Assembly (NCBI GenBank): GCA_016185545.1
Contig: JACPNJ010000005.1
Span: 79,013-143,012 of the forward strand
Source of the DNA: Candidatus Yanofskybacteria bacterium
GTDB lineage: Bacteria > Patescibacteriota > Minisyncoccia > 2-02-FULL-40-12 > IGHO2-01-FULL-4-A
DNA: 64,000 nucleotides
Reading direction: 5' to 3'
Each line of letters begins with the position of its first letter. Within the stretch, counting starts at the first letter, position 1. A program made the translations under genes and the position numbers. The notes below the pieces were generated by a model. That model made no database searches, had not been told where the DNA came from, and was given only the letters and a program-made list of their open reading frames with translations. Positions 1 through 64,000 of the stretch are shown here, piece after piece.

Positions 1-59
1 ACAATAAGGATGCGGCACGTGGACAAATATGTATTTTTCCAGATGATTTAAGACTTTCA

Positions 60-319
60 TTGGCTTAATTGAATTTTTCTTACACTCGACCACTTCCTCA
101 ACAGCTTGGGCACAATGGAGGTTATTTTAAACCGTGCCCATAAGCATTTGCCTTCACCACAGCCATTAGTGTTGTCCCTGATGCCGAAACCCCGCGCAAA
201 ACCCTGACATTATTTTTCAACGCTTCCCTTGATATTTCCACCCAAGTATTGTTATACTGTGAATGCGCGGTTGGACACTTGAAAAAGGGAGGAAAAATGA
301 ACAAAATATGGCATTCCAA
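60..319 (-). pseudogene. alr: alanine racemase N-terminal remnant (disrupted)
   Basis: ORF 122..319 encodes ..NTWVEISREALKNNVRVLRGVSASGTTLMAVVKANAYGHGLK, the PLP-lysine motif region of alanine racemase. The frame stops right after GHGLK and continues only about 17 aa in another frame before a further stop. Confidence 0.45.
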
Positions 320-467
320 AGTATTTGAACGTGATGGGCAAGAAAGACTAACACTCTTTCTTAATCAACATGGATTGAAGCCAGACGAAGTGCAAATTGC
401 TGCGAAAAGCTTTGGTATTACAAGCATATACGTGGTCTTCTATTTTTCTGTTCATGAACTAGATTAA
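297..467 (+). CDS. small hypothetical protein (start at MNKIW with RBS aaagggagg)
   Basis: ORF 249..467; GGAGG 8 nt upstream of ATG at 297; no recognisable domain. Confidence 0.25.
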   Translation: MNKIWHSKVFERDGQERLTLFLNQHGLKPDEVQIAAKSFGITSIYVVFYFSVHELD

Positions 468-513
468 TAATGTAGCAAGAGAATTGGCAAAAGGTTGTCC
501 TTTGAGACAGACC

Positions 514-540
514 TAGCACAAGCTAGGTTTTTTTATTTAA
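514..540 (+). terminator. rho-independent terminator-like hairpin (cctagcacaagctagg + T-run)
   Basis: Stem cctagc/gctagg followed by ttttttt. Confidence 0.4.
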
Positions 541-627
541 AAACATTGGGGCGTGAAGCTCTCTCAAAAATTAGACAAGCAGAAACGCAGTGTCTTCATC
601 GTCCCAAGGAAGATGCTGCGACGAAGC

Positions 628-1893
628 CTAATTTTTAAGAGAGCGAGCAGAGATTTCTTTGACCCCTCCCATCCACTTCCTCAACACCTTAGGCACGACA
701 ACCGTGCCTTTTTTTGTTTGATAATTTTCAACGATATTGGCAAGTATGCGCGGAGTGGCAAGGGCAGTGTTGTTGAGTGAATGGGCAAAGTGCATTTTTC
801 CACTAGTATCGCGATATCTGATATTCAATCGGCGAGTCTGGAAGTCATGAAAATAAGAGGCCGAGTGAGTCTCGCGATAGCGCTCCTGCGACGGCATCCA
901 GGTTTCAATGTCATATTTTTTGACCTGCCCCAAGCCGAGATCACCGGCACAATTTACTACTACGCGATACGGCAATTTTAACGCTTGGACTATCTCTTCA
1001 GAATTGCGTGTTATTTCCTCATGCCATTTGACCGATTCTTCGTGGTCTGCTTTGCAAAGTATCACCTGCTCTAGTTTATAAAACTCATGCACACGCATAA
1101 TCCCCTTAGTATCTTTACCGTAGGAACCAGCTTCGGAACGGTAGCATGGCGAGAAAGCAATATATTTTTTGGGCAGGTCTTTTTCCTGCAAAATCTCATC
1201 GGCATGATAACCCATTACTGAGATTTCCGACGTACCGACTAAAAATTCATCATCCCCTATTTTATACATTTCGTCACGGCCTTGCGGCAACCAGCCGGTA
1301 CCGACAAAATTAGACTCGCGGGCAATGGTGGGGGCAATCAAGGGTTTATAACCCTTTTTGACGAATTTTTCTAAAACAAAATTCCACAAGGCATGGCTTA
1401 GTAAGACAGCTCCGTTCTTTAGAAAATAACCGCGAAAACCGGAAACTTTAGCTCCGCGTTCAAGGTCAAGCATATCAAGGGTTTCCATCAACGCAATATT
1501 GTCTTTGACGGGAAAATTAAATTTGGGAATCTTGCCCCATTTTCTTATCTCAACATTATCAGTATCGGTTTTGCCCTCAGGCACAGACGAGTCTGGCACT
1601 TGCGGCACCCACAGCATCAGTTCATTAAATTCTTGCTCCACGCGCCCCATTTCTTCCTCAAGCACTTTAATTTCCTCTTTTAGTTTTTTAAGTTCCTCCA
1701 ATTCGGCGGGCGCCTTCGGTCCTCCACGCGAACCGGCATTTTGTTTAGCTCTCGTGTTCTCAAGTTCCTGCAACACATGCCTTCGCCGCTCATCTACCGC
1801 CAGTAATTGGTCCACATCAAACTTAACTCCCTTCTTGCGAGCCGCCTCTTTGATTAAATTCGGATTTTCGCGAATGAATTTTATATCAAGCAT
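628..1893 (-). CDS. serS: seryl-tRNA synthetase
   Basis: 421 aa; MLDIKFIRENP...coiled-coil N-arm; class II aaRS core (GYHADEI, FSPCYRSEAGS). Confidence 0.9.
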   Translation of the reverse strand: MLDIKFIRENPNLIKEAARKKGVKFDVDQLLAVDERRRHVLQELENTRAKQNAGSRGGPKAPAELEELKKLKEEIKVLEEEMGRVEQEFNELMLWVPQVPDSSVPEGKTDTDNVEIRKWGKIPKFNFPVKDNIALMETLDMLDLERGAKVSGFRGYFLKNGAVLLSHALWNFVLEKFVKKGYKPLIAPTIARESNFVGTGWLPQGRDEMYKIGDDEFLVGTSEISVMGYHADEILQEKDLPKKYIAFSPCYRSEAGSYGKDTKGIMRVHEFYKLEQVILCKADHEESVKWHEEITRNSEEIVQALKLPYRVVVNCAGDLGLGQVKKYDIETWMPSQERYRETHSASYFHDFQTRRLNIRYRDTSGKMHFAHSLNNTALATPRILANIVENYQTKKGTVVVPKVLRKWMGGVKEISARSLKN

Positions 1894-2080
1894 GTTGCTA
1901 CTAAATTACGAAAATGATGCGAAGCGTTAAGCGAGGATTAGCGTACCCTTTGGGGCCGCTGGGGTTGCCGCCAGCATGGTTTTGTCAATGATTGAGCGAT
2001 AGCGAATATCTTGACAAATGGCGGCAATCACAACGGATGAAAAAATCTCGCTGGGATTTTTGAAGTCCCCAAGGGGTATG

Positions 2081-3571
2081 CTAATCCGAGCGTGGTTTCA
2101 TGAGTGGAAACAAAATAACCTCCCTGACCGAATGCGAATCAGTGAGTAATACCACCAGCCGGTCTATGCCAATGCCGACACCGGCGGCTGGCGGCATACC
2201 GTATTCAAGAGCTTCTATATAATCTTCGTCCAGCCGCTGGGCTTCTTCATTTCCTTTTTTAGCAACTTTTTCCTGCGCCTCAAAACGCTGACGCTGATCA
2301 GTAGGGTCGTTAAGTTCCGAAAAAGCATTTACTACTTCCATGCCGCCAACAACAAGCTGGAAGCGTGCCACATGATTGGGGTCATCATCCAGTTTTTTGG
2401 CAAGTGGCGAAATTTCAAGCGGGTGGTTAATTACAAAAGTCGGCTGTATGATATTGGGTCTGGCAACTTTTTTATATATCTCGTCGCCGAGATTGCCTTT
2501 GTTCATGCTTTTTTCAATTTTAATATCCAGCTCCTTGGCTTTTTCTTTCAAATCATTCTCGTCCGATTTGTCATAATCAAGCCCGGAATATTTTTTAAAC
2601 AAGTCGTTAAATGTAACTCTCGGGTATGGCCCGACAAAATGAATTTCTTTGCCTTGGTGCTCAATTTTGGCAGTCCCAAACTTCTTTTCCACTATATGTT
2701 TTAACATTGACTCCACAAATTCCATGGCTTTCTCATAATCCCAATAGGCCGCGTAAAATTCCAGCATCGTGAACTCCGGGTTATGTTCCCTATCCATGCC
2801 CTCATTACGGAAATTGCGCCCGATTTCAAAGACTTTCTCAAATCCCCCGACTAATAGCCGCTTAAGATAAAGCTCCGGCGCTATGCGTAAATAAAGCGGG
2901 AGGTCAAGCGTGTTGAGATGCGTTTTAAACGGCTTGGCATTGGCGCCACCATATAATGTTTGTAAAATCGGCGTCTCCACTTCAAGAAAATCGTTGCTTA
3001 TCAAGTATTGGCGCAAATGTTCAATTATATTGCTTCTCGCTTCAAACTTGGTCTTAACTTCCTGGTTAAAAATCAAATCCAAATAACGCTTGCGGTAACG
3101 TTCCTCAACGTCTTGCAAACCGTGCCATTTTTCCGGCAATGGCAATAATGATTTAGTGAGTAGTGAGTAGTGAGTAGTGAGTAGAGTTCTTTCGTCTTGT
3201 TTGGTTTTAAAAAGCGTGCCGCCGACTTCAATAAAATCCCCGATGTCAACGGTTTTTATAAAAAACTCGTATTCCTTGCCACCCAACACATCTTTTTTGA
3301 AAAATAGCTGGATTTGAACTGGAACACTCGTGGTGAGCGAAATCGAACCATCTTGCAAATCAAAAAATGCCAAGCCACCATGTTCGCGTTTTGCCATTAC
3401 CCGTCCGGCTAATATAATTTCCATCTCTTTGGCCGCCAGATTATCAAAATCGGCCAGTGCTTCGGCAATCTTATGGGTACGCGAAGACCGCGCCGGATAC
3501 GCATCTATGCCGGCTTTTTGGAGTTTTTCTAATTTTTCCAGCCGTGCTTGGCGAAGATCGTTTAAAGCCAT
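2081..3571 (-). CDS. lysS: lysyl-tRNA synthetase, class II
   Basis: 496 aa; OB-fold anticodon-binding N-domain plus class II core (FRNEGMDREHNPEFTMLEFY, GGMEVVNAFSELNDP). Carries an internal heptamer array. Confidence 0.9.
   Translation of the reverse strand: MALNDLRQARLEKLEKLQKAGIDAYPARSSRTHKIAEALADFDNLAAKEMEIILAGRVMAKREHGGLAFFDLQDGSISLTTSVPVQIQLFFKKDVLGGKEYEFFIKTVDIGDFIEVGGTLFKTKQDERTLLTTHYSLLTKSLLPLPEKWHGLQDVEERYRKRYLDLIFNQEVKTKFEARSNIIEHLRQYLISNDFLEVETPILQTLYGGANAKPFKTHLNTLDLPLYLRIAPELYLKRLLVGGFEKVFEIGRNFRNEGMDREHNPEFTMLEFYAAYWDYEKAMEFVESMLKHIVEKKFGTAKIEHQGKEIHFVGPYPRVTFNDLFKKYSGLDYDKSDENDLKEKAKELDIKIEKSMNKGNLGDEIYKKVARPNIIQPTFVINHPLEISPLAKKLDDDPNHVARFQLVVGGMEVVNAFSELNDPTDQRQRFEAQEKVAKKGNEEAQRLDEDYIEALEYGMPPAAGVGIGIDRLVVLLTDSHSVREVILFPLMKPRSD
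3154..3184. repeat. (TAGTGAG)x4 heptamer tandem array inside lysS, in frame overall (encodes LLTTHYSLLT)
   Basis: Direct reading of gtgagtagtgagtagtgagtagtgagtag; the protein shows an extra LLTTHYSLLTK before the conserved KSLLPLPEKWHG. Confidence 0.9.
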
Positions 3572-3675
3572 ACCCCGTAGTAGAAATTCGAGTATTAATA
3601 ATTAACTGCTCCGCAGTGTCTCGAATTTTCACTACGGGGCATATCTAAAAGTATATCAAATTAAATAAAATTAAA

Positions 3676-3693
3676 AAGCCCTTGCGGGGCTCA
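3676..3693 (-). terminator. hairpin agccccgcaagggct + T-run downstream of the CYTH gene
   Basis: Minus strand reads gagccccgcaagggcttttt. Confidence 0.4.
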
Positions 3694-3694
3694 T

Positions 3695-4246
3695 TTACGC
3701 CGGATTCGGTCTGCCGTGAACAGCAAGATTTTTGCCGTTGTATCTTGGGTCATTGGTGACCTCTTTGACTATCAATGGCTTGAGCCAAAGAGGAAAATCT
3801 TGTTCGCTGAATTGTTTTGCAATTTCCTCGCTTTTAAACTCTATTTCAGCGAGCACTAATCCTTTAAGATCGCCCGGCCCTTTTAGCCGTTTTATTTCTA
3901 ATTCCTTGCCAATTTGTAATAGAATCTTCCAGTATTCTTCAAGAATGTGAGATGAATTAAAAAGTTCAAAATAATAATTAAAGAACGTTTCGTTAATTAA
4001 TAGTTTTGGTGTCTCTTGCCTTGTTAAACCTCGGCCTATCTTCATTACAGCTGTAAATTTAATACGTTCCAAGAGATCTTGCCGTCTCCTAATACGAACT
4101 TCCAGTTCAGGATCAGCCAAAATGTAAACGGTTGATATATCGGCCCAATCATCATACGATATCTTTAAAGTAGTAAAATCCGGCAAACTGCTTAAAAGCC
4201 ATCTTCTTTCTATCTCTAAATACTTGCTCTGTTTAGATTTAGACAA
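3695..4246 (-). CDS. CYTH-domain (triphosphate tunnel metalloenzyme-like) protein
   Basis: 183 aa; N-terminal EIERRWLL resembles the CYTH EIERKFL signature; charged beta-barrel-like pattern. Confidence 0.5.
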   Translation of the reverse strand: MSKSKQSKYLEIERRWLLSSLPDFTTLKISYDDWADISTVYILADPELEVRIRRRQDLLERIKFTAVMKIGRGLTRQETPKLLINETFFNYYFELFNSSHILEEYWKILLQIGKELEIKRLKGPGDLKGLVLAEIEFKSEEIAKQFSEQDFPLWLKPLIVKEVTNDPRYNGKNLAVHGRPNPA

Positions 4247-4319
4247 TGTTTTTCCTCCCCGATTATTAAAAAACTACCCACATATTGCGGCTGATAATTT
4301 TTACGGTTAATCCAATCAG

Positions 4320-4781
4320 CTAACTAACCTCAAGAATTTTATACCTGACCGCGCCGCCGGGTGTTTTGACTTCCACTTCTTCGTTTTTTTTGCGCTCTAA
4401 AAACGCAGTACCCAGCGGTGACTCATTGGAAATAAAGCCGTGGGCGGGATTGGATTCCGCCGCGCCAACAATTGTGAATTTCTGTTCGCCATGTCGGTCA
4501 GATTTTACCTTGACGGTTGAGCCAACCACGACAGTTTCTAATTTTTGATGCGGCCCTATCAGCACGGCACTTTTAATCATCTCCTCAAGCTCAACTACGC
4601 GACCCTCATTAAAGCTTTGCATTTCTTTGGCCTCAATGTACTCCGCATTTTCTGAAAGATCACCTAATTCTTTGGCAGCCAAAATTTTCCGAGTTACTTC
4701 GGCCCTAACTTCTCCTCTGCGCTCTTCCAGCTCTTTCTTTAATTTTTCCAGCCCTTCAGGACTGAAATATTGCTGTGTCAT
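4320..4781 (-). CDS. greA: transcription elongation factor GreA
   Basis: MTQQYFSPEGLEKLKKELEERR... coiled-coil plus FKBP-like C-domain; probable start at the second Met of the ORF. Confidence 0.85.
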   Translation of the reverse strand: MTQQYFSPEGLEKLKKELEERRGEVRAEVTRKILAAKELGDLSENAEYIEAKEMQSFNEGRVVELEEMIKSAVLIGPHQKLETVVVGSTVKVKSDRHGEQKFTIVGAAESNPAHGFISNESPLGTAFLERKKNEEVEVKTPGGAVRYKILEVS

Positions 4782-4860
4782 TTTATTAAACAACCCCTGG
4801 CATTCCATGACTAGGATCGGCTAGCGTAATTTTTGATTATAACACAAATGAAATCACGTA

Positions 4861-6816
4861 TTATTCAGTCTGTGGATAACGAGAATGGTTAAAGTACCAC
4901 AATAGAAAATCATTTGCAACTCTTATGGCCAACCCCTGGCTTTGGTTGATATTTTCAACTAACACCGTTATTACGATTTCCGGGTCGTCATATGGCCCGA
5001 ATACCGTAAACAATGAGTTTAGTCCGCGACCGGAAACTTGTGCCGTGCCGGTTTTAGCCGCCAAAGCAACCGGCACATCCTGAAGCAATGTTGCCGTACC
5101 CGATAAAACAGCCTGCCGCATTCCCTGCCGTACAACATTTAAAACATCTTGCTCAAAGGGCATTTGACCTAAAACTTGGCTATTAAAACCTGCAATTACG
5201 CTACCATCCTGGTTTTTGATTTCTCTTACAATGCGGGGTTTCATTAAATTACCGCCGTTAGCAATGGCCCCAATATATGTATTTATCCAAATGGGTGTTA
5301 CAACTAAATCGCCTTGCCCAATAGAAATGTTATAAGTATCGCCGACATACCACGGCTCACCTTTGGTTTCTCTCTTCCACTCTTTAGATGGCACTAAACC
5401 AACTGTTTCGCCTGGTAAATCAATACCGGTAATCTTATCGGCTCCTGCGCTCTTGAGATATGCCGCAATCCTATCAATTCCAAGGCCCTCTTTAATACTA
5501 CCATGACCACCGCCCAACGAATAAAAGTAAACATCCACTGAATCGGCGATTGCCTTCTTAATATCCGACCAGCCATGCACCTTCCAATCACGAAAAGTAT
5601 AATAGACATTCGGATCAACTTCACTTTGCACGTTTATGCTGCCCCCAGCATATAATATCGTTGAAGGCGTAACTACCCTCTCTTTTAATCCAGCTAAAGC
5701 CAGAAATGGTTTAATTGTAGAGCCAGGGCTATAGCGACCGGACACTGCCCTGTTTAAAAGCGGCTTATTAGAATCATTTAAAATTCGTGATATTCTAGAA
5801 ATATTGTCGGATAAATACGCACTCTCAAAAATATTATTATCAAAAGTCGGCATGCTTACCAGTCCAAGAACGATACCGGTTTTTGGGTTCTGGATCACGG
5901 CAGTGCCACGCCCTATCCCGCCTGACGTAAAAACAGAGCTTATAGATTTGTACAACTGATTTTGTATGGAAGAATCTATATTTAAAAACAGATTATTACC
6001 TGCTTCTGCGTTCTCTAGACCTTTTTTATCAAAAATTGTACTGTCATTATTTAAAAAATCAAAACTTCTATGTTCACCCCGCAAAAATCTCTCATACTGA
6101 GCTTCTAGGCCTAGCCTTCCGACACGATCATTAATCATGAAATAACCGTCGTTTTTAAGTTCATCCGGTGTTACTTTGGCGGTATATCCCAAAATATGGG
6201 CCGCAGCCGGTCCGTCAGGATAAAATCGTTTAACATTGGCCACAGTAAACAATCCGGGCAAAGACATAGTTTCTATTTTTACCATTTCGTCTTTGGTAAG
6301 ATTGTTTTTAACAAGAAAAACCGCTTGATCCTGATTGTCATTGAAAATTTTTGTCAGATATTGGCTATTTTGATTGATTATCGGCGAAAGTCGGCTAATC
6401 ATATCCGTCAATTTGTCATCGGATTCAGGTAAAAACGTATGAACCGCCATTAAATCAAAAACTGGTAAATTCTCAGCCAATAGCTTGCCTCGTGAATCGT
6501 ATATTAAGCCGCGTAGGGGCGATAACTGATAGCGCAAAGAATTACTTTGCTCGGCTAAAATGGTAAAACGTTTACCGTTTACAATTTGCAATTGAAACGA
6601 CTCGAAAATAAAAAAAACAAAAACTACAGCCGCTACAACATAAAAAACATTAAAAACACTGCGGCTGATGGGTGTTTCCATTGTGGGATGAATACTCAAA
6701 GCATCAGCCAGAGTTTCTTCCGGTTTTAATTCATCCTGCTCAAAACGGGTTATTTTGTATTTGTCTAAGTTCATTTTGCTCGTATTATAATGAAGTCCCC
6801 ACGGAATTACGCCCAT
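4861..6816 (-). CDS. mrdA: penicillin-binding protein 2 (class B transpeptidase)
   Basis: 651 aa; N-terminal TM segment; SXXK (GSTIKP) and KTG(T) motifs; sits directly downstream of mreBCD. Confidence 0.85.
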   Translation of the reverse strand: MGVIPWGLHYNTSKMNLDKYKITRFEQDELKPEETLADALSIHPTMETPISRSVFNVFYVVAAVVFVFFIFESFQLQIVNGKRFTILAEQSNSLRYQLSPLRGLIYDSRGKLLAENLPVFDLMAVHTFLPESDDKLTDMISRLSPIINQNSQYLTKIFNDNQDQAVFLVKNNLTKDEMVKIETMSLPGLFTVANVKRFYPDGPAAAHILGYTAKVTPDELKNDGYFMINDRVGRLGLEAQYERFLRGEHRSFDFLNNDSTIFDKKGLENAEAGNNLFLNIDSSIQNQLYKSISSVFTSGGIGRGTAVIQNPKTGIVLGLVSMPTFDNNIFESAYLSDNISRISRILNDSNKPLLNRAVSGRYSPGSTIKPFLALAGLKERVVTPSTILYAGGSINVQSEVDPNVYYTFRDWKVHGWSDIKKAIADSVDVYFYSLGGGHGSIKEGLGIDRIAAYLKSAGADKITGIDLPGETVGLVPSKEWKRETKGEPWYVGDTYNISIGQGDLVVTPIWINTYIGAIANGGNLMKPRIVREIKNQDGSVIAGFNSQVLGQMPFEQDVLNVVRQGMRQAVLSGTATLLQDVPVALAAKTGTAQVSGRGLNSLFTVFGPYDDPEIVITVLVENINQSQGLAIRVANDFLLWYFNHSRYPQTE

Positions 6817-7255
6817 TACTGCGTATTAAAAAAAGGGTGGCGAAAATTACAATCGTCTCCAAAATTATAATTAATACCTGCGACAACAATATGCTCGACT
6901 CCGATCTTATGGATAGTATTATAAAATAGGTAAAAATAAAAATAATGGCATAAATTTCAAGAAAAAAAAGAAAACGTGGATTGACATTAAAACGTGTTTT
7001 GAAGAGGACAATAGCAAGCGTGACGGCCAAAATAGCAAAAGTCATAAAGCCAAAGCGGTAGCCGGAAAAAAAGTCAAAGATTAAAGCAGCAGCTGCGATA
7101 TGCAGCAAATCGTGGGCATCACTCTTACTGGTCAGCATGAAAAAAATAACAAAAACAGGAAAAATAAAAAGCGGCCAAGAAGTCAGGGTGGGTAAAACCC
7201 GCTCCAGTAGAAAAATCACGGCCGATCCTATTATGAAAAATTGTGTTCTGGACAT
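6785..7255 (-). CDS. mreD: rod shape-determining protein MreD (polytopic membrane protein)
   Basis: 156 aa, very hydrophobic, positioned between mreC and mrdA. Confidence 0.55.
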   Translation of the reverse strand: MSRTQFFIIGSAVIFLLERVLPTLTSWPLFIFPVFVIFFMLTSKSDAHDLLHIAAAALIFDFFSGYRFGFMTFAILAVTLAIVLFKTRFNVNPRFLFFLEIYAIIFIFTYFIILSIRSESSILLSQVLIIILETIVIFATLFLIRSNGRNSVGTSL

Positions 7256-7449
7256 GTTTATATGAGTCGTGGTATAATTTTCGTATGGTTATTTAATAAT
7301 TAAAATCGAGGGTAAAAATGAACGACACTGCTACTTTCACGAACCTAAACTTGCGGGGCTTTTCTATTTTTATAAACAGGCTGGGGCAAGTGGTTACCAA
7401 TTTTTATCTGTTGGCTTGAGCAGTAACAAATAAATGTTGATTTTTGAAG

Positions 7450-7592
7450 TTTTTCGCTGATAAAGAAAATTGGGACGGAGCGGAGCCCCGAGCGTAGCGA
7501 GGGGCGTAGCGTAAGGGGTACGATTTTTTTATCTAGAAAAACGAGAAAATCAACATATTATTTGTACTGCGAGGACACCTGATAAAAATTGG
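7450..7592. repeat. left copy of a perfect 143-bp inverted repeat flanking mreC-mreB
   Basis: Exact reverse complement of 9583..9725 by direct comparison; contains the GC hairpin region ggagcggagccccgagcgtagcgaggggcg. Confidence 0.9.
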
Positions 7593-7604
7593 AAACCACT
7601 TGCC

Positions 7605-8438
7605 TCATTTTAATATCACAAACAAACTGGAACCGAGGGAGGGGTCGAAGATGGGTTTAGCGGAAACGTTTTTGAAAAGGGTACTGGATGAGGATTCAAC
7701 CTTGATGATTTTGGCAACGAGCAGGGCCTCCGGCAAACCGTCAAGACCACTGGTAACAATTGTTTCGCCCTCTCTAATTTCATCGCTATTAGCCACAAGG
7801 TTAAGCACCAGATTATTTTGTAATTCGCCTTTTGTTTCAACCAGTGTTCGCGATTCCTGGACTTGTCCAGCATCAGTTTGGGACGGCTCAAACTGATGCT
7901 GGACAAGTCCGCTAATTTTAATACGTGGATCATCAATGAGCAAAATCAAAGCCGAATCATCAAAAACCTGCTCCGTGATGCCAACCAAAATATTGCCTGT
8001 CGCTATAACTGGCATCTTTTTTTCAATGCCGTTCTTTACGCCTTTGTTAATTAATGCCGTTGAGGACAAAGCGCTTCTTTGTATATTAAAAATCCGCGCC
8101 AATAATAACGGCGAATCCAGCCGTTTCGCTACCCCTAGTTCTTCTCTCAAAAAATTATTTTCGCGTTTTAAACTTTCAAGTTCCGCTAATTGCCCGCGTA
8201 AAATATTATTCTCCTTATAAAATCTGGCATTATCATCAATAATCATTTTGGTTTTTAAATATCCGGAAGAATACCTTGAAAAATTTAGCAGATTGTCCGT
8301 CAAAAAAATACCAGGTTTTTCTGTAATTTTATAGACAAAATTCTGCAGAAAATTATCCGTTAAATAATTATTAAAAAAAACAACCCCAGCGACAATTAAA
8401 ATGACGGCCAGATAGTTTTTATAAAAATTACGAGTCAC
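7605..8438 (-). CDS. mreC: rod shape-determining protein MreC
   Basis: 277 aa; N-terminal TM segment, coiled coil (LRGQLAELESLKRENNFLREEL), C-terminal beta domain; downstream of mreB. Confidence 0.75.
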   Translation of the reverse strand: MTRNFYKNYLAVILIVAGVVFFNNYLTDNFLQNFVYKITEKPGIFLTDNLLNFSRYSSGYLKTKMIIDDNARFYKENNILRGQLAELESLKRENNFLREELGVAKRLDSPLLLARIFNIQRSALSSTALINKGVKNGIEKKMPVIATGNILVGITEQVFDDSALILLIDDPRIKISGLVQHQFEPSQTDAGQVQESRTLVETKGELQNNLVLNLVANSDEIREGETIVTSGLDGLPEALLVAKIIKVESSSSTLFKNVSAKPIFDPSLGSSLFVILK

Positions 8439-8473
8439 AATTAGAGATTAGTGATTAGCAGTTGGCAATTTCG

Positions 8474-9523
8474 TCAGATATAGGCTTCTTTGGCCGTCCA
8501 TGCCAAAACATCTTTGAGTGAATCAAGATGTTCCAGAACCATGCCACAACCGCGCACAACTGCCGTCATTGGATCATCTACAATTTTTACCGGGAGTTTG
8601 GATTCGTGGCTGATTAACTCATCAAATCCGCGCAGTAAACTGCCGCCGCCGGCAAGAAAAATGCTACGATTCAGTAAATCAGCAATAAGTTCGGGCGGTG
8701 TCTCCTCAATTGTGCTTTTTATGGCTAAAACGATGCTTCTTATAGAACGATGCATTGCTTTACGCACTTCTTCCGAAGTTATAGTCAACTCCTTAGGCAA
8801 TCCCGTAAGAAGATCGCGGCCACGTACCTGAATTGTCAATTCTTCTTCAAGCGGATAGGCGGAACCGATTGCTAATTTGATATTTTCCGCAGTAGCATCG
8901 CCAATGAGTATATTATGCTCCTCTCTCATAAATTGGCTGATATCGCTGGTTAATTTATCACCGGCAATTCTTAAAGAACGTGAAGCAACAACGCCACCCA
9001 TAGAGATAACCGCAACATCAGTCGTACCCCCGCCGATATCAACAATCAGATTAGCCGCGGCATCCTGAACAGGTAATCTGGCGCCTATCGCCGCCGCCAT
9101 TGGTTCTTCAATTAGAAAAACCTTGCGCGCTCCGGCATTATAAGCTGCATCCTCCACCGCTCTTTTTTCCACTTCGGTAACACTTGCTGGCACGCCTATT
9201 ACCACGCGCGGACGCGGCATCAAAGAAAATGACTTTTCCTGTGCTCTGTCTATAAAGTATTTGAGCATCTGTTCTGTTACTTCAAAATCGGAAACTACAC
9301 CGGCTATCAGCGGTTTTGAAACCATTATGTAGCCGGGTGTGCGGCCAACCATTTTGCGGGCATCTTGGCCAATGGCAAGAATTTGTCCGGTTTTTTGATT
9401 TATCGCGACAATTGACGGCTCATTTATGATAATCCCCTTGCCGCGAATATAAACCAGGGTATTGGCAGTACCCAAATCAATGCCGATATCCTTTGACCAA
9501 AAATTAAAAAATCGTTTTAACAT
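8474..9523 (-). CDS. mreB: rod shape-determining protein MreB (actin homolog)
   Basis: 349 aa; MLKRFFNFWSKDIGIDLGTANTLVY...DIGGGTTD; actin/Hsp70 fold motifs. Confidence 0.92.
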   Translation of the reverse strand: MLKRFFNFWSKDIGIDLGTANTLVYIRGKGIIINEPSIVAINQKTGQILAIGQDARKMVGRTPGYIMVSKPLIAGVVSDFEVTEQMLKYFIDRAQEKSFSLMPRPRVVIGVPASVTEVEKRAVEDAAYNAGARKVFLIEEPMAAAIGARLPVQDAAANLIVDIGGGTTDVAVISMGGVVASRSLRIAGDKLTSDISQFMREEHNILIGDATAENIKLAIGSAYPLEEELTIQVRGRDLLTGLPKELTITSEEVRKAMHRSIRSIVLAIKSTIEETPPELIADLLNRSIFLAGGGSLLRGFDELISHESKLPVKIVDDPMTAVVRGCGMVLEHLDSLKDVLAWTAKEAYI

Positions 9524-9582
9524 GGCAACAGTTTAACATAACAAAATTATTATTAATAATCAAAAATTACAGCTCGCCATTA

Positions 9583-9725
9583 CCAATTTTTATCAGGTGT
9601 CCTCGCAGTACAAATAATATGTTGATTTTCTCGTTTTTCTAGATAAAAAAATCGTACCCCTTACGCTACGCCCCTCGCTACGCTCGGGGCTCCGCTCCGT
9701 CCCAATTTTCTTTATCAGCGAAAAA
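9583..9725. repeat. right copy of the 143-bp inverted repeat
   Basis: Exact reverse complement of 7450..7592. Confidence 0.9.
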
Positions 9726-9799
9726 GCCAATTGATAAAAATTGATAATGGCTCACTCTCATATTTTTACGGGAATATGAAGTCCCAAAAGACACTATGG

Positions 9800-10320
9800 T
9801 TCGGCTTACCTTAAAATTTTGTGACAAAACAAAAACCCCTCGAATGGCCAAACTCGAGAGGTTGGTTCAAAAACAGGTGGCTACCACGACCATTACTTTT
9901 GGCCAAGTAATGGTCAGCCCGCTCAATGGCTACAGGCTCTCCCGGCCTGCCCATCGCTTCCACATGCCCGTCATGCCTTTCTCCTTTCGTTTCGGCATGC
10001 AGTTTGTCAGCCAGTAGGATCACCTTGCGGGTGATGCTGGCTGGGGTGGAAATATTAAGAGTCAAATTGACTCTCGGAGGAACGCGAGAGTCAGGAACAC
10101 TACTGGTCCGGCAACTCCTTCATCGTTACTCCTTTCGTAACGGGTTATTGGAAACCCGAGCGGAGCCAGCCTATCATGTGATCGGCGTTCCGCTGCTCGG
10201 GAGGAGATGCCGTGATAGCAGACGTTGGCGGACACGCAGTCCGCTCTGATGACGTCTTCACGGCAAGCAGAGTCGCCTTTTCTCATTTCCTCGGCAACCC
10301 AGCAAACAGTCCCGAAAGAT
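9800..10320. other. GC-rich, hairpin-dense non-coding island; possible structured RNA of unknown class
   Basis: Local GC is clearly above flanks; only short overlapping ORFs on both strands with non-protein-like composition; many perfect local stems (gactctcg/cgagagtc, cgttac/gtaacg, gcgga/tccgc). Confidence 0.35.
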
Positions 10321-10541
10321 GTAAAGAACTAAGTCTTTTTATAATTAATTTCGGGACTTTTTGCTAGGCTCGAATCAAATTCAAGTTCAATTTAAGAAAA
10401 GTGGCTGGAGAAAGCTGTTTTTTAGCAACAGGTATGCGTCCCCCCGGCGCATCACTATTGCCAATCAACCCTCCCCAGCAAAATACCAACAAAATCAATG
10501 AATTATTGGCATTTTGCTAGGTTCAACTTATTACATATTCA

Positions 10542-11825
10542 TTATAACAAAATATCTACTATATTGTCAAGCTCTATTAGTTTGGCATCTTTCTCACCCC
10601 TCCTTTTTACTTCAACACTCTTCTTTTGTAAAGTCTTCTCACTGACGACAAATCGCAACTGACAGCCAATTAAATCGGCATCGGTAAACTTCTCACCGGC
10701 AGATTTGTCCATCCGGTCATCATACAAAACTTCTATGCCGCTATGCAAGACCTTTTCATAAATTTCATCTCCAGATTTTTCCGTTCCTTCCAATGCCAAT
10801 AGATGAACCTTAAATGGCGCTACCGCTTCCGGCCAAATAATTCCCTCATCATCATGGTGTATTTCCACCAAAGCTCCCATAACTCGCCCCAAGCCGATAC
10901 CATACGAACCCATGATCACGAGATGCGACTCCCCTTTCTCGTCAACAAATTTCAAATCAAACGCTTTTGAATATTTATCACCCAACGGAAAAGTATTGCC
11001 GACTTCAATTGATTTGCGCTCTACTATTTTGCCTTTGCATTTCGGGCACTGGCCGTTGTTCATTAATTTTGAAATCTCCTTATTCTCCGCGTATTCGCAT
11101 TTATCACAAATAAAAATCGTATCCTCGCCGATATCGGCAAGCACTTGAAACTCATGGGTGTTCTCCGCGGTAAATGTCCCGCCAGCGGCTATGGTATAAA
11201 TTGCCTTCAGCCCGCAACGGTGAAAAATCTTATGATATGCTCCTTTCACATCTTCATAATATCGCCAAAGGTCATCTTCCGAGGCGTGGAAACTATACAG
11301 GTCTTTCATCATAAACTCCCGCCCGCGCAATAAACCGGACTTGGCACGCGGTTCGTTGCGGAATTTGGTTTGTATCTGGTAAGCGGCAAAAGGCAGGTCT
11401 TTGTATGAACTGACGAAACGCGAAGCAATCGCCGTCAACACTTCTTCATGAGTCCAACCCAAAACAAAATTACTTAGAGGCTCAACCTCGTAGAGGCTCA
11501 ACCTCGTGGAGGTTGAGCCTCTACGTACTGCATGATCATTGGCTATCTTGAATCCTACCTCAACTTCCCATCTGCCAGTAGCATCAAGATATTTTTTTTC
11601 AACCAACGCCGGCATAAACATTTCTATCCCGCCGATCTTGGCCATTTCTTCTCTGATAATGCCAGCAATTTTTTGCATCACTCGCCAGCCCAACGGTAAA
11701 AAAGTGTAAATTCCCGCAGAGTTTTTGTATATGAAACCGCCACGCTCGAGCAACTGCGCATTAACGCTTGTTTCATCTTTGGGATTCTCGCGGGTTGTTT
11801 TGGTAAAAAGTTGAGATAACTTCAT
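10542..11825 (-). CDS. proS: prolyl-tRNA synthetase
   Basis: Class II aaRS motifs, zinc-binding CDKC...CPKC, C-terminal anticodon-binding domain; start at MKLSQLF; carries an in-frame palindromic insertion. Confidence 0.88.
   Translation of the reverse strand: MKLSQLFTKTTRENPKDETSVNAQLLERGGFIYKNSAGIYTFLPLGWRVMQKIAGIIREEMAKIGGIEMFMPALVEKKYLDATGRWEVEVGFKIANDHAVRRGSTSTRLSLYEVEPLSNFVLGWTHEEVLTAIASRFVSSYKDLPFAAYQIQTKFRNEPRAKSGLLRGREFMMKDLYSFHASEDDLWRYYEDVKGAYHKIFHRCGLKAIYTIAAGGTFTAENTHEFQVLADIGEDTIFICDKCEYAENKEISKLMNNGQCPKCKGKIVERKSIEVGNTFPLGDKYSKAFDLKFVDEKGESHLVIMGSYGIGLGRVMGALVEIHHDDEGIIWPEAVAPFKVHLLALEGTEKSGDEIYEKVLHSGIEVLYDDRMDKSAGEKFTDADLIGCQLRFVVSEKTLQKKSVEVKRRGEKDAKLIELDNIVDILL
11474..11525. 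repeat. palindromic element family A (GAGGCTCAACCTC x2 plus inverted copy) inserted in frame in proS
   Basis: ttagaggctcaacctcgtagaggctcaacctcgtggaggttgagcctctacg translates on the minus strand to RRGSTSTRLSLYEVEPL within ProS. Confidence 0.85.
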
Positions 11826-11995
11826 TACTTTTATGATAACAAATTCGCGGCTTGGTGAATAATGCCTCATAGCACCGTCAAAAGAGTGGATTGTAAGGTT
11901 TGCGAGCAGTATAATAGTAAAACACTGCAAGCAAAATCCACGCTTTTGACGGAACGTAGCAACCTCGCTGGGGTTGCAAGTGGTGATAGGAGGCG

Positions 11996-12277
11996 TTATT
12001 CACCAAGCCGCGATTCGGGACATTCGCTTTTACGATGAAAATAATCAATTTTCCCAATGACCAGTTTGCCTTTTTCAAGAGGGGTTAATTTTATAACCGA
12101 TGAGCCCTTTTCTATTGGCTGGCCGCATCTGGCGCAAACATGTTCAACCCTGGTTTCTCTTATAAATTCCTTTAAATTTTCACCTAGCCATCTTGCCTTT
12201 CTTTTTAGGGATTCTCGTTTGGAAGTTTTTGGGTTCTTCTTGGGTTTTATATCAAAAAGTTCAAACTGATTACTCAT
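11996..12277 (-). CDS. small hypothetical protein with putative zinc-ribbon (CxxC...C)
   Basis: 93 aa; HVCARCGQPIEKGS...; basic N-terminus. Confidence 0.3.
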   Translation of the reverse strand: MSNQFELFDIKPKKNPKTSKRESLKRKARWLGENLKEFIRETRVEHVCARCGQPIEKGSSVIKLTPLEKGKLVIGKIDYFHRKSECPESRLGE

Positions 12278-12295
12278 ACAACTTTAAGGTAGAAC

Positions 12296-12472
12296 CTTCA
12301 CGTTTGACCAAGTTCGAGGCGAGCGCGAGGAACGAACCGAGGCGTAGTAAAACTACGTCGAGGGAGTACTGGAGCGCTCAACGAAGAAATTGGGCAAACC
12401 CTTGTGGCTTGAGCCACGTTAAGCCCTAAAATTCTTGGGCTTCGTGGCTCAAGCGTGAAGGTTCTACAAAAA
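12296..12472. repeat. ~180-bp hairpin-rich element bounded by 14-bp inverted repeats (gtagaaccttcacg/cgtgaaggttctac)
   Basis: Internal 12-bp stem gcttgagccacg/cgtggctcaagc, inner aagccc/gggctt and cgtagt/actacg stems; the right arm overlaps the rseP stop codon. Confidence 0.6.
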
Positions 12473-13546
12473 TTTGATAATATCTTTAGTTGTAATATAC
12501 ACCATAAGCAAAATCAAAAGCGCAAAACCGGCGGTGTTGATGCTATTCTCAATTTTTTTGGGAATCGGTTTGCCTCTTAACTTTTCTACGCCCACAAAAA
12601 GAAGACGTCCTCCATCCAACGCCGGAAATGGAATAATATTCAATACCGCAAGATTGATGGAGATAAGCGCCACAAATTGCATCAGATAAGTGAAACCGGA
12701 TCTAGCCGCTTTGCCGGTAATAACAGCAATACCAACCGGTCCGGAAAGCTCAACACCGGTCCGTCCGGTTACAAAAATATTTTTAATAATAGTGGCATAA
12801 CCGGCAACGGTGTAACCTAGGATATTAACAGAATCGGTTACTCCATGAATTACCGATTGCGGAAAAGGATATTGTACCAAGCCGGTAGCCGCTAGCGACA
12901 CTCCAAGCGCGCCCTCATTGGGCGGCGGATCAACCCGCGGAGTTATTTTTTTTTCAATTAAATCCTTTCCGTTTCTTATCAGTATTGTAATTTCACTGCC
13001 GGCATTTTGAGCAATAAACTCCTGTACCTCGTTTACATTTGAAACGGCCATAATTTCATCGTTAACTTTGAAGCCGACTATCTCATCAAGCGCTTGCAGT
13101 CCGGCCCGTTCGGCGGGGCTTTGCGCAGTCACCTGTATTATCTGTACTTTAATATTTTGGGCCTGACGAATTGCCGCCTCATCAACTAACCCAATGCGTA
13201 AACCGACGGCATTGCCAATGGTAAGCAAAAGCACCGCAAGCAGGAAATTCATTACTACACCGGCTACTATCACGCCAAACTTAGTGCTAGTCTTGGCTGC
13301 AGCAAAGCTTCTTGGATTTTCTAGTTCCTGTCCGTCTTCACCTAAAATTTTAACGAATCCGCCGAAAGGTATCCAGTTAACGGAATAAATGGTCTCACCG
13401 CGCTTGACACCGAATGCCCGCGGCGGGAAACCAAAACCGAATTCCTCCACTTTCATCCCCGCCCGTTTGGCCATAATAAAATGCCCAAACTCATGGACAA
13501 AAACCAGCACGCTTAAAACAATTATGAAAATTATCAGGGTAATCAT
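12464..13546 (-). CDS. rseP: RIP zinc metalloprotease RseP (site-2 protease)
   Basis: 360 aa; HEFGHF zinc motif near the N-terminal TM, PDZ-like middle, C-terminal TMs. Confidence 0.85.
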   Translation of the reverse strand: MITLIIFIIVLSVLVFVHEFGHFIMAKRAGMKVEEFGFGFPPRAFGVKRGETIYSVNWIPFGGFVKILGEDGQELENPRSFAAAKTSTKFGVIVAGVVMNFLLAVLLLTIGNAVGLRIGLVDEAAIRQAQNIKVQIIQVTAQSPAERAGLQALDEIVGFKVNDEIMAVSNVNEVQEFIAQNAGSEITILIRNGKDLIEKKITPRVDPPPNEGALGVSLAATGLVQYPFPQSVIHGVTDSVNILGYTVAGYATIIKNIFVTGRTGVELSGPVGIAVITGKAARSGFTYLMQFVALISINLAVLNIIPFPALDGGRLLFVGVEKLRGKPIPKKIENSINTAGFALLILLMVYITTKDIIKFL

Positions 13547-13571
13547 TTGATAATAATATCAGAATTCGAAC

Positions 13572-13606
13572 AAGAAAACCACCTATTGAACAAAAAGAAC
13601 TCGCAT
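13572..13606. terminator. bidirectional hairpin aagaactcgc...gcgagttctt between frr and rseP
   Basis: 10-bp stem with T/A runs on both sides. Confidence 0.4.
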
Positions 13607-13653
13607 AGCCGGGCAGCGAGTTCTTTTGTATAAGTTGGTTTGTGATTTTTGAA

Positions 13654-14214
13654 CTATGCCAGTAATTCTGTTTCTTTTTTATTTTCCAGTTCCTCAATTT
13701 TTTTGTTGTAGTCGTCCACAAGTTTTTGGAGATCGTCTTTGGCTTTGAATTTATCGTCTTCGCTGATTTCATGCGCCTGTTCCATGGTTTGCACCTTGTG
13801 CCAGATTTCTTCCCGAATGCGTCGGATTTTAACCCGCGCTTCTTCGGTTTTTTGTTTAAGCAGTTTAATAAACTCCTTGCGCCGCTCCTCGGTCAAGGAC
13901 GGAATATTAAGCCGGATGCTTTGACTATCAACTACCGGATTCAGCCCCAATTCACTCTTACGTATCGCCCCCTCAATGGCCGCCATCACGCCCTTATCCC
14001 AGGGTTGTATTAATAGCGATCTCGGCTCCGGGGCCGTAATCGTCGCCAACTCTTTTATCGTCATCCTCTGCCCATATACTTCGACAGTAACATCTTCAAC
14101 CAGCGCCGGTGTCGCCCTTCCCGTCCTGATGGTCGCAATGTCGGTTTTATAAAACCCCAAAATTCCCTCAAAGTTAGACTTTTTTTGATTTATTAGGTCT
14201 TTAATATTAGTCAT
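13654..14214 (-). CDS. frr: ribosome recycling factor
   Basis: 186 aa; full-length match to the RRF family pattern. Confidence 0.92.
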   Translation of the reverse strand: MTNIKDLINQKKSNFEGILGFYKTDIATIRTGRATPALVEDVTVEVYGQRMTIKELATITAPEPRSLLIQPWDKGVMAAIEGAIRKSELGLNPVVDSQSIRLNIPSLTEERRKEFIKLLKQKTEEARVKIRRIREEIWHKVQTMEQAHEISEDDKFKAKDDLQKLVDDYNKKIEELENKKETELLA

Positions 14215-14273
14215 TGTAACCTTGCATTATAAATCCTAAAAAAATTATACCAAAATACCTATCAAAATTTAGC

Positions 14274-14302
14274 TTGACTCACATTTATTAATATGCTATA
14301 TT
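14274..14302 (+). promoter_or_regulatory. sigma-70-like promoter TTGACT-17-TATATT for the downstream + ORF
   Basis: ttgactcacatttattaatatgctatatt; RBS aaaggagtg before ATG 14342. Confidence 0.5.
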
Positions 14303-14341
14303 GAAAAATGCAGATAGAACAACAAGAAAAAGGAGTGAATT

Positions 14342-14647
14342 ATGCCAGAACAGATACTTAAAAATTTGGAAGGCTTGAAAGCGCTAGACGCCATTGTTGT
14401 AAAGAAAGCGATCCAAGACCTGCGTCAGGGTGGCCAGTTTATGATTCAGACTGCAAGATATTTCTTTTTGGACGGCCAAGGGATTGATGAGTCTGATCCC
14501 CTTACCTTTCAGGCTTTGTGTTCACGCAACAACATTGATCCCAACCGCGCCGCCAAGTTAATTTGGCGAAAATTATCCCAAAAAACACAAAATGAACTTT
14601 TGTGCTTCTTCAAGCAAGCGAGCTACGAGTTTCCTAAAACCAACTAA
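14342..14647 (+). CDS. hypothetical protein
   Basis: 101 aa with good promoter and RBS; no recognisable domain. Confidence 0.4.
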   Translation: MPEQILKNLEGLKALDAIVVKKAIQDLRQGGQFMIQTARYFFLDGQGIDESDPLTFQALCSRNNIDPNRAAKLIWRKLSQKTQNELLCFFKQASYEFPKTN

Positions 14648-14716
14648 GTGGCTGCTTATTTTTTGTATAGTCATCACCGCCATAGCATCGGCGGTTCTTT
14701 TTTTAGTATTTCAAAA

Positions 14717-15625
14717 CTAGGCTAGCGAAACGAGAAAATTTTCTAGAGCTAATCTCTGATTAAACTGCGGCTTGTTTATTACTTCGTATAAAACAAGCAG
14801 ATTTTTGAGAATCTTGTGGGTTTTGGGTTCGTTCAAGCGCATTCTTAAATAAAGCATCCAGTACAAAACTTTCTTAGGCAATTCAGCTTTGTTTTTTTCA
14901 TCGGTAAGTTTTTGGGCAATGGTTAGCCGCTCATTGATATCCGATTTAATCAAATACATCACTTCTTCAACCGATTCTTTAACTTCATCAAATGATTTTT
15001 CATCTATGATTTTTTTAATAAGCCCTATCCTACCGTTGGCAAAATCAGTCAAAAAATCAATTTTAGTTTTTGATAATTTAAAATCTGCCAAAAAAATTTT
15101 GATAACCGTTTGCGAATGTGGCTGAAACTTAATTTCCTGACAACGGGAAACTATGGTCGGCAAAAGCGACTCCGAATTAGCGGAAACAAGAATCAGGATA
15201 GACGATAAATTCGGTTCCTCTAGAACCTTCAATAGGGCATTCTGCGCTTCCACTGTCATCAAATAAGCATTATCAATAACCACAAATTTATACGGACTAG
15301 CGCTATAGGGACTTAACGAAATAAAATTTTTAATTTTGCGCACATCTTCAATGGCTATAGTCTGTCCGCTTTCGGAATTGGCCGAATTGACAAATAAAAC
15401 ATCCGGATTATTTAGAGGCTCAACCTCGTAGAGGCTCAACCTCGTAGAGGTTGAGCCTCTAAATAGACTTATTTTAAACAAATTCTGTACCAATTCCAAC
15501 GCAAATGTACGCTTACCTATCATGTCTTGGCCGGTAAAAAGATAGGCATGGCTTAATTGGCCATTTTTTATGACTGTTTCAAAAAAAAATTTATTTTTAT
15601 CAAAACCGATTGTATGCCAAGTCAT
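14717..15625 (-). CDS. holB: DNA polymerase III delta-prime-like clamp-loader subunit
   Basis: 302 aa AAA+ fold (LFTGQDMIGKRTFALELVQNL); 4-nt overlap with murG; carries family A palindromic insertion. Confidence 0.7.
   Translation of the reverse strand: MTWHTIGFDKNKFFFETVIKNGQLSHAYLFTGQDMIGKRTFALELVQNLFKISLFRGSTSTRLSLYEVEPLNNPDVLFVNSANSESGQTIAIEDVRKIKNFISLSPYSASPYKFVVIDNAYLMTVEAQNALLKVLEEPNLSSILILVSANSESLLPTIVSRCQEIKFQPHSQTVIKIFLADFKLSKTKIDFLTDFANGRIGLIKKIIDEKSFDEVKESVEEVMYLIKSDINERLTIAQKLTDEKNKAELPKKVLYWMLYLRMRLNEPKTHKILKNLLVLYEVINKPQFNQRLALENFLVSLA
15413..15464. repeat. palindromic element family A inserted in frame in holB (encodes RGSTSTRLSLYEVEPL)
   Basis: ttagaggctcaacctcgtagaggctcaacctcgtagaggttgagcctctaaa; near-identical to the proS copy. 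Confidence 0.85.
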
Positions 15626-16755
15626 GATTGTTGTATCATTCCCAAAACTTCTTCAGCGATTATTGGCGCCGCACTGGGACGAGCGAATTGCTTGATTCTT
15701 TCCGATCGCTCTACACGGCTTTCATAAGCATTTTCTATTTCATTGACCAAAATGTGCGGGGTTAGATTCTCTTCTTCTATCACAACCGCTCCGAATTTGG
15801 CAAATTCTCTGGCATTGGCAAGCTGATGATCGCTGGCCGCGCCTTTGAGCGGTATAATTATAGCCGGCTTGCCGACCGCGGCTATTTCAAAAATAGTTCC
15901 CGCACCGGAACGCCCGACAATTACATCAACGGCGGAATAAGCCAAAGCCATTTGTTTTAAATCAAAAACCGGATAAAGCCGGTAGTTATCGGCGATGGTT
16001 TTTCCATAAGTCCCCCCGCCTTCTTTTACAATGGTAAGTACACGGGTATTGGTATCATCATAATTTTGGGGGCCGCTTTGGTGGATCAACTGAAATTTTT
16101 TGATTAATTCCACCAGTGAGAGCAAAAGAACTTCGTTAATGGTTTGGGCTCCCTGGTTGGCGCCGGTAATTAAAACAGCCGGTTTTGACGGATTAAGATT
16201 AAAAGCTGCTAATGCTGCCGCTTTATCAGTAAGATTCGCAACCCCGATTCTAATTGGATTACCGACAACCTCAACAAGGTCCTGTTTGAAATAGTTTTTT
16301 GCTCCGTCAAATGCTAAAAAAATCTTTTTGGCCCATTTGCTAACCCAAAGATTCGCCTTGCCTGGCACAATATCTGATTCGTGAATCACTACCGGAATTG
16401 CCAAAATACGGGCCACGAGCGCAGGTATAAAAGAATCATAGCCGCCTTTTGAAAAAACTAAATCAGGCATAAAACGCCAGATGTAAAAAAATGCCTGTAA
16501 AAATCCGAATGGCGCTTCTAGAATATCAATGAAATTATGGTAGCTGAAATAGCGTCGCCACTTGGGACTGAAAATACTTTTTGTGGCAATACCGATTGTA
16601 GCAGCTGTTTCTCTTACAAACCCGTCAGCGCCGATGAATTGGAGTTCCAAGTTAACACCACTTTGTGCTGATTGTTTTTGCAGTTCTTCAGCTACGGCAA
16701 TAAGCGGGTAAAGATGCCCGCCCGAACCGCCACCGGTTAACAAAATGCGAAGCAT
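15622..16755 (-). CDS. murG: undecaprenyldiphospho-muramoylpentapeptide beta-N-acetylglucosaminyltransferase MurG
   Basis: 377 aa; LTGGGSGGHLYP N-terminal motif; GT28 C-terminal domain. Confidence 0.9.
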   Translation of the reverse strand: MLRILLTGGGSGGHLYPLIAVAEELQKQSAQSGVNLELQFIGADGFVRETAATIGIATKSIFSPKWRRYFSYHNFIDILEAPFGFLQAFFYIWRFMPDLVFSKGGYDSFIPALVARILAIPVVIHESDIVPGKANLWVSKWAKKIFLAFDGAKNYFKQDLVEVVGNPIRIGVANLTDKAAALAAFNLNPSKPAVLITGANQGAQTINEVLLLSLVELIKKFQLIHQSGPQNYDDTNTRVLTIVKEGGGTYGKTIADNYRLYPVFDLKQMALAYSAVDVIVGRSGAGTIFEIAAVGKPAIIIPLKGAASDHQLANAREFAKFGAVVIEEENLTPHILVNEIENAYESRVERSERIKQFARPSAAPIIAEEVLGMIQQS

Positions 16756-16763
16756 CTTGTTTG

Positions 16764-16791
16764 TTTCTAGTTTCTAGTTTCTAGTTTCTAG
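16764..16791. repeat. (TTTCTAG)x4 heptamer array immediately upstream of the murG start codon
   Basis: tttctagtttctagtttctagtttctag then T-run; 8 nt from ATG 16755. Confidence 0.9.
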
Positions 16792-16830
16792 TTTTTTTAA
16801 CCAGACGCCAGCAATAGAACTAGTGACTAA

Positions 16831-17082
16831 TTAAATCGCACCTTCTTGATGTAAAAGTTTTTGTTTTAGTTTACCACCGCGGTTATACCCGCCAATTTTA
16901 CCGTCATTTCTAATCACCCTGTGGCACGGTACATTGAGGTCATGATTTTTATTCAGCACGTTTCCCACCGCCCGATAAGCCCTTGGCCTACCAATAGCCT
17001 TCGCCACTTCCGTATAAGTCATCGTCTGTCCACGCTTGATGTTCTTAACTACATTATAAATTCTTTGTTCAAACTCGGTCAT
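16831..17082 (-). CDS. MGMT-family DNA-binding/alkyltransferase domain protein (83 aa, PCHRV motif)
   Basis: TYTEVAKAIGRPRAYRAVGNVLNKN...VPCHRVI matches the O6-alkylguanine-DNA alkyltransferase C-domain with the active-site Cys. Confidence 0.8.
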   Translation of the reverse strand: MTEFEQRIYNVVKNIKRGQTMTYTEVAKAIGRPRAYRAVGNVLNKNHDLNVPCHRVIRNDGKIGGYNRGGKLKQKLLHQEGAI

Positions 17083-17221
17083 ATTGACTTTTGTATAGAC
17101 ATTTTGTTATCATATAAACAAGGGTTGACTCACTTTCTATTATCTATCCCTTAGGCCCTTAGGCTATGCGCGGCATCTACTCTGTTGCCGCTGGGTAAAG
17201 CCCCTCCCTGGCCATTTTGGC

Positions 17222-17250
17222 CCAGGCCACGTTCCAACCCGCGTGGCTTT
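17222..17250 (+). terminator. hairpin gccacg...gcgtggc + T8
   Basis: gccacgttccaacccgcgtggcttttttta on the + strand, between minus-strand genes. Confidence 0.4.
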
Positions 17251-17252
17251 TT

Positions 17253-18965
17253 TTATTTTAATAATTTAAGCATTTCTCGCCAAACTCTTGTATTTATCAC
17301 GTCTTTTTTGCCAGACCACCCTCTGCGCGCTTGAGCTATACCTAATTCCAAAAATTTGAAGTGGCTAATATCATGAGCATCGGAATCAATCGCCAGCTTG
17401 ATTCCAGTATCAATGGCTTTGCGGATATATTCGTCTTTGAGGTCCAGACGTTCCGGCCAAGCGTTGACTTCCAGCACCGTTTTGGTCCGTTTAGCGGCTT
17501 TTATAAGCTCATCAATATTCACTTTGTACGGCTCTCTTTTTTGTATCAACCGACCCGTGGGATGGAATAATATATCGATGTTCGGATTTTCTATCGCCCT
17601 AATTATACGCTTCGTCATTTCAATTTCCGACATAGTAAAATTAGAGTGTACAGACGCTCCGACTACATCAAGTTTGGCCAACACCTCGTCATTTATATCA
17701 AGCGTGCCGTCTTTCAGTATATCCACTTCGCTACCCTTGAGAATTTTAATGCCGCTAATTTGTTTTTGAACTTTATCAATTTCAGCCATTTGCTTGGTCA
17801 GCTTTTTTTCATCCAATCCGCCGGCCATAGCAAGTCGCTTGGTGTGGTCGGTTATAACAATATATTCAAGCCCCAGTTTTTTTGCCGCTTCAGCCATTTC
17901 CTTAATTGAATGTTCGCCATCAGTCCAATCGGTCTGAACCTGTAAATCGCCACGCAGATCATCATAACCGATTAGTCTCGGTAATTCTCCCTTAAATGAT
18001 GATTTTATTTCTCCGCTATTCGTTCTAATTTCCGGCTCCATCCACTCCATGCCTAATTTTTTATAAATCTCCTCTTCTGTTTTTCCAGCGACAAGTCTTT
18101 TACTTTTAAAAAGTCCATACTCGTTCAACTTGTATCCTTTTTTAATCGCAATCTCCCGAACGGCTATATTGTGGTATTTGTCTCCGGTAAAATATTGAAG
18201 CGCCGCCCCGAATGATTCCGGCGGCAGAACGCGTACGTCGGCATTCATTCCCATTTTTAACCGCACCGAGGTTTTAGTCGGACCTTTGACCAATATTTCC
18301 TGAACTTCAGACATTTTTACAAAATAATCCATAACTTTCGCTGGCATGTCGGAAATAACCAGAATGTCTAAATCACCCACAGTTTCCTGCATCCTCCTGA
18401 TTGAACCGGCTGGTTCGGCCCGTTTGATATAAGGCAAGCCGCGCAAATCATCCAGCATTTTGCGGACAGTCGGCAAAATATGGCCCAACAAAAAACGGCC
18501 GTGTGACTGCCGCAGGAATTCTATGCCTTTTAATATTTTTTGCTCGGATTTCTCGCCAAGACCCTCAAGTCCCCGCAATTTGCCAGCTTTAGCTGCTCTT
18601 TCTAGGTCGTCTTGATTCTTGATTCTTAATTCTTGATATAATTTTTTAACCAGCTTTGGTCCAACTCCTTCAATACCCATCAGCTCCTCCACTTCAATAG
18701 GAAATTGTTTTTTTAACTTTTCGTAATCTTTAATATGACCTGTTTTGATATATTCTTCAATTCGTTCGGCAATGCCTTGGCCAACACCAGATATGTCTTC
18801 AAGCGCTTTGAGTCCGCCTTTTTTATAAATTTCACCTATGCCCTCTTCAAGAGATTGTACGGAAAATGCCGCATGCTCATACGCCCGCGGCTTAAATTCC
18901 ACTTCTTTCATATCCAAAAACGCCGCCATCTCCCCCAAAATTTTCGCCAGCCCCTGGTTAGACAT
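17253..18965 (-). CDS. polX: family X DNA polymerase with C-terminal PHP domain
   Basis: 570 aa; HhH and Pol-beta-like nucleotidyltransferase N-half; PHP histidinol-phosphatase-like C-half (HSNFTMSE...DSDAH). Confidence 0.88.
   Translation of the reverse strand: MSNQGLAKILGEMAAFLDMKEVEFKPRAYEHAAFSVQSLEEGIGEIYKKGGLKALEDISGVGQGIAERIEEYIKTGHIKDYEKLKKQFPIEVEELMGIEGVGPKLVKKLYQELRIKNQDDLERAAKAGKLRGLEGLGEKSEQKILKGIEFLRQSHGRFLLGHILPTVRKMLDDLRGLPYIKRAEPAGSIRRMQETVGDLDILVISDMPAKVMDYFVKMSEVQEILVKGPTKTSVRLKMGMNADVRVLPPESFGAALQYFTGDKYHNIAVREIAIKKGYKLNEYGLFKSKRLVAGKTEEEIYKKLGMEWMEPEIRTNSGEIKSSFKGELPRLIGYDDLRGDLQVQTDWTDGEHSIKEMAEAAKKLGLEYIVITDHTKRLAMAGGLDEKKLTKQMAEIDKVQKQISGIKILKGSEVDILKDGTLDINDEVLAKLDVVGASVHSNFTMSEIEMTKRIIRAIENPNIDILFHPTGRLIQKREPYKVNIDELIKAAKRTKTVLEVNAWPERLDLKDEYIRKAIDTGIKLAIDSDAHDISHFKFLELGIAQARRGWSGKKDVINTRVWREMLKLLK
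18611..18637. repeat. (CTTGATT/CTTAATT)x~4 heptamer array inside polX
   Basis: cttgattcttgattcttaattcttgat, coding ..ELRIKNQDD.. Confidence 0.8.
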
Positions 18966-19101
18966 ATAACTAAAATAGCAAAAAAATTGTTAAATAAAAA
19001 ACGAGTAAAAGATGACAAATTAACGTAAAACTATTGGAATCAAGCATAGAACGGGGTAAGCTACTTGCGCCATACTCGCTACGCTGCGTGCGGGCAGGTG
19101 C

Positions 19102-19761
19102 TTACTTAGTCCCGTCTAGTTTGAATGGTGCAGGAGTTTCGCGTTTGGATTGGAGAGTTTGGAAAAGTTTTTCGCGTTTGATTTGCGCTAAAGTTTTGGC
19201 TTCGTTTTTAAGAGTTGAGAGTATGGCAGTGGAAACATACCCTAATGCCGCCAAGAGAATAAAAACAATTTGAAAACCGAATTTATCGGCCAAAATAGAC
19301 CCCAGATACGCGCTTGCACCAACAGAAATACCAATTGCAATATCCTCAAGCGACCACTCAAAACCAGTCTTGCCATGGTCAAGATGATCGGTGAACAATA
19401 TGCGCCAACCGGGCACGGCCATTGAGTTAACCAATCCCAAAACTGCTTGAATGAGATAGATATGCCACGGCAAACTCACAAAAAGATAAAACAAGGGCAG
19501 CGAGGACATAATAAACGTACCCGCAATGACAAAATAAAATTCGTCACGTTCGCCATCGGTGCGGTCCATGAAACGCGACAACGGCACGGTAGTCGCGGTG
19601 CGGACAATCCAGTAACAAGCCGTTGCCAGTCCAATTACCCTCAATGACCCGCCTTCAATATTTTTTAATATAAAAACGGCAAAAATCGGCGCTAAGAGGC
19701 CGAAAGCAAAATTAATAAAGAAATCCGAGATTACAAGATGACGGATTACGCGATTGACCAA
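19102..19761 (-). CDS. membrane transporter fragment / half-size MFS-like protein
   Basis: 219 aa, about 6 TM helices; TTG start from the ORF track. Confidence 0.45.
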   Translation of the reverse strand: MVNRVIRHLVISDFFINFAFGLLAPIFAVFILKNIEGGSLRVIGLATACYWIVRTATTVPLSRFMDRTDGERDEFYFVIAGTFIMSSLPLFYLFVSLPWHIYLIQAVLGLVNSMAVPGWRILFTDHLDHGKTGFEWSLEDIAIGISVGASAYLGSILADKFGFQIVFILLAALGYVSTAILSTLKNEAKTLAQIKREKLFQTLQSKRETPAPFKLDGTK

Positions 19762-19763
19762 AA

Positions 19764-19843
19764 CTAGTTGCTAGTTGCTAGTTGCTAGTTGCTAGTTAAA
19801 GAACAATCAAACAAAACTAAAAACTAGAAACTAAAAACTAGAA
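19764..19843. repeat. (CTAGTTG)x~5 followed by (CTAAAAACTAGAAA)x2 tandem arrays, immediately upstream of the MFS-like gene start
   Basis: ctagttgctagttgctagttgctagttgctagtt ... ctaaaaactagaaactaaaaactagaaact. Confidence 0.85.
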
Positions 19844-19844
19844 A

Positions 19845-21119
19845 CTACTTAATCTGCGGCAACCCAAACCCTGATGCATTATCATCCCCAAGGGGTGATA
19901 GATCAGTTGCTAATAAGTGCAAAAAGTCACGGGTAGTCGTCATCGGGTCGGTAACTGCTGATTGCCAGTATTTAGCCGCTAATCCGGCTACAAAAGGCGA
20001 AGCCATAGAAGTCCCTGAAAGTATCACGTAACTGCCGTTATTCCATGTTGATTCAATATATTCGCCCGGTACGGCAAATTCAATATCGCGATCCTCAACA
20101 ATCCAAGAGGTGGAATCTGAGTTGGTGCCTCGTGAACTCCAGTTAGTTACGGTTATAGATTGGTCAATGGCGCCCACCGCTACAACCGAAGCATAAGCGG
20201 CTGGATAATCCACACTGTTGGGAAATGGCCCGTCATTGCCCGCGGCCGCCACAAGCAGAACTCCCTTAAACGAGGCGTAGTTGACGGCATCGCGTATTAG
20301 CGATGATTCTTGATCTGAACCGAAACTCATATTTACCACATTAGCTCCCTGGTCAGCCGCCAAACGCAGGGCTACGGCAATATCATCAGCGTAACAAGAA
20401 CCATTGGTTCCGCAAACTTTATAAGCAAAAATATTAGCTTGAGGCGCAACTCCGTAAATACCCCTGCCATCAGCACCGGCATTAGCCGCTATAATCCCGG
20501 CAACATGAGTACCGTGGCCATTTCTATCATCGCATTTACCGTCAATAATCGGAAAGCGTGAATTTGTAAAATCCTTGCATTGAACAATGCGCTCGGCTAA
20601 ATCCGGGTGTGAAACATTAACTCCCGTATCCAAGACGGCCACATTTGCATCCGCACCACCGAAAGTAGAGGTAATCAAGGAATCGTTGTATATTTTTTCG
20701 ATTCCCCATGGCGTCTGGTCAGACGGTAAATATCTGACAGTACCGCCCTTGCCTTTTGTTGCTTTTGGTACAAAAATTTTGGTTGGTGCCGGAGTTTGAA
20801 TATCTGAAACTTCGGGCGTTGGTTTAACTGATGAATCTTGGTTCGGTTGTTCGATAGCCAATGGGTCTTCAGGTAAAATTTGCAGTACGGCAACAGGTTC
20901 AATTTCTACTCCAAAAATTTTGGCCAACCGCAATTGAAAATCAGAAGCATCGGTAGTGAAACCGTTATCAAAATTATGCCTTACCCCAAGAGCATTTTTC
21001 CAAAAACCCTTGGTTGACTTAACAAAATACCTGCCATTGTCGGCAGCATGAGCGGTAGGCAAAAATACCAAAAAAAACGTTAAAAGCAAGCAAAAAACCA
21101 GTTTTTTAGTAATATTCAT
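19845..21119 (-). CDS. secreted subtilisin-like serine protease (S8)
   Basis: Signal peptide; catalytic triad motifs VLDTGV, HGTHVAG, GTSMASP. Confidence 0.88.
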   Translation of the reverse strand: MNITKKLVFCLLLTFFLVFLPTAHAADNGRYFVKSTKGFWKNALGVRHNFDNGFTTDASDFQLRLAKIFGVEIEPVAVLQILPEDPLAIEQPNQDSSVKPTPEVSDIQTPAPTKIFVPKATKGKGGTVRYLPSDQTPWGIEKIYNDSLITSTFGGADANVAVLDTGVNVSHPDLAERIVQCKDFTNSRFPIIDGKCDDRNGHGTHVAGIIAANAGADGRGIYGVAPQANIFAYKVCGTNGSCYADDIAVALRLAADQGANVVNMSFGSDQESSLIRDAVNYASFKGVLLVAAAGNDGPFPNSVDYPAAYASVVAVGAIDQSITVTNWSSRGTNSDSTSWIVEDRDIEFAVPGEYIESTWNNGSYVILSGTSMASPFVAGLAAKYWQSAVTDPMTTTRDFLHLLATDLSPLGDDNASGFGLPQIK

Positions 21120-21232
21120 GTATTACTCATAAATTGTATCACAAAAACAGACTCGCGCCAAATTCTTATCAACACCCGCTTAAACTTTTGCACAAGCGCC
21201 TATGGCGCAATCCGCGAAGCGAGTGCAAAAAC

Positions 21233-22645
21233 TTAGGCGAGCAATACCTTTCTCGTGCTAATTTTGTGGCTGTTTATGCTTATCAGCGCCAACGCCATCC
21301 AAAAAATTAAACTCCCCTGCTGAGAGGTCCAGAGAAAATGGTCAAAAATGCCAACAAGCAAAAATAAAAAACTAAAAATGAAAAATAAGAAACTGAAAAG
21401 TTTCTTAAAATCGGCGCAACGAATAAAATGCCAAAAGCTAAAAAATAAAAACAACAGGAAGACACTAAAACCAATAAATCCGGTTTCGCTCGCAATCAGT
21501 AAGTAAATATTGTGGACCGGTTGGTAGGCGGTTGCCGGCAAATGTTTATATTTAAACATGAAATCAGGCACGAATTGGCCGATACCAATGCCCAGTAATG
21601 GATGGGAAACAGCCACGGATTCGGCAATTTTATTGTAAAAAACTCTCTCGGAAAAGGCTGGATCTTGTCCCGAAATATGAATACGAGAATTAACTTGCGG
21701 CCAATAAATGAGAGAAAATACAGTCGCAGCAATAACCGATACTACAAAAATTTTAAAAATTTTTTGTTTAAGAATTAAATCCCGACGAAACTCTTTTTTA
21801 AAAAAAACGGCTAAAAATCCGGCTAATGTGCCCAAAACCCAAAGCCCGACAACCACTCGCGAAAAAGTAGAAAAGAGAGCAAAAAGCAAAATAATATAAA
21901 CAAACAGCAATAAACCATCCTTAGTTCTTTGGACTTCGGGCGGGTTCTTTTTTGTATCTCGATGTAAAAAGTAAAAACAAAGTGCAAAGATAGTTGTAAA
22001 AAGCCAAGCGGCAAGTATGTTGGGATGCGGGGTAGTCCCATAGGCGCGTAGGTATTTTTCGCCGCCGGCAAAAAATATTGCAACTCCGGTAGTATTCACC
22101 GATAGCGGACTCTCGCCAAGCAATCGCAGACTAATACTCCCCTGCTTGAGATATTGGACGATACCGATGACGGCCTGAAAAAGACCGGAAGCGATAATAA
22201 TTACCAAAACGGTGCGAAATTGAAAAACTTTGCCAAAATTAGATTTAAGGTAAAAATAAAACCCGATAAATTCCGCCAATTTGAGCAATTGGTAAAAAGA
22301 TAAGCCGACAATTCGTGAGTTAAAAATTGAAATCGCCGAAATTACGAAAAAAATTACCAGCCAGAATGTAGAAAATTTTAAAATTTGAAATTTGGGCTTT
22401 AAAAATTCATTTGAAATTTGAAATTTGAAATTTGAAATTTTCCAACTGCCCGCCATGATTCTTATTATCCAAAAAACAAATAATGTCACCAAAAGAATAT
22501 CTGTGCCATAAAGGTATGTGTTAGTCCACTGATTAAACGGCCGGGTCCACTCATATAAAATCACCCGTGCCTGCACCGGCACCGCAAAGATCAGTAGATA
22601 AAAAACGGCGGATTCAAGTTTCTTAAATAGGTATTGACTTTGCAT
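21233..22645 (-). CDS. O-antigen ligase/polymerase-like polytopic membrane protein
   Basis: 470 aa, >10 TM helices; Wzy_C-like loop; contains a heptamer array. Confidence 0.45.
   Translation of the reverse strand: MQSQYLFKKLESAVFYLLIFAVPVQARVILYEWTRPFNQWTNTYLYGTDILLVTLFVFWIIRIMAGSWKISNFKFQISNEFLKPKFQILKFSTFWLVIFFVISAISIFNSRIVGLSFYQLLKLAEFIGFYFYLKSNFGKVFQFRTVLVIIIASGLFQAVIGIVQYLKQGSISLRLLGESPLSVNTTGVAIFFAGGEKYLRAYGTTPHPNILAAWLFTTIFALCFYFLHRDTKKNPPEVQRTKDGLLLFVYIILLFALFSTFSRVVVGLWVLGTLAGFLAVFFKKEFRRDLILKQKIFKIFVVSVIAATVFSLIYWPQVNSRIHISGQDPAFSERVFYNKIAESVAVSHPLLGIGIGQFVPDFMFKYKHLPATAYQPVHNIYLLIASETGFIGFSVFLLFLFFSFWHFIRCADFKKLFSFLFFIFSFLFLLVGIFDHFLWTSQQGSLIFWMALALISINSHKISTRKVLLA
22375..22441. 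repeat. (GAAATTT)n heptamer array inside the membrane protein gene
   Basis: aaatttgaaatttg ... gaaatttgaaatttgaaatttgaaattt; encodes KFQISNFKFQ.. Confidence 0.8.
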
Positions 22646-22654
22646 GACGGGGTA

Positions 22655-23806
22655 TTATCTTATCAAAACTGTATAAACCGCTCCGGCGGCGAATAATAAC
22701 ATCATTAGATAAAGCACGGGTGTGGGAACACGAATGGAATATTCGGGGACGCGATCCCCGTTTTTTCTTGCTTTAGCGTACAAAAATATCAGAATAATCA
22801 TTTCAATGCTGACCGCCACTCCCCCGACCAATCCGATTATATCAATAAAATTCCTGATGCCGGAAATAAAAAGGACATACGGCGGTATCATCGTCAAAAG
22901 CCATGCCCAGCGACGGCTAAAATAAAAATCCTCCTGAAAGGATTCTTTCAGGGCCGTACCCAAGTTAATAAAAATGGAGAAAGAGGTCAGAAAACCGAAC
23001 AACGAGCCGATAAAAATAATTTTAGTCCCCAAAAAACCCGAGAGCCCAGAAATGGCATCTGGCGACGTGGCATCACCCGATATCCCGACCACTACAAAAG
23101 TAAAAACAAGGTAGAGAAGCGCCGGCATGACAGTCCCGAATATTAACGCTTTTCTGAATTTATCTTCGGAACCGGTTAAAACTTCTCTGACCAGCGGAAC
23201 GCCAGTTTTTGAACTCATGGCAAACATAACGATACCGAAGGGCAAAAACCAGAAATTTTTTACAGCCAAAGTATAGTTGTTTAAATTAACACTTCTGACA
23301 CCAAGTAGTCCAATAAACAAAATTATGGACGTAAAAAGAAACATCATTAAAAAATCCGTTTTGGAAATGGTTCTCAAACCGCGGAAAATAAAAACAGAGA
23401 CAATCAAAATAAATATCGTACTCCAAGAAGCCGGCGATAAACGCAAGGAAAAAGAAAAAACATTCGCCAAAAATCCGCCGCTTATTATGATTATGCCGAT
23501 TAGCGCGCCGTAAGCGCCGACCATAAAAGTAAATAAATTGATTTTTCTGGCCCAGACGCCAAGATATTTGTTTGTATAACCGACTAGCTGGTGCCGTTCA
23601 TGGGTACGCAATATCACTTCCCCATACAGAAAATTACTCAATAGAAAAAGACTGCCGATGCCGATTAAAAATAAAAAGCCGATCCCGAAACCGGCTTTTT
23701 GAAAAGCAAAAGGGATTCCATAGATCCCCACTCCGATAGTTGACCCTACGAGGGTCGCCACCGCATACCAAAATTTATTTGGTTTCGTTATTTTCAGCAT
23801 CCCCAT
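22655..23806 (-). CDS. amino-acid permease-like transporter
   Basis: About 11 TM helices; aromatic/amino-acid permease-like N-terminus (AVATLVGSTIGVGIYGIPFAF). Confidence 0.5.
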   Translation of the reverse strand: MGMLKITKPNKFWYAVATLVGSTIGVGIYGIPFAFQKAGFGIGFLFLIGIGSLFLLSNFLYGEVILRTHERHQLVGYTNKYLGVWARKINLFTFMVGAYGALIGIIIISGGFLANVFSFSLRLSPASWSTIFILIVSVFIFRGLRTISKTDFLMMFLFTSIILFIGLLGVRSVNLNNYTLAVKNFWFLPFGIVMFAMSSKTGVPLVREVLTGSEDKFRKALIFGTVMPALLYLVFTFVVVGISGDATSPDAISGLSGFLGTKIIFIGSLFGFLTSFSIFINLGTALKESFQEDFYFSRRWAWLLTMIPPYVLFISGIRNFIDIIGLVGGVAVSIEMIILIFLYAKARKNGDRVPEYSIRVPTPVLYLMMLLFAAGAVYTVLIR

Positions 23807-24281
23807 TTGATTCAAGTTCCATTCCGCCAATATGCTGATACGGCATTTTAGGGAGTAATCTTTTTTCTATCTGCCACAGCATGGTTAATACCAAATAACC
23901 AATTGCCGCACCCGCGACTGCTCCGAAAATAAAACCGATCCCGGCGGCAATGCCCACCGCCGCCACCAGCCACAGTGTTGCCGCCGTGGTCGTACCCATA
24001 ATCCGCGACCCTTGGCGTAAAATCGCTCCGCCGCCGATAAAACCGATACCGACAATAATATTGGCTATAATATGATAATCAAAACCGGCTACACCATTGA
24101 CCGATGGATATTGTTCAAAAAGATAAATTGAAATCAGAGACAAAAGCGCCGCCCCCATAGCCACCAGCGAATGCGTCCTTAAACCGGCAACTTTATGCGC
24201 CCGCTCACGTTCAAACCCAATCGCCCCGCCCAGCCCCGCGGCCAGTAGAAGCCGTAAAATTAAATCGGCATTGGTAATCAT
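23775..24281 (-). CDS. mgtC: MgtC/SapB family membrane protein
   Basis: MITNADLILRLLLAAGLGGAIGFERE signature. Confidence 0.75.
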   Translation of the reverse strand: MITNADLILRLLLAAGLGGAIGFERERAHKVAGLRTHSLVAMGAALLSLISIYLFEQYPSVNGVAGFDYHIIANIIVGIGFIGGGAILRQGSRIMGTTTAATLWLVAAVGIAAGIGFIFGAVAGAAIGYLVLTMLWQIEKRLLPKMPYQHIGGMELESNGDAENNETK

Positions 24282-24380
24282 TACTTTTATTCTAAACAAA
24301 AAGCCAAAACCACGCAACAAGACTATACACAAACTTCGCCTTCAAAAGAATATTTTTTCAATATGCTACCCGGGGTGTAT

Positions 24381-24402
24381 TCACAACATTCTCACATTCT
24401 CA
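24381..24402. promoter_or_regulatory. palindrome cattctcaagaatatgagaatg (with direct repeat cattctca x2) upstream of mgtC
   Basis: 8-bp arms; position consistent with an operator. Confidence 0.25.
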
Positions 24403-24446
24403 AGAATATGAGAATGCCATCGGTGATTGTGCATATTTGAAAAACA

Positions 24447-24470
24447 AAAACCCGGTTCGCGCCGGGTATC
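24447..24470 (-). terminator. hairpin cccggcgcgaaccggg + T-run after the secreted protein gene
   Basis: Minus strand reads gatacccggcgcgaaccgggtttttg. Confidence 0.45.
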
Positions 24471-24479
24471 AATGAGAAA

Positions 24480-24944
24480 TTATTTAAAAACCACTTTGGC
24501 TCTCTGGGGCATAAGTGTTTTTTTTATTTTAATTCTAGGGTCGCTCTCTGTTACTCCAGTTGGGGTTTTGCCCGATGGCTTAACCCCCTTTGTCCTAGCA
24601 AAAAAGATTACTATTTCATTTCCCCCCTCAAGCAAAAACCTACTTTCCATAAAAGACCACGAACCATATATGTTAATCAAATAATGCTCTGCTGGTTGCT
24701 TGAAATTTAAGTAACTCGTCCCTTTTTCTATTCCTTCGATGATCTCCCACCCGCTGTCAGTATAGAAAAAATGCTGATGAATATATCCTTGTCCTAAATG
24801 ACCAATAATTAAATGCTCAACAACCAATAATTCTTTGTATGGCTTTGAAGGCCGAGGCGGATTAACGATTTCTGGATCTTTGGCAAAACCAAGATTGATA
24901 AACAAAAACATTGCAACAAACAACAACAAACTTGCTCTTTTCAT
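24480..24944 (-). CDS. secreted hypothetical protein
   Basis: Signal peptide MKRASLLLFVAMFLFINLGFA. Confidence 0.45.
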   Translation of the reverse strand: MKRASLLLFVAMFLFINLGFAKDPEIVNPPRPSKPYKELLVVEHLIIGHLGQGYIHQHFFYTDSGWEIIEGIEKGTSYLNFKQPAEHYLINIYGSWSFMESRFLLEGGNEIVIFFARTKGVKPSGKTPTGVTESDPRIKIKKTLMPQRAKVVFK

Positions 24945-25031
24945 GGTTTTCTCCCTTAATTTTCAAATAACTCTACTGTCACCATTATAATAAATGGGGA
25001 CGCTCACTAAGTCAATAGGTGATGATTGTGG

Positions 25032-27371
25032 TTACCGGAGGGCGATTTTGAGGAGTTCATCCACATTTTTGACGAATTTAAATTTGAGGTCGCGGCGGAT
25101 TTCGCGCGGGATGTCTTCAACCACATCTTTTTTATTGTCAGCCGGCAATATCACCGTTTTAAGCCCCGCTCTGTGTGCCGCCAATACTTTTTCTTTTACC
25201 CCGCCAATCTCAAGCACCTTACCTCGTAAAGTTATCTCGCCGGTCATACCCACGTCTTTACGGGCTGGCTTCTGTGTGAAAAGGGAAATAATTGCCGTAG
25301 CCATGGCCGTGCCGGCTGACGGTCCATCTTTGGGAATGGCGCCAGACGGAACATGCAGGTGGATGTCCTCTTTGTAAAAATCGTTTTTGATTCCCAGCTT
25401 CGCCGCCTGCGAACGCGCGTAGCTTAACGCGGCATAGGCTGATTCTTTCATCACCTCACCCAAATGCCCGGTTAGCAATAATTTACCGCGCCCCGGCATT
25501 TTGGTCGCTTCGATCGACAGTACTTCCCCGCCCACCGGCGTCCACGCCAAACCAGTCGCCACACCGATTTCGTCTTTGGTCTCTGCCTGCTGATGAGTAT
25601 ATTTAATAGGTCCGAGATATGAATGAAGAGAGCCTGAGGTCACGCTAACTTTGCCCTTGGCTTTTTTCTCCACGATCTTGCGGGTAATTTTACGAATAAT
25701 CGTAGCTACTTGCCGTTCAAGATCGCGTACACCTGCTTCACGCGTATGTTTGCGGATTATATCCGCCAGGACTTGATCATTGAATATCAGCATCCCGTCT
25801 TTAATTCCGTGCTCGCTGAATAGTTTGGGCATCAGGTATTTTTTGGTTATATGAAGTTTTTCTTCCTCGGTGTAACCTGGAAATTCAATTATTTCCAAAC
25901 GATCGCGCAGAGCAGGCGGAATAGTATCCAGCACATTGGCGGTGGTTATAAATAACACATCAGACAAATCAAATGGTACTTCCAGATAGTGATCTGAAAA
26001 GGCAAAATTCTGCTCCGGATCAAGCGCTTCAAGCAAGGCCGCCGAAGGATCGCCGCGAAAATCAATGCCCACCTTGTCTATTTCGTCCAGCATGAAAACA
26101 GGATTGCGCGTACCGGCACTGTGGATTCCTTGAATAACTCGGCCAGGCAGGGCGCCGACATAAGTCCGCCTGTGGCCACGGATTTCAGCTTCATCTCGCA
26201 AACCACCAAGCGACATGCGTACAAACTTGCGTCCCAGCTCGCGGGCGATTGATCTGCCAATTGATGTCTTGCCCACGCCGGGCGGTCCGACAAAACAAAG
26301 TATCGGACCCTTGATTTTACCGACTTGTTTTTGGACGGCCAGATATTCAATTATTCTTTCCTTGGCTTTTTTGAGGCCGTAGTGGTCATCGTTGAGTATT
26401 TTTTCTGCATTTTTCAGTTCTAATTTACCGCCGTTGCCGGGTGATTTTTTAGACCACGGCAATTCCACCAGCCAGTCAAGATAAGTGCGCAAATATGAAA
26501 TTTCAGGGCTGAACGACGGCATCCTTTCCAGCCGGTCAAGTTCCTTAAGAGCTTTGGTTTCAGTCTCCTTGGTCATTCCTGCCTCTTTTATTTTGGCGCG
26601 AATGGTTTCAATTTCGCCCTTTTCGCTATCAATTCCCAGCTCCTTTTCAATGCTTTTCATCTGTTCGCGTAAAAACACCTCTTTTTGCATTTTGCCAAGT
26701 TGTTTTTTGGTTTCCTTAAAAACTTTTTTTTCGGCGTCAATTATTTCAATTTCGCGTGAAATATAAAAATTGATCTTCTTCAGCGCTTCCACCGAATCGG
26801 TGGTTTCTAAAATATCCTGCTGGTCTTTGAGTTCCAGATTAAGATTGATGGCTATTAAATCCACAACCTGCTCGGGATCCCTGACCTGGTTGAGCGCTTC
26901 CACCAAGTCATGTATAACAGCCGGCATCTGGCGCACTTCCAGAAGTTTTTTAAACTGGTCAACCGTCGCGCGCGTCAGGGCCTCGGCTTCAACGTTTCGC
27001 GGCACAGTCATTTTAACCGGCTCAATTTTAACTTTGAAAAACGGGTCAATTTGGGAAAAATCCTTTATTCTTACTCGGGCAATGCCCTCAACGTTAATTT
27101 TGGAAGAACCATCGGGAAGTTTATGCACTTCAAAAACACGGCCGACCGTGCCAATACGGAAGAGATCTTTTTGATCCACATCGTCGTAAATATTTTTTTG
27201 CGCCACAAAAACCACCAATCTGTCCTGCGACATAGCCAAATCCAAACTGCCGGCCGATTTTGGCCTCTGCACCAAAAGCGGAATTGCCACCCGCGGAAAA
27301 AGCACTACGTTTTTCAACGGTATCAACGGCAATTCATCTTCTATTGTGATACTATTGGAAACGAAAGACAT
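25032..27371 (-). CDS. lon: ATP-dependent Lon protease
   Basis: 779 aa; LON N-domain, AAA+ Walker A GPPGVGKTS, S16 protease with PKDGPSAG. Confidence 0.93.
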   Translation of the reverse strand: MSFVSNSITIEDELPLIPLKNVVLFPRVAIPLLVQRPKSAGSLDLAMSQDRLVVFVAQKNIYDDVDQKDLFRIGTVGRVFEVHKLPDGSSKINVEGIARVRIKDFSQIDPFFKVKIEPVKMTVPRNVEAEALTRATVDQFKKLLEVRQMPAVIHDLVEALNQVRDPEQVVDLIAINLNLELKDQQDILETTDSVEALKKINFYISREIEIIDAEKKVFKETKKQLGKMQKEVFLREQMKSIEKELGIDSEKGEIETIRAKIKEAGMTKETETKALKELDRLERMPSFSPEISYLRTYLDWLVELPWSKKSPGNGGKLELKNAEKILNDDHYGLKKAKERIIEYLAVQKQVGKIKGPILCFVGPPGVGKTSIGRSIARELGRKFVRMSLGGLRDEAEIRGHRRTYVGALPGRVIQGIHSAGTRNPVFMLDEIDKVGIDFRGDPSAALLEALDPEQNFAFSDHYLEVPFDLSDVLFITTANVLDTIPPALRDRLEIIEFPGYTEEEKLHITKKYLMPKLFSEHGIKDGMLIFNDQVLADIIRKHTREAGVRDLERQVATIIRKITRKIVEKKAKGKVSVTSGSLHSYLGPIKYTHQQAETKDEIGVATGLAWTPVGGEVLSIEATKMPGRGKLLLTGHLGEVMKESAYAALSYARSQAAKLGIKNDFYKEDIHLHVPSGAIPKDGPSAGTAMATAIISLFTQKPARKDVGMTGEITLRGKVLEIGGVKEKVLAAHRAGLKTVILPADNKKDVVEDIPREIRRDLKFKFVKNVDELLKIALR

Positions 27372-27473
27372 GTGGAATAGTAAGTAGAAAGTATAAACTA
27401 TTAAAAGTTAAAAGTAAAGAAAAAAAACCTAAAAAGGTTTGCCTAAAAGGAAGAAAATTATAGAGGCTGGCGT

Positions 27474-28073
27474 TTATTCCCTGCCTTGCGCGAACTCACT
27501 TTCTTCTTTTGATGCCGTCCTCTTCTCAACTCCCTTGTATTCCTTGCCTATAAGCTCAATCAATTTCTCAACCAGTCTTTTGGGGTCGGAGTCATAAATA
27601 ATTTTGCCCTTGCCACGATGACCGACATCTATAATATGCTTGATCTCATCGGCCGTTCCCCCACTACCCTCCAACACTCCGATTGGCTTATTGTCTTCAA
27701 AGGCAATCGTAAACTCATTAAGCGTCCCGATGCGCCCGCAACAGACTATTACGGCATCGGATGAACGGGTAAGCAAAAGGTTGCGGCCGGAATAATCAAA
27801 TCCTGTGTAAATTATAAAATCATAATACTCTGTAGGAAGCTTGTAGCTTTTGACATGCGCGGCGTAACTGGCCGCCGGCGAAATGCCGATTGAAATACCG
27901 CCAGCTTCTTTAGCGCCCTTAGCGGCAAAATTCGGGATGCCGCTGGTTGCGCCGGTAATTAAAATTCCGTTATGTTTAACAATTTCCTGGCCAAGCTCAT
28001 ATGCCTTTTTGTCGGCACCAACCGCGCAATGCCCAATTTCCGCCGCACCGGAGATAACAAATTTATATTTCAT
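27474..28073 (-). CDS. SLOG/TIGR00725-family Rossmann-like nucleotide-binding protein
   Basis: ILITGATSGIPNFAAKGAKEAGG...VCCGRIGTLNEF pattern of LOG/DprA-like SLOG proteins. Confidence 0.55.
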   Translation of the reverse strand: MKYKFVISGAAEIGHCAVGADKKAYELGQEIVKHNGILITGATSGIPNFAAKGAKEAGGISIGISPAASYAAHVKSYKLPTEYYDFIIYTGFDYSGRNLLLTRSSDAVIVCCGRIGTLNEFTIAFEDNKPIGVLEGSGGTADEIKHIIDVGHRGKGKIIYDSDPKRLVEKLIELIGKEYKGVEKRTASKEESEFAQGRE

Positions 28074-28312
28074 CCCGTACAAGACAGGAAATGATTTATT
28101 CATGTAAATCATTTCCGTGCCTATCAATAAGTTACTTTATTAATCCCATTTAGATAGCCACTGCAACCCTTCATCGTTATTAGCAAAGGCTGTCTCGTTC
28201 GGGATTCATCTCATAATCATAACAAATTTTTTAATTGCAAACAACAATATTTGATTTTTTGATTAAACTCATGTGTGTTATGCTTTTTAAAGAAAAAAGG
28301 TGAAGAAAGAGG

Positions 28313-28876
28313 ATGAGAATACGGAAGGACGCGATGAACTTTAAAAAAATATGGAATTTTTTGGATAAACCCTGGCCGCATAGAACTTTTTGGATAACAA
28401 TTTTTGTAATATTACCATCGCTTTATTTATTTTCCGGGATGTCATTGGTAAGCCGGCCTTCTTTTTTGCTCTACCAGAATTATCAGCTTGAATATCACGT
28501 CAAAAACATTATGAAACTTGAAAGCCTGCCCAGAGAACCATATCCTCGCGTTTATATTTTGCCGCGCGCAGTCAGGACTTTTTTCTTCTTGCCTTATTCT
28601 TTTACGCACAGACGCATCGGAAGAAACCGTTATTTCAATCAAGTATATCAGAGTTATCCTGTTATTGAAGATGACTCAATCGTAATGCAGGAGGAAGAAG
28701 CCGCAAATCTAGAAATTCTCGCGCACGAAATCGGACACTTTATTGATTATTACTCCGACCCCGAAGTTTTTTTCAAAAAAGATTTTGAAGCGGCAGAAAA
28801 TTTTTCTCTCCGTTTCCAATTTGCCGTAGCTAGAAAGTTGGAAAAATGCGAAGAGAAACCTAAAGTGCTCCATTGA
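28313..28876 (+). CDS. hypothetical membrane-anchored protein with HExxH metallopeptidase-like motif
   Basis: N-terminal TM; LAHEIGHFIDYY. Confidence 0.35.
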   Translation: MRIRKDAMNFKKIWNFLDKPWPHRTFWITIFVILPSLYLFSGMSLVSRPSFLLYQNYQLEYHVKNIMKLESLPREPYPRVYILPRAVRTFFFLPYSFTHRRIGRNRYFNQVYQSYPVIEDDSIVMQEEEAANLEILAHEIGHFIDYYSDPEVFFKKDFEAAENFSLRFQFAVARKLEKCEEKPKVLH

Positions 28877-28894
28877 GCGCTTTTTTAATAAAAA

Positions 28895-30316
28895 CTATAA
28901 TTCGAATGATTCGCCCTCAACTGGCGCTACGGCTTCAATGCCATATTTTTCGTGAATTAGATTAGCGAGGGTGCGGGCGGATTCGTCTTCGCCTTGAACG
29001 ACAAAGACTTTTTTTAGATTGCCCGCACCGCCGCCTTGAACTGTTGAACCGCCAACCCACTTGATGAGACTTAGCTGATCGGCATGGGCGGAATAAGCTG
29101 ACAGGTTTTCTATATGGCACTTGACTGGCACCGTTTGGCCCATGATTCTGACTTCTTTTTCGCCCCTTTGAATGCGCCGGCCCAAACTGCCGTCAACTTG
29201 GTAACCGACAAAAAGTATCGTGCTGTTTGTATCCGGTAAATAACGCATTTCGTGATGCAAAATCCTGCCACCTTGGCTCATGCCTGAACCGGCAATTATA
29301 ATCTTAGGCGCCGGCACGTTATTTATCGCTTTTGATTCTTCGACGGCGGTTGTGAGTTTTAAACCCGGGAAATTAAATACGTCGTCACCGGAACCGATCA
29401 AATACGCCGTCTCTTTATTAAAATATTCGCGGTGTTTTTGGTATACAGCGGTCATTTTATTGGCGAGGGGGCTGTCAACAAACACCGGTACCCGTGGAAT
29501 TTTATTTTCATTGAAAAGCCCGTTTAATTCATGCAGAAGCTCTTGCGTGCGCTCAACGGCAAATGAGGGTATCATCAGCACCCCGCTTCGCTTGATTGTG
29601 TCCTCAATTACCGAAATCAGCTTACTTCTTCTCTCCTTTCTGCCCTCATGCACTCGATCACCATAAGCCGATTCAATAACAATATAGTCGGCATTTTTAA
29701 TTTTTTCGGTCGGTCGCAGAAGCGGCGTCGGCGGATTGCCGAGGTCGCCAGAGAAGAAAATCTTTCTGGTACCAGAAAGATTTTCTTCTCTGGCTTGGTA
29801 ATTGGTAATTGGTAATTGGTAATTGGTTCGCCATTGTATTTCTACAATTGCCGAACCCAGTATATGACCTGCGTCATGGAAAATTGCAGTAATCCCCTCC
29901 AGTTCAATCGGTTCATCATAAAAAACCCCCTCCACAAGCGACATCAGCCCGTCCAGATCCTCCTGTATAAATAATGGCTCATGTCCCATCTCTTTAGCTT
30001 CATCCAAAATCTTATTCAAATTATCAGGAAGTGCGACGGCCATCAGGTCGCGGGTGGCAGTGGTCGTGTAAACTTTGCCGCGGAAACCGTCTTTGTAAAG
30101 TTTCGGCAAACGCCCGATGTGGTCAATATGGCTGTGGGTAATAAAAACATATTTAATCTCTGCGGGATTATATTTGAATTGACCATAATTCAATTCTTCG
30201 GCATATCTTGTGCCTTGATTCAAGCCGCAATCTACGAGTATTTTGGTATGGCCGTGTTCGAGTAGATAATTAGCTCCGGTAACGGTACGAGCACCACCAT
30301 AAAAAGTTATTTTCAT
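28895..30316 (-). CDS. RNase J-like beta-CASP metallo-beta-lactamase ribonuclease
   Basis: HSHIDHIG motif; MBL plus beta-CASP plus RNA-specificity-like C-terminus; contains a heptamer array. Confidence 0.8.
   Translation of the reverse strand: MKITFYGGARTVTGANYLLEHGHTKILVDCGLNQGTRYAEELNYGQFKYNPAEIKYVFITHSHIDHIGRLPKLYKDGFRGKVYTTTATRDLMAVALPDNLNKILDEAKEMGHEPLFIQEDLDGLMSLVEGVFYDEPIELEGITAIFHDAGHILGSAIVEIQWRTNYQLPITNYQAREENLSGTRKIFFSGDLGNPPTPLLRPTEKIKNADYIVIESAYGDRVHEGRKERRSKLISVIEDTIKRSGVLMIPSFAVERTQELLHELNGLFNENKIPRVPVFVDSPLANKMTAVYQKHREYFNKETAYLIGSGDDVFNFPGLKLTTAVEESKAINNVPAPKIIIAGSGMSQGGRILHHEMRYLPDTNSTILFVGYQVDGSLGRRIQRGEKEVRIMGQTVPVKCHIENLSAYSAHADQLSLIKWVGGSTVQGGGAGNLKKVFVVQGEDESARTLANLIHEKYGIEAVAPVEGESFEL
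29797..29827. repeat. (GGTAATT)x4 heptamer array inside the RNase J-like gene
   Basis: ggtaattggtaattggtaattggtaattgg encoding ..NYQLPITNYQ.. Confidence 0.85.
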
Positions 30317-30368
30317 TTTACAATGCTTGATAATGTTTTTGTATTATTTTCCGTGACACCTTTGCTTT

Positions 30369-30400
30369 TTCAATAACCAACCGCAGGCCTGCCCGCCGAA
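30369..30400 (-). promoter_or_regulatory. 5' leader hairpin cccgcc-TGCGCCGAGGCTTC-ggcggg upstream of the RNase J-like gene
   Basis: Same loop and opposing stem arms as the uvrB copy at 42553. Confidence 0.4.
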
Positions 30401-30564
30401 GCCTCGGCGCAGGCGGGAATTTTCTTTGTTTTAAGCTATTTTCCGTGCTGTGCATCCGTCAATTTGGTCAGATTATAGAAAATGTCATGTGGACAAAAAT
30501 TTGACAAATTATTACATGCATGCTAACCTTACGACAGAATCAACCAGTTTCTAAGGAGGTGGCT

Positions 30565-30762
30565 ATGCCCTACGATATCGTGGAAGATAAGGACTATACA
30601 GGAGTTCGGTGCAGTGATTGCGGTAAAGTTATAGCTGCAGAATTTTCGCCCTATCACGCGGGAATCGACATTACCCAAAAGATATTCTATGACATTCAGG
30701 ATCATTCCCGAACTTGCCCCAAGACCTCTCGGTCGTCAGATCAAGCCACGGCTCGTGCCTAG
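30565..30762 (+). CDS. small hypothetical protein (possible CxxC ribbon)
   Basis: RBS ctaaggaggtg before ATG; 65 aa. Confidence 0.3.
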   Translation: MPYDIVEDKDYTGVRCSDCGKVIAAEFSPYHAGIDITQKIFYDIQDHSRTCPKTSRSSDQATARA

Positions 30763-30922
30763 CACGGGCTTTTTCTATCCCTATGACCCATGACACTTTT
30801 TACACTTTTAATACTGTCATACAAGGATTTTCTTTATTTCCCGCCCGAGGCGGGTCCGCCTCCGGCGGATAAGCCATTTCCCCACCTATGATATGGGCGG
30901 AATTGCCAAAATATAGAAAATA

Positions 30923-31558
30923 TCATGCAGTTTTTTTGCTTATTGGTTTCATTTCAAAACTGATATACCTCTCACCGAAAACTTCTTTTAACCTTTCTCC
31001 TAATCTCTTATCGCCTTCAGGATATTTACCTTCCTTAGCATGATTAGCCCCAACAATCAGTAAGTATTTTCCCGGCGTCTGTTCATAGCGTCGCTGAAAA
31101 TTGATAAACATATCTTCGTCTCGGGATTCTCCTCTTAGAAAATATCTTTCATTTTTGCGTTTTGATGTTTCTTGATACTCCCCTTCTTTCGTTTTTGACG
31201 AATCGAAACTGATAACTCCTTTTCCGATCTCCTTTACTTTATCGAAGATTTTTAGTAAATCTCTTATACTTTTACCTTCCTTCTCTGCTCCAGCGAAGAA
31301 ATCTTCCAATGTTTTATCCACCTCGCCACTGGCAAGATATTTATCAATCGCTTCTTGATAATCAACCGGCAACTCAACAAATATCTGATTTATCTGGGAA
31401 CCAAACCTATCCAGAAAATTCAAAATCGTTTCGCCGTGCTTACCATGAAATGTCTCTCCTAAAACAACTACATCTCGCCTCTCAAACAAATTTTCGGGAA
31501 ATTGTTCGGCGTTTTCGAGATTAAATTGTTCTCTTTTTATTCTCTCCATGTTTTTCAT
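30923..31558 (-). CDS. hypothetical protein
   Basis: 211 aa; no recognisable domain; preceded by the conserved leader element. Confidence 0.5.
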   Translation of the reverse strand: MKNMERIKREQFNLENAEQFPENLFERRDVVVLGETFHGKHGETILNFLDRFGSQINQIFVELPVDYQEAIDKYLASGEVDKTLEDFFAGAEKEGKSIRDLLKIFDKVKEIGKGVISFDSSKTKEGEYQETSKRKNERYFLRGESRDEDMFINFQRRYEQTPGKYLLIVGANHAKEGKYPEGDKRLGERLKEVFGERYISFEMKPISKKTA

Positions 31559-31567
31559 ATTTCACGC

Positions 31568-31676
31568 CCCATGACACTTCTTATCCTCCTTCGCTACCTC
31601 CTTCGCCAAGGCTTCGGAAGGTCAAAGAAAGCTACGGAAGGATTGCGAGATGTCACTTACCGTGACATCTCTTATA
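31568..31676 (-). promoter_or_regulatory. ~110-nt conserved 5' leader element (copy 1), with 10-bp hairpin gagatgtcac/gtgacatctc and GCCAAGGCTTCG-loop hairpin
   Basis: About 95% identical to 60697..60805 in the same orientation; both abut start codons of minus-strand genes. Confidence 0.6.
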
Positions 31677-31706
31677 TTTCTTACACATTGTGCTTGGCTC
31701 TTAGGA

Positions 31707-32540
31707 TTATAAAAAACTTGCGACCAAATACCCGACTATACTCATCAACGCTATCGGCGGTAAGGCCGCCATGGGACGGCGGGTTGCTTGATTAGTAAAT
31801 ATTAGGTGCATCAAAAGCAGTCCGAGAATTGAAAATAAAGCAACCGTAACCGCAGACAATAGGGAAATCCTGACTAATGACGCGGAAAGCAAAAGCGGAA
31901 AAATTACATCGCCGGAACCAAGAATCATAAAACCCCCACCGGGAATAACACTAGCAATTTTGTGCCTGACGGTATGGCCCAATTCTGGGATAACAAATCC
32001 GAATATCGCCCTCGACTCTATCATGGCCTGGGCAAGTTTGATCATATGGCCTGTCTTATAAACAGAGATAATGTCATAAAAAGAAAATAAAACAAGGATA
32101 TAAATGACTGTCATCGGCAAAAGTGAAATGCCTAAAACGGCCCCGATGCCGGCAATTGTCAAAATCATTGCTGAGTTTTGGGTTATTATATTTTGAAATA
32201 GCCAAAAAACGGTTACAATCGCTATCGCCACAAAGATGGATGCCAATGAATTTAACCAAATCCCCAAAATTGCTTGGGTTCCGGAAAAAATTAAAAAAGA
32301 AAGGAAAAATTTAAAAAACCATGAGCCGACGCGCTTAAATTTGGCCACAACCAGAAAAAATACAACGAGAATAACCGCGAGAATTAAAAAGCCGCTGACA
32401 GAATAATCGCCCCAGCCCACCGACTCTGCCAAAATCGTTTCCGGCAAAAATTTATAAGCCGCGTAAATCCCCAGCACTTGCGTCAACCCAAAAGGCACCA
32501 GTACTCTCAAAAAATTGTTGAATTTAAACTTGATGGACAT
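31707..32540 (-). CDS. presenilin / signal-peptide-peptidase-like intramembrane aspartyl protease (A22-like)
   Basis: About 8 TM helices; FYDIISVY (YD), LGSGD (GxGD) and AALPP (PAL-like) in the expected order. Confidence 0.5.
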   Translation of the reverse strand: MSIKFKFNNFLRVLVPFGLTQVLGIYAAYKFLPETILAESVGWGDYSVSGFLILAVILVVFFLVVAKFKRVGSWFFKFFLSFLIFSGTQAILGIWLNSLASIFVAIAIVTVFWLFQNIITQNSAMILTIAGIGAVLGISLLPMTVIYILVLFSFYDIISVYKTGHMIKLAQAMIESRAIFGFVIPELGHTVRHKIASVIPGGGFMILGSGDVIFPLLLSASLVRISLLSAVTVALFSILGLLLMHLIFTNQATRRPMAALPPIALMSIVGYLVASFL

Positions 32541-32653
32541 TTACAAAATCATTGCTCTAATGTAAATCTCAAAATGTAAAATGACAGTTAAAAATTTGAA
32601 ATTTTACGCTTTAATTTTGCATTTTGATTTTTAAATTTTGAATTTAGTTCGCC

Positions 32654-33091
32654 TTATGGGCGAACGATTACCGTCCCCTCTTCATTCAGATTGCGCGCGC
32701 TATGATAACCGAAAATTCCCGTTTGGCTGAAAGTATATGTAAAAACACTCTTGGGCGGGATTTCGCCGACACTGTCAAAACCAGCCAAATCAAGGACACC
32801 ATTGGTTAAATCAGAAATTATTCGCATCGAGGTGCTGCCGTCGTTTTGAAATCTCACACTATCACCGACGTGAATTCTTATATTTGTCGGGCTAAAAACC
32901 CCCAAACCGTAGAAAACGGTGTAGGTTCTGGGCTGTCTAGTATTTGTTTGGCGACCGGAAAAAGCCTGGCCATTATTGGCCAGTGATGGATTATTGCGAC
33001 TAAAATACAAAACCGCCCAAGCAAAACCGGTCAATACTAAAATAATAAAAAGCCACATGACACCCTTGGGTTTGAAGTCTGAGTCCGACAT
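32654..33091 (-). CDS. membrane-anchored hypothetical protein (beta-sandwich/cupredoxin-like C-domain?)
   Basis: Single N-terminal TM segment; 145 aa. Confidence 0.4.
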   Translation of the reverse strand: MSDSDFKPKGVMWLFIILVLTGFAWAVLYFSRNNPSLANNGQAFSGRQTNTRQPRTYTVFYGLGVFSPTNIRIHVGDSVRFQNDGSTSMRIISDLTNGVLDLAGFDSVGEIPPKSVFTYTFSQTGIFGYHSARNLNEEGTVIVRP

Positions 33092-33140
33092 ATTTGTATT
33101 CTAACATAAAACCGACTGTTTGTGCCAATAAAAAGCCTCT

Positions 33141-33638
33141 CTAAGAGGCTAATTTTGATTCCCAAAATTTATTTATTTTTTCTATCGCACAATGAAGATT
33201 ATGACAGCGATTTGTTCCATAATTTTTACTAGATATCTCAAGAACAAAAATTATGTTCTCCCCATCAGAAACTGAATCTTCATAAAAATCTAGTTTAAAT
33301 TTATTTATATTGGTCCTTTCTGCTTTTTTATACGCTACAGGAGCATCATTTTCTAAAAAATCCTCATCTTTAGTAACTAAAACAAAAAATGGTTTCTTGG
33401 TAACATTATTCCAGCGTTTATTTTTGCGAATGTATTGAAAAAAATATTGTAATACCTGAAAATCATCTAATCGAAAGAGCGCATTCCCTGGATGAAATGC
33501 CTCAGCCTTAAAGAAAAATCGGTGAACGCAAAAGACCAATTCTTTGTCGCTGCAATTACTGCTGCATGTTTCCATCTTGGGCATATTCGCATCAAAGAAA
33601 ACCACTACGTCAACCGGATCACTTATTTCGTCGCCCAA
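33141..33638 (-). CDS. hypothetical protein
   Basis: 165 aa, Cys/His-rich (CSSNCS..CVHRF..CHNLHC). Confidence 0.35.
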   Translation of the reverse strand: MGDEISDPVDVVVFFDANMPKMETCSSNCSDKELVFCVHRFFFKAEAFHPGNALFRLDDFQVLQYFFQYIRKNKRWNNVTKKPFFVLVTKDEDFLENDAPVAYKKAERTNINKFKLDFYEDSVSDGENIIFVLEISSKNYGTNRCHNLHCAIEKINKFWESKLAS

Positions 33639-33732
33639 ATGATTCTCCCCATATTTGTAAAAAAACTTAATATAATTCTATTTTTAGAATAATCCCCTGA
33701 TAAATAAAAATCAAGGGTTGACCTTACGCACT

Positions 33733-35007
33733 TTATGAAAGCAATTCCAAAACTATTTCTTTATCTGACCATGAAATCTTTTTCCCTCCAGCCACAGCCA
33801 TTAAATTCTCGGACCCCTTGCCGGTTATTACGACTATATCATCAACTTGAGCTAGAACTAAGGCTTTTCTGATTGCCTCTTTGCGGTCTAGAATTTTGGT
33901 ATAGTTTTCAGTTTGCGAGAACCCCGAAGCAATTTGTTCCAAAATTGCCTCGGGGTTCTCGTCATAAGGGTCCTCGTTCGTCAAAATCACCTCATTGCAA
34001 TATTTGGCCGCGATCTTGCCAAACTCAGGCCGCTTCCATTTGTCCCGACCGCCGCCGGCTGCCCCCAATACACAGATGAGTTTATTACGAGGTTCAACCT
34101 CAACAGAAATATGGGGTTGGTTTCTTAGGGTTTTGTAAACCAGTTCCAATGAATCCGGCGTGTGAGCATAATCAATAATTACATTAAAACCTTTCGGCGC
34201 ATGAATGATTTCCATTCTGCCTGGTATTGATTTGATTGAATTTAGCGACGCTACCGCTTTATTCATATCAAGATTATAAGCATGCGCTACGGCCAATGCC
34301 GCCAAGGCGTTATATTCGTTAAAATCCCCCAGCAATTTTAAGTTAAGTTTTTCATTTTTCGTTTTTAGCTTTTCACTTGTTATCATCCCCCATTTTTTGC
34401 CATATGTTACTTTGTGTTGCGCCGTAAAATTGGCAAATTTTTCAAAATACGGATCGTCAATGTTAAGTACGTGGATATTGCCAGTTTTCAGAAAAAGTTT
34501 CTGCTTGGCGGCCATATAATTTTCAAATGAGCCATGGCTTTCCAAATGTTCACGGTGCAAATTGGTAAAAACGGCACAATCAATTTTGACACCAGCCAGA
34601 CGATTTTGGACAATACCCTCTGAAGTGGCTTCGAGCACCACGTATCGACAACCGGCTTTTTTTGCCTGATATAAAAATTTCTGCAACTTGAGTCGCCCCG
34701 GCAAAGTCATTTTTAGCGTATTGGGCCATGTCCGTTCTTTTATCTTAAACCCGAGCGACCCCACTGCCGCCACCGACAGCCCCTGCTCCTCAAAAATCTT
34801 GCTTATCATATAAACCGTCGTTGATTTGCCCTTAGTCCCGGTAACTGCTATCACCCTCATCGCCTGCGACGGAAAACCATAAATCGCTGCCCCCAGCATT
34901 ACCAGCCCCCAATGATAAACCGGCTGTGCCAATTTAAAAATCCGCCGCGGTAACACGGCGCGCCCCAAACCTAGCAATTTGTTTAGTAATCGGTTCTCTT
35001 GAAACAC
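33733..35007 (-). CDS. Mur ligase family protein (MurE/MurF-like)
   Basis: VIAVTGTKGKSTT P-loop; Mur ligase middle and C-terminal domains. Confidence 0.6.
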   Translation of the reverse strand: MFQENRLLNKLLGLGRAVLPRRIFKLAQPVYHWGLVMLGAAIYGFPSQAMRVIAVTGTKGKSTTVYMISKIFEEQGLSVAAVGSLGFKIKERTWPNTLKMTLPGRLKLQKFLYQAKKAGCRYVVLEATSEGIVQNRLAGVKIDCAVFTNLHREHLESHGSFENYMAAKQKLFLKTGNIHVLNIDDPYFEKFANFTAQHKVTYGKKWGMITSEKLKTKNEKLNLKLLGDFNEYNALAALAVAHAYNLDMNKAVASLNSIKSIPGRMEIIHAPKGFNVIIDYAHTPDSLELVYKTLRNQPHISVEVEPRNKLICVLGAAGGGRDKWKRPEFGKIAAKYCNEVILTNEDPYDENPEAILEQIASGFSQTENYTKILDRKEAIRKALVLAQVDDIVVITGKGSENLMAVAGGKKISWSDKEIVLELLS

Positions 35008-35100
35008 AAAAATACTTTACCACAAATTCTTTATTGACGGAATTTTAAGACATGCTAAACTCAATAAAACGGTTAAGTACCTTAAAAATGAGGTGGTAAA

Positions 35101-37233
35101 ATGAATCCGGATCAAAAAGTATTCACCCTGGAAGAGTTGGAATCGGGTCAATATGATTCAAGGCTTTATCAGGAAATGGATTTCGGCGAACTGCTTAAAT
35201 TCGCTCAGGCAAATCCACATGTTTCTTACTCGGCTTATCAGAAGATGTTGCAAACAATTTTAAGCTATGGCTTTGAGAAATATAAATTTACCAGGCGCGA
35301 TTTTATCCATTATCCGTTTTTCGACGACCCGTTTAATAACGGACGGGATGCCGTATTCGGTCTTGATAAACAAATGATGAGATTGGCAGAGGTATTTAAA
35401 GCGGGTGCGGCCCGTTTGGGCCAAGAAAGGCGTATTATATTGCTTCATGGCCCAGTCGGATCTTCCAAAACAACTATTGCAAGACTCCTGCGGAATGGAC
35501 TTCAAAAATTCACCCAAACCAATGAAGGGCAGCTGTTTACTTATTCATGGGTCCCACGCGACGACGAAGATAAAGAAATTATGGGCTTGGCTAAAAGTTC
35601 TCTCAAAGAATTGCGCTGCCCGGTGCATGAAGATCCGCTGTTGCTTTTACCGGAAGACACGCGAATAAAAATTATGTCGGCTATGAATAATACTTCCATC
35701 TACGACCGCAAAGAATCCAAAGAGCGTCCTCGACGGCCTGAAGAACTGGTATTTTTGGAAGGTGAAATATGCCCCCTATGCCGGTTGGTTTATAAAGAGC
35801 TGCTGCGCAAACAAAAAGGTGACTGGAAAAAAGTTGTAAGCGATTACTTGAAGGTGCGCCGGCTTATTTTTTCAGAAGTTGACCGCATTGGTATCGGCTC
35901 GTTCAGACCAAAAGACGAGAAAAACCAGGATTCCACTGAACTTTCTGGCGATATCAACTATCGTAAAATCGCCGAATTCGGTTCCGAATCGGATCCGCGG
36001 GCATTTAATTTTGACGGGGAATTCCAAGTTTCCAATCGCGGCTTCTTCTATGTGGAAGAGGCATTCAAACTGGATAAGGCGTTTCTTTATGATTTCCTTG
36101 GCGCTACCCAGGAGCACAGGATTAAGCCCAAGCGCTTTCCTGAAATGTATGTTGATTGCGTCTATATGGGCGGCACCAATAATCCGGAATATGAAAAGCT
36201 ACGCGACGATGAAACAATGGAGGCGTTCCGGGACCGCACTACCAGAATTGATGTGCCTTATGTTCTAAAACTCGCCCAAGAAGAACGGATTTATAAAAAG
36301 GTGTATAAAGAAGTTCCCGGGCAAAAACATATCGCGCCGCATACGATAGAAATGGCATCTCTCTGGGCTCTGCTTACAAGGGTGAAAAAATCTAATAAAC
36401 CGCAAACGCAGGGCATTTCCCTGCGCAATAAAATCAGATTGTATGACGGCAAAACAGTTTCAGGCTTTACCGAGGAACATATTCACGACCTGATGTTTGA
36501 AAATCCCGACGAGGGAATGCAGGGAATCTCGCCGCGCTATATTCAAGACCAGATAGGCAATGCAATTGTTGAGGATACGGATGTGCACTGCATTTCCTGG
36601 TTCACGGTTAAAAAAGAACTGGAGGAAGGGCTTAATTCCCACTCCCTGTTAAAGGGCAGCCAACGGCTTCAGGATTATAAAAATCTACTGGCGGAAGTGG
36701 AAGAAGAATTTACCGAAACGGTTAAGGGCGAAGTTCAGGAAGCGGTTGCCGGTGACGAAAAAGATGTTGATATTTTATTCAATAAATATATTGAGAATGT
36801 AATTGCTTATATAAACAAGGAAAAAATTGAGGATCACCGAGGCGAACTCGTAGAGCCGGATGAGCAATTGATGAGCGAGATTGAAGAGAAAGCCGGCGTA
36901 TCCGCAAGCGGAAAAGACGAATACCGGGCAAGGCTGGTCCAGTCAATGGGAACTTTTGCCAGACGCAAAAGATCGTTTGACTACAAGTCCGACGAGCAAC
37001 TCTGCCGCGGCTTGAAATTAAAACTTTTTGAAGACAGAAAAGACACCATCAACTTGTCCACTTTGCATACGCGGGTGATAGACCCGGAAGAGCAGGAAAA
37101 AATTGAAGTGATAAAGAAGAGGATGGTTGAACGGTTTGGTTATTGCCAGATTTGCGCAACCTTGGTAATGAACCACGTGGCTTCCATCTGGGCCAGCGGA
37201 ACCAAAGCCAAACAGCTGGCTCTCAATTCATAA
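35101..37233 (+). CDS. prkA: PrkA-family serine protein kinase (AAA+ plus kinase-like)
   Basis: 710 aa; LLHGPVGSSKTTIARLL Walker A; colinear with YeaG/PrkA. Confidence 0.88.
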   Translation: MNPDQKVFTLEELESGQYDSRLYQEMDFGELLKFAQANPHVSYSAYQKMLQTILSYGFEKYKFTRRDFIHYPFFDDPFNNGRDAVFGLDKQMMRLAEVFKAGAARLGQERRIILLHGPVGSSKTTIARLLRNGLQKFTQTNEGQLFTYSWVPRDDEDKEIMGLAKSSLKELRCPVHEDPLLLLPEDTRIKIMSAMNNTSIYDRKESKERPRRPEELVFLEGEICPLCRLVYKELLRKQKGDWKKVVSDYLKVRRLIFSEVDRIGIGSFRPKDEKNQDSTELSGDINYRKIAEFGSESDPRAFNFDGEFQVSNRGFFYVEEAFKLDKAFLYDFLGATQEHRIKPKRFPEMYVDCVYMGGTNNPEYEKLRDDETMEAFRDRTTRIDVPYVLKLAQEERIYKKVYKEVPGQKHIAPHTIEMASLWALLTRVKKSNKPQTQGISLRNKIRLYDGKTVSGFTEEHIHDLMFENPDEGMQGISPRYIQDQIGNAIVEDTDVHCISWFTVKKELEEGLNSHSLLKGSQRLQDYKNLLAEVEEEFTETVKGEVQEAVAGDEKDVDILFNKYIENVIAYINKEKIEDHRGELVEPDEQLMSEIEEKAGVSASGKDEYRARLVQSMGTFARRKRSFDYKSDEQLCRGLKLKLFEDRKDTINLSTLHTRVIDPEEQEKIEVIKKRMVERFGYCQICATLVMNHVASIWASGTKAKQLALNS

Positions 37234-37319
37234 GCGGTTACCGCCGCTTTTTTTATTTGATTTTTCTCTATCTTGAGTTATTATTCCAAAGAAGCACTTT
37301 GACAATAAAAGGAGCGGCT

Positions 37320-38576
37320 ATGGCTGGCAGAATAAACCAAGATGAAAAAGAGTTTCTGGATATTATAAGAGGCAAACTTCGCAAAGACCTCTTGAAATTC
37401 ATACAAAAGGGCCAGATTACTATTGTGGGACCAGGACACGGAATTGCCATACCTCTGGAAACCATTCAAATTCCACGCATACACTTCGCTCCCATTCCTC
37501 CAGATGCCGAGATAAAAGAGGGCGAAAATGGGAACAGCGAAGATATCGGTTCTGATATCGGCGTGGGCAAGGGACCGGGAAAGCCGGGAACAGATTTAGG
37601 ACCGGTTGAACCGGATGAAGACGATGAAAATGGCGAAGGTAAAGAAGGTGGTGAAAGGCAGGCCGGATTGGGCCGCGGTCCTGAAATTGTTGAAATTGAA
37701 ATTCCGTCGGAAGAGTTTTATGAACTTTTTAAAGAGGTCCTTGAACTGCCCAATATTAAACCCAAGGGCGAAAGACAAATAAAAACCGAATCCTGGAAAT
37801 ATACGGATATCAGATCGGCGGGTCCGGAATCGCTCCGCCACAAAAAACGCACCTACAAGCAGGCATTAAAAAGGACGATATCCGAAGGCCAATACAATCC
37901 GGATGAGCCGGTGATAATTCCAATCAGCCAAGACAAACGTTACCGCGTCCCAGAACTAGTAACCAAACCGAAGAACAACGCCGTGGTCTTTAACATGATG
38001 GATGTTTCTGGATCAATGTCCAGGGACGACAGAGAGTTGGTCAGATATTTCTGCGCTTTGTGCGAATTTTGGCTTTCGTGCAACTATGACGGCGTTGAGA
38101 TTGTCTGGATAATCCATGACGGCGAAGCGGATAGAGTAACCAGAGAAGCATTTTTATCTACCCAGCGTGGCGGCGGCACGGTTATTTCAACCGCCCATAA
38201 AAAAATGCTTGAGATTATGGAAGAAGAATATCCGCCGGAACAGTGGAATGTTTACCCATTTTATTTTTCAGATGGTTTCAATTTCGGTAATTTTGACGGC
38301 ATAGACGACAATGAAATCTGCGCTCATCTTATTGGTGATAGAATCATCCCTTTTGTCAATCAATACTCTTATTGTGAGGTAAGCGCTCACAGATATTGGT
38401 GGCCTTCCAATGGCAAGGGCGAGCGCGACCCGAGCCAGAAATTCCATCCTGCCGGCAGTTTCGGACTTATGCTCTTGGAAAAATTCGAGGGCGAACTGCT
38501 GGTCGTATGCACCAATCTGCAGGAAATGGAAAAAGTGCCGAACACCATTAAAGATGTTTTTAAACAAGGCCGATAA
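37320..38576 (+). CDS. yhbH: YeaH/YhbH-like DUF444 protein (vWA-like)
   Basis: RBS aaaggagcggct before ATG; VVFNMMDVSGSM vWA MIDAS-like motif; classic prkA partner. Confidence 0.8.
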   Translation: MAGRINQDEKEFLDIIRGKLRKDLLKFIQKGQITIVGPGHGIAIPLETIQIPRIHFAPIPPDAEIKEGENGNSEDIGSDIGVGKGPGKPGTDLGPVEPDEDDENGEGKEGGERQAGLGRGPEIVEIEIPSEEFYELFKEVLELPNIKPKGERQIKTESWKYTDIRSAGPESLRHKKRTYKQALKRTISEGQYNPDEPVIIPISQDKRYRVPELVTKPKNNAVVFNMMDVSGSMSRDDRELVRYFCALCEFWLSCNYDGVEIVWIIHDGEADRVTREAFLSTQRGGGTVISTAHKKMLEIMEEEYPPEQWNVYPFYFSDGFNFGNFDGIDDNEICAHLIGDRIIPFVNQYSYCEVSAHRYWWPSNGKGERDPSQKFHPAGSFGLMLLEKFEGELLVVCTNLQEMEKVPNTIKDVFKQGR

Positions 38577-38585
38577 GGAGGGCTT

Positions 38586-40793
38586 ATGAGCAAAGCGATA
38601 GAACCTAGACCAAAACTACCAGCCAGTTTGAAACTCTGGAAATACGAAATAGAACGGATCGGTAAAAAATACGGCTTGGATTTTTATCCGAATATAATTG
38701 TCATGGCCGACCATGAAGAAATATCGGAGTTGGCCGCTTATTCCGGCTATCCGGTTCGTTACCACCATTGGTTTTTCGGCCAGGAAAGTATCAAACTCAA
38801 AAAGTCATACCGCTGGGGATTGCACATTATCTATGAAATGGTCATACCCACCATTCCCTGCTACTCGTATTTTTTGGATGCCAATCCTGAAGTTACGCAA
38901 AAAGCTGTTATTGCCCACGCCTGCATCGGCCATAACGACTTTTTCAAAAATAACGCCTGGTTTCGCGATATTCCAAGAAATCTCCATCACCGTTTCGGCG
39001 ACAATGCCGAGCACATAGAGACCCTGCGTCTGGAAATTGGAACGGAAAAAGTAAATAAGTTTCTAGAGGCCTGCATGTCTCTGGATAATTTATTCAATCT
39101 CCTGGGGCCGATTATCATTCAAGAACACAAAACCGTTAAAACCAAAACAGAGAAAAGGTTTCCAAAACGTATTAAACCGCGGGATGAATTGCCTTTTTTC
39201 ATGGACCCATATATCAATCCTCCGGAATATCTGGAAAGGGAGCGTAAAAAAATAGAACAGGAAGAAAAACGGGAAGCCGATATTGAACGCAAATTGATTA
39301 CACCGCCGGAACCGGTCCGCGACATCTTGTATTTTCTTATGAATAACGCGCCACTGGAAAAGTGGCAACGTGAAGTTATACGGATAGTGCGCGAGGAATC
39401 GCTGTGCCTGGCTAAAGGCGGCCAGACGAAAATCATGAATGAGGGCTGGGCGGCATTCTGGGAAGCTAAAATTATGGCCGGAGAAGGCGTCGCCGTCGAT
39501 TCGGAGGTTTGCTCATTTGCCAAAACATTTGCGGGAGTCCAGCACAGCGGTCGTTTTAAAATAAACCCTTACTGTCTCGGTAAACAACTCTGGGACGACA
39601 TCAAGTTCCGTTGGGATACCGGCCGCCTTGGTGAAATCTGGAATAAATGCAAAGACGGGATTATAAAAGACAACTGGGAAGAATTTATTGTTTTCAAATC
39701 TCTTTATGATGAATTCGGCGGTATGACCGAAGAAGCAACCAGGTTGTGGAATGAATTCTCTACGCTTGTCCACGAAACTAGAGAAAACAAGGGTTGGATT
39801 AAAAAAGCATTCTTCTTGCCGGAAGATTGGATTTCGGAATGGTTGAAATACCGCGAGGCAGAAACAAAATTACCCGCGTTGGAAGAAGCTCTGGAATATA
39901 TAAAAAAACTTGAAGAAAAATACCGTTCAGAACGAAATGATTCGCTGGCACCACTGGCTACAAGACACAAAATCATGCTCAATTCATTATCTCCTTTCGC
40001 CTTTTGGGGTTCTGATGAATTAGGTCAGGAAATTGCCGGATACAGATTTTATCTGAATCTGCGCACTAAACTGGCAAACGGCGAAGTGCCAATTCATAAT
40101 GTTGAAATACCAGAACAATGGATTGGGTGGGCTGGTAAATATCAATTTTTGGGACGTTTGGGCCAAGGATACGAAAAAATATTTGAAGTTCGTGCGGTTT
40201 ATAATGATGTAAATTTCATTCAGGACTTCTTTAATCAGGATTTCTGTGATAAATACAGCTATTATACTTTTGGAATCGGCAAATCACCGCCGGGGTCGTT
40301 CTGGGGCGAAGATCGTCTTTTAATCAAATCCAGAAATTTTATAAGGGTTAGGAAATTGCTTATTGAAATGTGCCTAAACCTAGGCCAGCCGAAAATTGTT
40401 CTGCTTGACGCTAACTTCAACAACAATTCCGAGTTGCGGTTTGTGCATCTGTACGACGGCCGCGACACCTGCTATAACGGCTGCGCCGATTGTGGCAGGG
40501 CCGGATTGGGTATAAAAGAAGTGTTGGAACGGCTTTATCTTGTTTGGAATAAAGACAAACCGGTTCATTTGGAAACCGTAAAAACAGCTTGGCCGAAGAA
40601 AAAACCGCCTTGGTTTTATTGGTTTCCGACAGGATATACGCCTTCGAAATCAGGGATTGAAAAACCAACCAGAAGATGGGTCAGATACACTTACAACGGA
40701 AAAAATCATATAGAAGCGGTGGTTGGTAAGGCTGATATACACAACTGGGAAGCCATAAAAAAACTTCTACCCGTAGAACCAGAATTAACTTGA
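38586..40793 (+). CDS. spoVR: SpoVR/YcgB-family protein, unusually long (735 aa)
   Basis: N-terminal LKLWKYEIERIGKKYGLDFYPNIIVMADHEE... matches SpoVR; 9-nt gap after yhbH. Confidence 0.85.
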   Translation: MSKAIEPRPKLPASLKLWKYEIERIGKKYGLDFYPNIIVMADHEEISELAAYSGYPVRYHHWFFGQESIKLKKSYRWGLHIIYEMVIPTIPCYSYFLDANPEVTQKAVIAHACIGHNDFFKNNAWFRDIPRNLHHRFGDNAEHIETLRLEIGTEKVNKFLEACMSLDNLFNLLGPIIIQEHKTVKTKTEKRFPKRIKPRDELPFFMDPYINPPEYLERERKKIEQEEKREADIERKLITPPEPVRDILYFLMNNAPLEKWQREVIRIVREESLCLAKGGQTKIMNEGWAAFWEAKIMAGEGVAVDSEVCSFAKTFAGVQHSGRFKINPYCLGKQLWDDIKFRWDTGRLGEIWNKCKDGIIKDNWEEFIVFKSLYDEFGGMTEEATRLWNEFSTLVHETRENKGWIKKAFFLPEDWISEWLKYREAETKLPALEEALEYIKKLEEKYRSERNDSLAPLATRHKIMLNSLSPFAFWGSDELGQEIAGYRFYLNLRTKLANGEVPIHNVEIPEQWIGWAGKYQFLGRLGQGYEKIFEVRAVYNDVNFIQDFFNQDFCDKYSYYTFGIGKSPPGSFWGEDRLLIKSRNFIRVRKLLIEMCLNLGQPKIVLLDANFNNNSELRFVHLYDGRDTCYNGCADCGRAGLGIKEVLERLYLVWNKDKPVHLETVKTAWPKKKPPWFYWFPTGYTPSKSGIEKPTRRWVRYTYNGKNHIEAVVGKADIHNWEAIKKLLPVEPELT

Positions 40794-40833
40794 GATTGCT
40801 TATTAGCGCGACACCTTCGCGCTTTTTTATTGG

Positions 40834-41862
40834 TTAAAAAATTTTCCTGGCTAACCGGTAAACCAAATACCAAAATTTTGAAATCGGCAGGTCAAATGAG
40901 CCGGGGTATTCAATGGTATTGCCGCCCCAGCCGAGTTTGAAACGGGTAACGCCGGGCCATTTGCGCGGGTCAATACCCCAAAAATCATATCGTTTTAGAC
41001 CTTCCGCTTTTAATTGCTTCATTATGTGCCAGTGCAAGGCATAAGGAGCCATAAGTGCTCTGTTTTCGTAATCAGAAGCACCGTGTAAATAGTAACCAGC
41101 ATCGCCGTAAGTAAGAATTAAGGCCGTGGCGATCGGTTTGTCATGAGTTTTGTCGAAGGGTTTGTTGTTATGCTTGGCAAAATATAATTTGGTTTGAAGT
41201 CCGTTATAATCCAACAATTTTCTGTAATAGTCATCCGGGTGCGGATTAAATCTATCCCGTTTGGCGGTTTTTTTAAGCAATTTTAAGAAAGTTTCAACTT
41301 TTGCACGATATTCTGCACGACATGCGATGTCGTGCTTCTGCACGACATCGCATGTCGTGCAAGTTACCTCTTCGCCCACGATTATGCCACGTTTATCGGC
41401 AACACCGATATTGTAGCGGGTCTTGTGATGCATAGCCGCGAGTAATTCGTTTTCGCTTTTTGTTAAATCAACAACAACCGTCTTCGACGGTTGGATTTCT
41501 TTTTTTGATTTTTTAAAACCTGCCTCAACCAGCGCTTGGGCAATGCTATCAATAAGCGGTTCGGTTTTTATAAAAATTGACTTGCGTTTTTTGCTTTCTT
41601 CGCGCAACCACCTTACGAAATTCGCCACTGGATTCTTAAATCCGCCTATCATCTGATTGAAGTCAATCTCCGGCCCATGCGGTATATAAAGATAGCTTTT
41701 CCCAAACGGTAAATTGTGTTTAATTATTTTGGCGCTTATTACAGGAGGTTGAGCCTCTTTACTTAGAGGCTCAACCTCTAAGTTTTCCGGGTATTCCAAA
41801 ACCTCCCGCCCCAGCGATTTCTGAAATTTCGTCCATTCTCTTGACTGAAGAAATGAGGTCAT
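40834..41862 (-). CDS. FemAB-family peptidoglycan bridge-forming aminoacyltransferase
   Basis: LQSREWTKFQ N-terminus; YALHWHIMKQLKAEGLKRYDFWGI...FKLGWGG C-terminus; carries two different palindromic insertions. Confidence 0.7.
   Translation of the reverse strand: MTSFLQSREWTKFQKSLGREVLEYPENLEVEPLSKEAQPPVISAKIIKHNLPFGKSYLYIPHGPEIDFNQMIGGFKNPVANFVRWLREESKKRKSIFIKTEPLIDSIAQALVEAGFKKSKKEIQPSKTVVVDLTKSENELLAAMHHKTRYNIGVADKRGIIVGEEVTCTTCDVVQKHDIACRAEYRAKVETFLKLLKKTAKRDRFNPHPDDYYRKLLDYNGLQTKLYFAKHNNKPFDKTHDKPIATALILTYGDAGYYLHGASDYENRALMAPYALHWHIMKQLKAEGLKRYDFWGIDPRKWPGVTRFKLGWGGNTIEYPGSFDLPISKFWYLVYRLARKIF
41311..41360. repeat. palindromic element family C: 25-bp unit ttctgcacgacatgcgatgtcgtgc followed by its inverted-core copy, in frame in the FemAB-like gene
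   Basis: gcacgacatgcgatgtcgtgc is self-complementary except the centre; encodes TCTTCDVVQKHDIACRAE. Confidence 0.8.
41745..41783. repeat. family A palindromic element (GAGGTTGAGCCTC-N8-GAGGCTCAACCTC) in frame in the FemAB-like gene
   Basis: Encodes ..NLEVEPLSKEAQPP.. Confidence 0.8.
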
Positions 41863-42452
41863 TATTTTTTACTGCCTAGAATTTTGAGTGCTTCCTTTAT
41901 TTTTTCTTCCGAAGTTTTGGCGGTTTTGGCGACTTGTTTTAATACATCACGCGCTTGATATTGCGAATACCCAAGCGTCATAAGGGCATCAATCGCGTCA
42001 GAGTCGGTACCTACATCAGAGTCAGCCACAGCACCGATATCCGCAGTCATAATTTTATTTTTAAGTTCAAGCACTAGCCGGTGTGCGGTTTTTTCGCCTA
42101 TGCCGGAAACCTTATGCAAATAATCACCGTCGCCGCGTATTATGCCGATTTGGAGCGTCTGTAAATCAGCCGAAGCCAAAATCGCCTGCGCTGACTTTGG
42201 CCCGATACCCGACACAGTGGTAAGCAGTTCAAAGAAGTTTAATTCTTCCGGCGTGGTAAAACCGTATAACTCCACCGAGCCGTCTCTGGGACTGGTTTGA
42301 TAGTGCGTAAAAAGCTTGACCTGTGAGCCAATTTTTGCTATACTATTCAGATTCTTTGCCGGCATGGTAACGCGATAACCCACGCCATGGACATCAACAA
42401 TAGCGTATTTGCCCGAAATTGCCTGAATTGTGCCGTTTATGTAACCAATCAA
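41862..42452 (-). CDS. ruvA: Holliday junction DNA helicase RuvA
   Basis: 196 aa; OB domain plus HhH pairs plus C-terminal domain; TTG start. Confidence 0.88.
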   Translation of the reverse strand: MIGYINGTIQAISGKYAIVDVHGVGYRVTMPAKNLNSIAKIGSQVKLFTHYQTSPRDGSVELYGFTTPEELNFFELLTTVSGIGPKSAQAILASADLQTLQIGIIRGDGDYLHKVSGIGEKTAHRLVLELKNKIMTADIGAVADSDVGTDSDAIDALMTLGYSQYQARDVLKQVAKTAKTSEEKIKEALKILGSKK

Positions 42453-42457
42453 GGAAA

Positions 42458-42488
42458 GAATCTAGAATCTAGAATCTAGAAACTAGAA
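42458..42488. repeat. (GAATCTA)x3 + GAAACTA heptamer array abutting the ruvA start
   Basis: gaatctagaatctagaatctagaaactagaatt. Confidence 0.85.
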
Positions 42489-42552
42489 TTAAGAGTTAAT
42501 TTAATCATAAGACGACTGGCTGTTTTTTGCAAAAGAATGTTTAAGTTATCCT

Positions 42553-42580
42553 CAAAATTCCCGCCTACGCCAAGGCTTCG
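42553..42580 (+). promoter_or_regulatory. 5' leader hairpin cccgcc-TACGCCAAGGCTTC-ggcggg 25 nt upstream of uvrB
   Basis: Same loop as 30369 and as the leader elements at 31596 and 60729. Confidence 0.4.
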
Positions 42581-42604
42581 GCGGGCAAGCAAACCATAAC
42601 ATAA

Positions 42605-44611
42605 ATGTTCAAGCTAAGTTCTAAATTTAGCCCTACTGGAGACCAGCCCAATGCCATAGCGAAATTAACTCGCGGGCTTGAGCGCGGAACAAAACATCAA
42701 ACGCTGGTTGGAGTAACCGGCTCTGGCAAAACATACACAATTGCTAATGTAATCGCCAATATCAAAAAACCGACACTGATTATTTCTCATAACAAAACAC
42801 TTGCCGCCCAGCTTTATCAGGAGTTCCGGGAATTTTTCCCGCACAATTCGGTACATTATTTCGTCAGTTACTACGACTATTACCAGCCCGAGGCTTATAT
42901 CCCACACACCGACACCTACATAGAAAAAGATGCGCGCATCAATGAGGAGATTGACCGCCTGCGCCACGCGGCAACACAAGCGGTTATGACGCGCGATGAC
43001 ATCATTGTAGTTGCTTCGGTTTCCTGTATCTATAATCTCGGCTCGCCGGACGATTATCAAAAATTGTCGTTCCGACTTTTTGAAGGACAAAAAATAAACC
43101 CTCGCGAGTTAGTTTTATCGCTTCTAAAACTTCAGTATGCCCAAGACATAGAGCTCAAACGCGGAACATTCCGTAAATCTGTTAACGAAATAGAAATAGT
43201 TTCAGCCACCGGCGACAAGATAACTAAAATAAAAGTCCACGGAAATAAGATTGAACGGGTAACCGTTGCTGAAGGCGTGGATTTAGATTCACTTATTTAC
43301 AACGACCCGACTTATGAAAGAATCGTGGAAACCCAAATTTATCCGGCAAAATATTGGATAGCAACCGATGATAAAGTTGATATAGCCATACAAAATATCA
43401 AAGCAGAGCTACAACAGCATCTCAAAAAATTGGAGCGCGAAGGATTGGCCCTGGAAGCGGCTAGATTAAAAGAGCGCACCGAACGCGACATCCAAATGAT
43501 AAAACAAACCGGCTATTGCCACGGCATTGAAAATTATTCGCGCCACCTTGATTTTCGCGCTCCCGGCGCGCCGCCTTTTACAATGCTGGATTTCTTTAAG
43601 ACGAAAGGTGAGTTTTTGACGGTTTTGGACGAATCCCATCTGACAATTCCACAATTAAACGGCATGCACTCCGGAGATTATTCACGCAAAATGACTTTGG
43701 TTGAATACGGCTTTCGCCTGCCATCGGCACTTGACAATCGTCCGCTTCGGTTTGATGAATTTAAGAAAAATATCGGCCAAACAATTTATATGTCAGCTAC
43801 ACCAAAAGAGTACGAGCTTAAAAAATCAGGTAAAAGCGGGGTGGCAGAACAGCTTGTCAGACCCACGGGACTGCTTGATCCGACAATTGAAATCAGGCCG
43901 ACTAAAAATCAGATAAAACACTTGCTCGGTGAAATAAAAAAACGCATAACCAACGGCCAGAGGGTTTTGGTTACAACTCTCACCAAAAGAATGGCTGAGG
44001 ATTTGTCAGAACATTTGGCCGACAACGGCATCAAAGTCAACTACATACATTCGGAAATAAAAACTCTCCAACGGCTTGAAATTATACACGACCTGCGGCT
44101 CGGCAATTATGATGCAATCGTGGGCGTTAATTTGCTGCGTGAAGGATTGGACCTGCCGGAAGTTTCACTTATAGCAATTTTGGATGCCGATAAAGAGGGA
44201 TTCCTTCGCAACACCACAACATTGATTCAGACCATGGGACGCGCAGCACGGCACGTTGATGGCCACGTTATTATGTATGCTGACAAAGTTACGCGCTCAA
44301 TGGCTAATGCCATCAAGGAGACCGAACGCCGGCGTAAAATACAGGAGGAATTTAATCTCAAGCATGGCATCACCCCCACAACAATCATAAAAGCAGTCAA
44401 GCGTTCCGATTTGCCGTCAGCAAAAAAGGCACGCATCAGCAAGTGGTACAGTTATGATCCGACCGACAAAGAAACAGAAATTGAGCATCTTACGCCTACA
44501 GCGCAAATGGAACGCCTGCAAAAAGAAATGGAACGGGCAGTCAAAGAACTCAAATTTGAAAAAGCAATGTATCTGCGAGAGCAGATGCTAAAATTACGCA
44601 AACAGCTTTAG
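42605..44611 (+). CDS. uvrB: excinuclease ABC subunit B
   Basis: 668 aa; full UvrB architecture including C-terminal UVR domain. Confidence 0.95.
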   Translation: MFKLSSKFSPTGDQPNAIAKLTRGLERGTKHQTLVGVTGSGKTYTIANVIANIKKPTLIISHNKTLAAQLYQEFREFFPHNSVHYFVSYYDYYQPEAYIPHTDTYIEKDARINEEIDRLRHAATQAVMTRDDIIVVASVSCIYNLGSPDDYQKLSFRLFEGQKINPRELVLSLLKLQYAQDIELKRGTFRKSVNEIEIVSATGDKITKIKVHGNKIERVTVAEGVDLDSLIYNDPTYERIVETQIYPAKYWIATDDKVDIAIQNIKAELQQHLKKLEREGLALEAARLKERTERDIQMIKQTGYCHGIENYSRHLDFRAPGAPPFTMLDFFKTKGEFLTVLDESHLTIPQLNGMHSGDYSRKMTLVEYGFRLPSALDNRPLRFDEFKKNIGQTIYMSATPKEYELKKSGKSGVAEQLVRPTGLLDPTIEIRPTKNQIKHLLGEIKKRITNGQRVLVTTLTKRMAEDLSEHLADNGIKVNYIHSEIKTLQRLEIIHDLRLGNYDAIVGVNLLREGLDLPEVSLIAILDADKEGFLRNTTTLIQTMGRAARHVDGHVIMYADKVTRSMANAIKETERRRKIQEEFNLKHGITPTTIIKAVKRSDLPSAKKARISKWYSYDPTDKETEIEHLTPTAQMERLQKEMERAVKELKFEKAMYLREQMLKLRKQL

Positions 44612-44753
44612 ATTCCTAAAAAATTACAAACTTTATTAGTAGAAAGATTGATCCACCGGCTACGCGCACGTGTTTTGCTGGCCCTTCGGGACAGGCGCAA
44701 AACGCGCGCGCCTCCGCCGGTAGAAACATCCTTTTCTTAGTAATTAACAAAGT

Positions 44754-44820
44754 GATAAAAATCACCCCCGACTCCGCCTGCAGGCGGAGTCGGGGGTTTC
44801 CGGTTTGTAATTTTTGATAA
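44754..44820 (+). repeat. small repetitive extragenic module: GATAAAAATCACCCCC - 14-bp GC hairpin - GGTTTGTAATTTTTGAT; the hairpin doubles as a terminator
   Basis: Hairpin cccccgactccgcc tgca ggcggagtcggggg at 44765..44796; same end motifs as 47928, 48240 and 55633. Confidence 0.6.
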
Positions 44821-45005
44821 ATCACCAAAAGTTATTTAAAACTTACATACCCAAAACGCACACTCTCTTGACACACGATAGGCATATATGCTAACCTATT
44901 CATGATGCTGGCTGATTATAAAAAGCCAAGCAGAACAACTACTGGAGAGCCACAAAAGCCCCGGCAGGTATGATCTTTTTCAATTGAATAAGGAGGAAGA
45001 AAAAA

Positions 45006-46366
45006 TGCAAGAATTTACATTTTTGTCAGTACTTGGGGTTTCCCTTGCTGTTATTGTGACAATGACTGTTGTCGTTTCCATTATGTTCCGACGAGTGGTT
45101 AGCACCAACACTGTACACATTGTGCAGAGTAGGCGCAAAACAACTCCATATGGTACAACATTGAGCTTCGGCAACGTCTATTACCGTTGGCCATCGTGGC
45201 TTCCTTATTTTGGTGTAACGGTCATTGAGTTGCCAGTAAGCAACTTTGACCTTTCATTGAAAGATTATGAGGCCTATGACAAGGATCGTGTACCTTTCAA
45301 GGTCGATGTTACATCATTTTTCCGCATCAAAGATACGGCTCTTGCCGCACAGCGCGTGGCCAGTATTAGAGAACTTGAAGAACAACTTTCACTTATTGTA
45401 CAGGGTGCCGTCCGTAAGGTTCTTGCCTCGGATGTTATTGATTCAATCATGCTTGAGCGTTCCAAATTCGGCGAGCAATTCACCAGTGAGGTGAGTGAGC
45501 AATTGAAGGAGTGGGGCGTCGAGTCGGTCAAGTCCATGGAACTCATGGATATTCGTGATAGTCACGAAAGTAAGGTCATCTCCAATATTATGGCTAAAAA
45601 GACCTCGCACATTGAAATGCAAAGTCGGGTGGAAGTTGCAAATAACCTGAAAACTGCCAAAGCAGCAGAGATTGAGGCCAAGCAGATAGTTGACGTTCGC
45701 CAACAAGAAGCCGATGAAGCAGTTGGCAAGCGTACAGCCGAAAAAGACAAACAGGTCGGCATCGCCCAGCAGCAATCTCGCCAGGAAGTTTTGACGCAGG
45801 AGAAGCAAACACAGGAACGCAGCATGGACGTGAAACGTGTTGAGCAAGTTCGACTGGCAGAAATTACTAAGGAAAAGGAAGTTGTGACTGCCGAGCAGAA
45901 CAAACAGACCACCATCATCAAAGCCGATGGTACTCTAGAAGCTCAGCGCAAAGAAGCCGCAGGAATTGAAGCCATTGGTCTCGCGAGGGCCGAAGCCGAA
46001 AAAGCTATGCAACTGGCACCCGTCACAGCGCAAATTACTCTTGCCAAGGAAATCGGTGAAAATGCCGGATATCAGCAGTATCTCGCTATGATTGAGTCTA
46101 TCAAGGCGTACTTAGAAGTTGGCGGTAAGCAGGCTGAAGCTCTACAGAGGGCCGACGTCAAAATTATTGCTAACACTGGCAATCCAACCACAGGCATGAA
46201 AAATGTTATGGACCTTTTCACGTCTAAGGGCGGGACGGAATTGTCTGCCATGATTGAAGCGTTTGCGCAAACACCGCTTGGCAAAGCAGTGCTTACCACC
46301 CTTGGCATCAAAACCGAATCCACAACAATCGGCACGCCAACTGGTAAAGAGACAACGGAAAACTAA
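45006..46366 (+). CDS. flotillin / SPFH (band 7) domain protein
   Basis: N-terminal TM; SPFH domain; long EA-rich coiled coil; GC visibly higher than flanks. Confidence 0.7.
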
Positions 46367-46486
46367 CTAGCTATCATGGGGAGACATTCTCCCTTTTTAA
46401 TTTGAAAAAGAGTTGTTGTAAAAAAATCACGATTTAAAGATGCATTTTATTGAGCAAATATATTTTTTATGTTAAAATATTAATTA

Positions 46487-46559
46487 CCGCCCCTAGCTCA
46501 ATTGGCAGAGCAGCTCCCTTTTAAGGAGAAGGTTCCGCGTTCGATTCGCGGGGGGCGGA
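46487..46559 (+). tRNA. tRNA-Lys (anticodon UUU)
   Basis: Hand-folded cloverleaf: acceptor ccgcccc/ggggcgg, D-arm gctc..gagc, anticodon loop cTTTTaa, T-arm ccgcg-ttcgatt-cgcgg; no encoded CCA. Confidence 0.85.
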
Positions 46560-46563
46560 CAAA

Positions 46564-46610
46564 TCTTATCAATTATAAAATCCGCCTCAAGCGGATTTTA
46601 TAATTGATAA
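46564..46610. terminator. perfect 20-bp hairpin ttatcaattataaaatccgc-ctcaa-gcggattttataattgataa between tRNA-Lys and the convergent HD gene
   Basis: Direct reading; overlaps the HD gene stop codon. Confidence 0.6.
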
Positions 46611-47882
46611 CCGACATATTCAGAGACTAGATCAAAGACTTCTTTCCATTTGGAATAGAGCGCTTCGCGATGTTCGGGAACCACACAAACCCTGACACAT
46701 AGATATTTATCCAATTCTCTTTCCAAGAGTTCAAAATAGCTCGGGTCTTGTTGTTTAAGGGAGTAAATACGCGGACCATCAAAAAGCGTAATATCCTCAG
46801 GAATAAAACGGTTTTTTTCCACTATGTGGCTTACCGCTACCTTCCAACCTTCAACGCCTAGCAATTTAGCAATAGAGGTTTCTATTCTTTCCAGATCTGC
46901 TGCGCTGGATTTTATAAAAAACCTGTCAAAAAAATCCTTGCCGACCTCAATTACCTTAATCTGTTTACCGGCATGCCGCTCCAGCCACATATAGCCGGTC
47001 AACCGTATGGAAAGCGCGGTTTTGGGAAAATGGCGCACACCGCTATCAAAAATCGCTATGCCGTTTTTTACTGTTTCGTCTTTACATTTTTTCAAAGCGT
47101 GAATCAGGTCGCCGTCGACCATTTCCCATAATTCATCTTCTGTAATTCCTCCTAATTTTTTTGGGGTATGCAATAACCGGTACATCAATTTTTGCATGAA
47201 GCGCTGGATGATATAGGCGCTTTTTTCCAGATGAACGTTACGGTAAAAATAAATATAGGCTCGCTGTATCTCAATGGCCGCATCCAGCGTTTTAAGATCA
47301 ACGAGGAGCTTGCCGTTTCGGTATTCCAGATGGTTAAAGACGCTCTCCACGCAACGGCGGATGTTCGGGCCGAATTCAGTCGCTTCCTGGTCGCGGACAA
47401 GGTAATCCATTTTTTCCATGCCGAAGTTCTTGTCACTGACTATCTGCCAGGCAGGGTTATTCCTTTTCATGTAACTTCTTATCAATTTAATGTCACCGCC
47501 GCATTTCTTAATATCACCGGCCATCCGATCTACAATTTTTAAACCGTATTCTTTGTGGTTTATTTTAGTAAAGGGCTCAATGATGTGGGAAAAAGGACCG
47601 TGTCCGATATCATGCAGAAGAGCGTAAAGGCCAAGATTGTGTGCTTCTTTTTTGGTTAAAAAACCGCGCTCAACCATCCGCACGGTAAATTCGCAAGTTT
47701 TGACATACGCACCCATCGAGTGCTGACGCCGGTCATGGGTCGCCCCCGGAAATACCAGATAGCTGAAAGCAAGCTGGCGTTTATCGCTTAAACGGCGAAA
47801 AAAATGATTGTCCACGATCGGAGAGATGCTCCCCTTATCCACCTGTCCAATCCCCGGCCAAGGAATCCATTTGTGACTACTC
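46598..47882 (-). CDS. HD-domain phosphohydrolase, dGTPase-like
   Basis: HSMGAY...LLHDIGHGPFSH HD motif; length of about 430 aa fits the dGTP triphosphohydrolase-like family. Confidence 0.7.
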
Positions 47883-47927
47883 ATCTTTTGATTAAATATC
47901 AAAAAACACAAAAAATCAAATTGCTAC

Positions 47928-47966
47928 ATCAAAAATTACAAACCCCGCTCCACCCCCTAATTTTTC
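47928..47966 (-). repeat. repetitive module copy (ATCAAAAATTACAAACC ... CCCCCTAATTTTT), left TIR of a ~357-bp MITE-like unit
   Basis: 17-bp perfect inverted match with 48268..48284. Confidence 0.6.
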
Positions 47967-47998
47967 TTCCTGTATCATGCCTTCATTACAAATTGCGG

Positions 47999-48203
47999 TC
48001 ACTGGCTAAATTGTCGGACACAGACCAGGACCGAATTTCTTAACGACTTGCCGTGCATAAATGCACAAGGCAAGTCTAAAATTCGGGATTGAAATGAAGC
48101 AGTTCATTTCAATCGTCCGTTTGCCGCTTGAAAACTTCGCCTATTGGCTCGTTTTCTGCGCGTTTTCCGACTAGTCCTAGTGTTACCCGACAATTCTTAA
48201 CGC
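47999..48203 (-). ncRNA. structured element copy L (about 205 bp; candidate ncRNA, RNA sense probably on the minus strand)
   Basis: Inverted homolog of 55912..56026 (about 90% over shared parts) with a 9-bp closing helix aattgtcgg/ccgacaatt, a compensatory hairpin difference (gcc-aata-ggc vs agct-tt-agct) and a ~95-bp nested insertion of two perfect hairpins. Confidence 0.5.
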
Positions 48204-48239
48204 CAGTTCCCTTATTTGTATAATCGGCAGATAATGTCA

Positions 48240-48284
48240 GAAAAATTAGGGGGTTGCGCTTGATACGGTTTGTAATTTTTGATA
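48240..48284 (+). repeat. repetitive module copy (GAAAAATTAGGGGG...GGTTTGTAATTTTTGATA), right TIR of the MITE-like unit
   Basis: Inverted partner of 47928..47944. Confidence 0.6.
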
Positions 48285-48294
48285 GGGTAAGCGG

Positions 48295-49890
48295 CTATTT
48301 TTCATCAGAGCCAAGGGATTCCTCCAATATCTTTCGCAATCCGCCGACGTCAATGTTAACTTTGGGTTTTGGCGGCTTGGACTCTATTTTGCGCCCCCTG
48401 AAATCAACCGGGCCTTGTTTGAGAGCTTCGGAAAAAGAAGTAGGTTTGACCGAAGGTTTTGGCGGAACAGCCAGTTTGAATGGCGCGGGTCTTGGTATGA
48501 TTGGCGCAGTGCTCGGCACGGGATTTCGCGGAAAAACCTGCGGTTTTCCCGCACCAAAACGAGGCTGACGCTCATCACTAAATCTTCCAATATCCGCCGT
48601 TACCGGTGCGTGCCATTCGGCAATTTTTTTCTCCACATCTTCACGACGGGCTGAGTAATGTTCTCTGGAGTATTCAATAATCCTTTGGCGATTGCTGACC
48701 GGCAAACGTTTTATCGTTTCCATCGTCATCGCCGAAAATGCCCGTGAAGCCACACCGTCAATCATCAATTTCAGATAAATTTGGCGTTTACCAAGATTTA
48801 CTATATCTGTAGCCATGAATTCCGGCGCCAGCTCTTTTTCTAAAAGTTCAGCATCTTCAGCGCCCACTCGAAAAGAAACAATAGTTCCGACATTGCCGAA
48901 AACTGCGTCTCTGACGCCCTCATCCATTTGAGCAACGTATTGATGGGCGATCATCAAACTCAAGTGATATTTCCGCGCCTCTGATAAGATATTGGCAAAA
49001 GAAGCCGTAGCAAAGTTTTGAAATTCATCAACAACCAATACAAAATCTTTGCGCTCGCGTTCTGGTATGTCAACGCGTGACATCGCGGCAAGCTGGATTT
49101 TTGTAATAATCAGCGCGCCAAGCAATCGTGAGGCGTCTTCGCCTATTCTGCCTTTTGAAATATTGACCAGCAAAATCTTACCTTCATCCATAATACGCCG
49201 CATATCAAGCGTACTTTTAGGCTGGCCGATTATATTTCTGATAAGCGTGGAGGATACAAACTGGCCAACTTTGTTTTGAATTGCCGCCGTTGCCTCTGAA
49301 GCAAACCTGTCGGCATATTTAGCGAATTCTTCGGTCCAAAATGCTTTAACCACCGGATCAGTCAACTGCCTAACGACGTTGGCACGATAATCTTTTTCGG
49401 CAAGCATTCGGTTAATTCCAAGAAGTGTAGAATCTGGGACTTCCAATAATGCTAAAATAGTATTATTAAGTATATACTCCATGCGCGGCGACCAAACATC
49501 AACCCATATTTTCTTGAAAACACCCATCACACCGTCAGCAACAAGATGGCGCTTATCCGGGTCAACCTGTTCCATAACATTGAAAGCAATCGGATATTCC
49601 AAATCAGCCGGATTGATATAGATTACATCTTTAATTCTGTCTTCTGGAATATAATCAAAAAGGTCTTCAACGGGATCGCCGTGCGGGTCAACAAAAGCAA
49701 GTCCCCTACTATCTTGTATGTCCTGAATGGCGATATTTTTAAGCAACTCGGATTTACCCATGCCAGTCTTGCCGATGACATACATATGACGCCGGCGGTC
49801 GTCCATCTTAACGCCAAAAGTCACCTTCTTGTTACGAAAGTTTGTTTCTCCGAATAGAACTACAGGGTTTTGATTCGCTTCGCTCATCAA
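48295..49890 (-). CDS. TraG/TraD/VirD4-like (FtsK-HerA superfamily) P-loop ATPase with disordered Pro-rich C-terminus
   Basis: Walker A GKTGMGKS, Walker B VLVVDEFQN; 531 aa. Confidence 0.55.
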   Translation of the reverse strand: MMSEANQNPVVLFGETNFRNKKVTFGVKMDDRRRHMYVIGKTGMGKSELLKNIAIQDIQDSRGLAFVDPHGDPVEDLFDYIPEDRIKDVIYINPADLEYPIAFNVMEQVDPDKRHLVADGVMGVFKKIWVDVWSPRMEYILNNTILALLEVPDSTLLGINRMLAEKDYRANVVRQLTDPVVKAFWTEEFAKYADRFASEATAAIQNKVGQFVSSTLIRNIIGQPKSTLDMRRIMDEGKILLVNISKGRIGEDASRLLGALIITKIQLAAMSRVDIPERERKDFVLVVDEFQNFATASFANILSEARKYHLSLMIAHQYVAQMDEGVRDAVFGNVGTIVSFRVGAEDAELLEKELAPEFMATDIVNLGKRQIYLKLMIDGVASRAFSAMTMETIKRLPVSNRQRIIEYSREHYSARREDVEKKIAEWHAPVTADIGRFSDERQPRFGAGKPQVFPRNPVPSTAPIIPRPAPFKLAVPPKPSVKPTSFSEALKQGPVDFRGRKIESKPPKPKVNIDVGGLRKILEESLGSDEK

Positions 49891-50020
49891 ATAAATTCAA
49901 AACTCAAATTACAAATTTTAATTGAAGCTCAAAATCTAAATTTTAAAACAGTTTTAGACTTTGAATTTTAGATTTCATTTAAAATTTGGATTTGAAAATT
50001 TGAATTTCTGCCGAATTTGT

Positions 50021-51298
50021 TTATCTGGTCGGTAAACCGGCTGGCGGTTGTCCTTTCTTTGCCTCCACGCGCGGAAACGCTGGCGCTTTTACACCGATAC
50101 CTGGCAAATGGAACAATGTTGCCAGTTCTTCAGTATTTAAAATTATAAACTGGCCAACAAAAGCTCTCTCTCGGTATTTTTGGTAAAGATGCCATTTGCG
50201 CCTGTACTCGCGCTCACGATAAAAAAACCCTTTATCCGATGGGAAAAGCCACGAAAACCATCCTTTATCTTTAGTAATCGTTTTTTTGTTAGGCTTGAAA
50301 CTGTTAAGATTATTGAGATAAAACTGCTTGAGCATACCCATTACCGCAGATATATGCGAGCCATGAAAACGATCTTTGCGGGCAATGTAAAAAAATCTAT
50401 AACCGGATTTGAAACCAAGTTTTGAAATTTTATTTTCAACTTGGTCAAGAGTAAATTTTTGACCAGGCGTAAGCTTTTGCAACGAAAATTCATCTTTTTT
50501 CTTTTCTTCATGCACCGGCGTTCCGCCGGGTAAAAGTAGATCAATAAAATCCACTACCTTGCCCAAAGAGCCACGCTCAACTTTGGGCTCTTTGCCAATA
50601 ATTTTATCTACTTCAGTCTTGGCTTCTTTTACCCAAGCATCACCCGTAGCTCTAATCGTAAGCTGCAGCCATATATGCTCACCCGATTCCAGCGCGCTCA
50701 TGATTTCGGCCAACGGCGCTAGAGGATCAGTCCGTTTGAATTCATCCTTGCCTGATTCTTCTTCAAAAAAGGGATAGGTTTTAATCGGATAGGCATCAGG
50801 TCTTGTAAAAACCAATTCTGTACCAAAAAGATCATATTCATCATTAGGAAGATACTCTGGCAACTGTGTGATATAGTCATCAGCTATTTTAATTTCAGCA
50901 TCCGGATATTGGGCAAAAATCTGCGCTTCAATCAAATTGCGCAGATCTTCTGGGGTTCTTATATAAAAATTGGTTTCGCCGCCATTGCCGACTATTTCAA
51001 ACGAAAGCCAGGGTTGAACCTTGCCTTTGAAAAATTCATCTTTCCAGCTTACGGAACCAGTGTAAAGCGCATGAAGGCCAGCAAAAATGTTTTCAGCTAT
51101 CTTCGGGCTTTTTTGGACATCGGGTGGAGGTTTAATTTCAAGTAAGACCCACTTTATGGAAAGAAGGTATTGTTTTCTTACATAAAAAAGCCAGCCGTCA
51201 AGCGCGCCGAAAAATAACAAAAACGGGGTGAATGTCCACCAGTAGTGTGCTAACAAGTAAAAAGATGTTTTTAGTGGACTAAGAACGTCGAGAAACAA
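50021..51298 (-). CDS. hypothetical membrane protein (2 N-terminal TM helices plus large cytoplasmic domain)
   Basis: 425 aa; 130 nt downstream of the ATPase gene on the same strand; TTG start. Confidence 0.45.
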   Translation of the reverse strand: MFLDVLSPLKTSFYLLAHYWWTFTPFLLFFGALDGWLFYVRKQYLLSIKWVLLEIKPPPDVQKSPKIAENIFAGLHALYTGSVSWKDEFFKGKVQPWLSFEIVGNGGETNFYIRTPEDLRNLIEAQIFAQYPDAEIKIADDYITQLPEYLPNDEYDLFGTELVFTRPDAYPIKTYPFFEEESGKDEFKRTDPLAPLAEIMSALESGEHIWLQLTIRATGDAWVKEAKTEVDKIIGKEPKVERGSLGKVVDFIDLLLPGGTPVHEEKKKDEFSLQKLTPGQKFTLDQVENKISKLGFKSGYRFFYIARKDRFHGSHISAVMGMLKQFYLNNLNSFKPNKKTITKDKGWFSWLFPSDKGFFYREREYRRKWHLYQKYRERAFVGQFIILNTEELATLFHLPGIGVKAPAFPRVEAKKGQPPAGLPTR

Positions 51299-51303
51299 AA
51301 ATC

Positions 51304-51402
51304 AGGTGTCAGGTGTCAGGTGTCAGGTGTCAGGTGTCAAAGTTTAGAAGTTATTTTATCTTATACTCTGTAACCTGTAACCTGTAACCTGTAACCTGTA
51401 AC
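51304..51402. repeat. (CAGGTGT)x5 and (CTGTAAC)x5 heptamer arrays filling the 100-bp intergenic region
   Basis: caggtgtcaggtgtcaggtgtcaggtgtcaggtgt ... ctgtaacctgtaacctgtaacctgtaacctgtaac; the first abuts the start at 51298, the second abuts the stop at 51402. Confidence 0.9.
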
Positions 51403-52517
51403 TAGGCCTCCTTGAGGGCATAAATCCCGTTGCCTTTTTTATCAAAAGTTTTAGAATCCTGCAGATTTAAAAGTATGGTGTTTTCTTTGACCATGCGGTG
51501 AGATAATACTTGCGACACTATTTCTTTTTTGTGCATCGGCTGACCGGCTGAATGCAGAAGATCAGTAATTACATCCTTGACGGTACCGGCTTTATAACCC
51601 CAATCGGCCAAACCATATAAACCACGACCAACCAGAACAAATCTTTTATCTTTAATCAATTCATTATGGACTGTCTGGACATTAGCTCTGCGGTTATCAA
51701 AACCGGATACATTGATGAGTCGGGTAATCTCGCGAAAATGCTTGGGCTTGCCATCGCGCTTCAATACTAAGAAGGCCTTGTCTCTGACACCTCTGGGTTT
51801 AATATCCGACCAATTGGCCAAACCAATTTGGCCGAAATTATTCTTGGCTATATTTTGTGAAATTGAAAGATAAGAAGCGACTATTGCCGGGGTTACGTCT
51901 TTAAGCGAGGCACCTGATTTTTTATAAAAATCCACGACGGCCGATTCTGCAATAGGGGCATTTTCCTTCTCTAAAACATTCATAAAAATAGAAAGTGATT
52001 TTTTAAAATATTCGGCGTGCTGGTCAGATAAAGCCCAGTATGCATGGAGGTCGTCAGTTTCTGCAAACTTCTTAAGTCGTTCATCAAGAAACAGAAAAAA
52101 AACTAAAGCGGCATTAGCCGGGTTCTCTTTAGCAACTCCGGAAAATTTAGCAAAGAGATTATCTTCCCTGCTAACTCCACCGGCCTGTTCAAGAATATTT
52201 TCGGCAAGACTGACAAACGGCTTAACCTTGGCGGCTATTCCGTCATTCAAGTTTCCCCTGATTTGTTTCAGTGAAACTTCCTCAATCTGTCTGACTCTTT
52301 CACGGGTTATGCCATAGCTTTTACCTATGGATTCAAGAGTTTCTTTCTTACCTGTTTTCAAGCCAAAACGACGTGAAATCACATCTTTATTCCTGGTACT
52401 TAAAACCGCAAGTACCTGTCCGACCACCCCCCTGATTGTAGCAGTTAAATTGGGCATACAAGCTTGTCCAAGAGCAAGGAGCGAAGCAACAAAGCGATTG
52501 GGTAACAAGGTTAGCAC
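51402..52517 (-). CDS. sigma-70 region-4 HTH domain protein with ~270-aa C-terminal domain of unknown function
   Basis: ISRRFGLKTGKKETLESIGKSYGITRERVRQIEEVSLKQIR is a canonical sigma-70 r4.2; no regions 2/3. Confidence 0.5.
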   Translation of the reverse strand: MLTLLPNRFVASLLALGQACMPNLTATIRGVVGQVLAVLSTRNKDVISRRFGLKTGKKETLESIGKSYGITRERVRQIEEVSLKQIRGNLNDGIAAKVKPFVSLAENILEQAGGVSREDNLFAKFSGVAKENPANAALVFFLFLDERLKKFAETDDLHAYWALSDQHAEYFKKSLSIFMNVLEKENAPIAESAVVDFYKKSGASLKDVTPAIVASYLSISQNIAKNNFGQIGLANWSDIKPRGVRDKAFLVLKRDGKPKHFREITRLINVSGFDNRRANVQTVHNELIKDKRFVLVGRGLYGLADWGYKAGTVKDVITDLLHSAGQPMHKKEIVSQVLSHRMVKENTILLNLQDSKTFDKKGNGIYALKEA

Positions 52518-52775
52518 CCCGCCCTCTATGCACTTTAATAGCTTAGAAGGTGGGGTAAATAACTACTACCATGCTCGCTACACTACGCTTGCTGCGCGTG
52601 GGCATTTATTTAAAGATACCATATAGTTTCTAACGGGTCAATCACTTAACATATCAACATATAACTATGGAGTATGACGTGTCAACCCCGTACGAGGCAG
52701 AGGCACGCTGCGTGCCCTCGCGGCCTCGTTCGGGGTCAACCCCGAAATGAACTTTCTGGAAAATCTACTATGGGG

Positions 52776-53663
52776 TCAGCCACTTCTTTTTCCACTTAAC
52801 CATACAAGGATCGGAGAAGCGACAAAGATTGACGAATAGGCTCCGGAAAAAATACCGATAATCAAAGCCAGAGCGAAATATTTGATTGATTCTCCGCCAA
52901 AAAAGAATATGGCAATAAGCGCGAGCAAGGTGGTAAACGTCGTATTCAGTGAACGTACCAATGTTTGCATTATGCTCTTGTGGACCAGCTCTCCAAAACC
53001 CTGACTGGAACCCAGTCGCAAAACATTTTCCCTGATCCTATCAAACACCACCACGGAATCAGATAGTGAATAACCGAGTATGGTCAGCGCCGCCGCCACA
53101 AAAATTGCGGTAATTTCAATACCAAAATAATAGCCCAGCAGCGCGAAAACACCGACGGGTATGACAATATCATGAATCAAGGCAATAATAGCGGCTAAAC
53201 CCATAGCCCATGGCGATAATGCGCGCGATATTTTCCTAAAAACAAATGCGACATACGCAATGATTGCGGCAAGCATTATTATTATCGCGGTGACGCTTTT
53301 GCTTCTTAACTCCTTGCCTATGGTGGGACCGATGGAATCAAAACGGCTTTCATTTATCTCGCCGAATTTATCGGAAATTTTGTCTAAAATATTTTGATGG
53401 GTTTGTTCGTCAATACTGTTCAAACGAATCAGTATTCCCCGCTCTCCGACCGGACTGATATTTATGTCTTTGGCGCCTGAAATCGCACCAATGACACCGC
53501 TAAGTTCGGCAGTTGGCGGACGGTTTTCCTTAAAAACAATTTCCATTACCGCTCCGCCCCTGAAATCAACGCCAAACCGCAAGCCGAAAACAGCTGTTAC
53601 AATAATCGCAGTGACGGTCAGCGCCATAGAAATGAAAAACATGATTTTATATACAGGTTTCAT
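52776..53663 (-). CDS. secF: protein translocase subunit SecF
   Basis: 295 aa, 6 TM helices, SecDF P1-head-like periplasmic part. Confidence 0.88.
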   Translation of the reverse strand: MKPVYKIMFFISMALTVTAIIVTAVFGLRFGVDFRGGAVMEIVFKENRPPTAELSGVIGAISGAKDINISPVGERGILIRLNSIDEQTHQNILDKISDKFGEINESRFDSIGPTIGKELRSKSVTAIIIMLAAIIAYVAFVFRKISRALSPWAMGLAAIIALIHDIVIPVGVFALLGYYFGIEITAIFVAAALTILGYSLSDSVVVFDRIRENVLRLGSSQGFGELVHKSIMQTLVRSLNTTFTTLLALIAIFFFGGESIKYFALALIIGIFSGAYSSIFVASPILVWLSGKRSG

Positions 53664-53705
53664 AAAATATCAATTGGATTTTGGATTTTGACATTGGAAT
53701 TTATT

Positions 53706-55055
53706 TCAGAATAGCCATCTCCTCTTTTCTAGCTTTTGCCCTATAAATAATCTCAAAAATGATTTAGTCACGACTATTGAGCTGAATAAACTCATTAATA
53801 CTCCAATGCCCAGTGTTAAAGCAAAACCTTTGACTACCGAGATTGAAAAAATATACAAAATAATGGCACCCAGTATAGTCGTCACGTGACTGTCGCGTAT
53901 TGAATACCAGGCCCGATGGAAACCTTCGTTAAATGACTGCGGCAATGATTTACCTGCCTTAAATTCCTCGCGAAAACGGGCAAAAATTAAAACATTGGCA
54001 TCAACGGCCATGCCCAGAGATAGTATGAATCCGGCAATACCAGCCAGGGTCAGCGTGACTGGTACCAGTTTATAAATAGCCAGAACGATAATGGTATAAA
54101 TCAAAAGCGCCAGAACTGAAACCACGCCGGGAAGACGATAAAAAAGTATCATGAAAATTGCTACCAGCAATAAGCCATAAAGACCGGCCCGGAGAGATCT
54201 TTGGAGTGATTCCTGCCCCAATGATGGACCGATTGTCTGCTGTGAAATGAGCGTTATTGGAACCGGCAAAGCGCCAGCATTAAGATTATTGGCAAGATCC
54301 CTCGCTTCTTTTATCGTAAATCCACCGCTGATAACGGCGCGACCGCCCTGTATTTCGCTTTGGACTGTTGGCGCGCTTATGACCAAACCGTCAATATATA
54401 TGGCGACTCGTTTACCGAGATTGCGTCTGGTGATTTCAGCGAATAACTTAGCACCATCATCGTTCAGTTCCAGTGATATTTGCGGCTGTGATGTGGTTTG
54501 ATCAAAGGCAAGCTGGGAACGTTTGAGATGCTTGCCGGTCAGACCGGTTGATTGAAAATACGGGTCTTCGCCAAGCTGTTGGCCTTTTTGCTGGGCATCA
54601 AGGATTTTTTGTGATTCTTCCTGTGTTCGTTCTTCCTTGAATTCTAGAAACGGCGTTTGGCCTATCATTTGGATTGCTTGGTTAACATCGCTGATACCGG
54701 CCAGCTCCACAACCAATCTGTCTCTGCCCTCTATCTGAACTAACGGTTCGGCTACACCAAAAAGATTGACTCTGCGCTCTATTACATCGCGCACACCGGC
54801 CATGGCATCACCAGCATCCTGTCCGCTACTGTCGGAAAGATCGGCTTGATAAACCAAATGGGTACCACCAAGAAGGTCTAAACCGAGACGAAATGACGGA
54901 ACTTTAAACATATGCGGAACTTTGAACTTTGAACTTTGAACTTTGAGTTTAGCGTTAACGATGTCCGCCCCCTTGTCCCATCCTTGCGGATACACAAAAA
55001 CCGCCAAAAACAGTGCGGCGGCCAAAATTATCAGCGGTGTAAATTTACGAAGCAT
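53706..55055 (-). CDS. secD: protein translocase subunit SecD
   Basis: 449 aa; SecD architecture (LLGGTHLVY... and C-terminal TMs). Confidence 0.88.
   Translation of the reverse strand: MLRKFTPLIILAAALFLAVFVYPQGWDKGADIVNAKLKVQSSKFKVPHMFKVPSFRLGLDLLGGTHLVYQADLSDSSGQDAGDAMAGVRDVIERRVNLFGVAEPLVQIEGRDRLVVELAGISDVNQAIQMIGQTPFLEFKEERTQEESQKILDAQQKGQQLGEDPYFQSTGLTGKHLKRSQLAFDQTTSQPQISLELNDDGAKLFAEITRRNLGKRVAIYIDGLVISAPTVQSEIQGGRAVISGGFTIKEARDLANNLNAGALPVPITLISQQTIGPSLGQESLQRSLRAGLYGLLLVAIFMILFYRLPGVVSVLALLIYTIIVLAIYKLVPVTLTLAGIAGFILSLGMAVDANVLIFARFREEFKAGKSLPQSFNEGFHRAWYSIRDSHVTTILGAIILYIFSISVVKGFALTLGIGVLMSLFSSIVVTKSFLRLFIGQKLEKRRWLF
54917..54950. repeat. (GAACTTT)x4 heptamer array in the SecD N-terminal region
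   Basis: Encodes KFKVPHMFKVPSF. Confidence 0.85.
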
Positions 55056-55154
55056 TGTTTGATAATAAAATATTTATACCTCAAAATCAAGACCGTGAGA
55101 CCTCGTCAAAAACAAAAGCCAAGTTTCCTTGGCTAATCAGCGGCTACAAACCCT

Positions 55155-55526
55155 TTAGTTTAATGCATCATTTGACTGGTCTTGAACTAAACTGGAAATC
55201 CTATTTGGATATTTGTGAATAGTGGCTCCAGGAAATTTTTTATTAATATATGCTACTGCCATTTCAGGGGTCTCGAAATACAATTCATGTTCTTGTGAGG
55301 CGTAATCTCCATCACCAGTGTTATATGAAATTATACCAGAACTAACCTTGGTCCAAAAACCAATCGGATACCAACCCATAAATCTTTGTATGTAAAATTC
55401 TTTTCTAATTGGCTCGCCCCACCCTTTCGTTTTTCCGTAGCTTTCCCATGCTTTTAACGTTGCCTCGTCATATTTATTTATCCGTTCTTTTCTTATACGA
55501 AATAACATTGGCTCCTCCTTATTCAA
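55155..55526 (-). CDS. hypothetical protein
   Basis: 123 aa, Trp/Tyr-rich; no recognisable domain. Confidence 0.4.
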   Translation of the reverse strand: MNKEEPMLFRIRKERINKYDEATLKAWESYGKTKGWGEPIRKEFYIQRFMGWYPIGFWTKVSSGIISYNTGDGDYASQEHELYFETPEMAVAYINKKFPGATIHKYPNRISSLVQDQSNDALN

Positions 55527-55632
55527 TTGAAAAAGATCATACCTGCTGGAAATAAGGCAATTTTAGGCCACTTCCAACATCGATATCATCTTAACATGTA
55601 TAGTGCTAGATTGTCAACATTTCGTTGGCTCA

Positions 55633-55687
55633 ATCAAAAATTACAAACCGGGAACCCACGATGTAATCATCGGGGGTGATTTTTATC
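55633..55687 (-). repeat. repetitive module copy (ATCAAAAATTACAAACC - hairpin cccacgatg/catcggggg - GGGGGTGATTTTTATC)
   Basis: Inverted homolog of 44754..44820; the hairpin sequence differs but the pairing is preserved. Confidence 0.6.
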
Positions 55688-55911
55688 GTTAGCAAATTGC
55701 TAAAACCAAAAACATTAGAGCGCACCCCGTCAAAAATTATTCAGAGCAAACCATATTGCCTTTTGGGACTTCTGGGATTGTCCCAATTTAGACTAGAGCG
55801 ACATCCTTTGATTTTAAAACATTTGTACCGAGTGACTGATTTATATAACGACTAGAGCGAGCCCCTTAGTTTTTCGTCATTCATCTGTCAACTAACAAAT
55901 TAGCAAAGCGA

Positions 55912-56026
55912 GCGTTAAAAATTGTCGGGTAACGCCAAGACTAGTCGGAAAACGCGCAGAAAACGAAGCTTTAGCTGAAGTTTTCAAGCGGCAAACGGAG
56001 AACTGGTCTGTGTCCGATAATTTAGC
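55912..56026 (+). ncRNA. structured element copy R (about 115 bp; candidate ncRNA)
   Basis: See copy L; closing helix aaattgtcggg/tccgataattt tolerates G-T on the + strand only. Confidence 0.5.
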
Positions 56027-56085
56027 GAGCTTTGCGTATATTTGTAGGCAGACATGATGTTGTAAGAAAAATTAAGGGGCCCGCG

Positions 56086-57540
56086 TCACTCTTCTGGTAA
56101 TTTTTCACGCGACACTCTCGGCTTCTGTTTTTCCAACCACTCCTTGAGGAATAGCGTTGCTTTTACATCGTCTTCGTTGTATTTGATGATTTTGTCCATG
56201 ATTTTTTGGTCTTTGGTTTTGAGCCAGTCATTGTACCAAACCACTGACTCGGCACCGCCGGCGTCTTCGGCCTGCCATTTGAAACCAAGGTACTTGGCTA
56301 CATCTTTCAAGCTGTAAAAATAAATCGGTAAAACCGCCGCCTCTATAAACGACCAATGCAAATCAATAGTATTATTCTTAAACTTATCTTCTAGCGCCAG
56401 TGAAATACCGTATTTATTACCCAAACGCTTGAAAACTTCGCGCTCATAGTATGAATAGTGGTAAATCACAAAATCCTCCAATGATTCCAAAAAATCAAGA
56501 AATTCACGCCAAGCCCTTTCCTCGTCTTTTTTATCCTGTGCCAAAAAGTATTTGTATGTTGGCTCTTTCTTGCCACTTTCTATAAGCATGCCCAAAAGAT
56601 AATCAATGCCTTCGGTGGGGTCCGATTCTATATCAAAGTAAATCTCATTTTCCACTTGCGGAAATTCGCTTTTTTTGAGAATTCTAGGTTCGTTTGAAAT
56701 CAAAACCTGGGCCTGATTATAAAAACGCAGGATTTTATCAAACGGCCAGTCTTCAAGACGGGAACGCAAAAAATCCAAATCAGCCGAAGCCAAGTCATTT
56801 ACAGTATGAATACCGAGCTCATAAAGTCGCCGCTGATCGTTCTGGCTCAATTTATAAATTAACGAAACGTCATCGCAACCCTTCGTTTCTTCAACGCATA
56901 AAGAATACCAAGGCGATTGCTTACAACCGCTTTTTAGAAACGGGGGGGGTTTTTCGCCGGCAAGCACCCGCTCTATCCTTTCTCGTGTCAGATGAAAATA
57001 ATCTAAAAAATCATCAACCATGAATGACCGCTCCTCGCCATCGGAATTGATGATGTGGGCATCGCGGGGCAAAACACCCTGCAATCTTTCTAAAATTAAA
57101 CTGTAAAAAACAAGCTGGAACTTGTACTCATCGCGTATTTCTTTGCCGCTTTTAATGTCATAGACAACATAATAATGATCGCCAAGATTTGATTTCATCC
57201 CCTTTTCTACGGGACGGGCTTCAAGCAAATCAGGTATCCCGACCCAATTTTCATCCATCAATACACCATGATAAATATTTTTGCCCTGTTTCATCAGTTC
57301 AAGAGTCGCCAAAAATGCCTCATCAAGATCGTGGAAAAATTCCGGTTTTATTTCTTCAAAATTCCGGCCCTTGATCATTTCCAGCTCATGCTTCAATCCG
57401 CCGCGGTGAATCATTTCAATCAGCGGCGGGATTTCACCCTTCTTCGCCTGCTCGCCGTAAATGTCATACCAAATCCAGTGGGGACATTGGAAAAATTTAT
57501 AAAAATGCTCCCCGGTCAATTTTGGCTTTTTATCAGTCAT
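56086..57540 (-). CDS. TM0106-family RecB-like nuclease (Cas4-like PD-(D/E)XK plus RNase H-like domain)
   Basis: FFQCPHWIW, IPDLL...VYDIKSG, C-x-C-x-C cluster (SGCKQSPWYSLCVEETKGC), then YFDIESDP exonuclease-like motif. Confidence 0.6.
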   Translation of the reverse strand: MTDKKPKLTGEHFYKFFQCPHWIWYDIYGEQAKKGEIPPLIEMIHRGGLKHELEMIKGRNFEEIKPEFFHDLDEAFLATLELMKQGKNIYHGVLMDENWVGIPDLLEARPVEKGMKSNLGDHYYVVYDIKSGKEIRDEYKFQLVFYSLILERLQGVLPRDAHIINSDGEERSFMVDDFLDYFHLTRERIERVLAGEKPPPFLKSGCKQSPWYSLCVEETKGCDDVSLIYKLSQNDQRRLYELGIHTVNDLASADLDFLRSRLEDWPFDKILRFYNQAQVLISNEPRILKKSEFPQVENEIYFDIESDPTEGIDYLLGMLIESGKKEPTYKYFLAQDKKDEERAWREFLDFLESLEDFVIYHYSYYEREVFKRLGNKYGISLALEDKFKNNTIDLHWSFIEAAVLPIYFYSLKDVAKYLGFKWQAEDAGGAESVVWYNDWLKTKDQKIMDKIIKYNEDDVKATLFLKEWLEKQKPRVSREKLPEE

Positions 57541-57551
57541 TTTATCGGGAT

Positions 57552-58274
57552 TTATTCGTTTATGTGTTTATGATTCTCCGCCCAAAGACAATACTGACAT
57601 TCCGAGTGAGATTGCGGTGGAACGTCGGAGCGTGCAAGTTTTACCGCGTCAGCGAAAATATCATAGATATAACTCGGGTCTGCGGTTACCTCACGAATTT
57701 CACCGCGAAATGGCAAACGGCCGCGGAAACCGTCAGTTTTGTCCACTTGGAAGAATACGAAATAGGCTTTGCGAGCGGTTTTGAGACCCAACTGTTCAAG
57801 TATGTAAGTATATGTATCCATTTGCATTTGATAATCATCATAGACAGAAATTTCTTTGGCGCCGGAAGATTTATAGTCTATAACGGCCAGCGAGCCGTCT
57901 GGAAATTTAAGCATGTCGTCAACGGCGCCGAAAAGCGTGGCATCAAGACTCTCATCGTGATATTTCAGCCCTTCAAAATTATTGCGCCATTTTTGGAGCT
58001 GCGCTTGATCGGGGTAGAGTTTCGCATCGGACAAACCGTTATGACCCAGCAAAACTGGATGCATCTCTCCCTTTTCTCGATATTCGTCAAACTCATGCTT
58101 AAGTAATTGGTCTACGGCTATTGAAAGCGTATAAGGATAACCCTGCGGACGCCTTATGTCTTTGTGTTTATACAACCAAAAACACCGCGGACATTCTTTC
58201 ATCAGCTGAAGATTAGCGCGGGATATTTTGAGGAGTTTGGATGTTTTGATAAACGTCATAAATCCAAATATCAA
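57552..58274 (-). CDS. standalone Cas4-like PD-(D/E)XK nuclease (4-Cys)
   Basis: ECPRCFW N-terminal Cys pair, VIDYKSSG catalytic motif, SECQYCLW C-terminal Cys pair. Confidence 0.6.
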   Translation of the reverse strand: MIFGFMTFIKTSKLLKISRANLQLMKECPRCFWLYKHKDIRRPQGYPYTLSIAVDQLLKHEFDEYREKGEMHPVLLGHNGLSDAKLYPDQAQLQKWRNNFEGLKYHDESLDATLFGAVDDMLKFPDGSLAVIDYKSSGAKEISVYDDYQMQMDTYTYILEQLGLKTARKAYFVFFQVDKTDGFRGRLPFRGEIREVTADPSYIYDIFADAVKLARSDVPPQSHSECQYCLWAENHKHINE

Positions 58275-58339
58275 AATCCAAATGACAAATCAATGACTAA
58301 AATCCAAAACCCAAATTTAATTTAGTCATTTGAGCTTTG

Positions 58340-59026
58340 TCATTTGACGTTAATTTTTACGATAATATCTCCTTGTTTAATCTTCAATACCACATCCATA
58401 CCCTTAATCACCTTGCCGAAAACCGTGTGTTTGCCGTAGAGATGCTGTTGCGGTTTGGTTGTAACAATGAAAAACTGGCTGCCGTTGGTGTTGGGTCCGG
58501 CATTGGCCATGGCAATATAACCCGGGTCAACAGGCAAGGATTGCAAGGTATCATTATATATATAGCCCTGTTCTTCGTATTGAGCAATTAATTCATCAGG
58601 GGCGCCAAGAGATTTTAAATTAATCTCATCTTCAAAAGGATAACCCAGGCCAGTTGGTCCGCCAGTACCGACTTTCGGGTCATCCGTTCTAGACAGCGGG
58701 TCACCGCCCTGTATCATAAAGTCATCAATAACCCTATGAAATTTGGTTCCATTGTAAAATCCTGACTTTGCCAATTTCACAAAATTAGTCACGGTCTTGG
58801 GAGCAACTTTAGGATAAAGCTCTAGCTCAATATTGCCGCGGGTAGTTACCATTGTAGCCTTAACTGTCTCCGGTAATGACTCAACGGTCGGGCTCGCTTG
58901 AACTGTTGGCGTAGGCGATGGTTCCTGGCTTGCACTCGGATTGACATTGCCCCGCTTTTTTAAAGCAAAATAACCGCCAAGGGCAACTATAATGGCAACA
59001 AAAACTAGAAGAAAGACTTTATTCAT
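58340..59026 (-). CDS. cyclophilin-type peptidyl-prolyl isomerase, membrane-anchored/secreted
   Basis: [15 protein letters not shown] core. Confidence 0.88.
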
Positions 59027-59147
59027 AAATTTAATCTAGCAGATTATTAAATTCTTGTGAAGCGAAGCCGAGTCAGACTCGGCGAAGCGGAATCCGCCAA
59101 AGCACAAACAAAAAAAGTCAACCTTATTTAAAAAGTTAGCCTTTATG

Positions 59148-59672
59148 CTAGTCTGATTCTTCGCCACACATTTCAGCGACGGCGGACAAAATTTCCTCGG
59201 GTATCGGAATCTTTTTACCAACCGGACTGACCCCGGGATACCGCCATGCGGATATTATCCGCATTTTTGGTTGCTGGTGGTTGGTTTCTAGTTTCTGGTA
59301 ATTTTTAAATTTTGCATTGCCATTTAAATTGATTCGCATGCGCTTTTCGTTAAGCGTATCCGCATCGTTTTGATTTTTGCCTGCCCCGCCGTTGGCGTAC
59401 GGCCTGGGTAATTTTGCTTGCCCCGTAGGGTCGCGAAGCGACTCCTTCGGGGAATTTTGAATTTCTTGAAACATCACCCATATCTCCTGTTTCTTGCTTG
59501 ATGTCGGCTGCATAACGGCTATAGTTTTGGGCGCAACTCCGTCTTCTCTCCTTTTGGGAAACCTGACGATCCTTTTTATCAAACTCTCTGATATCCCATA
59601 ATAAAGCATCTTGTCTTTGACATGATTAGTCCATTGGTATTTATCATTATCTTTCGGGAGGTTAAATCGCAT
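59148..59672 (-). CDS. DUF4258-like small protein split in frame by a ~75-aa repeat-derived insertion
   Basis: N-terminal YQWTNHVKDKMLYYGISESLIKRIV and C-terminal KMRIISAWRYP match DUF4258 ends; the middle carries element B peptide NSPKESLRDPTGQAK. Confidence 0.4.
   Translation of the reverse strand: MRFNLPKDNDKYQWTNHVKDKMLYYGISESLIKRIVRFPKRREDGVAPKTIAVMQPTSSKKQEIWVMFQEIQNSPKESLRDPTGQAKLPRPYANGGAGKNQNDADTLNEKRMRINLNGNAKFKNYQKLETNHQQPKMRIISAWRYPGVSPVGKKIPIPEEILSAVAEMCGEESD
59378..59470. repeat. palindromic element family B (ccccgtagggtcgcgaagcgactccttcgggg) plus partial duplicate
   Basis: Same 32-nt hairpin as in secA at 62633. Confidence 0.8.
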
Positions 59673-59696
59673 AGAGCTTTCACGCCTATTACATTA

Positions 59697-60251
59697 TTAA
59701 TCGTCAGAATAAATTATTTTTCCGGCTTCAAAGATGTGGAATGCGCCGGTTTCTTCGGAAACCGTGTACACAGTTGTATTTTGAAAAATATACGATGAGA
59801 CAATGGCAAAGAGATGCCTGGAGTGGACTTTTTGTCGGAATCCAAATTGTTCGGATAAGTCTTTGAAACGGCCAGGATTGATTTTATCGGCAACCGTGCG
59901 CGGCCTTAAGCCTTCAAGGATTATGCCGGAATGCGCGAACTTGCCAGTCGCATCTATTAAGATCGCGCCATCAAAACCAACTGTGGATTCGACTTCACGA
60001 TACCATTCAGCGTGGTTTTCAATATCATTGATATTTATGCGGTATGCGACAAAAATATCCTGCGTGGCATCGGAAATGTCTGTATATTCTTGCCACTTAT
60101 CTTGCCAGCCAAGTATTATAAAAAGACCAAAATTTTTCTGATGGGCCATTAAATTCAAAACTAGCTCAGCTGTTTTCATTTTCAAGGAAATCGGCAAGAC
60201 AATTTCCGATTTCTTGAAAATCTCGATTAATTCAAAAATCTTTTTTTCCAT
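59697..60251 (-). CDS. DAC (diadenylate cyclase) domain protein, soluble, divergent (RHR to RHL)
   Basis: GFDGAILID (DGA motif), HSRHLFA (RHR region), VSEETGAFHIF (SEETG) in canonical order; no TM helices. Confidence 0.55.
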   Translation of the reverse strand: MEKKIFELIEIFKKSEIVLPISLKMKTAELVLNLMAHQKNFGLFIILGWQDKWQEYTDISDATQDIFVAYRININDIENHAEWYREVESTVGFDGAILIDATGKFAHSGIILEGLRPRTVADKINPGRFKDLSEQFGFRQKVHSRHLFAIVSSYIFQNTTVYTVSEETGAFHIFEAGKIIYSDD

Positions 60252-60699
60252 TATTTATTTTTTTAGAACGGTCGGAAACTAACCAGGAGCTTGATTGTAT
60301 CTTGCCACCACGGCCAATGTTGAAAATTATTTTGCAGCCAAGTTTGTTACAAACAGCAGCTTCTGGAATATCATTTGCGGTTCTATCTCCCCCATTGGCA
60401 AAAATGTGGGGTCGGATTTTTTTAAGTTCGGCGCATACGCTCATATCCGCCGGCTCCGCCGGATGACTGGTCAAAATTACCTGATCAACTCCCCTTATTG
60501 TTTCCAGTATTTCCTTGCGTTCTTTTTCAGACATAAACACATAACCCTTTTTCTTTCTGAGCCAGTTATCGTTATTCAAAATAACAACCAATTTGTCGCC
60601 AAGTTTCCGGGCTTCCTGAAAAAGCCGGACATGGCCGACATGAATTGGGTCCCACCCGCCACTTACCGCTACTATTATTTTTTTCTTTTTATTTCCCAT
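60232..60699 (-). CDS. cytidylyl/adenylyltransferase-family (HIGH motif) nucleotidyltransferase
   Basis: VAVSGGWDPIHVGHVRL; 155 aa; 20-nt overlap with the DAC gene. Confidence 0.75.
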   Translation of the reverse strand: MGNKKKKIIVAVSGGWDPIHVGHVRLFQEARKLGDKLVVILNNDNWLRKKKGYVFMSEKERKEILETIRGVDQVILTSHPAEPADMSVCAELKKIRPHIFANGGDRTANDIPEAAVCNKLGCKIIFNIGRGGKIQSSSWLVSDRSKKINNGKKDF

Positions 60700-60805
60700 G
60701 ACACTTTTTATCCTCCTTCGCTACCTCCTTCGCCAAGGCTTCGGAAGGTCAAAGAAAGCTACGGAAGGATTGCGAGATGTCACTTCCCGTGACACTTCTA
60801 CTTTT
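60697..60805 (-). promoter_or_regulatory. conserved 5' leader element (copy 2); supplies SD aggagga and the ATG of the nucleotidyltransferase gene
   Basis: About 95% identical to 31568..31676. Confidence 0.6.
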
Positions 60806-60973
60806 TCAATAACCAGCCGCAAGAGTTTTTCTTTATTTTGAGCTGTTTTTAAAACCGCGTACCCACTGAAATAGCCATAAAATAGAAAATGTCATGCGGG
60901 CTGCCTATTGATTCTTTTCTGTTATTTTGCCATTATACTACCAGGTCGTTAAATCTTTACAGGAGGCGAAACA

Positions 60974-61450
60974 ATGCGACATTCGACTTACCAGCAATTG
61001 ACTGATTTGCAGCGCAAGGCGCTCGATTCAGCGGAAGAAGCTCTCCAAAATTCGTACAATCCGTATTCCAACTTCTTTGTCGGCGCAGCTCTTTTTGCTG
61101 AAGATGGCACGCTTGTCTCTGGAACGAATTTCGAAAATGCGGCGTACGGTTCAACAATCTGTGCGGAACGGTCGGCAACTTTTCGGGCCAATGCTATGGG
61201 TTTACGGCGTTTTTCTGGCATTGCAATCATCGCCCGTGGTTCTAATTTTGACACGACAGAAGTTACTGGACCCTGCGGTAGTTGCCGCCAAGTGCTCTAC
61301 GAGCTCGCTCAGTTATCTGGCACCGAATTCGAAGTCGTTCTTTCAACAACCAAGAAGGACAAACTTATCATCGCTTCCATCAAAGAACTTTTGCCGCTTG
61401 GTTTCGGTCCGCTGGACCTCGGAATTGATATCGCAAAATATCAGAAGTAG
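60974..61450 (+). CDS. cdd: cytidine deaminase
   Basis: CAER and PCGSCRQ zinc motifs; RBS aggaggcg. Confidence 0.9.
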   Translation: MRHSTYQQLTDLQRKALDSAEEALQNSYNPYSNFFVGAALFAEDGTLVSGTNFENAAYGSTICAERSATFRANAMGLRRFSGIAIIARGSNFDTTEVTGPCGSCRQVLYELAQLSGTEFEVVLSTTKKDKLIIASIKELLPLGFGPLDLGIDIAKYQK

Positions 61451-61492
61451 CCTTCTTCTCGGAGTCACAAAGTGGCTCCTTTTTTTATCATT

Positions 61493-64000
61493 TTATCTCC
61501 CATGACATCTTTTATATTTTTTACCTGACCCACAAAAACATGGGGCATTCCTTCCTATTCTCGCATGGTCGAGAATGTTTGATGGCCGACTTGATTCTTG
61601 CTCCATTTGTTTTGAGACAGCTGACCGACTAACTGCCAAATCCTCACGTTTTTCTTCAATTGCAACAGTTTTTGGCTGTTGGACAAATCCAACCTTAAAA
61701 ATTAAACCCGCCACTTGCGCTCCAATGGCCTCCTGCAGTTGAGTGAACATTTTTTGGCCTTCTATTTTATATTCAACTAACGGATCGCGCTGGCCGTAAG
61801 CACGCAGGCGCACCGAGTCGCGAAGATACTCCATCTGTTCAAGATGATCAACCCACAGCTCGTCTATCACGCGTAGTAAAACCATTTTCTCAATATGTCT
61901 CATTGATTCCACGCCTGTTTGCTGTTCACGCTGAATATAAACTTCATCAATCAAACCATGCAGAAATTCGGATAATTTGCCTGGCCCATTCGATGAGTTC
62001 AGGTCAAGCTCTTGTGGTTTTGCGATTTCGTTTAATTTAGCGTGCAAATCGCCAACCATCGGCATCAGAGTTTTAACACTCTCGGCTATTTCTTCGGTAT
62101 TATATCCCCCCGTTTCGCTTAAAGCGTGGAATTGCATAATTTTATCAATATGTTCGTGAATATAATTATTTATTTTGTCCTTGACGCCTTCTCCCCCCAG
62201 TATTTCCTTGCGCAAACTGTAAATCGCGGTTCTGTGGCGATTCATTACATCGTCATATTCTAGGACGTATTTTCGGATATCAAAGTTGTTGCCTTCAATT
62301 TTGGATTGGGCTTGCTCTATGGCGCGGGAAACGAAACGGTTTTCAATAACATCGTCTTCGCTTACGCCAAGCCGATCCATCAAGTTTTTAAGACGATCGC
62401 CGCCGAATATGCGTACCAGCTCATCTTCGGTGGATACAAAAAACTGCGAAGAGCCCGTGTCGCCCTGCCGGCCGGAACGTCCACGCAATTGATTATCTAT
62501 GCGCCTTGCTTCGTGCCTCTCCGTCCCAATCACATGTAAACCTCCTAATTCCTTTACTCTTTTATTTTCTTCCTCCCAATTTTTATATTCTTCATTTAAA
62601 AGTTTATCTTCTTCAATTTTAAATTTTGCCTGCCCCGTAGGGTCGCGAAGCGACTCCTTCGGGGAATTTTGAATTTTGAATTTGCTAGGCGCATGCCCGC
62701 CGAGCATGATATCAACACCCCTGCCGGCCATATTGGTTGCCACCGTAACAGCGCCGAGCCGACCGGCTTGAGCAATAATTTCACCCTCTTGTTCGTGGTT
62801 TTTGGCATTTAAAACTTTGTGCGGTATACCTTCACGGTTGAGATGCACCGATAAAAGTTCATTTTTAATAATCGCCGCCGTACCAACAAGTACCGGTTGA
62901 CCTTTAAGATGCCGCCCCTTGATTTCGGCAACAATTGCTCTGAATTTACCCGCTTCTGTTTTATATATACGATCGGGTAAATCAGCACGTATCATTTGTT
63001 TGTTGGTGGGAATAGTAACGACATCCAGTTTGTAAACCTTGTGAAACTCTTCAGCTGATGTCTGCGCCGTGCCGGTCATACCGGTAAGTTTTTTATACAA
63101 GCGAAAATAATTTTGGAAAGTAATCGTGGCATAAGTTCGGGATTCTTTCTGGACATATACCCCCTCTTTGGCTTCAATCGCTTGATGCAATCCCTCCGAC
63201 CATCGCCGCCCCGGCATTAAACGGCCGGTAAATTCATCTACTATGATTACTTCACCGTCTTTTACAACGTAATCCTTGTCGCGGTGGAAAAGAATTTGCG
63301 CTTTCAACGCCTGTTCAAGATGGTGAACATAACGAGTACCGCCTTCCTCGTAGATGTTTTTGAGATTCAGCACGCTTTCAACTTTTTCAATGCCTTTTTC
63401 GGTAATTGACACGGCTTTCAATTTTTCATCAACATTATAGTCTTCGTTTTCGTGGAGACGTGGAACAATTTTGGCAAAAGTTTCGTAAAGCTTAGTTGAA
63501 TCAGAATCCGGTGCAGAAATAATTAGCGGGGTTCTGGCTTCATCTATTAAAATGGAGTCAATTTCGTCAACAATGGCATAATTATGCCCTCGGGTCTGCG
63601 CAACTTGCCCCAATTCATATGCCATGTTGTCCCGTAAATAATCAAAACCGAATTCGTTATTGGTCCCATAAGTAATGTCGGCTTCGTATGCTTCTCGCCT
63701 AGTAACCGGACGCAGAAATTCATGAACAACCCTGAATGCCCCTGTTTCATCGCGTATTTCGTCTAATTTTCGTGATTTATCATTTTCTTTTTCACTTTTG
63801 AATTTGAAATTATCATTTTGAATTTTGAATTTTGAATTTTGAATTTCGCTATGCAGTGGATCATAAACGTAACTCATTTCATGGTTCAAACATCCGACAT
63901 TCATTCCGAGAAGATGGTATATCTGCCCCATCCATGCCGCATCGCGCCTTGAGAGATAATCGTTCACGGTAACTATGTGGACCCCATTAGAAGTAGCCGC
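61493..64000 (-). CDS. secA: preprotein translocase ATPase SecA (N-terminus beyond window edge)
   Basis: DEAD motor, GGLHVIGTERHE, C-terminal zinc finger CFCGSGKKYKRCHG; ORF open to position 64000. Confidence 0.92.
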   Translation of the reverse strand, partial: AATSNGVHIVTVNDYLSRRDAAWMGQIYHLLGMNVGCLNHEMSYVYDPLHSEIQNSKFKIQNDNFKFKSEKENDKSRKLDEIRDETGAFRVVHEFLRPVTRREAYEADITYGTNNEFGFDYLRDNMAYELGQVAQTRGHNYAIVDEIDSILIDEARTPLIISAPDSDSTKLYETFAKIVPRLHENEDYNVDEKLKAVSITEKGIEKVESVLNLKNIYEEGGTRYVHHLEQALKAQILFHRDKDYVVKDGEVIIVDEFTGRLMPGRRWSEGLHQAIEAKEGVYVQKESRTYATITFQNYFRLYKKLTGMTGTAQTSAEEFHKVYKLDVVTIPTNKQMIRADLPDRIYKTEAGKFRAIVAEIKGRHLKGQPVLVGTAAIIKNELLSVHLNREGIPHKVLNAKNHEQEGEIIAQAGRLGAVTVATNMAGRGVDIMLGGHAPSKFKIQNSPKESLRDPTGQAKFKIEEDKLLNEEYKNWEEENKRVKELGGLHVIGTERHEARRIDNQLRGRSGRQGDTGSSQFFVSTEDELVRIFGGDRLKNLMDRLGVSEDDVIENRFVSRAIEQAQSKIEGNNFDIRKYVLEYDDVMNRHRTAIYSLRKEILGGEGVKDKINNYIHEHIDKIMQFHALSETGGYNTEEIAESVKTLMPMVGDLHAKLNEIAKPQELDLNSSNGPGKLSEFLHGLIDEVYIQREQQTGVESMRHIEKMVLLRVIDELWVDHLEQMEYLRDSVRLRAYGQRDPLVEYKIEGQKMFTQLQEAIGAQVAGLIFKVGFVQQPKTVAIEEKREDLAVSRSAVSKQMEQESSRPSNILDHARIGRNAPCFCGSGKKYKRCHGR
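62624..62690. repeat. family B palindromic element inserted in frame in the secA variable linker (encodes NSPKESLRDPTGQAK)
   Basis: Direct sequence identity to 59420..59452. Confidence 0.8.
63815..63847. repeat. (ATTTTGA)x4 heptamer array in the secA C-terminal linker
   Basis: Encodes KFKIQNSKFKIQN. Confidence 0.8.

Follow-up and report, generated by a model that had tools for sequence, protein, structure and literature searches.

The lysS gene of this bacterium contains, at 3154..3184, a perfect tandem array of the heptamer TAGTGAG (4.4 copies), which raises the question of how a 7-nt repeat came to lie within this gene and why other arrays in the surrounding DNA share its period. The host is a tiny groundwater bacterium, a 'Ca. 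Yanofskybacteria' MAG of the candidate phylum Patescibacteria, and its closest genomes are those of Ca. Yanofskybacteria and Patescibacteria. We analysed 64 kb of this genome, referred to as the window, together with fragments of relatives (1.17-1.27 Mb). All positions are those of the window, and the arrays and the palindrome described below are listed on the minus strand. The arrays are not phase-variation switches. The occurrence of the same lysS array in separate lineages points, as far as sequence comparison can tell, to an unusual mutation process that writes repeats.

Using TRF and an exact-repeat script, we recovered the lysS array exactly as reported in a first-pass annotation of this DNA, and the five other arrays reported there were found at the same coordinates or at most 2-4 nt away. 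Ten perfect period-7 arrays with at least 3 (at least 3.5) copies are present in the window. At the same criterion, no perfect array was found in the window at periods 5, 6 or 8-12, and 50 order-2 Markov shuffles yielded a mean of 0.0 period-7 arrays. The tabulation of unit lengths showed that period 7 is also enriched in the sequence of the relatives, where it is the commonest period, followed by periods 14 and 21, at a density of about 1/8 of that of the window. Run lengths are bimodal; the second mode, at 29-38 nt, is seen at period 7 alone and argues against simple stepwise growth. Given the excess in the window, the mean of 0.0 in the shuffles, the bimodal runs and the excess in relatives, the earlier view that the period of seven is not due to chance is upheld, and a common generating process, which had also been proposed, is the best reading of this consistent period. 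We found no paper on heptamer or 7-nt repeats in Patescibacteria or the Candidate Phyla Radiation.

The location of the arrays does not agree with the earlier description, in which they were a feature of essential coding sequences. The window contains 13 period-7 arrays in total, six within intact ORFs and seven in spacers (starting at 16763, 19764, 19813, 32613, 42457, 51302 and 51368). Non-ORF DNA, which makes up 14% of the window, thus holds 7 of the 13 arrays and is about 7-fold denser in them than the ORFs. The unit sequence is different in each of the 13 arrays. Units are AT-rich, varied and not G-quadruplex forming. Nevertheless, when the window and the relatives are taken together, the unit families TAGTGAG/CTCACTA, AAATTCA and ACTACAA recur across genes and lineages, and TAG or CTA is present in 45% of units versus 13% of random 7-mers. 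This recurrence and this enrichment are not predicted by a purely sequence-blind process.

On the coding strand, the lysS array consists of about 4.3-4.4 perfect copies of CTACTCA and is read as LLTTHYSLLT. It overlays a variable segment directly before the conserved LLPLPEKWHG motif, at a position which, judging from homologous LysRS of solved structure, is probably the final strand of the OB-fold domain at the N-terminus. The LysRS of the window, to which an NCBI protein (P0121) is identical, aligns with PDB LysRS structures from end to end and without gaps. No indel is present at the array relative to these structures or to the best 75 of 120 homologues, and no intermediate with 7 residues more or fewer was found among these 75. 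The 30-nt array is 100% identical, including all synonymous sites, in the window and in the relatives L098 and L099, in a gene that is 71% identical, and its copy number (about 4.3) is the same in these three lineages. The flanks diverge within 1-3 nt of both array ends in every pair of the three.

In the comparison with relatives, which had been recommended, the period-7 excess is common to them and the closest lysS relatives lack the array. These are L001, which is 83% identical to the window, and L103, which is 84-86% identical to L098 and L099; both show a 37% match across the array segment. Relative to L001, 19 of the 30 nt differ, and the outcome is perfect copies of one unit. In a tree built with this segment masked, the array is polyphyletic, its bearers falling into at least five separate clades. 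An exact seed is absent at the site in the array-free relatives, which carry CTG GCA AAA (L001) and CTC GCT AAA (L103, one base off), and five convergent 30-nt gains would therefore require frequent seed mutation or an external template.

The five other host ORFs carry the expected Pfam domains (PolX, Wzy_C, Beta-Casp/RMMBL, SecD and SecA), and all six in-ORF arrays are in frame with homology on both sides. Over-extended ORF starts were ruled out as a source of these arrays, as each is flanked on either side by homology or a TM helix. The host genes had all been regarded as essential, but polX and the Wzy-like gene are usually dispensable in other bacteria.

Two further arrays in conserved segments are length-neutral. 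The polX array (18610..18637; coding ATCAAGA x4 with one mismatch, read YQELRIKNQD) lies inside a helix-hairpin-helix motif and aligns without gaps to the PolX of T. thermophilus (3AU2). The secD array (54917..54946; coding TCAAAGT x4.3, read LKVQSSKFKVP) is located between TM1 and the GLDLxGG motif and shows no indel relative to L015, L017 and most of the matches listed. Its unit is a one-base variant of a TCAAAAT-type array (KIQNSKFKI) that is common in relatives, and it has been homogenised: all four copies in the window are TCAAAGT, whereas the same codons in L104 read TCAAAAT, TCAAAAC, TCAAAGT and TTAGGAT. Two independent assemblies encode the same SecD protein, array included (P0241). 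The earlier statement that copy numbers are locked holds for the frame, which is kept within the ORFs, and for the roughly 4.3 copies of lysS in three lineages. It does not describe the history of lysS, polX and secD, in which about 30 nt were replaced in place with zero change in length, rather than altered by the three-unit steps that had been thought the only ones compatible with the frame.

The remaining in-gene arrays lie in variable segments. In the Wzy-like gene (O-antigen ligase family), about nine copies of TTCAAAT (22377..22440, the perfect part being 22409-22440) are read as KISNFKFQISNEFLKPKFQILK, in a loop of variable length among orthologues. The secA array (63796..63846; coding TCAAAAT, perfect at 63815-63846) is read as EIQNSKFKIQNDNFKFKS and lies within an NBD1 insertion that is variable and about 55 aa long. 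The gene previously labelled RNase J-like encodes, more precisely, a beta-CASP metallo-beta-lactamase ribonuclease, as judged from its Pfam Beta-Casp/RMMBL domains. Its array (29795..29827; coding ACCAATT x4.7, read TNYQLPITNYQ) occupies a hypervariable hairpin loop after VEIQW, in which L094, L096 and L097 have different heptamer units and L092 has no array. A perfect 48-nt palindrome (29747..29794; 24+24 nt, no spacer) abuts this array. One half, 29771-29794 (AREENLSG), is an inverted copy of the codons at 29747-29770 (TRKIFFSG), which stand where the orthologues have their conserved [KR]K[IV][YF]FSG strand. Together, the array and the inverted copy form a 57-nt insertion.

In the spacers, most arrays belong to inverted pairs, which fold into hairpins of 7-nt periodicity; the stabilities given here are those of single-sequence folds compared with shuffles. 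The pair at 51302..51402 consists of GTTACAG x5 (51402-51368) and CACCTGA x5.4 (51339-51302), whose arms are complementary at 5 of 7 nt per unit, and lies between a sigma-r4/HARE-HTH gene and the ORF 50021-51298. It is predicted to fold into a 7-nt-periodic hairpin of -35.2 kcal/mol (z -5.35). The same architecture with other units is present in L012, L014-L017, L077 and L104. The position after the sigma-r4/HARE-HTH gene and the two arms are kept at 39% to 76% protein identity, while the sequence has changed. Between L015 and L016, for instance, the flanking genes are 84-90% identical and the spacer 53%, and both arms have switched unit and still pair. That the paired arrays keep their position could be due to function instead of mutation bias.

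A second inverted pair, at 19764..19847, comprises CTAGTTG x4.9 (19764-19797) and AAACTAG/AAACTAA x5 (19813-19847) and lies between S8 peptidase and MFS genes. Its 36-nt arms are 81% complementary, with a predicted fold of -27.6 kcal/mol (z -4.27), and the orthologous spacer of L097 has 9-nt units. The GTTTCTA x4.6 array at 16763..16794, upstream of the murG-like ORF 15622-16755, has a partly complementary partner at 16813-16829 (fold z -3.67). Upstream of ruvA, the AGAATCT x4.7 array at 42457..42489 (fold z -3.06) is self-complementary because its unit contains TCTAGA. A degenerate AATTTTG x4.7 array with 76% matches (32613..32645) folds weakly (z -1.5). The copy numbers of spacer arrays range from 4 to 10.6. 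The paired arrays do not have the form of Rho-independent terminators, as their stems are long, AT-rich and periodic and are not consistently followed by a T-run; the terminator scan found canonical terminators elsewhere in the window, such as 44797-44764. No Rfam family matched the arrays at gathering score, the only match in the window being one tRNA (46487-46559). An inverted-repeat search found no complementary partner arms for the in-gene arrays.

We consider it probable that the arrays are what a lineage-wide, heptamer-specific process of repeat-generating mutation has left behind locally, a process similar in kind to that behind the cyanobacterial short tandemly repeated repetitive (STRR) arrays and the heptamer SSR excess noted by Mrazek. 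Such a process would act everywhere in the genome, on spacers and genes alike. In spacers, it would build inverted array pairs and turn them over quickly, giving rise to the 7-nt-periodic hairpins. In genes, the surviving products would be those that keep the frame, whose unit is free of stop triplets in all three frames and that lie in segments tolerant of the encoded 7-residue peptide. This filter, set by selection on frame, stop codons and protein length, would explain why the lysS, polX and secD arrays are exact, length-neutral overlays of variable segments and why those of the beta-CASP, Wzy-like and secA genes are confined to hypervariable loops. As to its mode, we infer that a nascent DNA end with a 7-nt seed may be repeatedly re-copied, or transiently misaligned by one unit, before synthesis resumes at a downstream microhomology, so that a patch of about 30 nt would be rewritten as 4-5 seed copies by a single event or a small number of them. 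Template switching of this class would also yield inverted copies, for example the palindrome at 29747-29794 and the arms of the pairs, which complement each other. The hallmark of templated mutagenesis, namely an exact adjacent copy with clustered changes and no net change in length, is observed in lysS, alongside the homogenised unit of secD; its inverted-template form is observed in the perfect inverted copy at 29747-29794.

A more specific version is put forward tentatively. It holds that templated mutagenesis in Parcubacteria takes a form not described before, which is linked to a specific polymerase or repair pathway, converts patches of about 30 nt in place into 4-5 heptamer copies and also copies arrays onto the opposite hairpin arm. 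It might have hit the same lysS codons independently in at least five lineages and shaped loops and conserved segments of core proteins, and the heptad hairpins may have been co-opted as intergenic RNA elements of a new class. A dedicated element, which had been suggested earlier as a possible source, was not found: Pfam scans of 51 ORFs revealed no reverse transcriptase or other candidate 'writer' encoded in the window. A DGR-like cassette is present in the relative L092 and absent from the window.

Two other readings appear improbable to us, to the same degree. Ordinary slippage is the textbook route to SSRs, and the loop-borne arrays (beta-CASP, Wzy-like and SecA) indeed vary in length among orthologues, as do the copy numbers in spacers. 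Growth would have to proceed by steps of +21 nt with later deletion of native codons, the length neutrality being a coincidence enforced by selection. All three arrays in conserved segments are exactly length-neutral, however, and the lack of 7-residue intermediates at lysS among the best 75 of 120 homologues and the bimodal rather than decaying run lengths also count against it; two independent indels each time would hardly give the same 30 nt in separate clades. Alternatively, the arrays may be selected nucleic-acid elements, acting as hairpins in RNA processing, stability or regulation, as UAG-N4 protein platforms or as three-frame stop traps, with the in-gene copies kept for such a role. 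The platform could be bound by an oligomeric RNA-binding protein, HutP-like or cold-shock-protein-like, with 7 nt per subunit, and one CspB protein is bound per heptamer (PMC4679880). The maintenance of two arms after the sigma-r4/HARE-HTH gene while the sequence changes, predicted folds far stabler than shuffles (z -4 to -6.7), the enrichment of TAG/CTA and the complete nucleotide conservation of the lysS array, synonymous sites included, all favour a function. Nevertheless, units differ from locus to locus, which implies that there is no single binding motif, and sister lineages do without the lysS array, as L092 does without the beta-CASP loop array. The in-gene arrays also have no partner arm, no terminator-type U-tract follows the hairpins in a window that has canonical terminators elsewhere, and no Rfam family matches.

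The remaining explanations are less credible still. That the lysS array passed between co-occurring lineages through homologous recombination of very short patches from taken-up DNA is very unlikely, even though distant lineages share the same 30 nt and the 60 nt upstream are 82-85% identical to L098 and L099, slightly above the gene average of 71%. This raised identity is accounted for by the highly conserved peptide encoded there, and downstream the identity to L098 and L099 (75%) is lower than that to L001 (90%). Since differences begin immediately outside both array ends in every pair, the transferred tract would have had exactly the length of the array in at least five clades, which is implausible. 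Phase variation, in which contingency loci toggle genes by single-unit slippage, has a precedent in the heptanucleotide repeats in the 5' coding region of E. coli neuO, but we judge it extremely improbable here. The hosts include the single-copy housekeeping genes lysS and secA, and secD, polX and the beta-CASP gene are also housekeeping genes, leaving the Wzy-like gene as the only one of surface or modification type. All six ORFs are in frame, lysS has the same copy number in three lineages, and the SecD protein of P0241 carries its array unchanged in two independent assemblies. Least credible of all is an assembly artefact, for which no evidence was found, as the arrays (25-38 nt) are judged shorter than typical sequencing reads and the same or orthologous arrays are found in independent assemblies from other samples and assemblers (L002, L094-L099, L104 and P0241).

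The STRR were reportedly described in 1990 and the heptamer excess by Mrazek in 2007, and the bacterial excess of 7-nt repeats is said to have been without a mechanism since then. The genomes studied here provide natural experiments on this problem: the repeated gain of the same 30-nt array at one site of an essential gene, the in-place homogenisation of units and the concerted turnover of paired arrays. These cases would constrain the mechanism to length-neutral, templated and burst-like events, which can be tested. They also suggest how mutation bias, instead of adaptation, may put 7-residue periodic peptides into core proteins of candidate-phyla bacteria, which may bear on the many unexplained insertions in such proteins. 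Alignment and phylogeny may be affected as well, because convergent identical segments can mislead trees.

With regard to known systems, STRR heptanucleotide arrays have reportedly been found within the gene for RNase P RNA, in which a helix is made longer by them. The STRR of Calothrix, Nostoc and Anabaena, as well as the general heptamer SSR excess that Mrazek et al. 2007 (cited in PMC4692102 and PMC4679880) described for certain bacterial genomes, resemble the present arrays in their tandem 7-nt units, their genome-wide excess of period 7 only, their mostly intergenic location, their few copies per array and their occasional inverted pairs. The hosts of the STRR are cyanobacterial, whereas a cyanobacterial host can be ruled out for this Patescibacteria MAG, which lacks the HIP1 octamer and whose relatives are Patescibacteria. 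STRR have two or three fixed unit families, while the units here are diverse; unlike STRR, the present arrays also form length-neutral overlays within conserved protein-coding segments, and the same array was gained repeatedly at one codon position. The G-rich GGGNATC arrays of Xanthomonas and Nostoc (PMC4692102) and the TAACTGA arrays of Beggiatoaceae and cyanobacteria (PMC4679880) are likewise abundant heptamers near gene ends, with 2-6 or more copies per array. They vary in length and sequence between close relatives, and the stop-codon content of the unit limits their placement in genes. Polymerase-footprint slippage has been proposed for 7-nt units, with a modal copy number of 4 in Xanthomonas (PMC4692102; PMC4679880). 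In contrast to the present case, in which units are varied and AT-rich and about half of the arrays lie in ORFs, each genome in these systems favours a single unit, and the arrays are essentially confined to intergenic DNA.

The aaTRs of Borgs (PMC9879509) are also perfect, recently formed and locally seeded repeats in spacers and ORFs, with independent origins in related genomes and an in-gene set shaped by selection. Within ORFs, the lengths of their units are without exception multiples of three, and the repeats create additional disordered regions (PMC9879509), whereas the 7-nt unit here passes through all three frames and gives a 7-residue period, often with no added length. The neuO tract of E. 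coli K1 shares the 7-nt unit in a coding region, where only multiples of three keep the frame. The neuO tracts are long and vary between cells, switching a dispensable surface-modifying enzyme, while the arrays here are short, fixed in copy number and located in housekeeping genes.

Finally, Kunkel and Ripley reportedly described transient-misalignment (dislocation) substitutions and quasi-palindrome correction. Known events of templated mutagenesis usually change one to a few bases, and we know of no prior description of a tract of about 30 nt being rewritten as 4-5 copies of a 7-nt seed. The likeness lies in clustered substitutions that copy a nearby direct or inverted template without net change in length, and the perfect inverted duplication at 29747-29794 is a classic product of a fold-back switch.

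This analysis revealed that the heptanucleotide arrays are a real, non-random feature of the genome. Tandem Repeats Finder detected 13 distinct period-7 arrays in the 64 kb, along with several of period 14 and 21. An exact-repeat script (>=3.5 copies) found ten perfect period-7 arrays and none of periods 5, 6 or 8-15, and 50 order-2 Markov shuffles of the window yielded 0.0 period-7 arrays; the first-pass annotation was right that so consistent a period is not due to chance. The excess of period 7 that it anticipated from a tabulation of unit lengths was also observed in 1.27 Mb of related loci, where period 7 was the commonest (25 arrays), followed by 14 (13) and 21 (8). The heptamer-specific excess is clade-wide, the closest genome matches of the LysRS being 'Candidatus Yanofskybacteria' and other Patescibacteria MAGs (an NCBI Yanofskybacteria MAG encodes the identical proteins P0001, P0121 and P0241), and array density in the window (~156 per Mb) is roughly 8x the relatives' average (~20 per Mb). 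Run lengths in the window are bimodal, with a chance-level class of 14-15 nt, nine arrays of 30-38 nt and hardly any runs of 17-25 nt in between. In the relatives, too, perfect period-7 runs have a second mode, at 29-33 nt, which no other period shows. Arrays either arise with 4-5 copies or are kept close to that number.

The six arrays reported in coding sequences were found at, or 2-4 nt from, the positions first given, and all lie within open frames of real genes: lysS (3154-3184, TAGTGAG x ~4.5, zero mismatches), polX (18610-18637), a Wzy-like gene (22377-22440), a beta-CASP RNase gene (29795-29827), secD (54917-54946) and secA (63796-63846). LysRS aligns end-to-end with solved LysRS structures, and the other five hosts carry PolX, Wzy_C, Beta-Casp/RMMBL, SecD and SecA domains. 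The earlier emphasis on essential genes with locked copy numbers captures only one part of this feature. Seven further arrays lie outside ORFs (at 16763, 19764, 19813, 32613, 42457, 51302 and 51368), and because the non-ORF fraction is only 14%, array density is ~7x higher there. Across all period-7 arrays of the window and loci, the units are rich in A+T (29% GC, compared with 43% in the window) and enriched in TAG/CTA (19/42 against 13% of random 7-mers), and in 40/42 one strand contains a stop triplet (52% of random 7-mers). The other tandem repeats, at 14984-15014, 21360-21399, 49960-50007, 58260-58308 and 62582-62627, likewise have a period that is a multiple of 7 (14 or 21 nt), and several of them are in ORFs (holB-like, Wzy-like, secA).

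The in-gene arrays are of two kinds, length-neutral overlays and fillers of hypervariable loops. The lysS array is gap-free against every orthologue examined, including Geobacillus LysRS ('tlltthyslltk' over 'sikvssyefltk'), and the GDF-to-PLPEKWHG distance is invariant in the 75 closest homologues. The polX array shows no gap against T. thermophilus PolX, and the secD array has the same codon count in two related loci (L015, L017) and most homologues. Conserved gene segments thus undergo length-neutral replacement by arrays. In contrast, the beta-CASP array directly follows VEIQW, where orthologues have 0 to ~35 extra residues; three related loci (L094, L096, L097) carry other heptamer units at this spot (TYYCCAA, AAYYCAA, ACTCGCA, ACTACAA), and a fourth, L092, has no heptamer array there. 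The Wzy-like array is located in a variable-length loop, and the SecA array in a variable NBD1 insertion that Thermotoga SecA also has. Separately, the window LysRS exhibits an 8-residue insertion in its OB-fold domain, ISLTTSVP (3319-3342, codons 77-84), which is missing in Geobacillus LysRS and in loci L001-L005; L002 LysRS is interrupted at a different site by a separate insertion of 10 residues, SAKGGSASGG.

The lysS site reads TLEV[HE]xY[KR][LI]L[AST]K in most homologues, and the array-type peptide TLLTTHYSLLTK or its decayed forms occur in P0121 (the window LysRS), P0134, P0138, P0158, P0133, P0128 and P0185. Masking the array segment leaves P0121 90% identical to array-less P0122, and P0134 and P0138 89-92% identical to array-less P0139 and P0141, whereas P0121 and P0134, both array-bearing, share only 75%; in a neighbour-joining tree masked likewise, array-bearing LysRS fall in at least five places. 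Identical array products recur: 30 nt of the array, CTACTCACTACTCACTACTCACTACTCACT, are the same in the window and in L098 and L099, although lysS is 71% identical overall and differences begin 1-3 nt off either array end. Array-less copies show the converse, with L001 83% identical to the window overall and L103 84-86% to L098/L099, but each only 37% over the 30 nt. Partly decayed copies remain in L002, L100 and L101, and a second array type, CAAACTA (read QTTNY), occupies the same codons in L102/P0123, its peptide also being present in the distant P0175. These arrays represent repeated gains, because loss cannot restore a clade-specific ancestral sequence. The last unit corresponds to codons CTC ACT A(AA) of a conserved Leu-Thr-Lys and the first to a conserved Leu (CTA); if a single 7-nt seed were repeated in the backward direction as far as the next conserved residue, this product would result every time.

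In secD, the four unit positions read TCAAAAT, TCAAAAC, TCAAAGT and TTAGGAT in the related locus L104, against TCAAAGT in 4/4 in the window, a homogenisation that changes KIQNSKF[RK]I to KVQSSKFKV at unchanged length. KIQNSKFKI, common among SecD homologues, is AAATTCA read in three frames, and this unit also encodes EIQNSKFKIQN in the window SecA.

Between genes, arrays were found as inverted pairs. Those at 51402-51368 (GTTACAG) and 51339-51302 (CACCTGA) are complementary at 5/7 positions per unit, and those at 19764-19797 and 19813-19847 are 81% complementary over 36 nt. Both pairs are predicted to form long hairpins in which helices of 5-6 bp recur at 7-nt intervals with small internal loops between (-35.2 kcal/mol, z -5.35, and -27.6 kcal/mol, z -4.27, respectively). 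A two-arm spacer after the sigma-r4/HARE-HTH gene (51402-52517) is also present in L012, L014, L015, L016, L017, L077 and L104, where the protein is 39% to 76% identical to that of the window (L012, L014-L017, L077) and the units differ by locus (TAGCGNT/ACGCTAT, TAGTGAG/CAACTAC, AGAATAG/AATCCTC). Between L015 and L016, flanking genes are 84-90% identical but the spacer only 53%, with pairing kept in each; the arms therefore turn over fast and in concert. Arm 1 of these spacer hairpins is usually TAG-N4 in the mRNA sense. In L097, the spacer at 11762-11844, orthologous to window 19762-19844, carries inverted tandem arrays of 9-nt units (AAGTTCATC x3 / ACTTTATAA x3), so the periodic-hairpin architecture persists with another period. 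A terminator scan rejected canonical terminators as the identity of the hairpins, which matched no Rfam family. A sigma-70-like match at 51381-51353 (-), with the array GTTACA as -35 and TAAAAT of the hairpin loop as -10, is a putative promoter that would drive ORF 50021-51298.

Inverted copying accompanies the arrays. A perfect 48-nt palindrome (29747-29794) directly adjoins the beta-CASP array, and half of it repeats, in inverted orientation, the TRKIFFSG codons, a segment that aligns with the conserved [KR]K[IV][YF]FSG strand of orthologues; the 57-nt insertion therefore comprises 33 nt of array and 24 nt of inverted duplication. This palindrome is taken as evidence of template switching. 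Five long inverted repeats with arms of 17-22 nt were identified (7859-7910, 33916-33961, 41314-41361, 44764-44797 and 46566-46610), four perfect and that at 33916-33961 95% complementary; three lie in ORFs (MreC, Mur ligase, FemAB), a fourth follows uvrB as a GC-rich hairpin that looks like a terminator, and the fifth adjoins the tRNA. Two unrelated housekeeping ORFs, one for a class-II aminoacyl-tRNA synthetase (10542-11930) and the other Pol III delta'-like (14717-15625), each contain in frame a palindromic element of 54 nt, made up of TAGAGGCTCAACCTCG x2 followed by an inverted copy (11474-11527 and 15412-15465). The element translates as RGSTSTRLSLYEVEPL in both ORFs, resembling selfish coding insertions of the Rickettsia-palindromic-element type.

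With regard to the origin of the arrays, the common generating mechanism first suggested is supported, and it is probably a heptamer-specific repeat-generating process with templated rewriting, filtered by selection. The specific mode of rewriting is put forward more tentatively: the nascent end would slip, or be re-copied, on a seed of 7 nt before resuming on the template, and selection would pass only in-frame, stop-free, length-compatible and biochemically tolerable products. Such a mode agrees with the polymerase-footprint proposal for heptamers by Mrazek et al., as quoted in PMC4692102 and PMC4679880, but goes further in requiring length-neutral events. Ordinary indel slippage with compensation is made less likely by the lack of length intermediates and the bimodal run lengths, while short-patch transfer of the lysS array between lineages is unlikely because no recombination tract reaches past the array.

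A selected nucleic-acid function could account for the conserved position, the stable folds, the TAG/CTA enrichment and the perfectly conserved synonymous sites; nevertheless, units are diverse and sister lineages lack arrays. Phase variation accords poorly with housekeeping hosts and a fixed copy number, and independent assemblies concur, which argues against an assembly artefact.

Heptamer excess in bacteria is already known. The window arrays share the defining period and excess of STRR, the cyanobacterial heptanucleotide arrays. With respect to the fixed units of STRR the picture is mixed: all 13 window arrays differ in unit, and some unit families recur across genes and lineages. The host is not cyanobacterial, and the cyanobacterial octamer HIP1 is absent from the window. 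The features of contingency loci (neuO-type tracts) are not shared. Besides STRR, the closest kinds comprise the general heptamer SSR excess, the heptamer systems with a single unit in Xanthomonas/Nostoc and Beggiatoaceae, neuO-type contingency tracts, templated mutagenesis, and Borg tandem repeats, in which the length of every in-ORF unit is divisible by three (PMC9879509). We found no paper on heptamer or 7-nt repeats in Patescibacteria or the Candidate Phyla Radiation, in a literature coverage that is incomplete and gives absence of evidence only. Heptamer arrays in candidate-phyla bacteria, as length-neutral recurrent overlays of core genes and as heptad-periodic hairpin pairs, appear to be new.

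The close relative L092 (GCA_041643055.1) has a DGR-like cassette of bAvd and reverse transcriptase (RVT_1) between Lon and MgtC (16684-18059), and the matching window interval (24332-25032) contains only a 154-aa ORF with no Pfam match. Finally, a PrkA / DUF444 / SpoVR three-gene cluster (35101-40793, +) runs against the direction of nearly all other genes and coincides with the only interval of positive GC skew (36-40 kb).

Follow-up and report, generated by a model that had tools for sequence, protein, structure and literature searches.

Are the two inverted 143-bp repeats that bracket mreC and mreB in a genome of Candidatus Yanofskybacteria the arms of an invertible cell-shape segment, or are they copies of an intergenic repeat that happens to lie on both sides of these genes? 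We addressed this question in the 64,000-nucleotide (64-kb) stretch of DNA that contains the locus, here called the window, and by comparison with the corresponding regions of related genomes.

Architecture and assembly of the repeat pair

Direct sequence comparison bore out the claim of an earlier note on this DNA that the inverted repeats are perfect, as the left copy and the reverse complement of the right one were identical at 143 of 143 positions (cf. Table 1). A repeat search of the window gave slightly longer arms of 146 nt (7450-7595 and 9580-9725), which differed at a single position (7593) and were separated by 1984 nt. The 143-bp unit occurred twice in the 64-kb window, and a 51-nt piece of it was likewise found at two sites only, against none expected from 100 shuffles. 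The note was also right that the bracketed segment contains mreC and mreB alone, with mreD and mrdA lying outside it, mreD being a label given by position and orthology: the corresponding ORF had no Pfam or NCBIfam match, and its ortholog in the relative L019 gave a weak, sub-threshold match to MreD. The order mreB-mreC-(spacer)-mreD-mrdA, on one strand, was the same across all relatives compared.

In the right copy, the A arm of the unit is directed at mreB and terminates 59 nt ahead of its ATG. The A arm of the left copy is directed at the 3' end of mreC, and a class II tRNA synthetase gene adjoins the right copy. GTAG motifs and a GNA-triloop mini-hairpin could be read from the sequence of the core. 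Of the GC hairpin that the earlier note had assigned to each repeat, the core mini-hairpin is indeed present, but it is weak, and the fold of the 143-nt unit by itself does not surpass that of shuffled sequences (z of -0.75 and +0.45), which led us to reject the idea that the unit acts on its own as a terminator or structured RNA. The CCAATTTTTATC hairpin was also inspected by eye as a possible integron attC site, dif/Xer site or DnaA box, and these readings were dropped, the consensus motifs being missing. A coding role was rejected as well, since the only ORF in the right copy, of 45 aa, is not recorded as a called gene and, because the reading frame differs, is not matched in the left copy.

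Strong folding is a property of the larger palindromes that enclose the two copies (z of -10.6 on the left and -4.9 on the right). RNA folding predicted that the left 226-nt element forms a single long imperfect hairpin with a dG of -81.7 kcal/mol. Its A' arm lies beyond the perfect repeat, was matched by nhmmer at 7390-7463 (E = 3e-15) and is about 80% complementary to the A arm at 7540-7595, so that the left element carries terminal inverted repeats. At the right locus, the 34-nt stretch corresponding to 7416-7449 is missing and the second arm is reduced to about 22 nt, and an inverted repeat search paired the flank of the right copy with 9745-9765. The right insertion is made up of a B-arm stretch that resembles an element of the relative L017, a CAATT-TTTATC-AATTGG hairpin, the 143-bp unit and the pairing flank. 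Each copy thus has its own locus-specific complementary flanking arms, one within and one beyond the bracketed segment, and those on the left are orthologous to the arms of a hairpin in L019. Long palindromic spacers are common in the window, given that 7 of its 21 spacers of at least 120 nt fold at z ≤ -5.

Table 1. Positions of the repeat copies, the enclosing palindromic elements and the neighbouring genes in the window.
Feature	Position	Strand	Description
Left copy, 143-bp unit	7450..7592	+	asymmetric; GC-rich core, then A arm
Right copy, 143-bp unit	9583..9725	-	exact reverse complement of 7450..7592
GC-rich core, left copy	7472..7522	+	CCCC-GA-GC-GTA-GC-GA-GGGG mini-hairpin, then T7 run
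GC-rich core, right copy	9653..9703	-	counterpart of left core
Left full palindromic element	7382..7607	.	226 nt; arms 7382-7402 and 7587-7607, A' arm, core, A arm
A' arm	7394..7449	-	inverted, ~80% similar to A arm; directed at mreD
Left insertion	7403..7580	.	178 nt extra relative to L019 and L020; exactly in loop of hairpin after mreC stop
Right insertion	9567..9827	-	261 nt extra relative to sister species (L020); long-gap pairwise alignment
mreB	8474..9523	-	Pfam PF06723, 460.7 bits; NCBIfam NF010539, 479.6 bits (cut-off 293)
mreC	7605..8438	-	Pfam PF04085, 90.7 bits; 100% identical to NCBI Yanofskybacteria MreC
mreD-like ORF, 156 aa	6785..7255	-	by position and orthology only; 60% identical to L019 ortholog
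mrdA (PBP2)	4861..6816	-	TIGR03423, 467 bits (cut-off 455); Pfam matches
mreB proximal promoter-like motif	9537..9571	-	TGTAATTTTTGATT, 17 nt, TATGTT
Terminator-like hairpin of unit upstream of mreB	9834..9863	-	orthologous to L020 terminator

A trivial explanation would be an assembly artefact, in which the assembler had turned one true copy, or two diverged ones, into a perfect inverted repeat by duplication or merging. The sequence of the window comes from a metagenome scaffold, and assemblers can pop bubbles between near-identical repeats. Independent Logan assemblies of three sequencing runs nevertheless contained the inner segment together with its junctions to the two repeats, the left junction being covered by one contig (L001, 100%) and the right one by all three; L001 and L003 matched the window at 100% and L002 at 99.8%, with 3 mismatches in 1932 nt. 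All these contigs end on entering the repeats, and their stops (7426/7440 and 9601) lie off the exactly predicted points, which shows extra graph complexity and hints at further copies of the repeat. On the other hand, the two outer flanks differ from each other and pair each with the inner flank of the same copy, the gene order is canonical, and the same unit is present, with one internal difference, in an independent metagenome-assembled genome (MAG) of another species. We regard an artefact as exceedingly improbable, although, had the assembler merged near-identical copies, the true identity could fall slightly short of perfect.

Empty sites and further copies in related genomes

Alignment with the relatives L019 and L020, in which the left and the right site are both empty, revealed presence and absence of the inserts at orthologous sites. 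Both relatives have a compact hairpin after mreC that lacks the insert; an inverted duplication of TTTATC/GATAAA leaves a 6-nt ambiguity in where the left insertion is placed. On the other side, the terminator of L020 abuts the mreB promoter, its T-tract running directly into it, while the window has 261 nt more at this place. No direct target-site duplication was found at the left locus, where the loop hexamer is inverted instead (TTTATC...GATAAA), and TTTTG, in a T-rich context, is a possible target-site duplication at the right one. The unit of 143 bp and the full inserts of 178 and 261 nt are non-coding and of the small size typical of MITEs (about 50-500 bp). In the closest relative, L017 (MreC 74%), this mreC hairpin is occupied by a palindromic insert of another kind, which matches positions 1943-2072 of the window at 91% identity over 130 nt.

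A further copy of the unit was found in the sister species JACOZZ01 (L008), at a contig end and at a different locus, and it is the only copy detectable in the representative genome of this species. It is 98.6% identical over 141 nt, has the orientation of the right window copy and lies upstream of a 914-aa ORF (probably secA), ending 57 nt ahead of the ATG of this ORF. By comparison, the DNA of the two species is 79% identical in mreBC, 78% in the tRNA-synthetase gene and 74% in the non-coding stretch 5' of mreB, and at a divergence of 21% the probability of finding two or fewer differences in this copy is 3e-12. A distant relative whose MreC is 59% identical has an A arm on its own, with 91% identity, in front of mreD and directed at it.

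An nhmmer profile found no further A-arm copies in the 64-kb window, which argues against a general promoter role. The 24-mer of the core also turned up on seven metagenome contigs, but the shared sequence extended over no more than 24-29 nt. This stretch is a GC mini-hairpin motif that recurs within unrelated elements, and we therefore rejected the contigs as carriers of element copies. Neither the core nor the A arm matched any viral contig in the scans, and BLAST against phage and plasmid records found none to the repeat. In gathering mode, Rfam had no match to the repeat either, the only one in the window being a tRNA elsewhere; in E-value mode, the left palindrome matched a plant miRNA-precursor model at 51.8 bits, far below its gathering score of 245. 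A Pfam screen of the 40 ORFs of at least 110 aa in the 64 kb detected no transposase, integrase, invertase, Y1 transposase/RAYT or other recombinase.

These 143-bp arms are, in our judgement, probably copies of a low-copy, non-coding MITE/REP-like repeat that was recently copied or homogenised, and their inverted arrangement is incidental. The full element would measure about 180-260 bp, and its host group would be a subclade of Candidatus Yanofskybacteria (CPR, groundwater). Each copy appears to occupy a pre-existing 'safe' site, namely, on the left, the hairpin loop just past mreC and, on the right, the space that separates the mreB promoter from the terminator of the preceding unit. The shared part (the core plus one arm) may have been copied recently, or gene-converted through the common CCAATTTTTATC hairpin motif, and such copying or homogenisation would account for the perfect identity. 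Copying might proceed by transposition in trans or by templated repair or template switching at hairpins, and the opposite orientations would be a by-product of landing in palindromic targets rather than the mark of a dedicated inversion switch. The main effect of the inserts would presumably be a long hairpin added between transcription units.

The earlier note had itself suggested that a dispersed repeat might flank the operon, and this suggestion gains support from the sister-species copy, the empty sites, the insert in L017 and the common palindromic spacers, where 'dispersed' refers to few instances because only three near-identical copies are known. Its proposal of a recent duplication or gene conversion agrees with our data too, for the two copies show 0 differences in 143 positions, whereas 3 of the 22 positions next to them differ (P ~8e-10 if the rate were uniform). 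Gene conversion, or templated copying of part of the element, accounts better for such uneven divergence than a simple transposition of the entire element would.

Inversion and regulation as alternative readings

Could the repeats still be the arms of a functional invertible segment, in which RecA or an unlinked recombinase flips mreBC and orientation changes expression? Perfect inverted homology of 143 bp at a spacing of 2 kb is a competent substrate for homologous recombination; RuvA is encoded within the window, and the arms hold outward- and inward-facing promoter-like sequences. An inversion gives no new k-mer shorter than 143, and the Logan contigs (k = 31) break at the repeats, so that public short-read assemblies are compatible with a minority orientation. 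Invertons such as fimS, hin and the Bacteroides capsule promoters consist of a short promoter-bearing segment between arms of about 10-40 bp and are served by a dedicated recombinase. The mre locus shares with them a segment bracketed by inverted repeats, but its 143-bp arms are far longer, the segment is far larger, with whole genes and the promoter motif that belongs to them in its 2 kb, and no recombinase was found among the ORFs of the window that were screened.

The promoter-like motif of mreB lies inside the bracketed segment and is conserved in L020 and L021, both of which lack the element. The motif TGTAATTTTTGAT has five exact copies in the window (eight when up to one mismatch is accepted) vs 0.55 expected. 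Apart from the mreB copy, four exact copies remain, three of which are directed at a downstream gene start. As the segment comprises whole genes with their own conserved promoter motif, a flip would not be predicted to reconnect a promoter. A reverse-strand gene parts mreBC from mreD-mrdA in relatives, where mreD-mrdA is already a separate unit. The claim that inversion swaps the strand that is driven found no support in view of the internal mreB motif, the separate mreD-mrdA unit and the lack of a recombinase in the window. Moreover, the matched flanking arms and synteny show that the consensus has the ancestral orientation: with locus-specific arms matched at each copy, the assembled orientation is that at the arrival of the inserts. 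The same unit is also solitary at another locus in another species, and a literature search on mreB combined with invertible elements or phase variation found nothing.

A functional invertible segment is thus highly improbable, and nothing in the evidence points to a dedicated inversion switch for cell-shape genes. Homologous recombination could physically flip mreBC and, judging from the sequence, would probably rewire little; if the arms are copies of a palindromic repeat, such flips of the 2-kb segment may occur at low frequency with little regulatory consequence. That the arms mediate reversible flipping of mreBC at a measurable frequency in natural populations, with orientation mattering, we consider very unlikely. 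Were it true, orientation could matter, for example, because the outward-facing arms drive antisense transcription or because replication conflicts become head-on, and flipping would produce heterogeneous expression of cell-shape genes in a CPR bacterium.

Inverted paralogous repeats such as tufA/tufB of Salmonella, rrn operons and IS copies are substrates for RecA-dependent gene conversion and inversion. Like tufA/tufB, the repeats studied here are homogenised inverted copies that lie kilobases apart, and in tufA/tufB conversion keeps the identity and inversion is a by-product. Unlike those genes, which are at least ~1 kb long and under selection, the repeat is a 143-bp non-coding sequence for which conversion is a candidate mechanism and inversion a possible by-product.

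A second alternative is that the unit is a conserved cis-regulatory cassette in front of envelope genes (mreB, mreD and probably secA) and not a mobile element. It would combine a terminator or insulator with a promoter, or act as an RNA-processing hairpin, being kept near-invariant by selection and duplicated by gene conversion. This would explain why the solo A arm aimed at mreD is so well preserved where MreC is only 59% identical, and indeed such conservation, with the arm always facing the downstream gene, could reflect selection for a cis-regulatory role. It would also fit the similar distances, 57 and 59 nt, and the same orientation in which the unit ends before probable secA and mreB, the promoter-like hexamers in the arms and the T7 run in the core. 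In mRNA, the left palindrome would give a long duplex in the stretch from mreC to mreD, and Correia and ERIC elements form long mRNA duplexes of this kind. However, close relatives lack the unit at the orthologous sites and yet have the mreB promoter motif and the mreC hairpin, the left copy faces the 'wrong' way relative to the operon, other genes of the 64 kb have no A-arm copies upstream, and the unit alone has no significant fold. Promoter-like matches are frequent in AT-rich DNA (22 were found in the repeat region vs 9 expected), and between the unit and the start codon of the gene that follows it lie promoter-like motifs belonging to that gene. We therefore rate the cassette as unlikely, though clearly less so than an inversion switch, and retain the palindromic intergenic repeat as the preferred explanation.

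Relation to known bacterial repeats

Bacterial MITE-like palindromic repeats include Correia/NEMIS of Neisseria, ERIC/IRU of enterobacteria and RUP/BOX of pneumococci. The elements described here resemble these families in being non-coding, about 150-260 bp long and built of long imperfect inverted arms that form a single hairpin; in their intergenic location, in either orientation, with presence and absence at orthologous sites; and in having promoter- and terminator-like motifs and a conservation far above that of the surrounding genes. They differ from them in that the repeat is very low-copy where searched (two in 64 kb and one in the sister genome), has no clear target-site duplication and no cognate IS or transposase in the window, and in that the left insertion sits at the exact symmetry centre of an older hairpin, in a small-genome CPR host.

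Nested palindromes are also known from REP/BIME sequences, into which the IS elements IS1397 and ISKpn1 insert. ISPpu9 is reported as another IS element that inserts into REP palindromes (PMC12288879). GTAG-tagged REPs are defined as GC-rich palindromes of 20-40 bp with an unpaired GTAG at one end, a high copy number and a RAYT gene (PMC3733652). As in these systems, short GC-rich stem-loops 3' of genes act as landing pads at the mre locus, giving nested palindromes, and the core of the repeat holds GTAG motifs and a GNA-triloop mini-hairpin. In contrast to the GTAG-tagged REPs, the repeat is low-copy and has its GTAG in the hairpin loop and not in an unpaired end tag, and in contrast to REP/RAYT systems no RAYT, IS or Y1 transposase gene was found in the window.

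What had looked like a possible cell-shape switch is in this way reclassified as two copies of a palindromic intergenic repeat. Streamlined CPR genomes, which are usually thought to be poor in mobile DNA, would then carry several families of small palindromic inserts that nest in terminator hairpins and whose exchange or copying outpaces the divergence of genes (98.6% vs ~79% identity). We found no paper on MITEs of Patescibacteria in the literature. If confirmed genome-wide, the inserts could serve as strain markers, account for recurrent contig breaks in Patescibacteria MAGs and provide a system for asking how palindromic elements spread without a transposase.

The inverted repeat around mreBC

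The exact 143-bp inverted repeat described in the earlier note was borne out, since 9583-9725 is the reverse complement of 7450-7592 at 143/143 positions; the arms reach 146 nt if one mismatch (7593) is allowed, with an inter-arm distance of 1984 nt. A 51-nt piece of this unit occurred at only two sites in the window, the left and the right copy, and in none of 100 shuffles. The gene positions likewise agreed with the description that only mreC and mreB are bracketed, with a mreD-like ORF and mrdA outside. The window MreC was 100% identical to that of a Candidatus Yanofskybacteria MAG from NCBI (339-kb contig), and the mreB-mreC segment was recovered independently in Logan assemblies from three sequencing runs (two contigs are 100% identical to the window, and L002 is 99.8% identical, differing at 3 of 1932 nt). 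The Logan contig that covers all of mreBC (7563..9601) runs into both repeats and ends there. Since the segment is reproduced in independent assemblies, the inverted repeat is genuine and no quirk of a single assembly.

On the mreD side, where the predicted end was 7479, the Logan contigs broke off at 7426 in three runs and at 7440 in one; the mreBC contig broke off at 9601, ahead of the predicted 9612. These k=31 contig ends lie 39-53 nt (left) and 11 nt (right) short of the perfect-repeat prediction. The early breaks imply additional branching in the community graph, due either to strain variants at 7427, 7441, and 9602 or to further community copies, in which case the shared sequence would already start at 9572 and at 7397, the position where CCAATTTTTATC begins.

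Features of the mre region and recurrent repeats (window positions unless a relative's locus is named)
Feature	Position	Strand	Remark
mreC	7605-8438	minus	between arms
mreB	8474-9523	minus	between arms
mreD-like ORF, 156 aa	6785-7255		outside left arm; named from position and 60% identity to an ortholog whose own MreD match is weak and sub-threshold
mrdA/PBP2	4861-6816		outside left arm
GATAAAAATCACCCCCGA module	44754-44818, 55633-55697; L019 2976-3040; L020 4678-4787; L021 112-163
Short GC-hairpin repeat pairs	11453-11539 and 15407-15477; 59410-59464 and 62622-62676; 30387-30423 and 42554-42590

The unit has two parts, an asymmetric GC-rich core and, after it, an AT-rich A arm; the core (7472-7522 in the left copy) contains a T7 run and a small CCCC-GA-GC-GTA-GC-GA-GGGG hairpin. 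The GC hairpin previously noted in each repeat is present, but it is a minor feature, because the unit alone has no folding advantage over shuffles (z -0.75 and +0.45). At the left locus, the unit is preceded by an inverted A-like stretch, the A-prime arm (7394-7449; ~80% reverse complement of the A arm, 7540-7595), and 7382-7607 was predicted to fold into one long imperfect hairpin (dG -81.7 kcal/mol, z -10.6), while at the right locus 34 nt of the second arm are absent and the fold is weaker (z -4.9). Both copies have complementary flanks of their own (7382-7396 with 7593-7607 and 9562-9582 with 9745-9765), and CCAATTTTTATC or its complement is found at the element ends at both loci.

Insertion sites in relatives and copies at other loci

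The window was compared with the mre loci of relatives (MreC identity of 74% for L016/L017, 70% for L019 and for L020 from the sister-species MAG JACOZZ01, and 59% for L021-L024), all of which have mreB, mreC, a spacer, mreD, and mrdA in this order on one strand. Directly past the mreC stop, L019 carries a compact hairpin, GAGGCGAGTGGTTGCCAATT-TTTATC-AATTGGCAACCACTCGCCTC, which is partly deleted in L020; alignment revealed the same arms in the window, with an additional 178 nt placed exactly within the loop. Upstream of mreB, a terminator T-tract in L020 directly joins TTTTTGATTGTTAATAATAATTTTGTTATGTT...ATG, and the window has kept both the orthologous terminator (9863-9834) and the L020-like promoter-like stretch, separated by 261 nt (9567-9827) that include the right repeat. 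On these site comparisons, both window copies are insertions relative to close relatives. Furthermore, the mreC-downstream hairpin of the closest relative, L017, contains a different palindromic insert of ~200 nt. At L017 1300-1430 this insert matches window 1943-2072 with 91% identity over 130 nt, a stretch that belongs to the palindromic element filling the SerRS-LysRS spacer (1936-2090; outer arms GGATTAGCGTACCC...GGGGTATGCTAATCC). Judged by its inserts, this hairpin has repeatedly served as a landing site. L021 carries an A arm on its own (91% over 67 nt), which is directed at mreD from 116 nt upstream.

A scan of the GTDB representatives (one genome per species) with a 24-mer from the core gave one match, at the extreme end of contig JACOZZ010000059 of JACOZZ01. 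This contig is syntenic with window 56-64 kb (81-85% identity), and a 914-aa ORF, probably secA, begins 57 nt downstream of the end of its unit. The element was 98.6% identical to the window unit over 141 nt, as against 79% for mreBC DNA, 78% for the tRNA-synthetase gene, and 74% for the non-coding sequence upstream of mreB (probability of at most 2 differences at 21% divergence, 3e-12). The element either moved recently between these co-resident lineages or is under unusually strong constraint. Searches of viral, phage, and plasmid sequences gave no match to the element.

The empty sites in relatives and the copy at another JACOZZ01 locus support the view, also raised in the earlier note, that this is a dispersed repeat whose position around the operon is fortuitous. 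The element seems to work like a MITE/REP-type palindromic repeat, of the type of Correia or ERIC repeats, but we stop short of classing it as a proven MITE because it shows no clear target-site duplication, no known transposase, and a low copy number in the 64-kb window and the genomes scanned.

As to the perfect identity, the 22 nt next to the 143-nt block contain three differences between the loci and are followed by a 34-nt indel; at this flanking rate, 0/143 differences has a probability of ~8e-10. The indel limits the block on one side, and on the other it stops where the shared hairpin motif ends. Two independent transpositions of a whole element fit this pattern less well than does gene conversion or recent templated copying of only part of the element. 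Both window copies also have C where JACOZZ01 has T, as would be expected if they were homogenised or duplicated within the window lineage. The earlier explanation by gene conversion or recent duplication is supported by the 0/143 versus 3/22 differences.

Seven contigs (L009-L015) from a metagenome scan were rejected as element copies: a 24-29-nt GC mini-hairpin alone is in common, and the elements are unrelated. Exact copies of the 24-mer GAGCCCCGAGCGTAGCGAGGGGCG appear in these contigs in four or more settings that have nothing else in common, including gtcattgcGAG...CTCgcaatgac elements and a tandem array in L013, which suggests a widespread class of GC mini-hairpins around a GCGNAGC triloop.

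The mreC-mreD junction and the question of inversion

The mreC-mreD junction is a hypervariable slot (window 7256-7400). Reverse-strand ORFs of 239, 151, and 203 aa occupy it in L019 (2122-2841), L020 (4094-4549), and L017 (1545-2156), respectively; they are membrane or secreted-looking, mutually unrelated, and gave no Pfam family. The window slot holds no ORF; what is left there is a 7-codon remnant that weakly matches the L020-type ORF (E = 0.02). A strong sigma-70-like site (TGGACA, 18 nt, TATAAT, upstream TG; 11/12) was found at 7249-7278 (+), on the strand opposite mreD, overlapping the mreD start and directed at the left repeat. Possibly this site is a promoter left behind when the reverse-strand gene was lost, and the predicted plus-strand transcript would span ~240 nt and end at the core's T7 run.

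It had been proposed that mreBC may form an invertible cell-shape segment and that inversion could swap which strand is driven. Perfect inverted homology of 143 bp is a workable substrate for homologous recombination, and RuvA is encoded in the window. However, no recombinase, integrase, or transposase domain was detected in any ORF tested across the 64 kb, and the neighbour genes in the window are housekeeping. Furthermore, the promoter-like motif of mreB (TGTAATTTTTGATT, 17 nt, TATGTT; 9571-9537) lies within the bracketed segment and is kept in relatives without the element; the window contains the motif five times exactly (eight times with at most one mismatch) versus 0.55 expected, and three of the other four exact copies face a downstream gene start. 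Since a reverse-strand gene lies between mreC and mreD in three relatives, mreBC and mreD-mrdA were already separate units in the clade, and a flip of mreBC would therefore reconnect no promoters. In addition, the inner flank of each copy is complementary to its outer flank, and the left flanks match the ancestral hairpin arms. This complementarity would fail after a fixed inversion, which counts against a programmed switch. With the mreB motif inside, the flanks un-inverted, no recombinase domain in the ORFs tested, and mreD-mrdA separate in relatives, neither proposal was supported. A minority inverted form may exist and would be invisible to short-read k-mer assemblies, because inversion makes no new sequence shorter than 143 nt.

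Other palindromic spacers and repeats in the window

Seven of the 21 window spacers of at least 120 nt gave a fold z of -5 or lower (with mononucleotide shuffles as a rough control). The mre pair is therefore one example of something ordinary in this organism, a long palindromic spacer. The 383-nt spacer 47912-48294 folds end to end (dG -150 kcal/mol, z -10.9), carries outward-facing promoter-like TGTAATTTTTGAT at both ends, and has an inverted copy 7.6 kb off at 55862-55999 (82% over ~140 nt). Together with 55862-56079, it gives the window a second pair of long inverted repeats.

One module recurs: GATAAAAATCACCCCCGA...TCGGGGGTTxCCGGTTTGTAATTTTTGAT combines a GC hairpin with a promoter-like motif, is 75-97% identical across loci and species, and looks like a terminator-promoter cassette. 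Short dispersed GC-hairpin repeats (TAGAGGCTCAACCTCG units; GCCTGCCCCGTAGGG...; GCCTGCCCGCCGAAGCC...) sit at gene ends and are probably of terminator type.

A non-coding stretch of ~0.7-1 kb (window 9830-10540; L020 1117-2127), located between mreB and the gene for a class II tRNA synthetase, had no Rfam match. It is GC-richer than its surroundings, has a terminator at its end, and shows partial conservation across species (74% over 354 nt, 88% over 89 nt); an RNA gene not yet described and a decayed coding sequence are both candidate readings. The whole spacer 9524-10541, including the palindromic right insertion, has a fold z of -6.9.

Follow-up and report, generated by a model that had tools for sequence, protein, structure and literature searches.

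What is the GC-rich stretch that separates two minus-strand genes, proS (10542-11930) and mreB (8474-9523), in the 64,000-nucleotide piece of DNA analyzed here (the window)? The ProS encoded in the window is 60-81% identical to ProS of Candidatus Yanofskybacteria and other Parcubacteria MAGs. The host organism is an uncultured CPR bacterium. Genomes of CPR bacteria (Patescibacteria) are small, with little room between genes, which makes a 0.7-1.4 kb non-coding island between two essential operons conspicuous. A first-pass annotation made from the letters alone had described positions 9800 to 10320 as a GC-rich, hairpin-dense island without a credible ORF, and the composition and hairpin density were both borne out. 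In 200-nt windows, GC content is 50.5-57% across 9800-10299 as against 34-41% at 9400-9899 and 36-45% at 10200-10699 (overall, 50-57% vs 34-45% on either side), and both strands fold far beyond dinucleotide-shuffled controls (z = -10.3 for the plus strand and -7.1 for the minus strand).

The same annotation had proposed an unassigned structured RNA, with no hallmarks of RNase P, tmRNA or SRP RNA. Searches of both the window and its homologues agree. Rfam 15 at the gathering threshold reported only tRNA-Lys at 46487 in the whole window, and at E<=10 the interval 9500-10600 returned only chance microRNA and snoRNA fragments of 9-22 bits; the homologous loci gave only tRNAs. The families without an Rfam match include RNase P, SRP, 6S, riboswitches, T-box, OLE, GOLLD, ROOL, raiA, HEARO and ribozymes. 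ARAGORN found no tmRNA in the window or its relatives, and the short ORFs of the island (see below) have Shine-Dalgarno (SD) sites and AUG or GUG starts, unlike a tmRNA tag ORF, which has neither SD nor start. Comparison by eye with RNase P P4/CR, the SRP Alu and S domains, the hammerhead CUGAUGA core and the 11-nt tetraloop receptor gave no fit. Together with helices that covary in relatives, these results support an unassigned structured RNA, one that is real, previously unclassified and outside every described family.

A second suggestion, that the region is what remains of foreign high-GC DNA or of a decayed gene, found no support. The longest ORFs in the island are 107, 84 and 74 aa. Five ORFs of the island had no Pfam match, exact-protein look-ups of the 107-aa and 84-aa ORFs found neither on record, and the 84-aa sense ORF, compared with 5.8 billion proteins, matched only [quoted passage not shown], which is the annotation of its own genome. 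This GenBank entry has almost certainly mistaken an RNA for a gene. A long ORF is ruled out by indels of 1 and 2 nt between the window and the related locus L006. In four other loci (L005, L089, L009 and L094), ORFs of 60-110 aa traverse the RNA, but the frame over the conserved blocks differs between loci, so that they reflect GC-rich sequence that happens to stay open, not a conserved protein. BLAST of the island against phages and plasmids found nothing; in viral contigs, two specific motifs also found nothing and two loose ones only random coding matches and ordinary short-loop terminators. Having no protein relatives, no Pfam domain, frame-breaking indels and no phage or plasmid similarity, a decayed or frameshifted foreign gene was rejected. 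Conservation also speaks against decay, since the aligned core is 68% identical compared with 49-60% at fourfold-degenerate sites of mreB, proS and mreC.

A modular island found only in close relatives

Of the 83 loci examined, 67 keep the proS-mreB gene order, the two genes mostly lying 6-270 nt apart, and a non-coding GC-rich gap of 0.7-1.4 kb occurs only in the closest relatives. The core of the island (about 9825-10306, ~480 nt) has homologues in five related genomes; that of L006 extends over 480 nt (nhmmer E 3e-49). A metagenome scan with the most conserved hairpin added 11 more islands, and look-ups of ProS homologues yielded L329, L335 and L336 with the window-type RNA, plus further variants. 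The homologue set comprises only 5 close and about 10 distant members, which are phylogenetically related.

These islands share an order. The promoter is followed by the terminator-like hairpin 1 and a small module, in most cases by a tRNA-Cys gene, then by hairpin 2 and GC-rich modules that vary, and finally by a terminator and the mreB promoter. Within this order, modules are reshuffled among genomes whose MreB proteins are 84-97% identical. A tRNA-Cys gene occupies the equivalent position in 11 loci (L004, L005, L007, L008, L009, L084-L086, L091, L092 and L094) and is missing from the islands of the window, L006, L089 and L090. In L005 the tRNA 3' end is duplicated, and L089/L332 carries an IS200-like transposase with its own, different hairpins. 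The island is thus a hypervariable non-coding site that often holds tRNA-Cys, and the region noted at first is one variant of it, a point that the annotation had missed together with the strand and the micro-ORFs.

The island is not a copy of something found elsewhere. The core profile has one copy in the 64-kb window, and the island hairpin pattern occurs only at the proS-mreB locus; a dispersed repeat of the REP/MITE type was rejected, since the core profile and the model of hairpin A1 (see below) are both single-copy in 64 kb. For the modular hairpins we also considered (i) a CsrB-like GGA sponge, (ii) attC/integron-like cassettes and (iii) REP elements serving the IS200-like transposase of L089. 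These readings were rejected in view of the confinement of the hairpins to this locus, the lack of an integrase and the different hairpins that the transposase has of its own. A neighboring 146-bp repeat element between the island terminator and mreB in the window does have a second copy.

Strand, transcription signals and fold

It is the minus strand that is functional, and the predicted transcription unit, at about 9825-10534, is larger than the region first noted. The predicted sigma-70 promoter (10541-10570, minus strand) matches the consensus at 12/12 positions: TTGACA (10565-10570), an 18-nt spacer and a TG-extended TATAAT (10541-10546), whose hexamer includes the proS stop codon TAA (10542-10544). 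Transcription would be expected to start at ~10534. The arrangement cTTGACAa...tTTGyTATAAT is found at the proS end in 11/13 related loci; L337 differs and L009 reads TAAAAT. In the island-less relative L019, which has 24 nt between the genes, the proS-end promoter directly precedes mreB and is therefore ancestral. At the other end of the unit, a terminator scan found T (9825-9863, minus strand), a 12-bp stem (9834-9863) then UUUUUGUUUUG, with 4 of 8 pairs compensatory. An intrinsic (Rho-independent) terminator is defined by a GC-rich stem with a U tract after it; T has both, its 12-bp stem being followed by TTTGTTTTGT, and the stem covaries in relatives. T ends ~300 nt before mreB, and mreB has a promoter of its own (TTGATT-17-TATGTT) that adjoins its AUG, is conserved and follows a plain terminator in island-less relatives. 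Conserved G.U pairs confirm the orientation, since the opposite strand would have A/C mismatches in their place. A plus-strand promoter scan of the core reached at most 9 of 12 consensus positions and gave no sign of a strong promoter for an antisense RNA. The description "riboswitch-like" is not supported by this arrangement: the unit has its own predicted promoter and its terminator, a separate conserved promoter for mreB comes after it, and no aptamer model matched.

The fold was examined by comparison. The window and L006 alone share 123 predicted pairs, of which 21 are compensatory. Across five sequences, a model of 88 proposed pairs in 14 helices, curated by hand, is 95.6% paired vs 36-41% when the partners are slid, with 14 compensatory pairs. 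About 400 of the 480 core nucleotides are non-coding, conserved and covarying. The helices that the first-pass annotation listed are all present in the sequence (agagtca-aat-tgactct at 10059-10075, gactctcg...cgagagtc at 10069-10092, cgttac...gtaacg at 10125-10143 and gcgga...tccgc at 10219-10237). Relatives support agagtca/tgactct (helix D) and gcgga/tccgc (the tip of helix B) but not the other two, pairing GGAGUAACG with CGUUCCUCC instead, an interaction that is conserved.

Reading 5' to 3' on the minus strand, the first element, near the 5' end of the predicted transcript, is hairpin 1 (10473-10521), a terminator-like inverted repeat (CCUAGCAAAAUGCC...GGUAUUUUGCUGGGG) with a stem of ~19 bp. 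A hairpin of this type lies right after proS in L004, L005, L008, L009, L334, L335, L336 and L337, and within the 64-kb window it occurs at this locus only. The spacer between hairpins 1 and 2 (10396-10472) contains a GC hairpin (GCGCCGGGGGGACGC) and no tRNA; most relatives have a different small module plus tRNA-Cys in its place. Hairpin 2 (10298-10368) is an inverted repeat (CCUAGCAAAAAGUCCCGAAA...UUUCGGGACUGUUUGCUGGG) with a stem of 20 positions and a 31-nt loop. No other mark of the island is as conserved: every related island has it, and its stem includes one conserved A/G mismatch and a U.G pair. AGCAAA/UUUGCU changes in a compensatory manner to GCUAAA/UUUAGC in L007 and L009, and its U.G pairs are compatible only with minus-strand RNA. 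Our guess is that hairpin 2 is a processing site or a former terminator. A promoter within its loop and a pairing of the loop with the start of ORF2 were each dropped, neither being conserved.

In the core itself, helix B (10209-10264, minus strand) is a long hairpin with a conserved internal loop CGUCAUC...AACG and the tip GCGGAC-UGCGU-GUCCGC; its 19 pairs are 89-100% paired in the 4 sequences that have it, and the motif recurs at a different position in L007, L008, L085, L090, L092 and L094. It is followed by helix C (10155-10201, CCCGAGC(AGC)GGA...UCCGCUCGGG; 9 pairs, 93-97% paired in 5 sequences), the ORF1 module (10076-10135), helix D (10057-10075, GAGAGUC-AAUUU-GACUCUU; 3 of 7 pairs compensatory) and helix E (10008-10044, CCAGCCAGC...CUGGCUG), all on the minus strand. 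The 7 outer pairs of helix E are invariant in 3 sequences, and its inner hairpin covaries, AUCACC/GGUGAU becoming GUUCGC/GCGAAC in L006.

The ORF2 module (9930-9987, minus strand) overlaps hairpin A1 (9921-9957, minus strand; GCGAUGG-GCAGGC-loop-GCCUGU-AG-CCAUUGAGC), in which a 2-nt bulge comes after a conserved G.U pair. Of the A1 cells in 11 divergent sequences, 98.3% are paired; 5/11 pairs are compensatory and the G.U pair is retained in 10/11; no shuffle (0/500) reaches the observed values, although such shuffle statistics overstate significance because the homologues are phylogenetically related. Searched with a covariance model of A1, the window has one copy (9920-9962, 45 bits, E 2.5e-11); elsewhere (98 loci, 826 kb) all copies lie in proS-mreB islands. 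Each of the 11 relatives folded has a long hairpin after A1. In the window this is A2 (9888-9915, minus strand), an 11-bp stem of variable sequence with 8 pairs, 4 of them compensatory. Its loop UGGCCAA (9899-9905) is complementary to the T loop UUGGCCA (9845-9851), forming a kissing helix of 7 pairs that is 100% paired in 4 sequences. Both loops change together in L006 (GGCC/GGCC to GGUC/GACC, with C-G replaced by U-A), which supports an intramolecular kissing contact.

Micro-ORFs and the competing explanations

The annotation was right that there is no credible long gene here (107 aa at most, without a Pfam match); what it overlooked is two conserved micro-ORFs, both on the minus strand. ORF1 (10100-10123) reads AUG AAG GAG UUG CCG GAC CAG UAG (MKELPDQ*), with the stop codon falling within the loop of a small hairpin. 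Its SD1 (AAAGGAG, 10129-10135; GGAGUAACG) pairs with a conserved anti-SD, CGUUCCUCC (10076-10084), within the conserved GCGUUCCUCCGAG (10073-10085). The SD1:anti-SD helices are 94-100% paired, and SD1 is predicted to be paired in 3/3 sequences. An ORF1 of 7-8 codons with its SD occurs in 5/5 genomes having the module: MKELPDQ in the window and L335, with 2 synonymous differences, MKELWGL in L006, MMKFWGQ in L329 and MKKAFPGL in L334.

ORF2 (9930-9974) reads AUG ACG GGC AUG UGG AAG CGA UGG GCA GGC CGG GAG AGC CUG UAG (MTG-MWKRWAGRESL*), beginning 6 nt after SD2 (AAAGGAG, 9981-9987). Its conserved part begins at the second AUG (9930-9965), and the core MWKRWAGRESL is identical in 5 genomes (the window, L006, L329, L335 and L336). 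All 5 variable nucleotides are silent (AUG/GUG, AAG/AAA, CGA/CGG, CUG/UUG and UAG/UAA), and the one indel, in L006, is of 3 nt and in frame. The UAG stop (9930-9932) consists of the U of the conserved A1 G.U pair plus the 2-nt bulge. The same placement recurs widely: in 13/14 loci having A1, the stop in the A1 bulge closes an ORF whose in-frame AUG or GUG start has an SD 4-12 nt ahead of it, whereas dinucleotide shuffling of the 70 nt upstream produces an ORF of this kind by chance in 2-11% of cases per locus. UAA, UAG and UGA are all used, and three frames occur relative to the RNA motif, each with a matching start; in L005 and L092, for example, the frame is shifted and the start codon is shifted along with it. 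The exception is L089, which keeps A1 but has UUA in place of the stop and no start. In a second subgroup the peptides are of the M..FLWRAGDRTL type, and the GRESL and GDRTL types together give the C-terminal consensus W-[KR]-R-x-A-G-[RD]-[ER]-[ST]-L. The peptides at the ORF2 position of L005, L008 and L092 are unrelated. A SECIS or other recoding signal was ruled out because all three stop codons are used, and a third ORF after ORF2, with the A1 loop as its SD, was dropped as it is peculiar to the window.

There is reason for care in reading these ORFs. Only 7/47 large ORFs in the window are preceded by an SD, so the GGAG motifs could serve RNA pairing instead. The pattern of U followed by AA, AG or GA at the stop could likewise reflect a requirement for a purine bulge, and predictions of the accessibility of SD2 and its AUG are mixed. 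The loci compared also share ancestry, which makes the shuffle statistics for the ORFs look more significant than they are.

Our preferred explanation, which we give about an even chance of being right from the sequence comparisons, is that the island encodes an independent, lineage-restricted coding (dual-function) sRNA in which the fold is selected 5' and a peptide, or its translation, 3'. In this subclade of Candidatus Yanofskybacteria, a minus-strand transcript would run from the promoter overlapping the proS stop to terminator T, and its ~480-nt core would fold into at least nine helices plus the loop-loop contact between A2 and the terminator. We infer that ribosomes engage the RNA at ORF1 and ORF2. 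The SD of ORF1 would be locked by its conserved anti-SD and that of ORF2 would be mostly open, and with the ORF2 stop in the A1 bulge a terminating ribosome would need to melt A1. Selection would act on the fold in the 5' two-thirds of the core, and in the 3' third on a short, Trp/Arg-rich, C-terminally conserved peptide or on translating and terminating it. The comparisons establish the strand, the helices, the kissing loops, the conserved ORFs, the single copy and the restriction to one lineage; transcription, translation (for which the comparative signature is strong) and any coupling of the two are inferred. A bolder reading, which we consider unlikely, is that the arrangement is a new kind of translation-coupled device of CPR bacteria. 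An 11-codon ORF would specify a conserved nascent peptide rich in Trp and Arg, and with its stop in the G.U-plus-bulge of A1, termination or stalling could be sensed and could remodel an ornate RNA in which a kissing contact holds the terminator loop. In another form of this reading, the Trp/Arg-rich peptides of 11-16 aa might themselves be bioactive, in an episymbiont.

Two other readings each keep half of this proposal. The RNA may be purely non-coding, acting as a scaffold, sponge or base-pairing sRNA, with micro-ORFs that are by-products of GGAG/CUCC pairing and the purine bulge. Conservation of the RNA type over most of the core is what one would expect in that case, as are an SD1 buried in a conserved helix, the rarity of SD use in the genome, an A1 without ORF in L089 and covariation of the A1 stem beyond the stop codon. 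We nevertheless consider this rather unlikely, since SD, in-frame start and stop stay together in 13/14 loci despite three frame changes, with the low chance expectation for each given above, the ORF2 changes are silent at unpaired third positions too, and the L006 indel preserves the frame. The opposite reading takes the transcript to be chiefly an mRNA for one or two tiny Trp/Arg-rich peptides (11-16 aa), whose fold merely stabilizes the message or limits its translation. The SD spacing is good, and the two main subgroups have similar C-termini (GRESL and GDRTL) despite differing codons, with synonymous changes in each. Against it stand the ~400 of 480 nt that are conserved and covarying outside any ORF, the unrelated peptides of L005, L008 and L092, and the finding of no peptide export or modification gene near the island; eleven residues would also be extremely short for a stand-alone product. 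We regard this as quite unlikely.

Because an SD-led ORF with 1-3 Trp codons lies just upstream of a strong terminator, and because the proS-end promoter is the ancestral mreB promoter (L019), translation of or stalling on ORF2 might set read-through of T into mreB-mreC. A short SD-led leader ORF of the trpL type is indeed present (SD at 4-12 nt in 13/14 loci). When a ribosome was forced onto ORF2 in silico, at the stop or the second UGG, A2 and T were nevertheless unchanged in 4/4 sequences; thus no antiterminator is predicted, and the constrained folding revealed no mutually exclusive antiterminator and terminator. Nor were genes dependent on read-through found, as mreB keeps its conserved promoter immediately before its AUG, shared with island-less relatives, and in the window the 146-bp repeat element separates T from mreB. 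An attenuator for mreB was therefore rejected and seems to us very unlikely. Least probable of all, and hardly to be expected, is that the island is non-functional mobile or foreign DNA debris at a tRNA-Cys integration hotspot. It is an insertion relative to most Parcubacteria, its content is modular and hypervariable, its GC content is above the genome background, and both the duplicated tRNA 3' end of L005 and the transposase of L089/L332 would fit such a site. Against this, compensatory changes maintain the helices, conservation exceeds that at silent sites, promoter and terminator are both intact, and searches turned up nothing like the island among phages, plasmids, viral contigs or proteins other than its own annotation.

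Significance and comparison with known systems

To our knowledge, almost nothing is known of the regulatory RNAs of CPR bacteria. This locus offers a concrete example that is unusual in three respects: an unclassified ~480-nt RNA with covarying helices and a covarying kissing loop, conserved micro-ORFs in a genome that seldom uses SD sites, and a stop codon located in a conserved bulged hairpin. If the idea of termination or nascent-peptide sensing is true, the RNA would represent a new regulatory design; if it is false, the RNA would still be a new family and a marker of a fast-reshuffling non-coding hotspot beside tRNA-Cys.

The large ornate bacterial non-coding RNAs OLE, GOLLD, ROOL, raiA and HEARO are all in Rfam. 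The island RNA resembles them in its several hundred nucleotides, GC content above that of its genome, many covarying helices, tertiary-type contacts and narrow range. It differs in matching none of them even at E<=10, in its SD-led micro-ORFs and in the shuffling of its modules between close relatives.

Type I toxin mRNAs, such as hok and fst, encode a hydrophobic toxin peptide of about 20-60 aa and are overlapped by an antisense RNA. A highly folded mRNA, a sequestered SD (ORF1), an interaction of the terminator loop and a variable intergenic island are common features. The island peptides, in contrast, are charged and not hydrophobic (7-16 aa), the core has no strong plus-strand promoter, and the terminator loop has its kissing partner within its own molecule.

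TnaC and the fungal arginine attenuator peptide are nascent peptides with a regulatory action at or close to the stop codon. As in these, the C-terminus is conserved, the N-terminus varies in length and sequence, and Trp and the position of the stop are conserved. The island differs in having no downstream gene or Rho site to control, and its peptide is shorter and not conserved in three loci.

Closer parallels come from RNAs that carry both a fold and a short ORF. In Sinorhizobium meliloti, the attenuator-derived sRNA rnTrpL also encodes a 14-aa Trp-containing leader peptide, peTrpL, that is active in trans (PMC6614838, PMC7298713). The likeness lies in a small structured transcript that ends in an intrinsic terminator, an SD-led ORF of ~11-14 codons with Trp codons, and possible functions of both the RNA and the peptide (or its translation). 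The island RNA differs in that no trp genes lie downstream, no antiterminator is predicted and there is no sequence relation. It is also larger, by a factor of about four; a conserved bulged hairpin contains its stop, and its terminator has a conserved loop-loop contact. Dual-function (coding) sRNAs include SgrS/SgrT, RNAIII/hld and SR1/SR1P (reviewed in PMC12612679). Like these, the island RNA is predicted to be transcribed independently, between a promoter and a terminator that are its own, and it combines an extensive fold with a putative short ORF, although the island ORFs are much shorter (7 and 11-14 codons) and the island RNA is restricted to a CPR subclade. A member of no described family, the island RNA is closest in kind to these coding sRNAs and to leader-peptide RNAs such as rnTrpL/peTrpL.

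Protein-coding calls in and beside the island

One GenBank gene model, for the 84-aa "hypothetical protein HYX20_02560", lies on the minus strand of the island (9811-10065). Since no relative of this protein was found among 5.8 billion proteins, and since its reading frame overlaps helices D and E, hairpins A1 and A2 and the intrinsic terminator T of the island RNA, the annotation of HYX20_02560 as a gene is almost certainly wrong. The proS ORF as listed (10542-11930) has a TTG start and encodes 462 aa; its homologues are 410-440 aa long and cover about 92% of it. An alternative ATG start at 11870 would give a protein of 442 aa, and the longer ORF is probably over-extended.

The start of mreB and the flanking repeat

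In the stretch before mreB (9524-9566), the minus strand carries a conserved promoter-like sequence, TTGATT-17-TATGTT(A/G), which is found at the equivalent position in the related loci L006, L007, L009, L017, L035, L059 and L085. The mreB AUG lies only about 10 nt past the end of this sequence and has no Shine-Dalgarno (SD) site, which suggests that the mreB mRNA is leaderless or near-leaderless. An SD site is present at only 7 of the 47 large ORFs of the window.

The repeat between the island and mreB, called the mreB-side repeat in the first-pass annotation, is a 146-bp element (9580-9725) enclosed by a 34-nt imperfect inverted repeat (9562-9595 / 9732-9765). A second copy (7450-7595; also 7394-7444), 99.3% identical and in inverted orientation, sits directly downstream of mreC, so that mreB-mreC is bracketed by the two. 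The element also occurs in relatives (L093, 2009-2138; L094, 390-537), and it looks like a MITE. Probably because of this repeat, the public short-read contigs L001-L003 end 78 nt upstream of mreB.

Additions to the island in related loci

Directly after proS, several relatives carry a further conserved module (L006, 1130-1330; L007, 3262-3400; L009, 6480-6600; L331; L332) that the window lacks. It consists of CCUCGCGAAAU.GGCUUAA...UUUCGCGAGG followed by a GC-rich hairpin and then a U tract, and it has no match in Rfam. Between the RNA terminator and mreB, some related loci contain an inserted IS200-like Y1 transposase gene (L089, 2030-2740; L332, 3084-3788; L333, 2600-3304). Its 234-aa product shows the HUH and Y motifs, and the gene is flanked by TTGAAGC.AAGCTTCAA hairpins of its own. 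Runs of exactly 100 N inside two islands (L004, 2950-3049; L007, 4006-4105) are probably scaffold gaps, which, like the contig ends upstream of mreB, suggests that the hairpin-rich region is hard to assemble.

Several related islands also contain a tRNA-Cys with an abnormal anticodon loop, CCCGCAAG (L005, 1564-1639; L007, 3422-3494; L009, 6623-6695). This loop has 6 or 8 nt, depending on the stem, and ARAGORN could assign no anticodon to these tRNAs; the tRNA-Cys of L004 and L008 has a normal loop, CUGCAAA. At L005 1620-1770, the tRNA-Cys 3' end and about 40 nt (ccacccggcgcttccaccctcggcaagcctcgacaaaaagt) are directly duplicated, and the two copies flank an insert of about 100 bp. Such an arrangement is the footprint that would be expected from site-specific integration at a tRNA.
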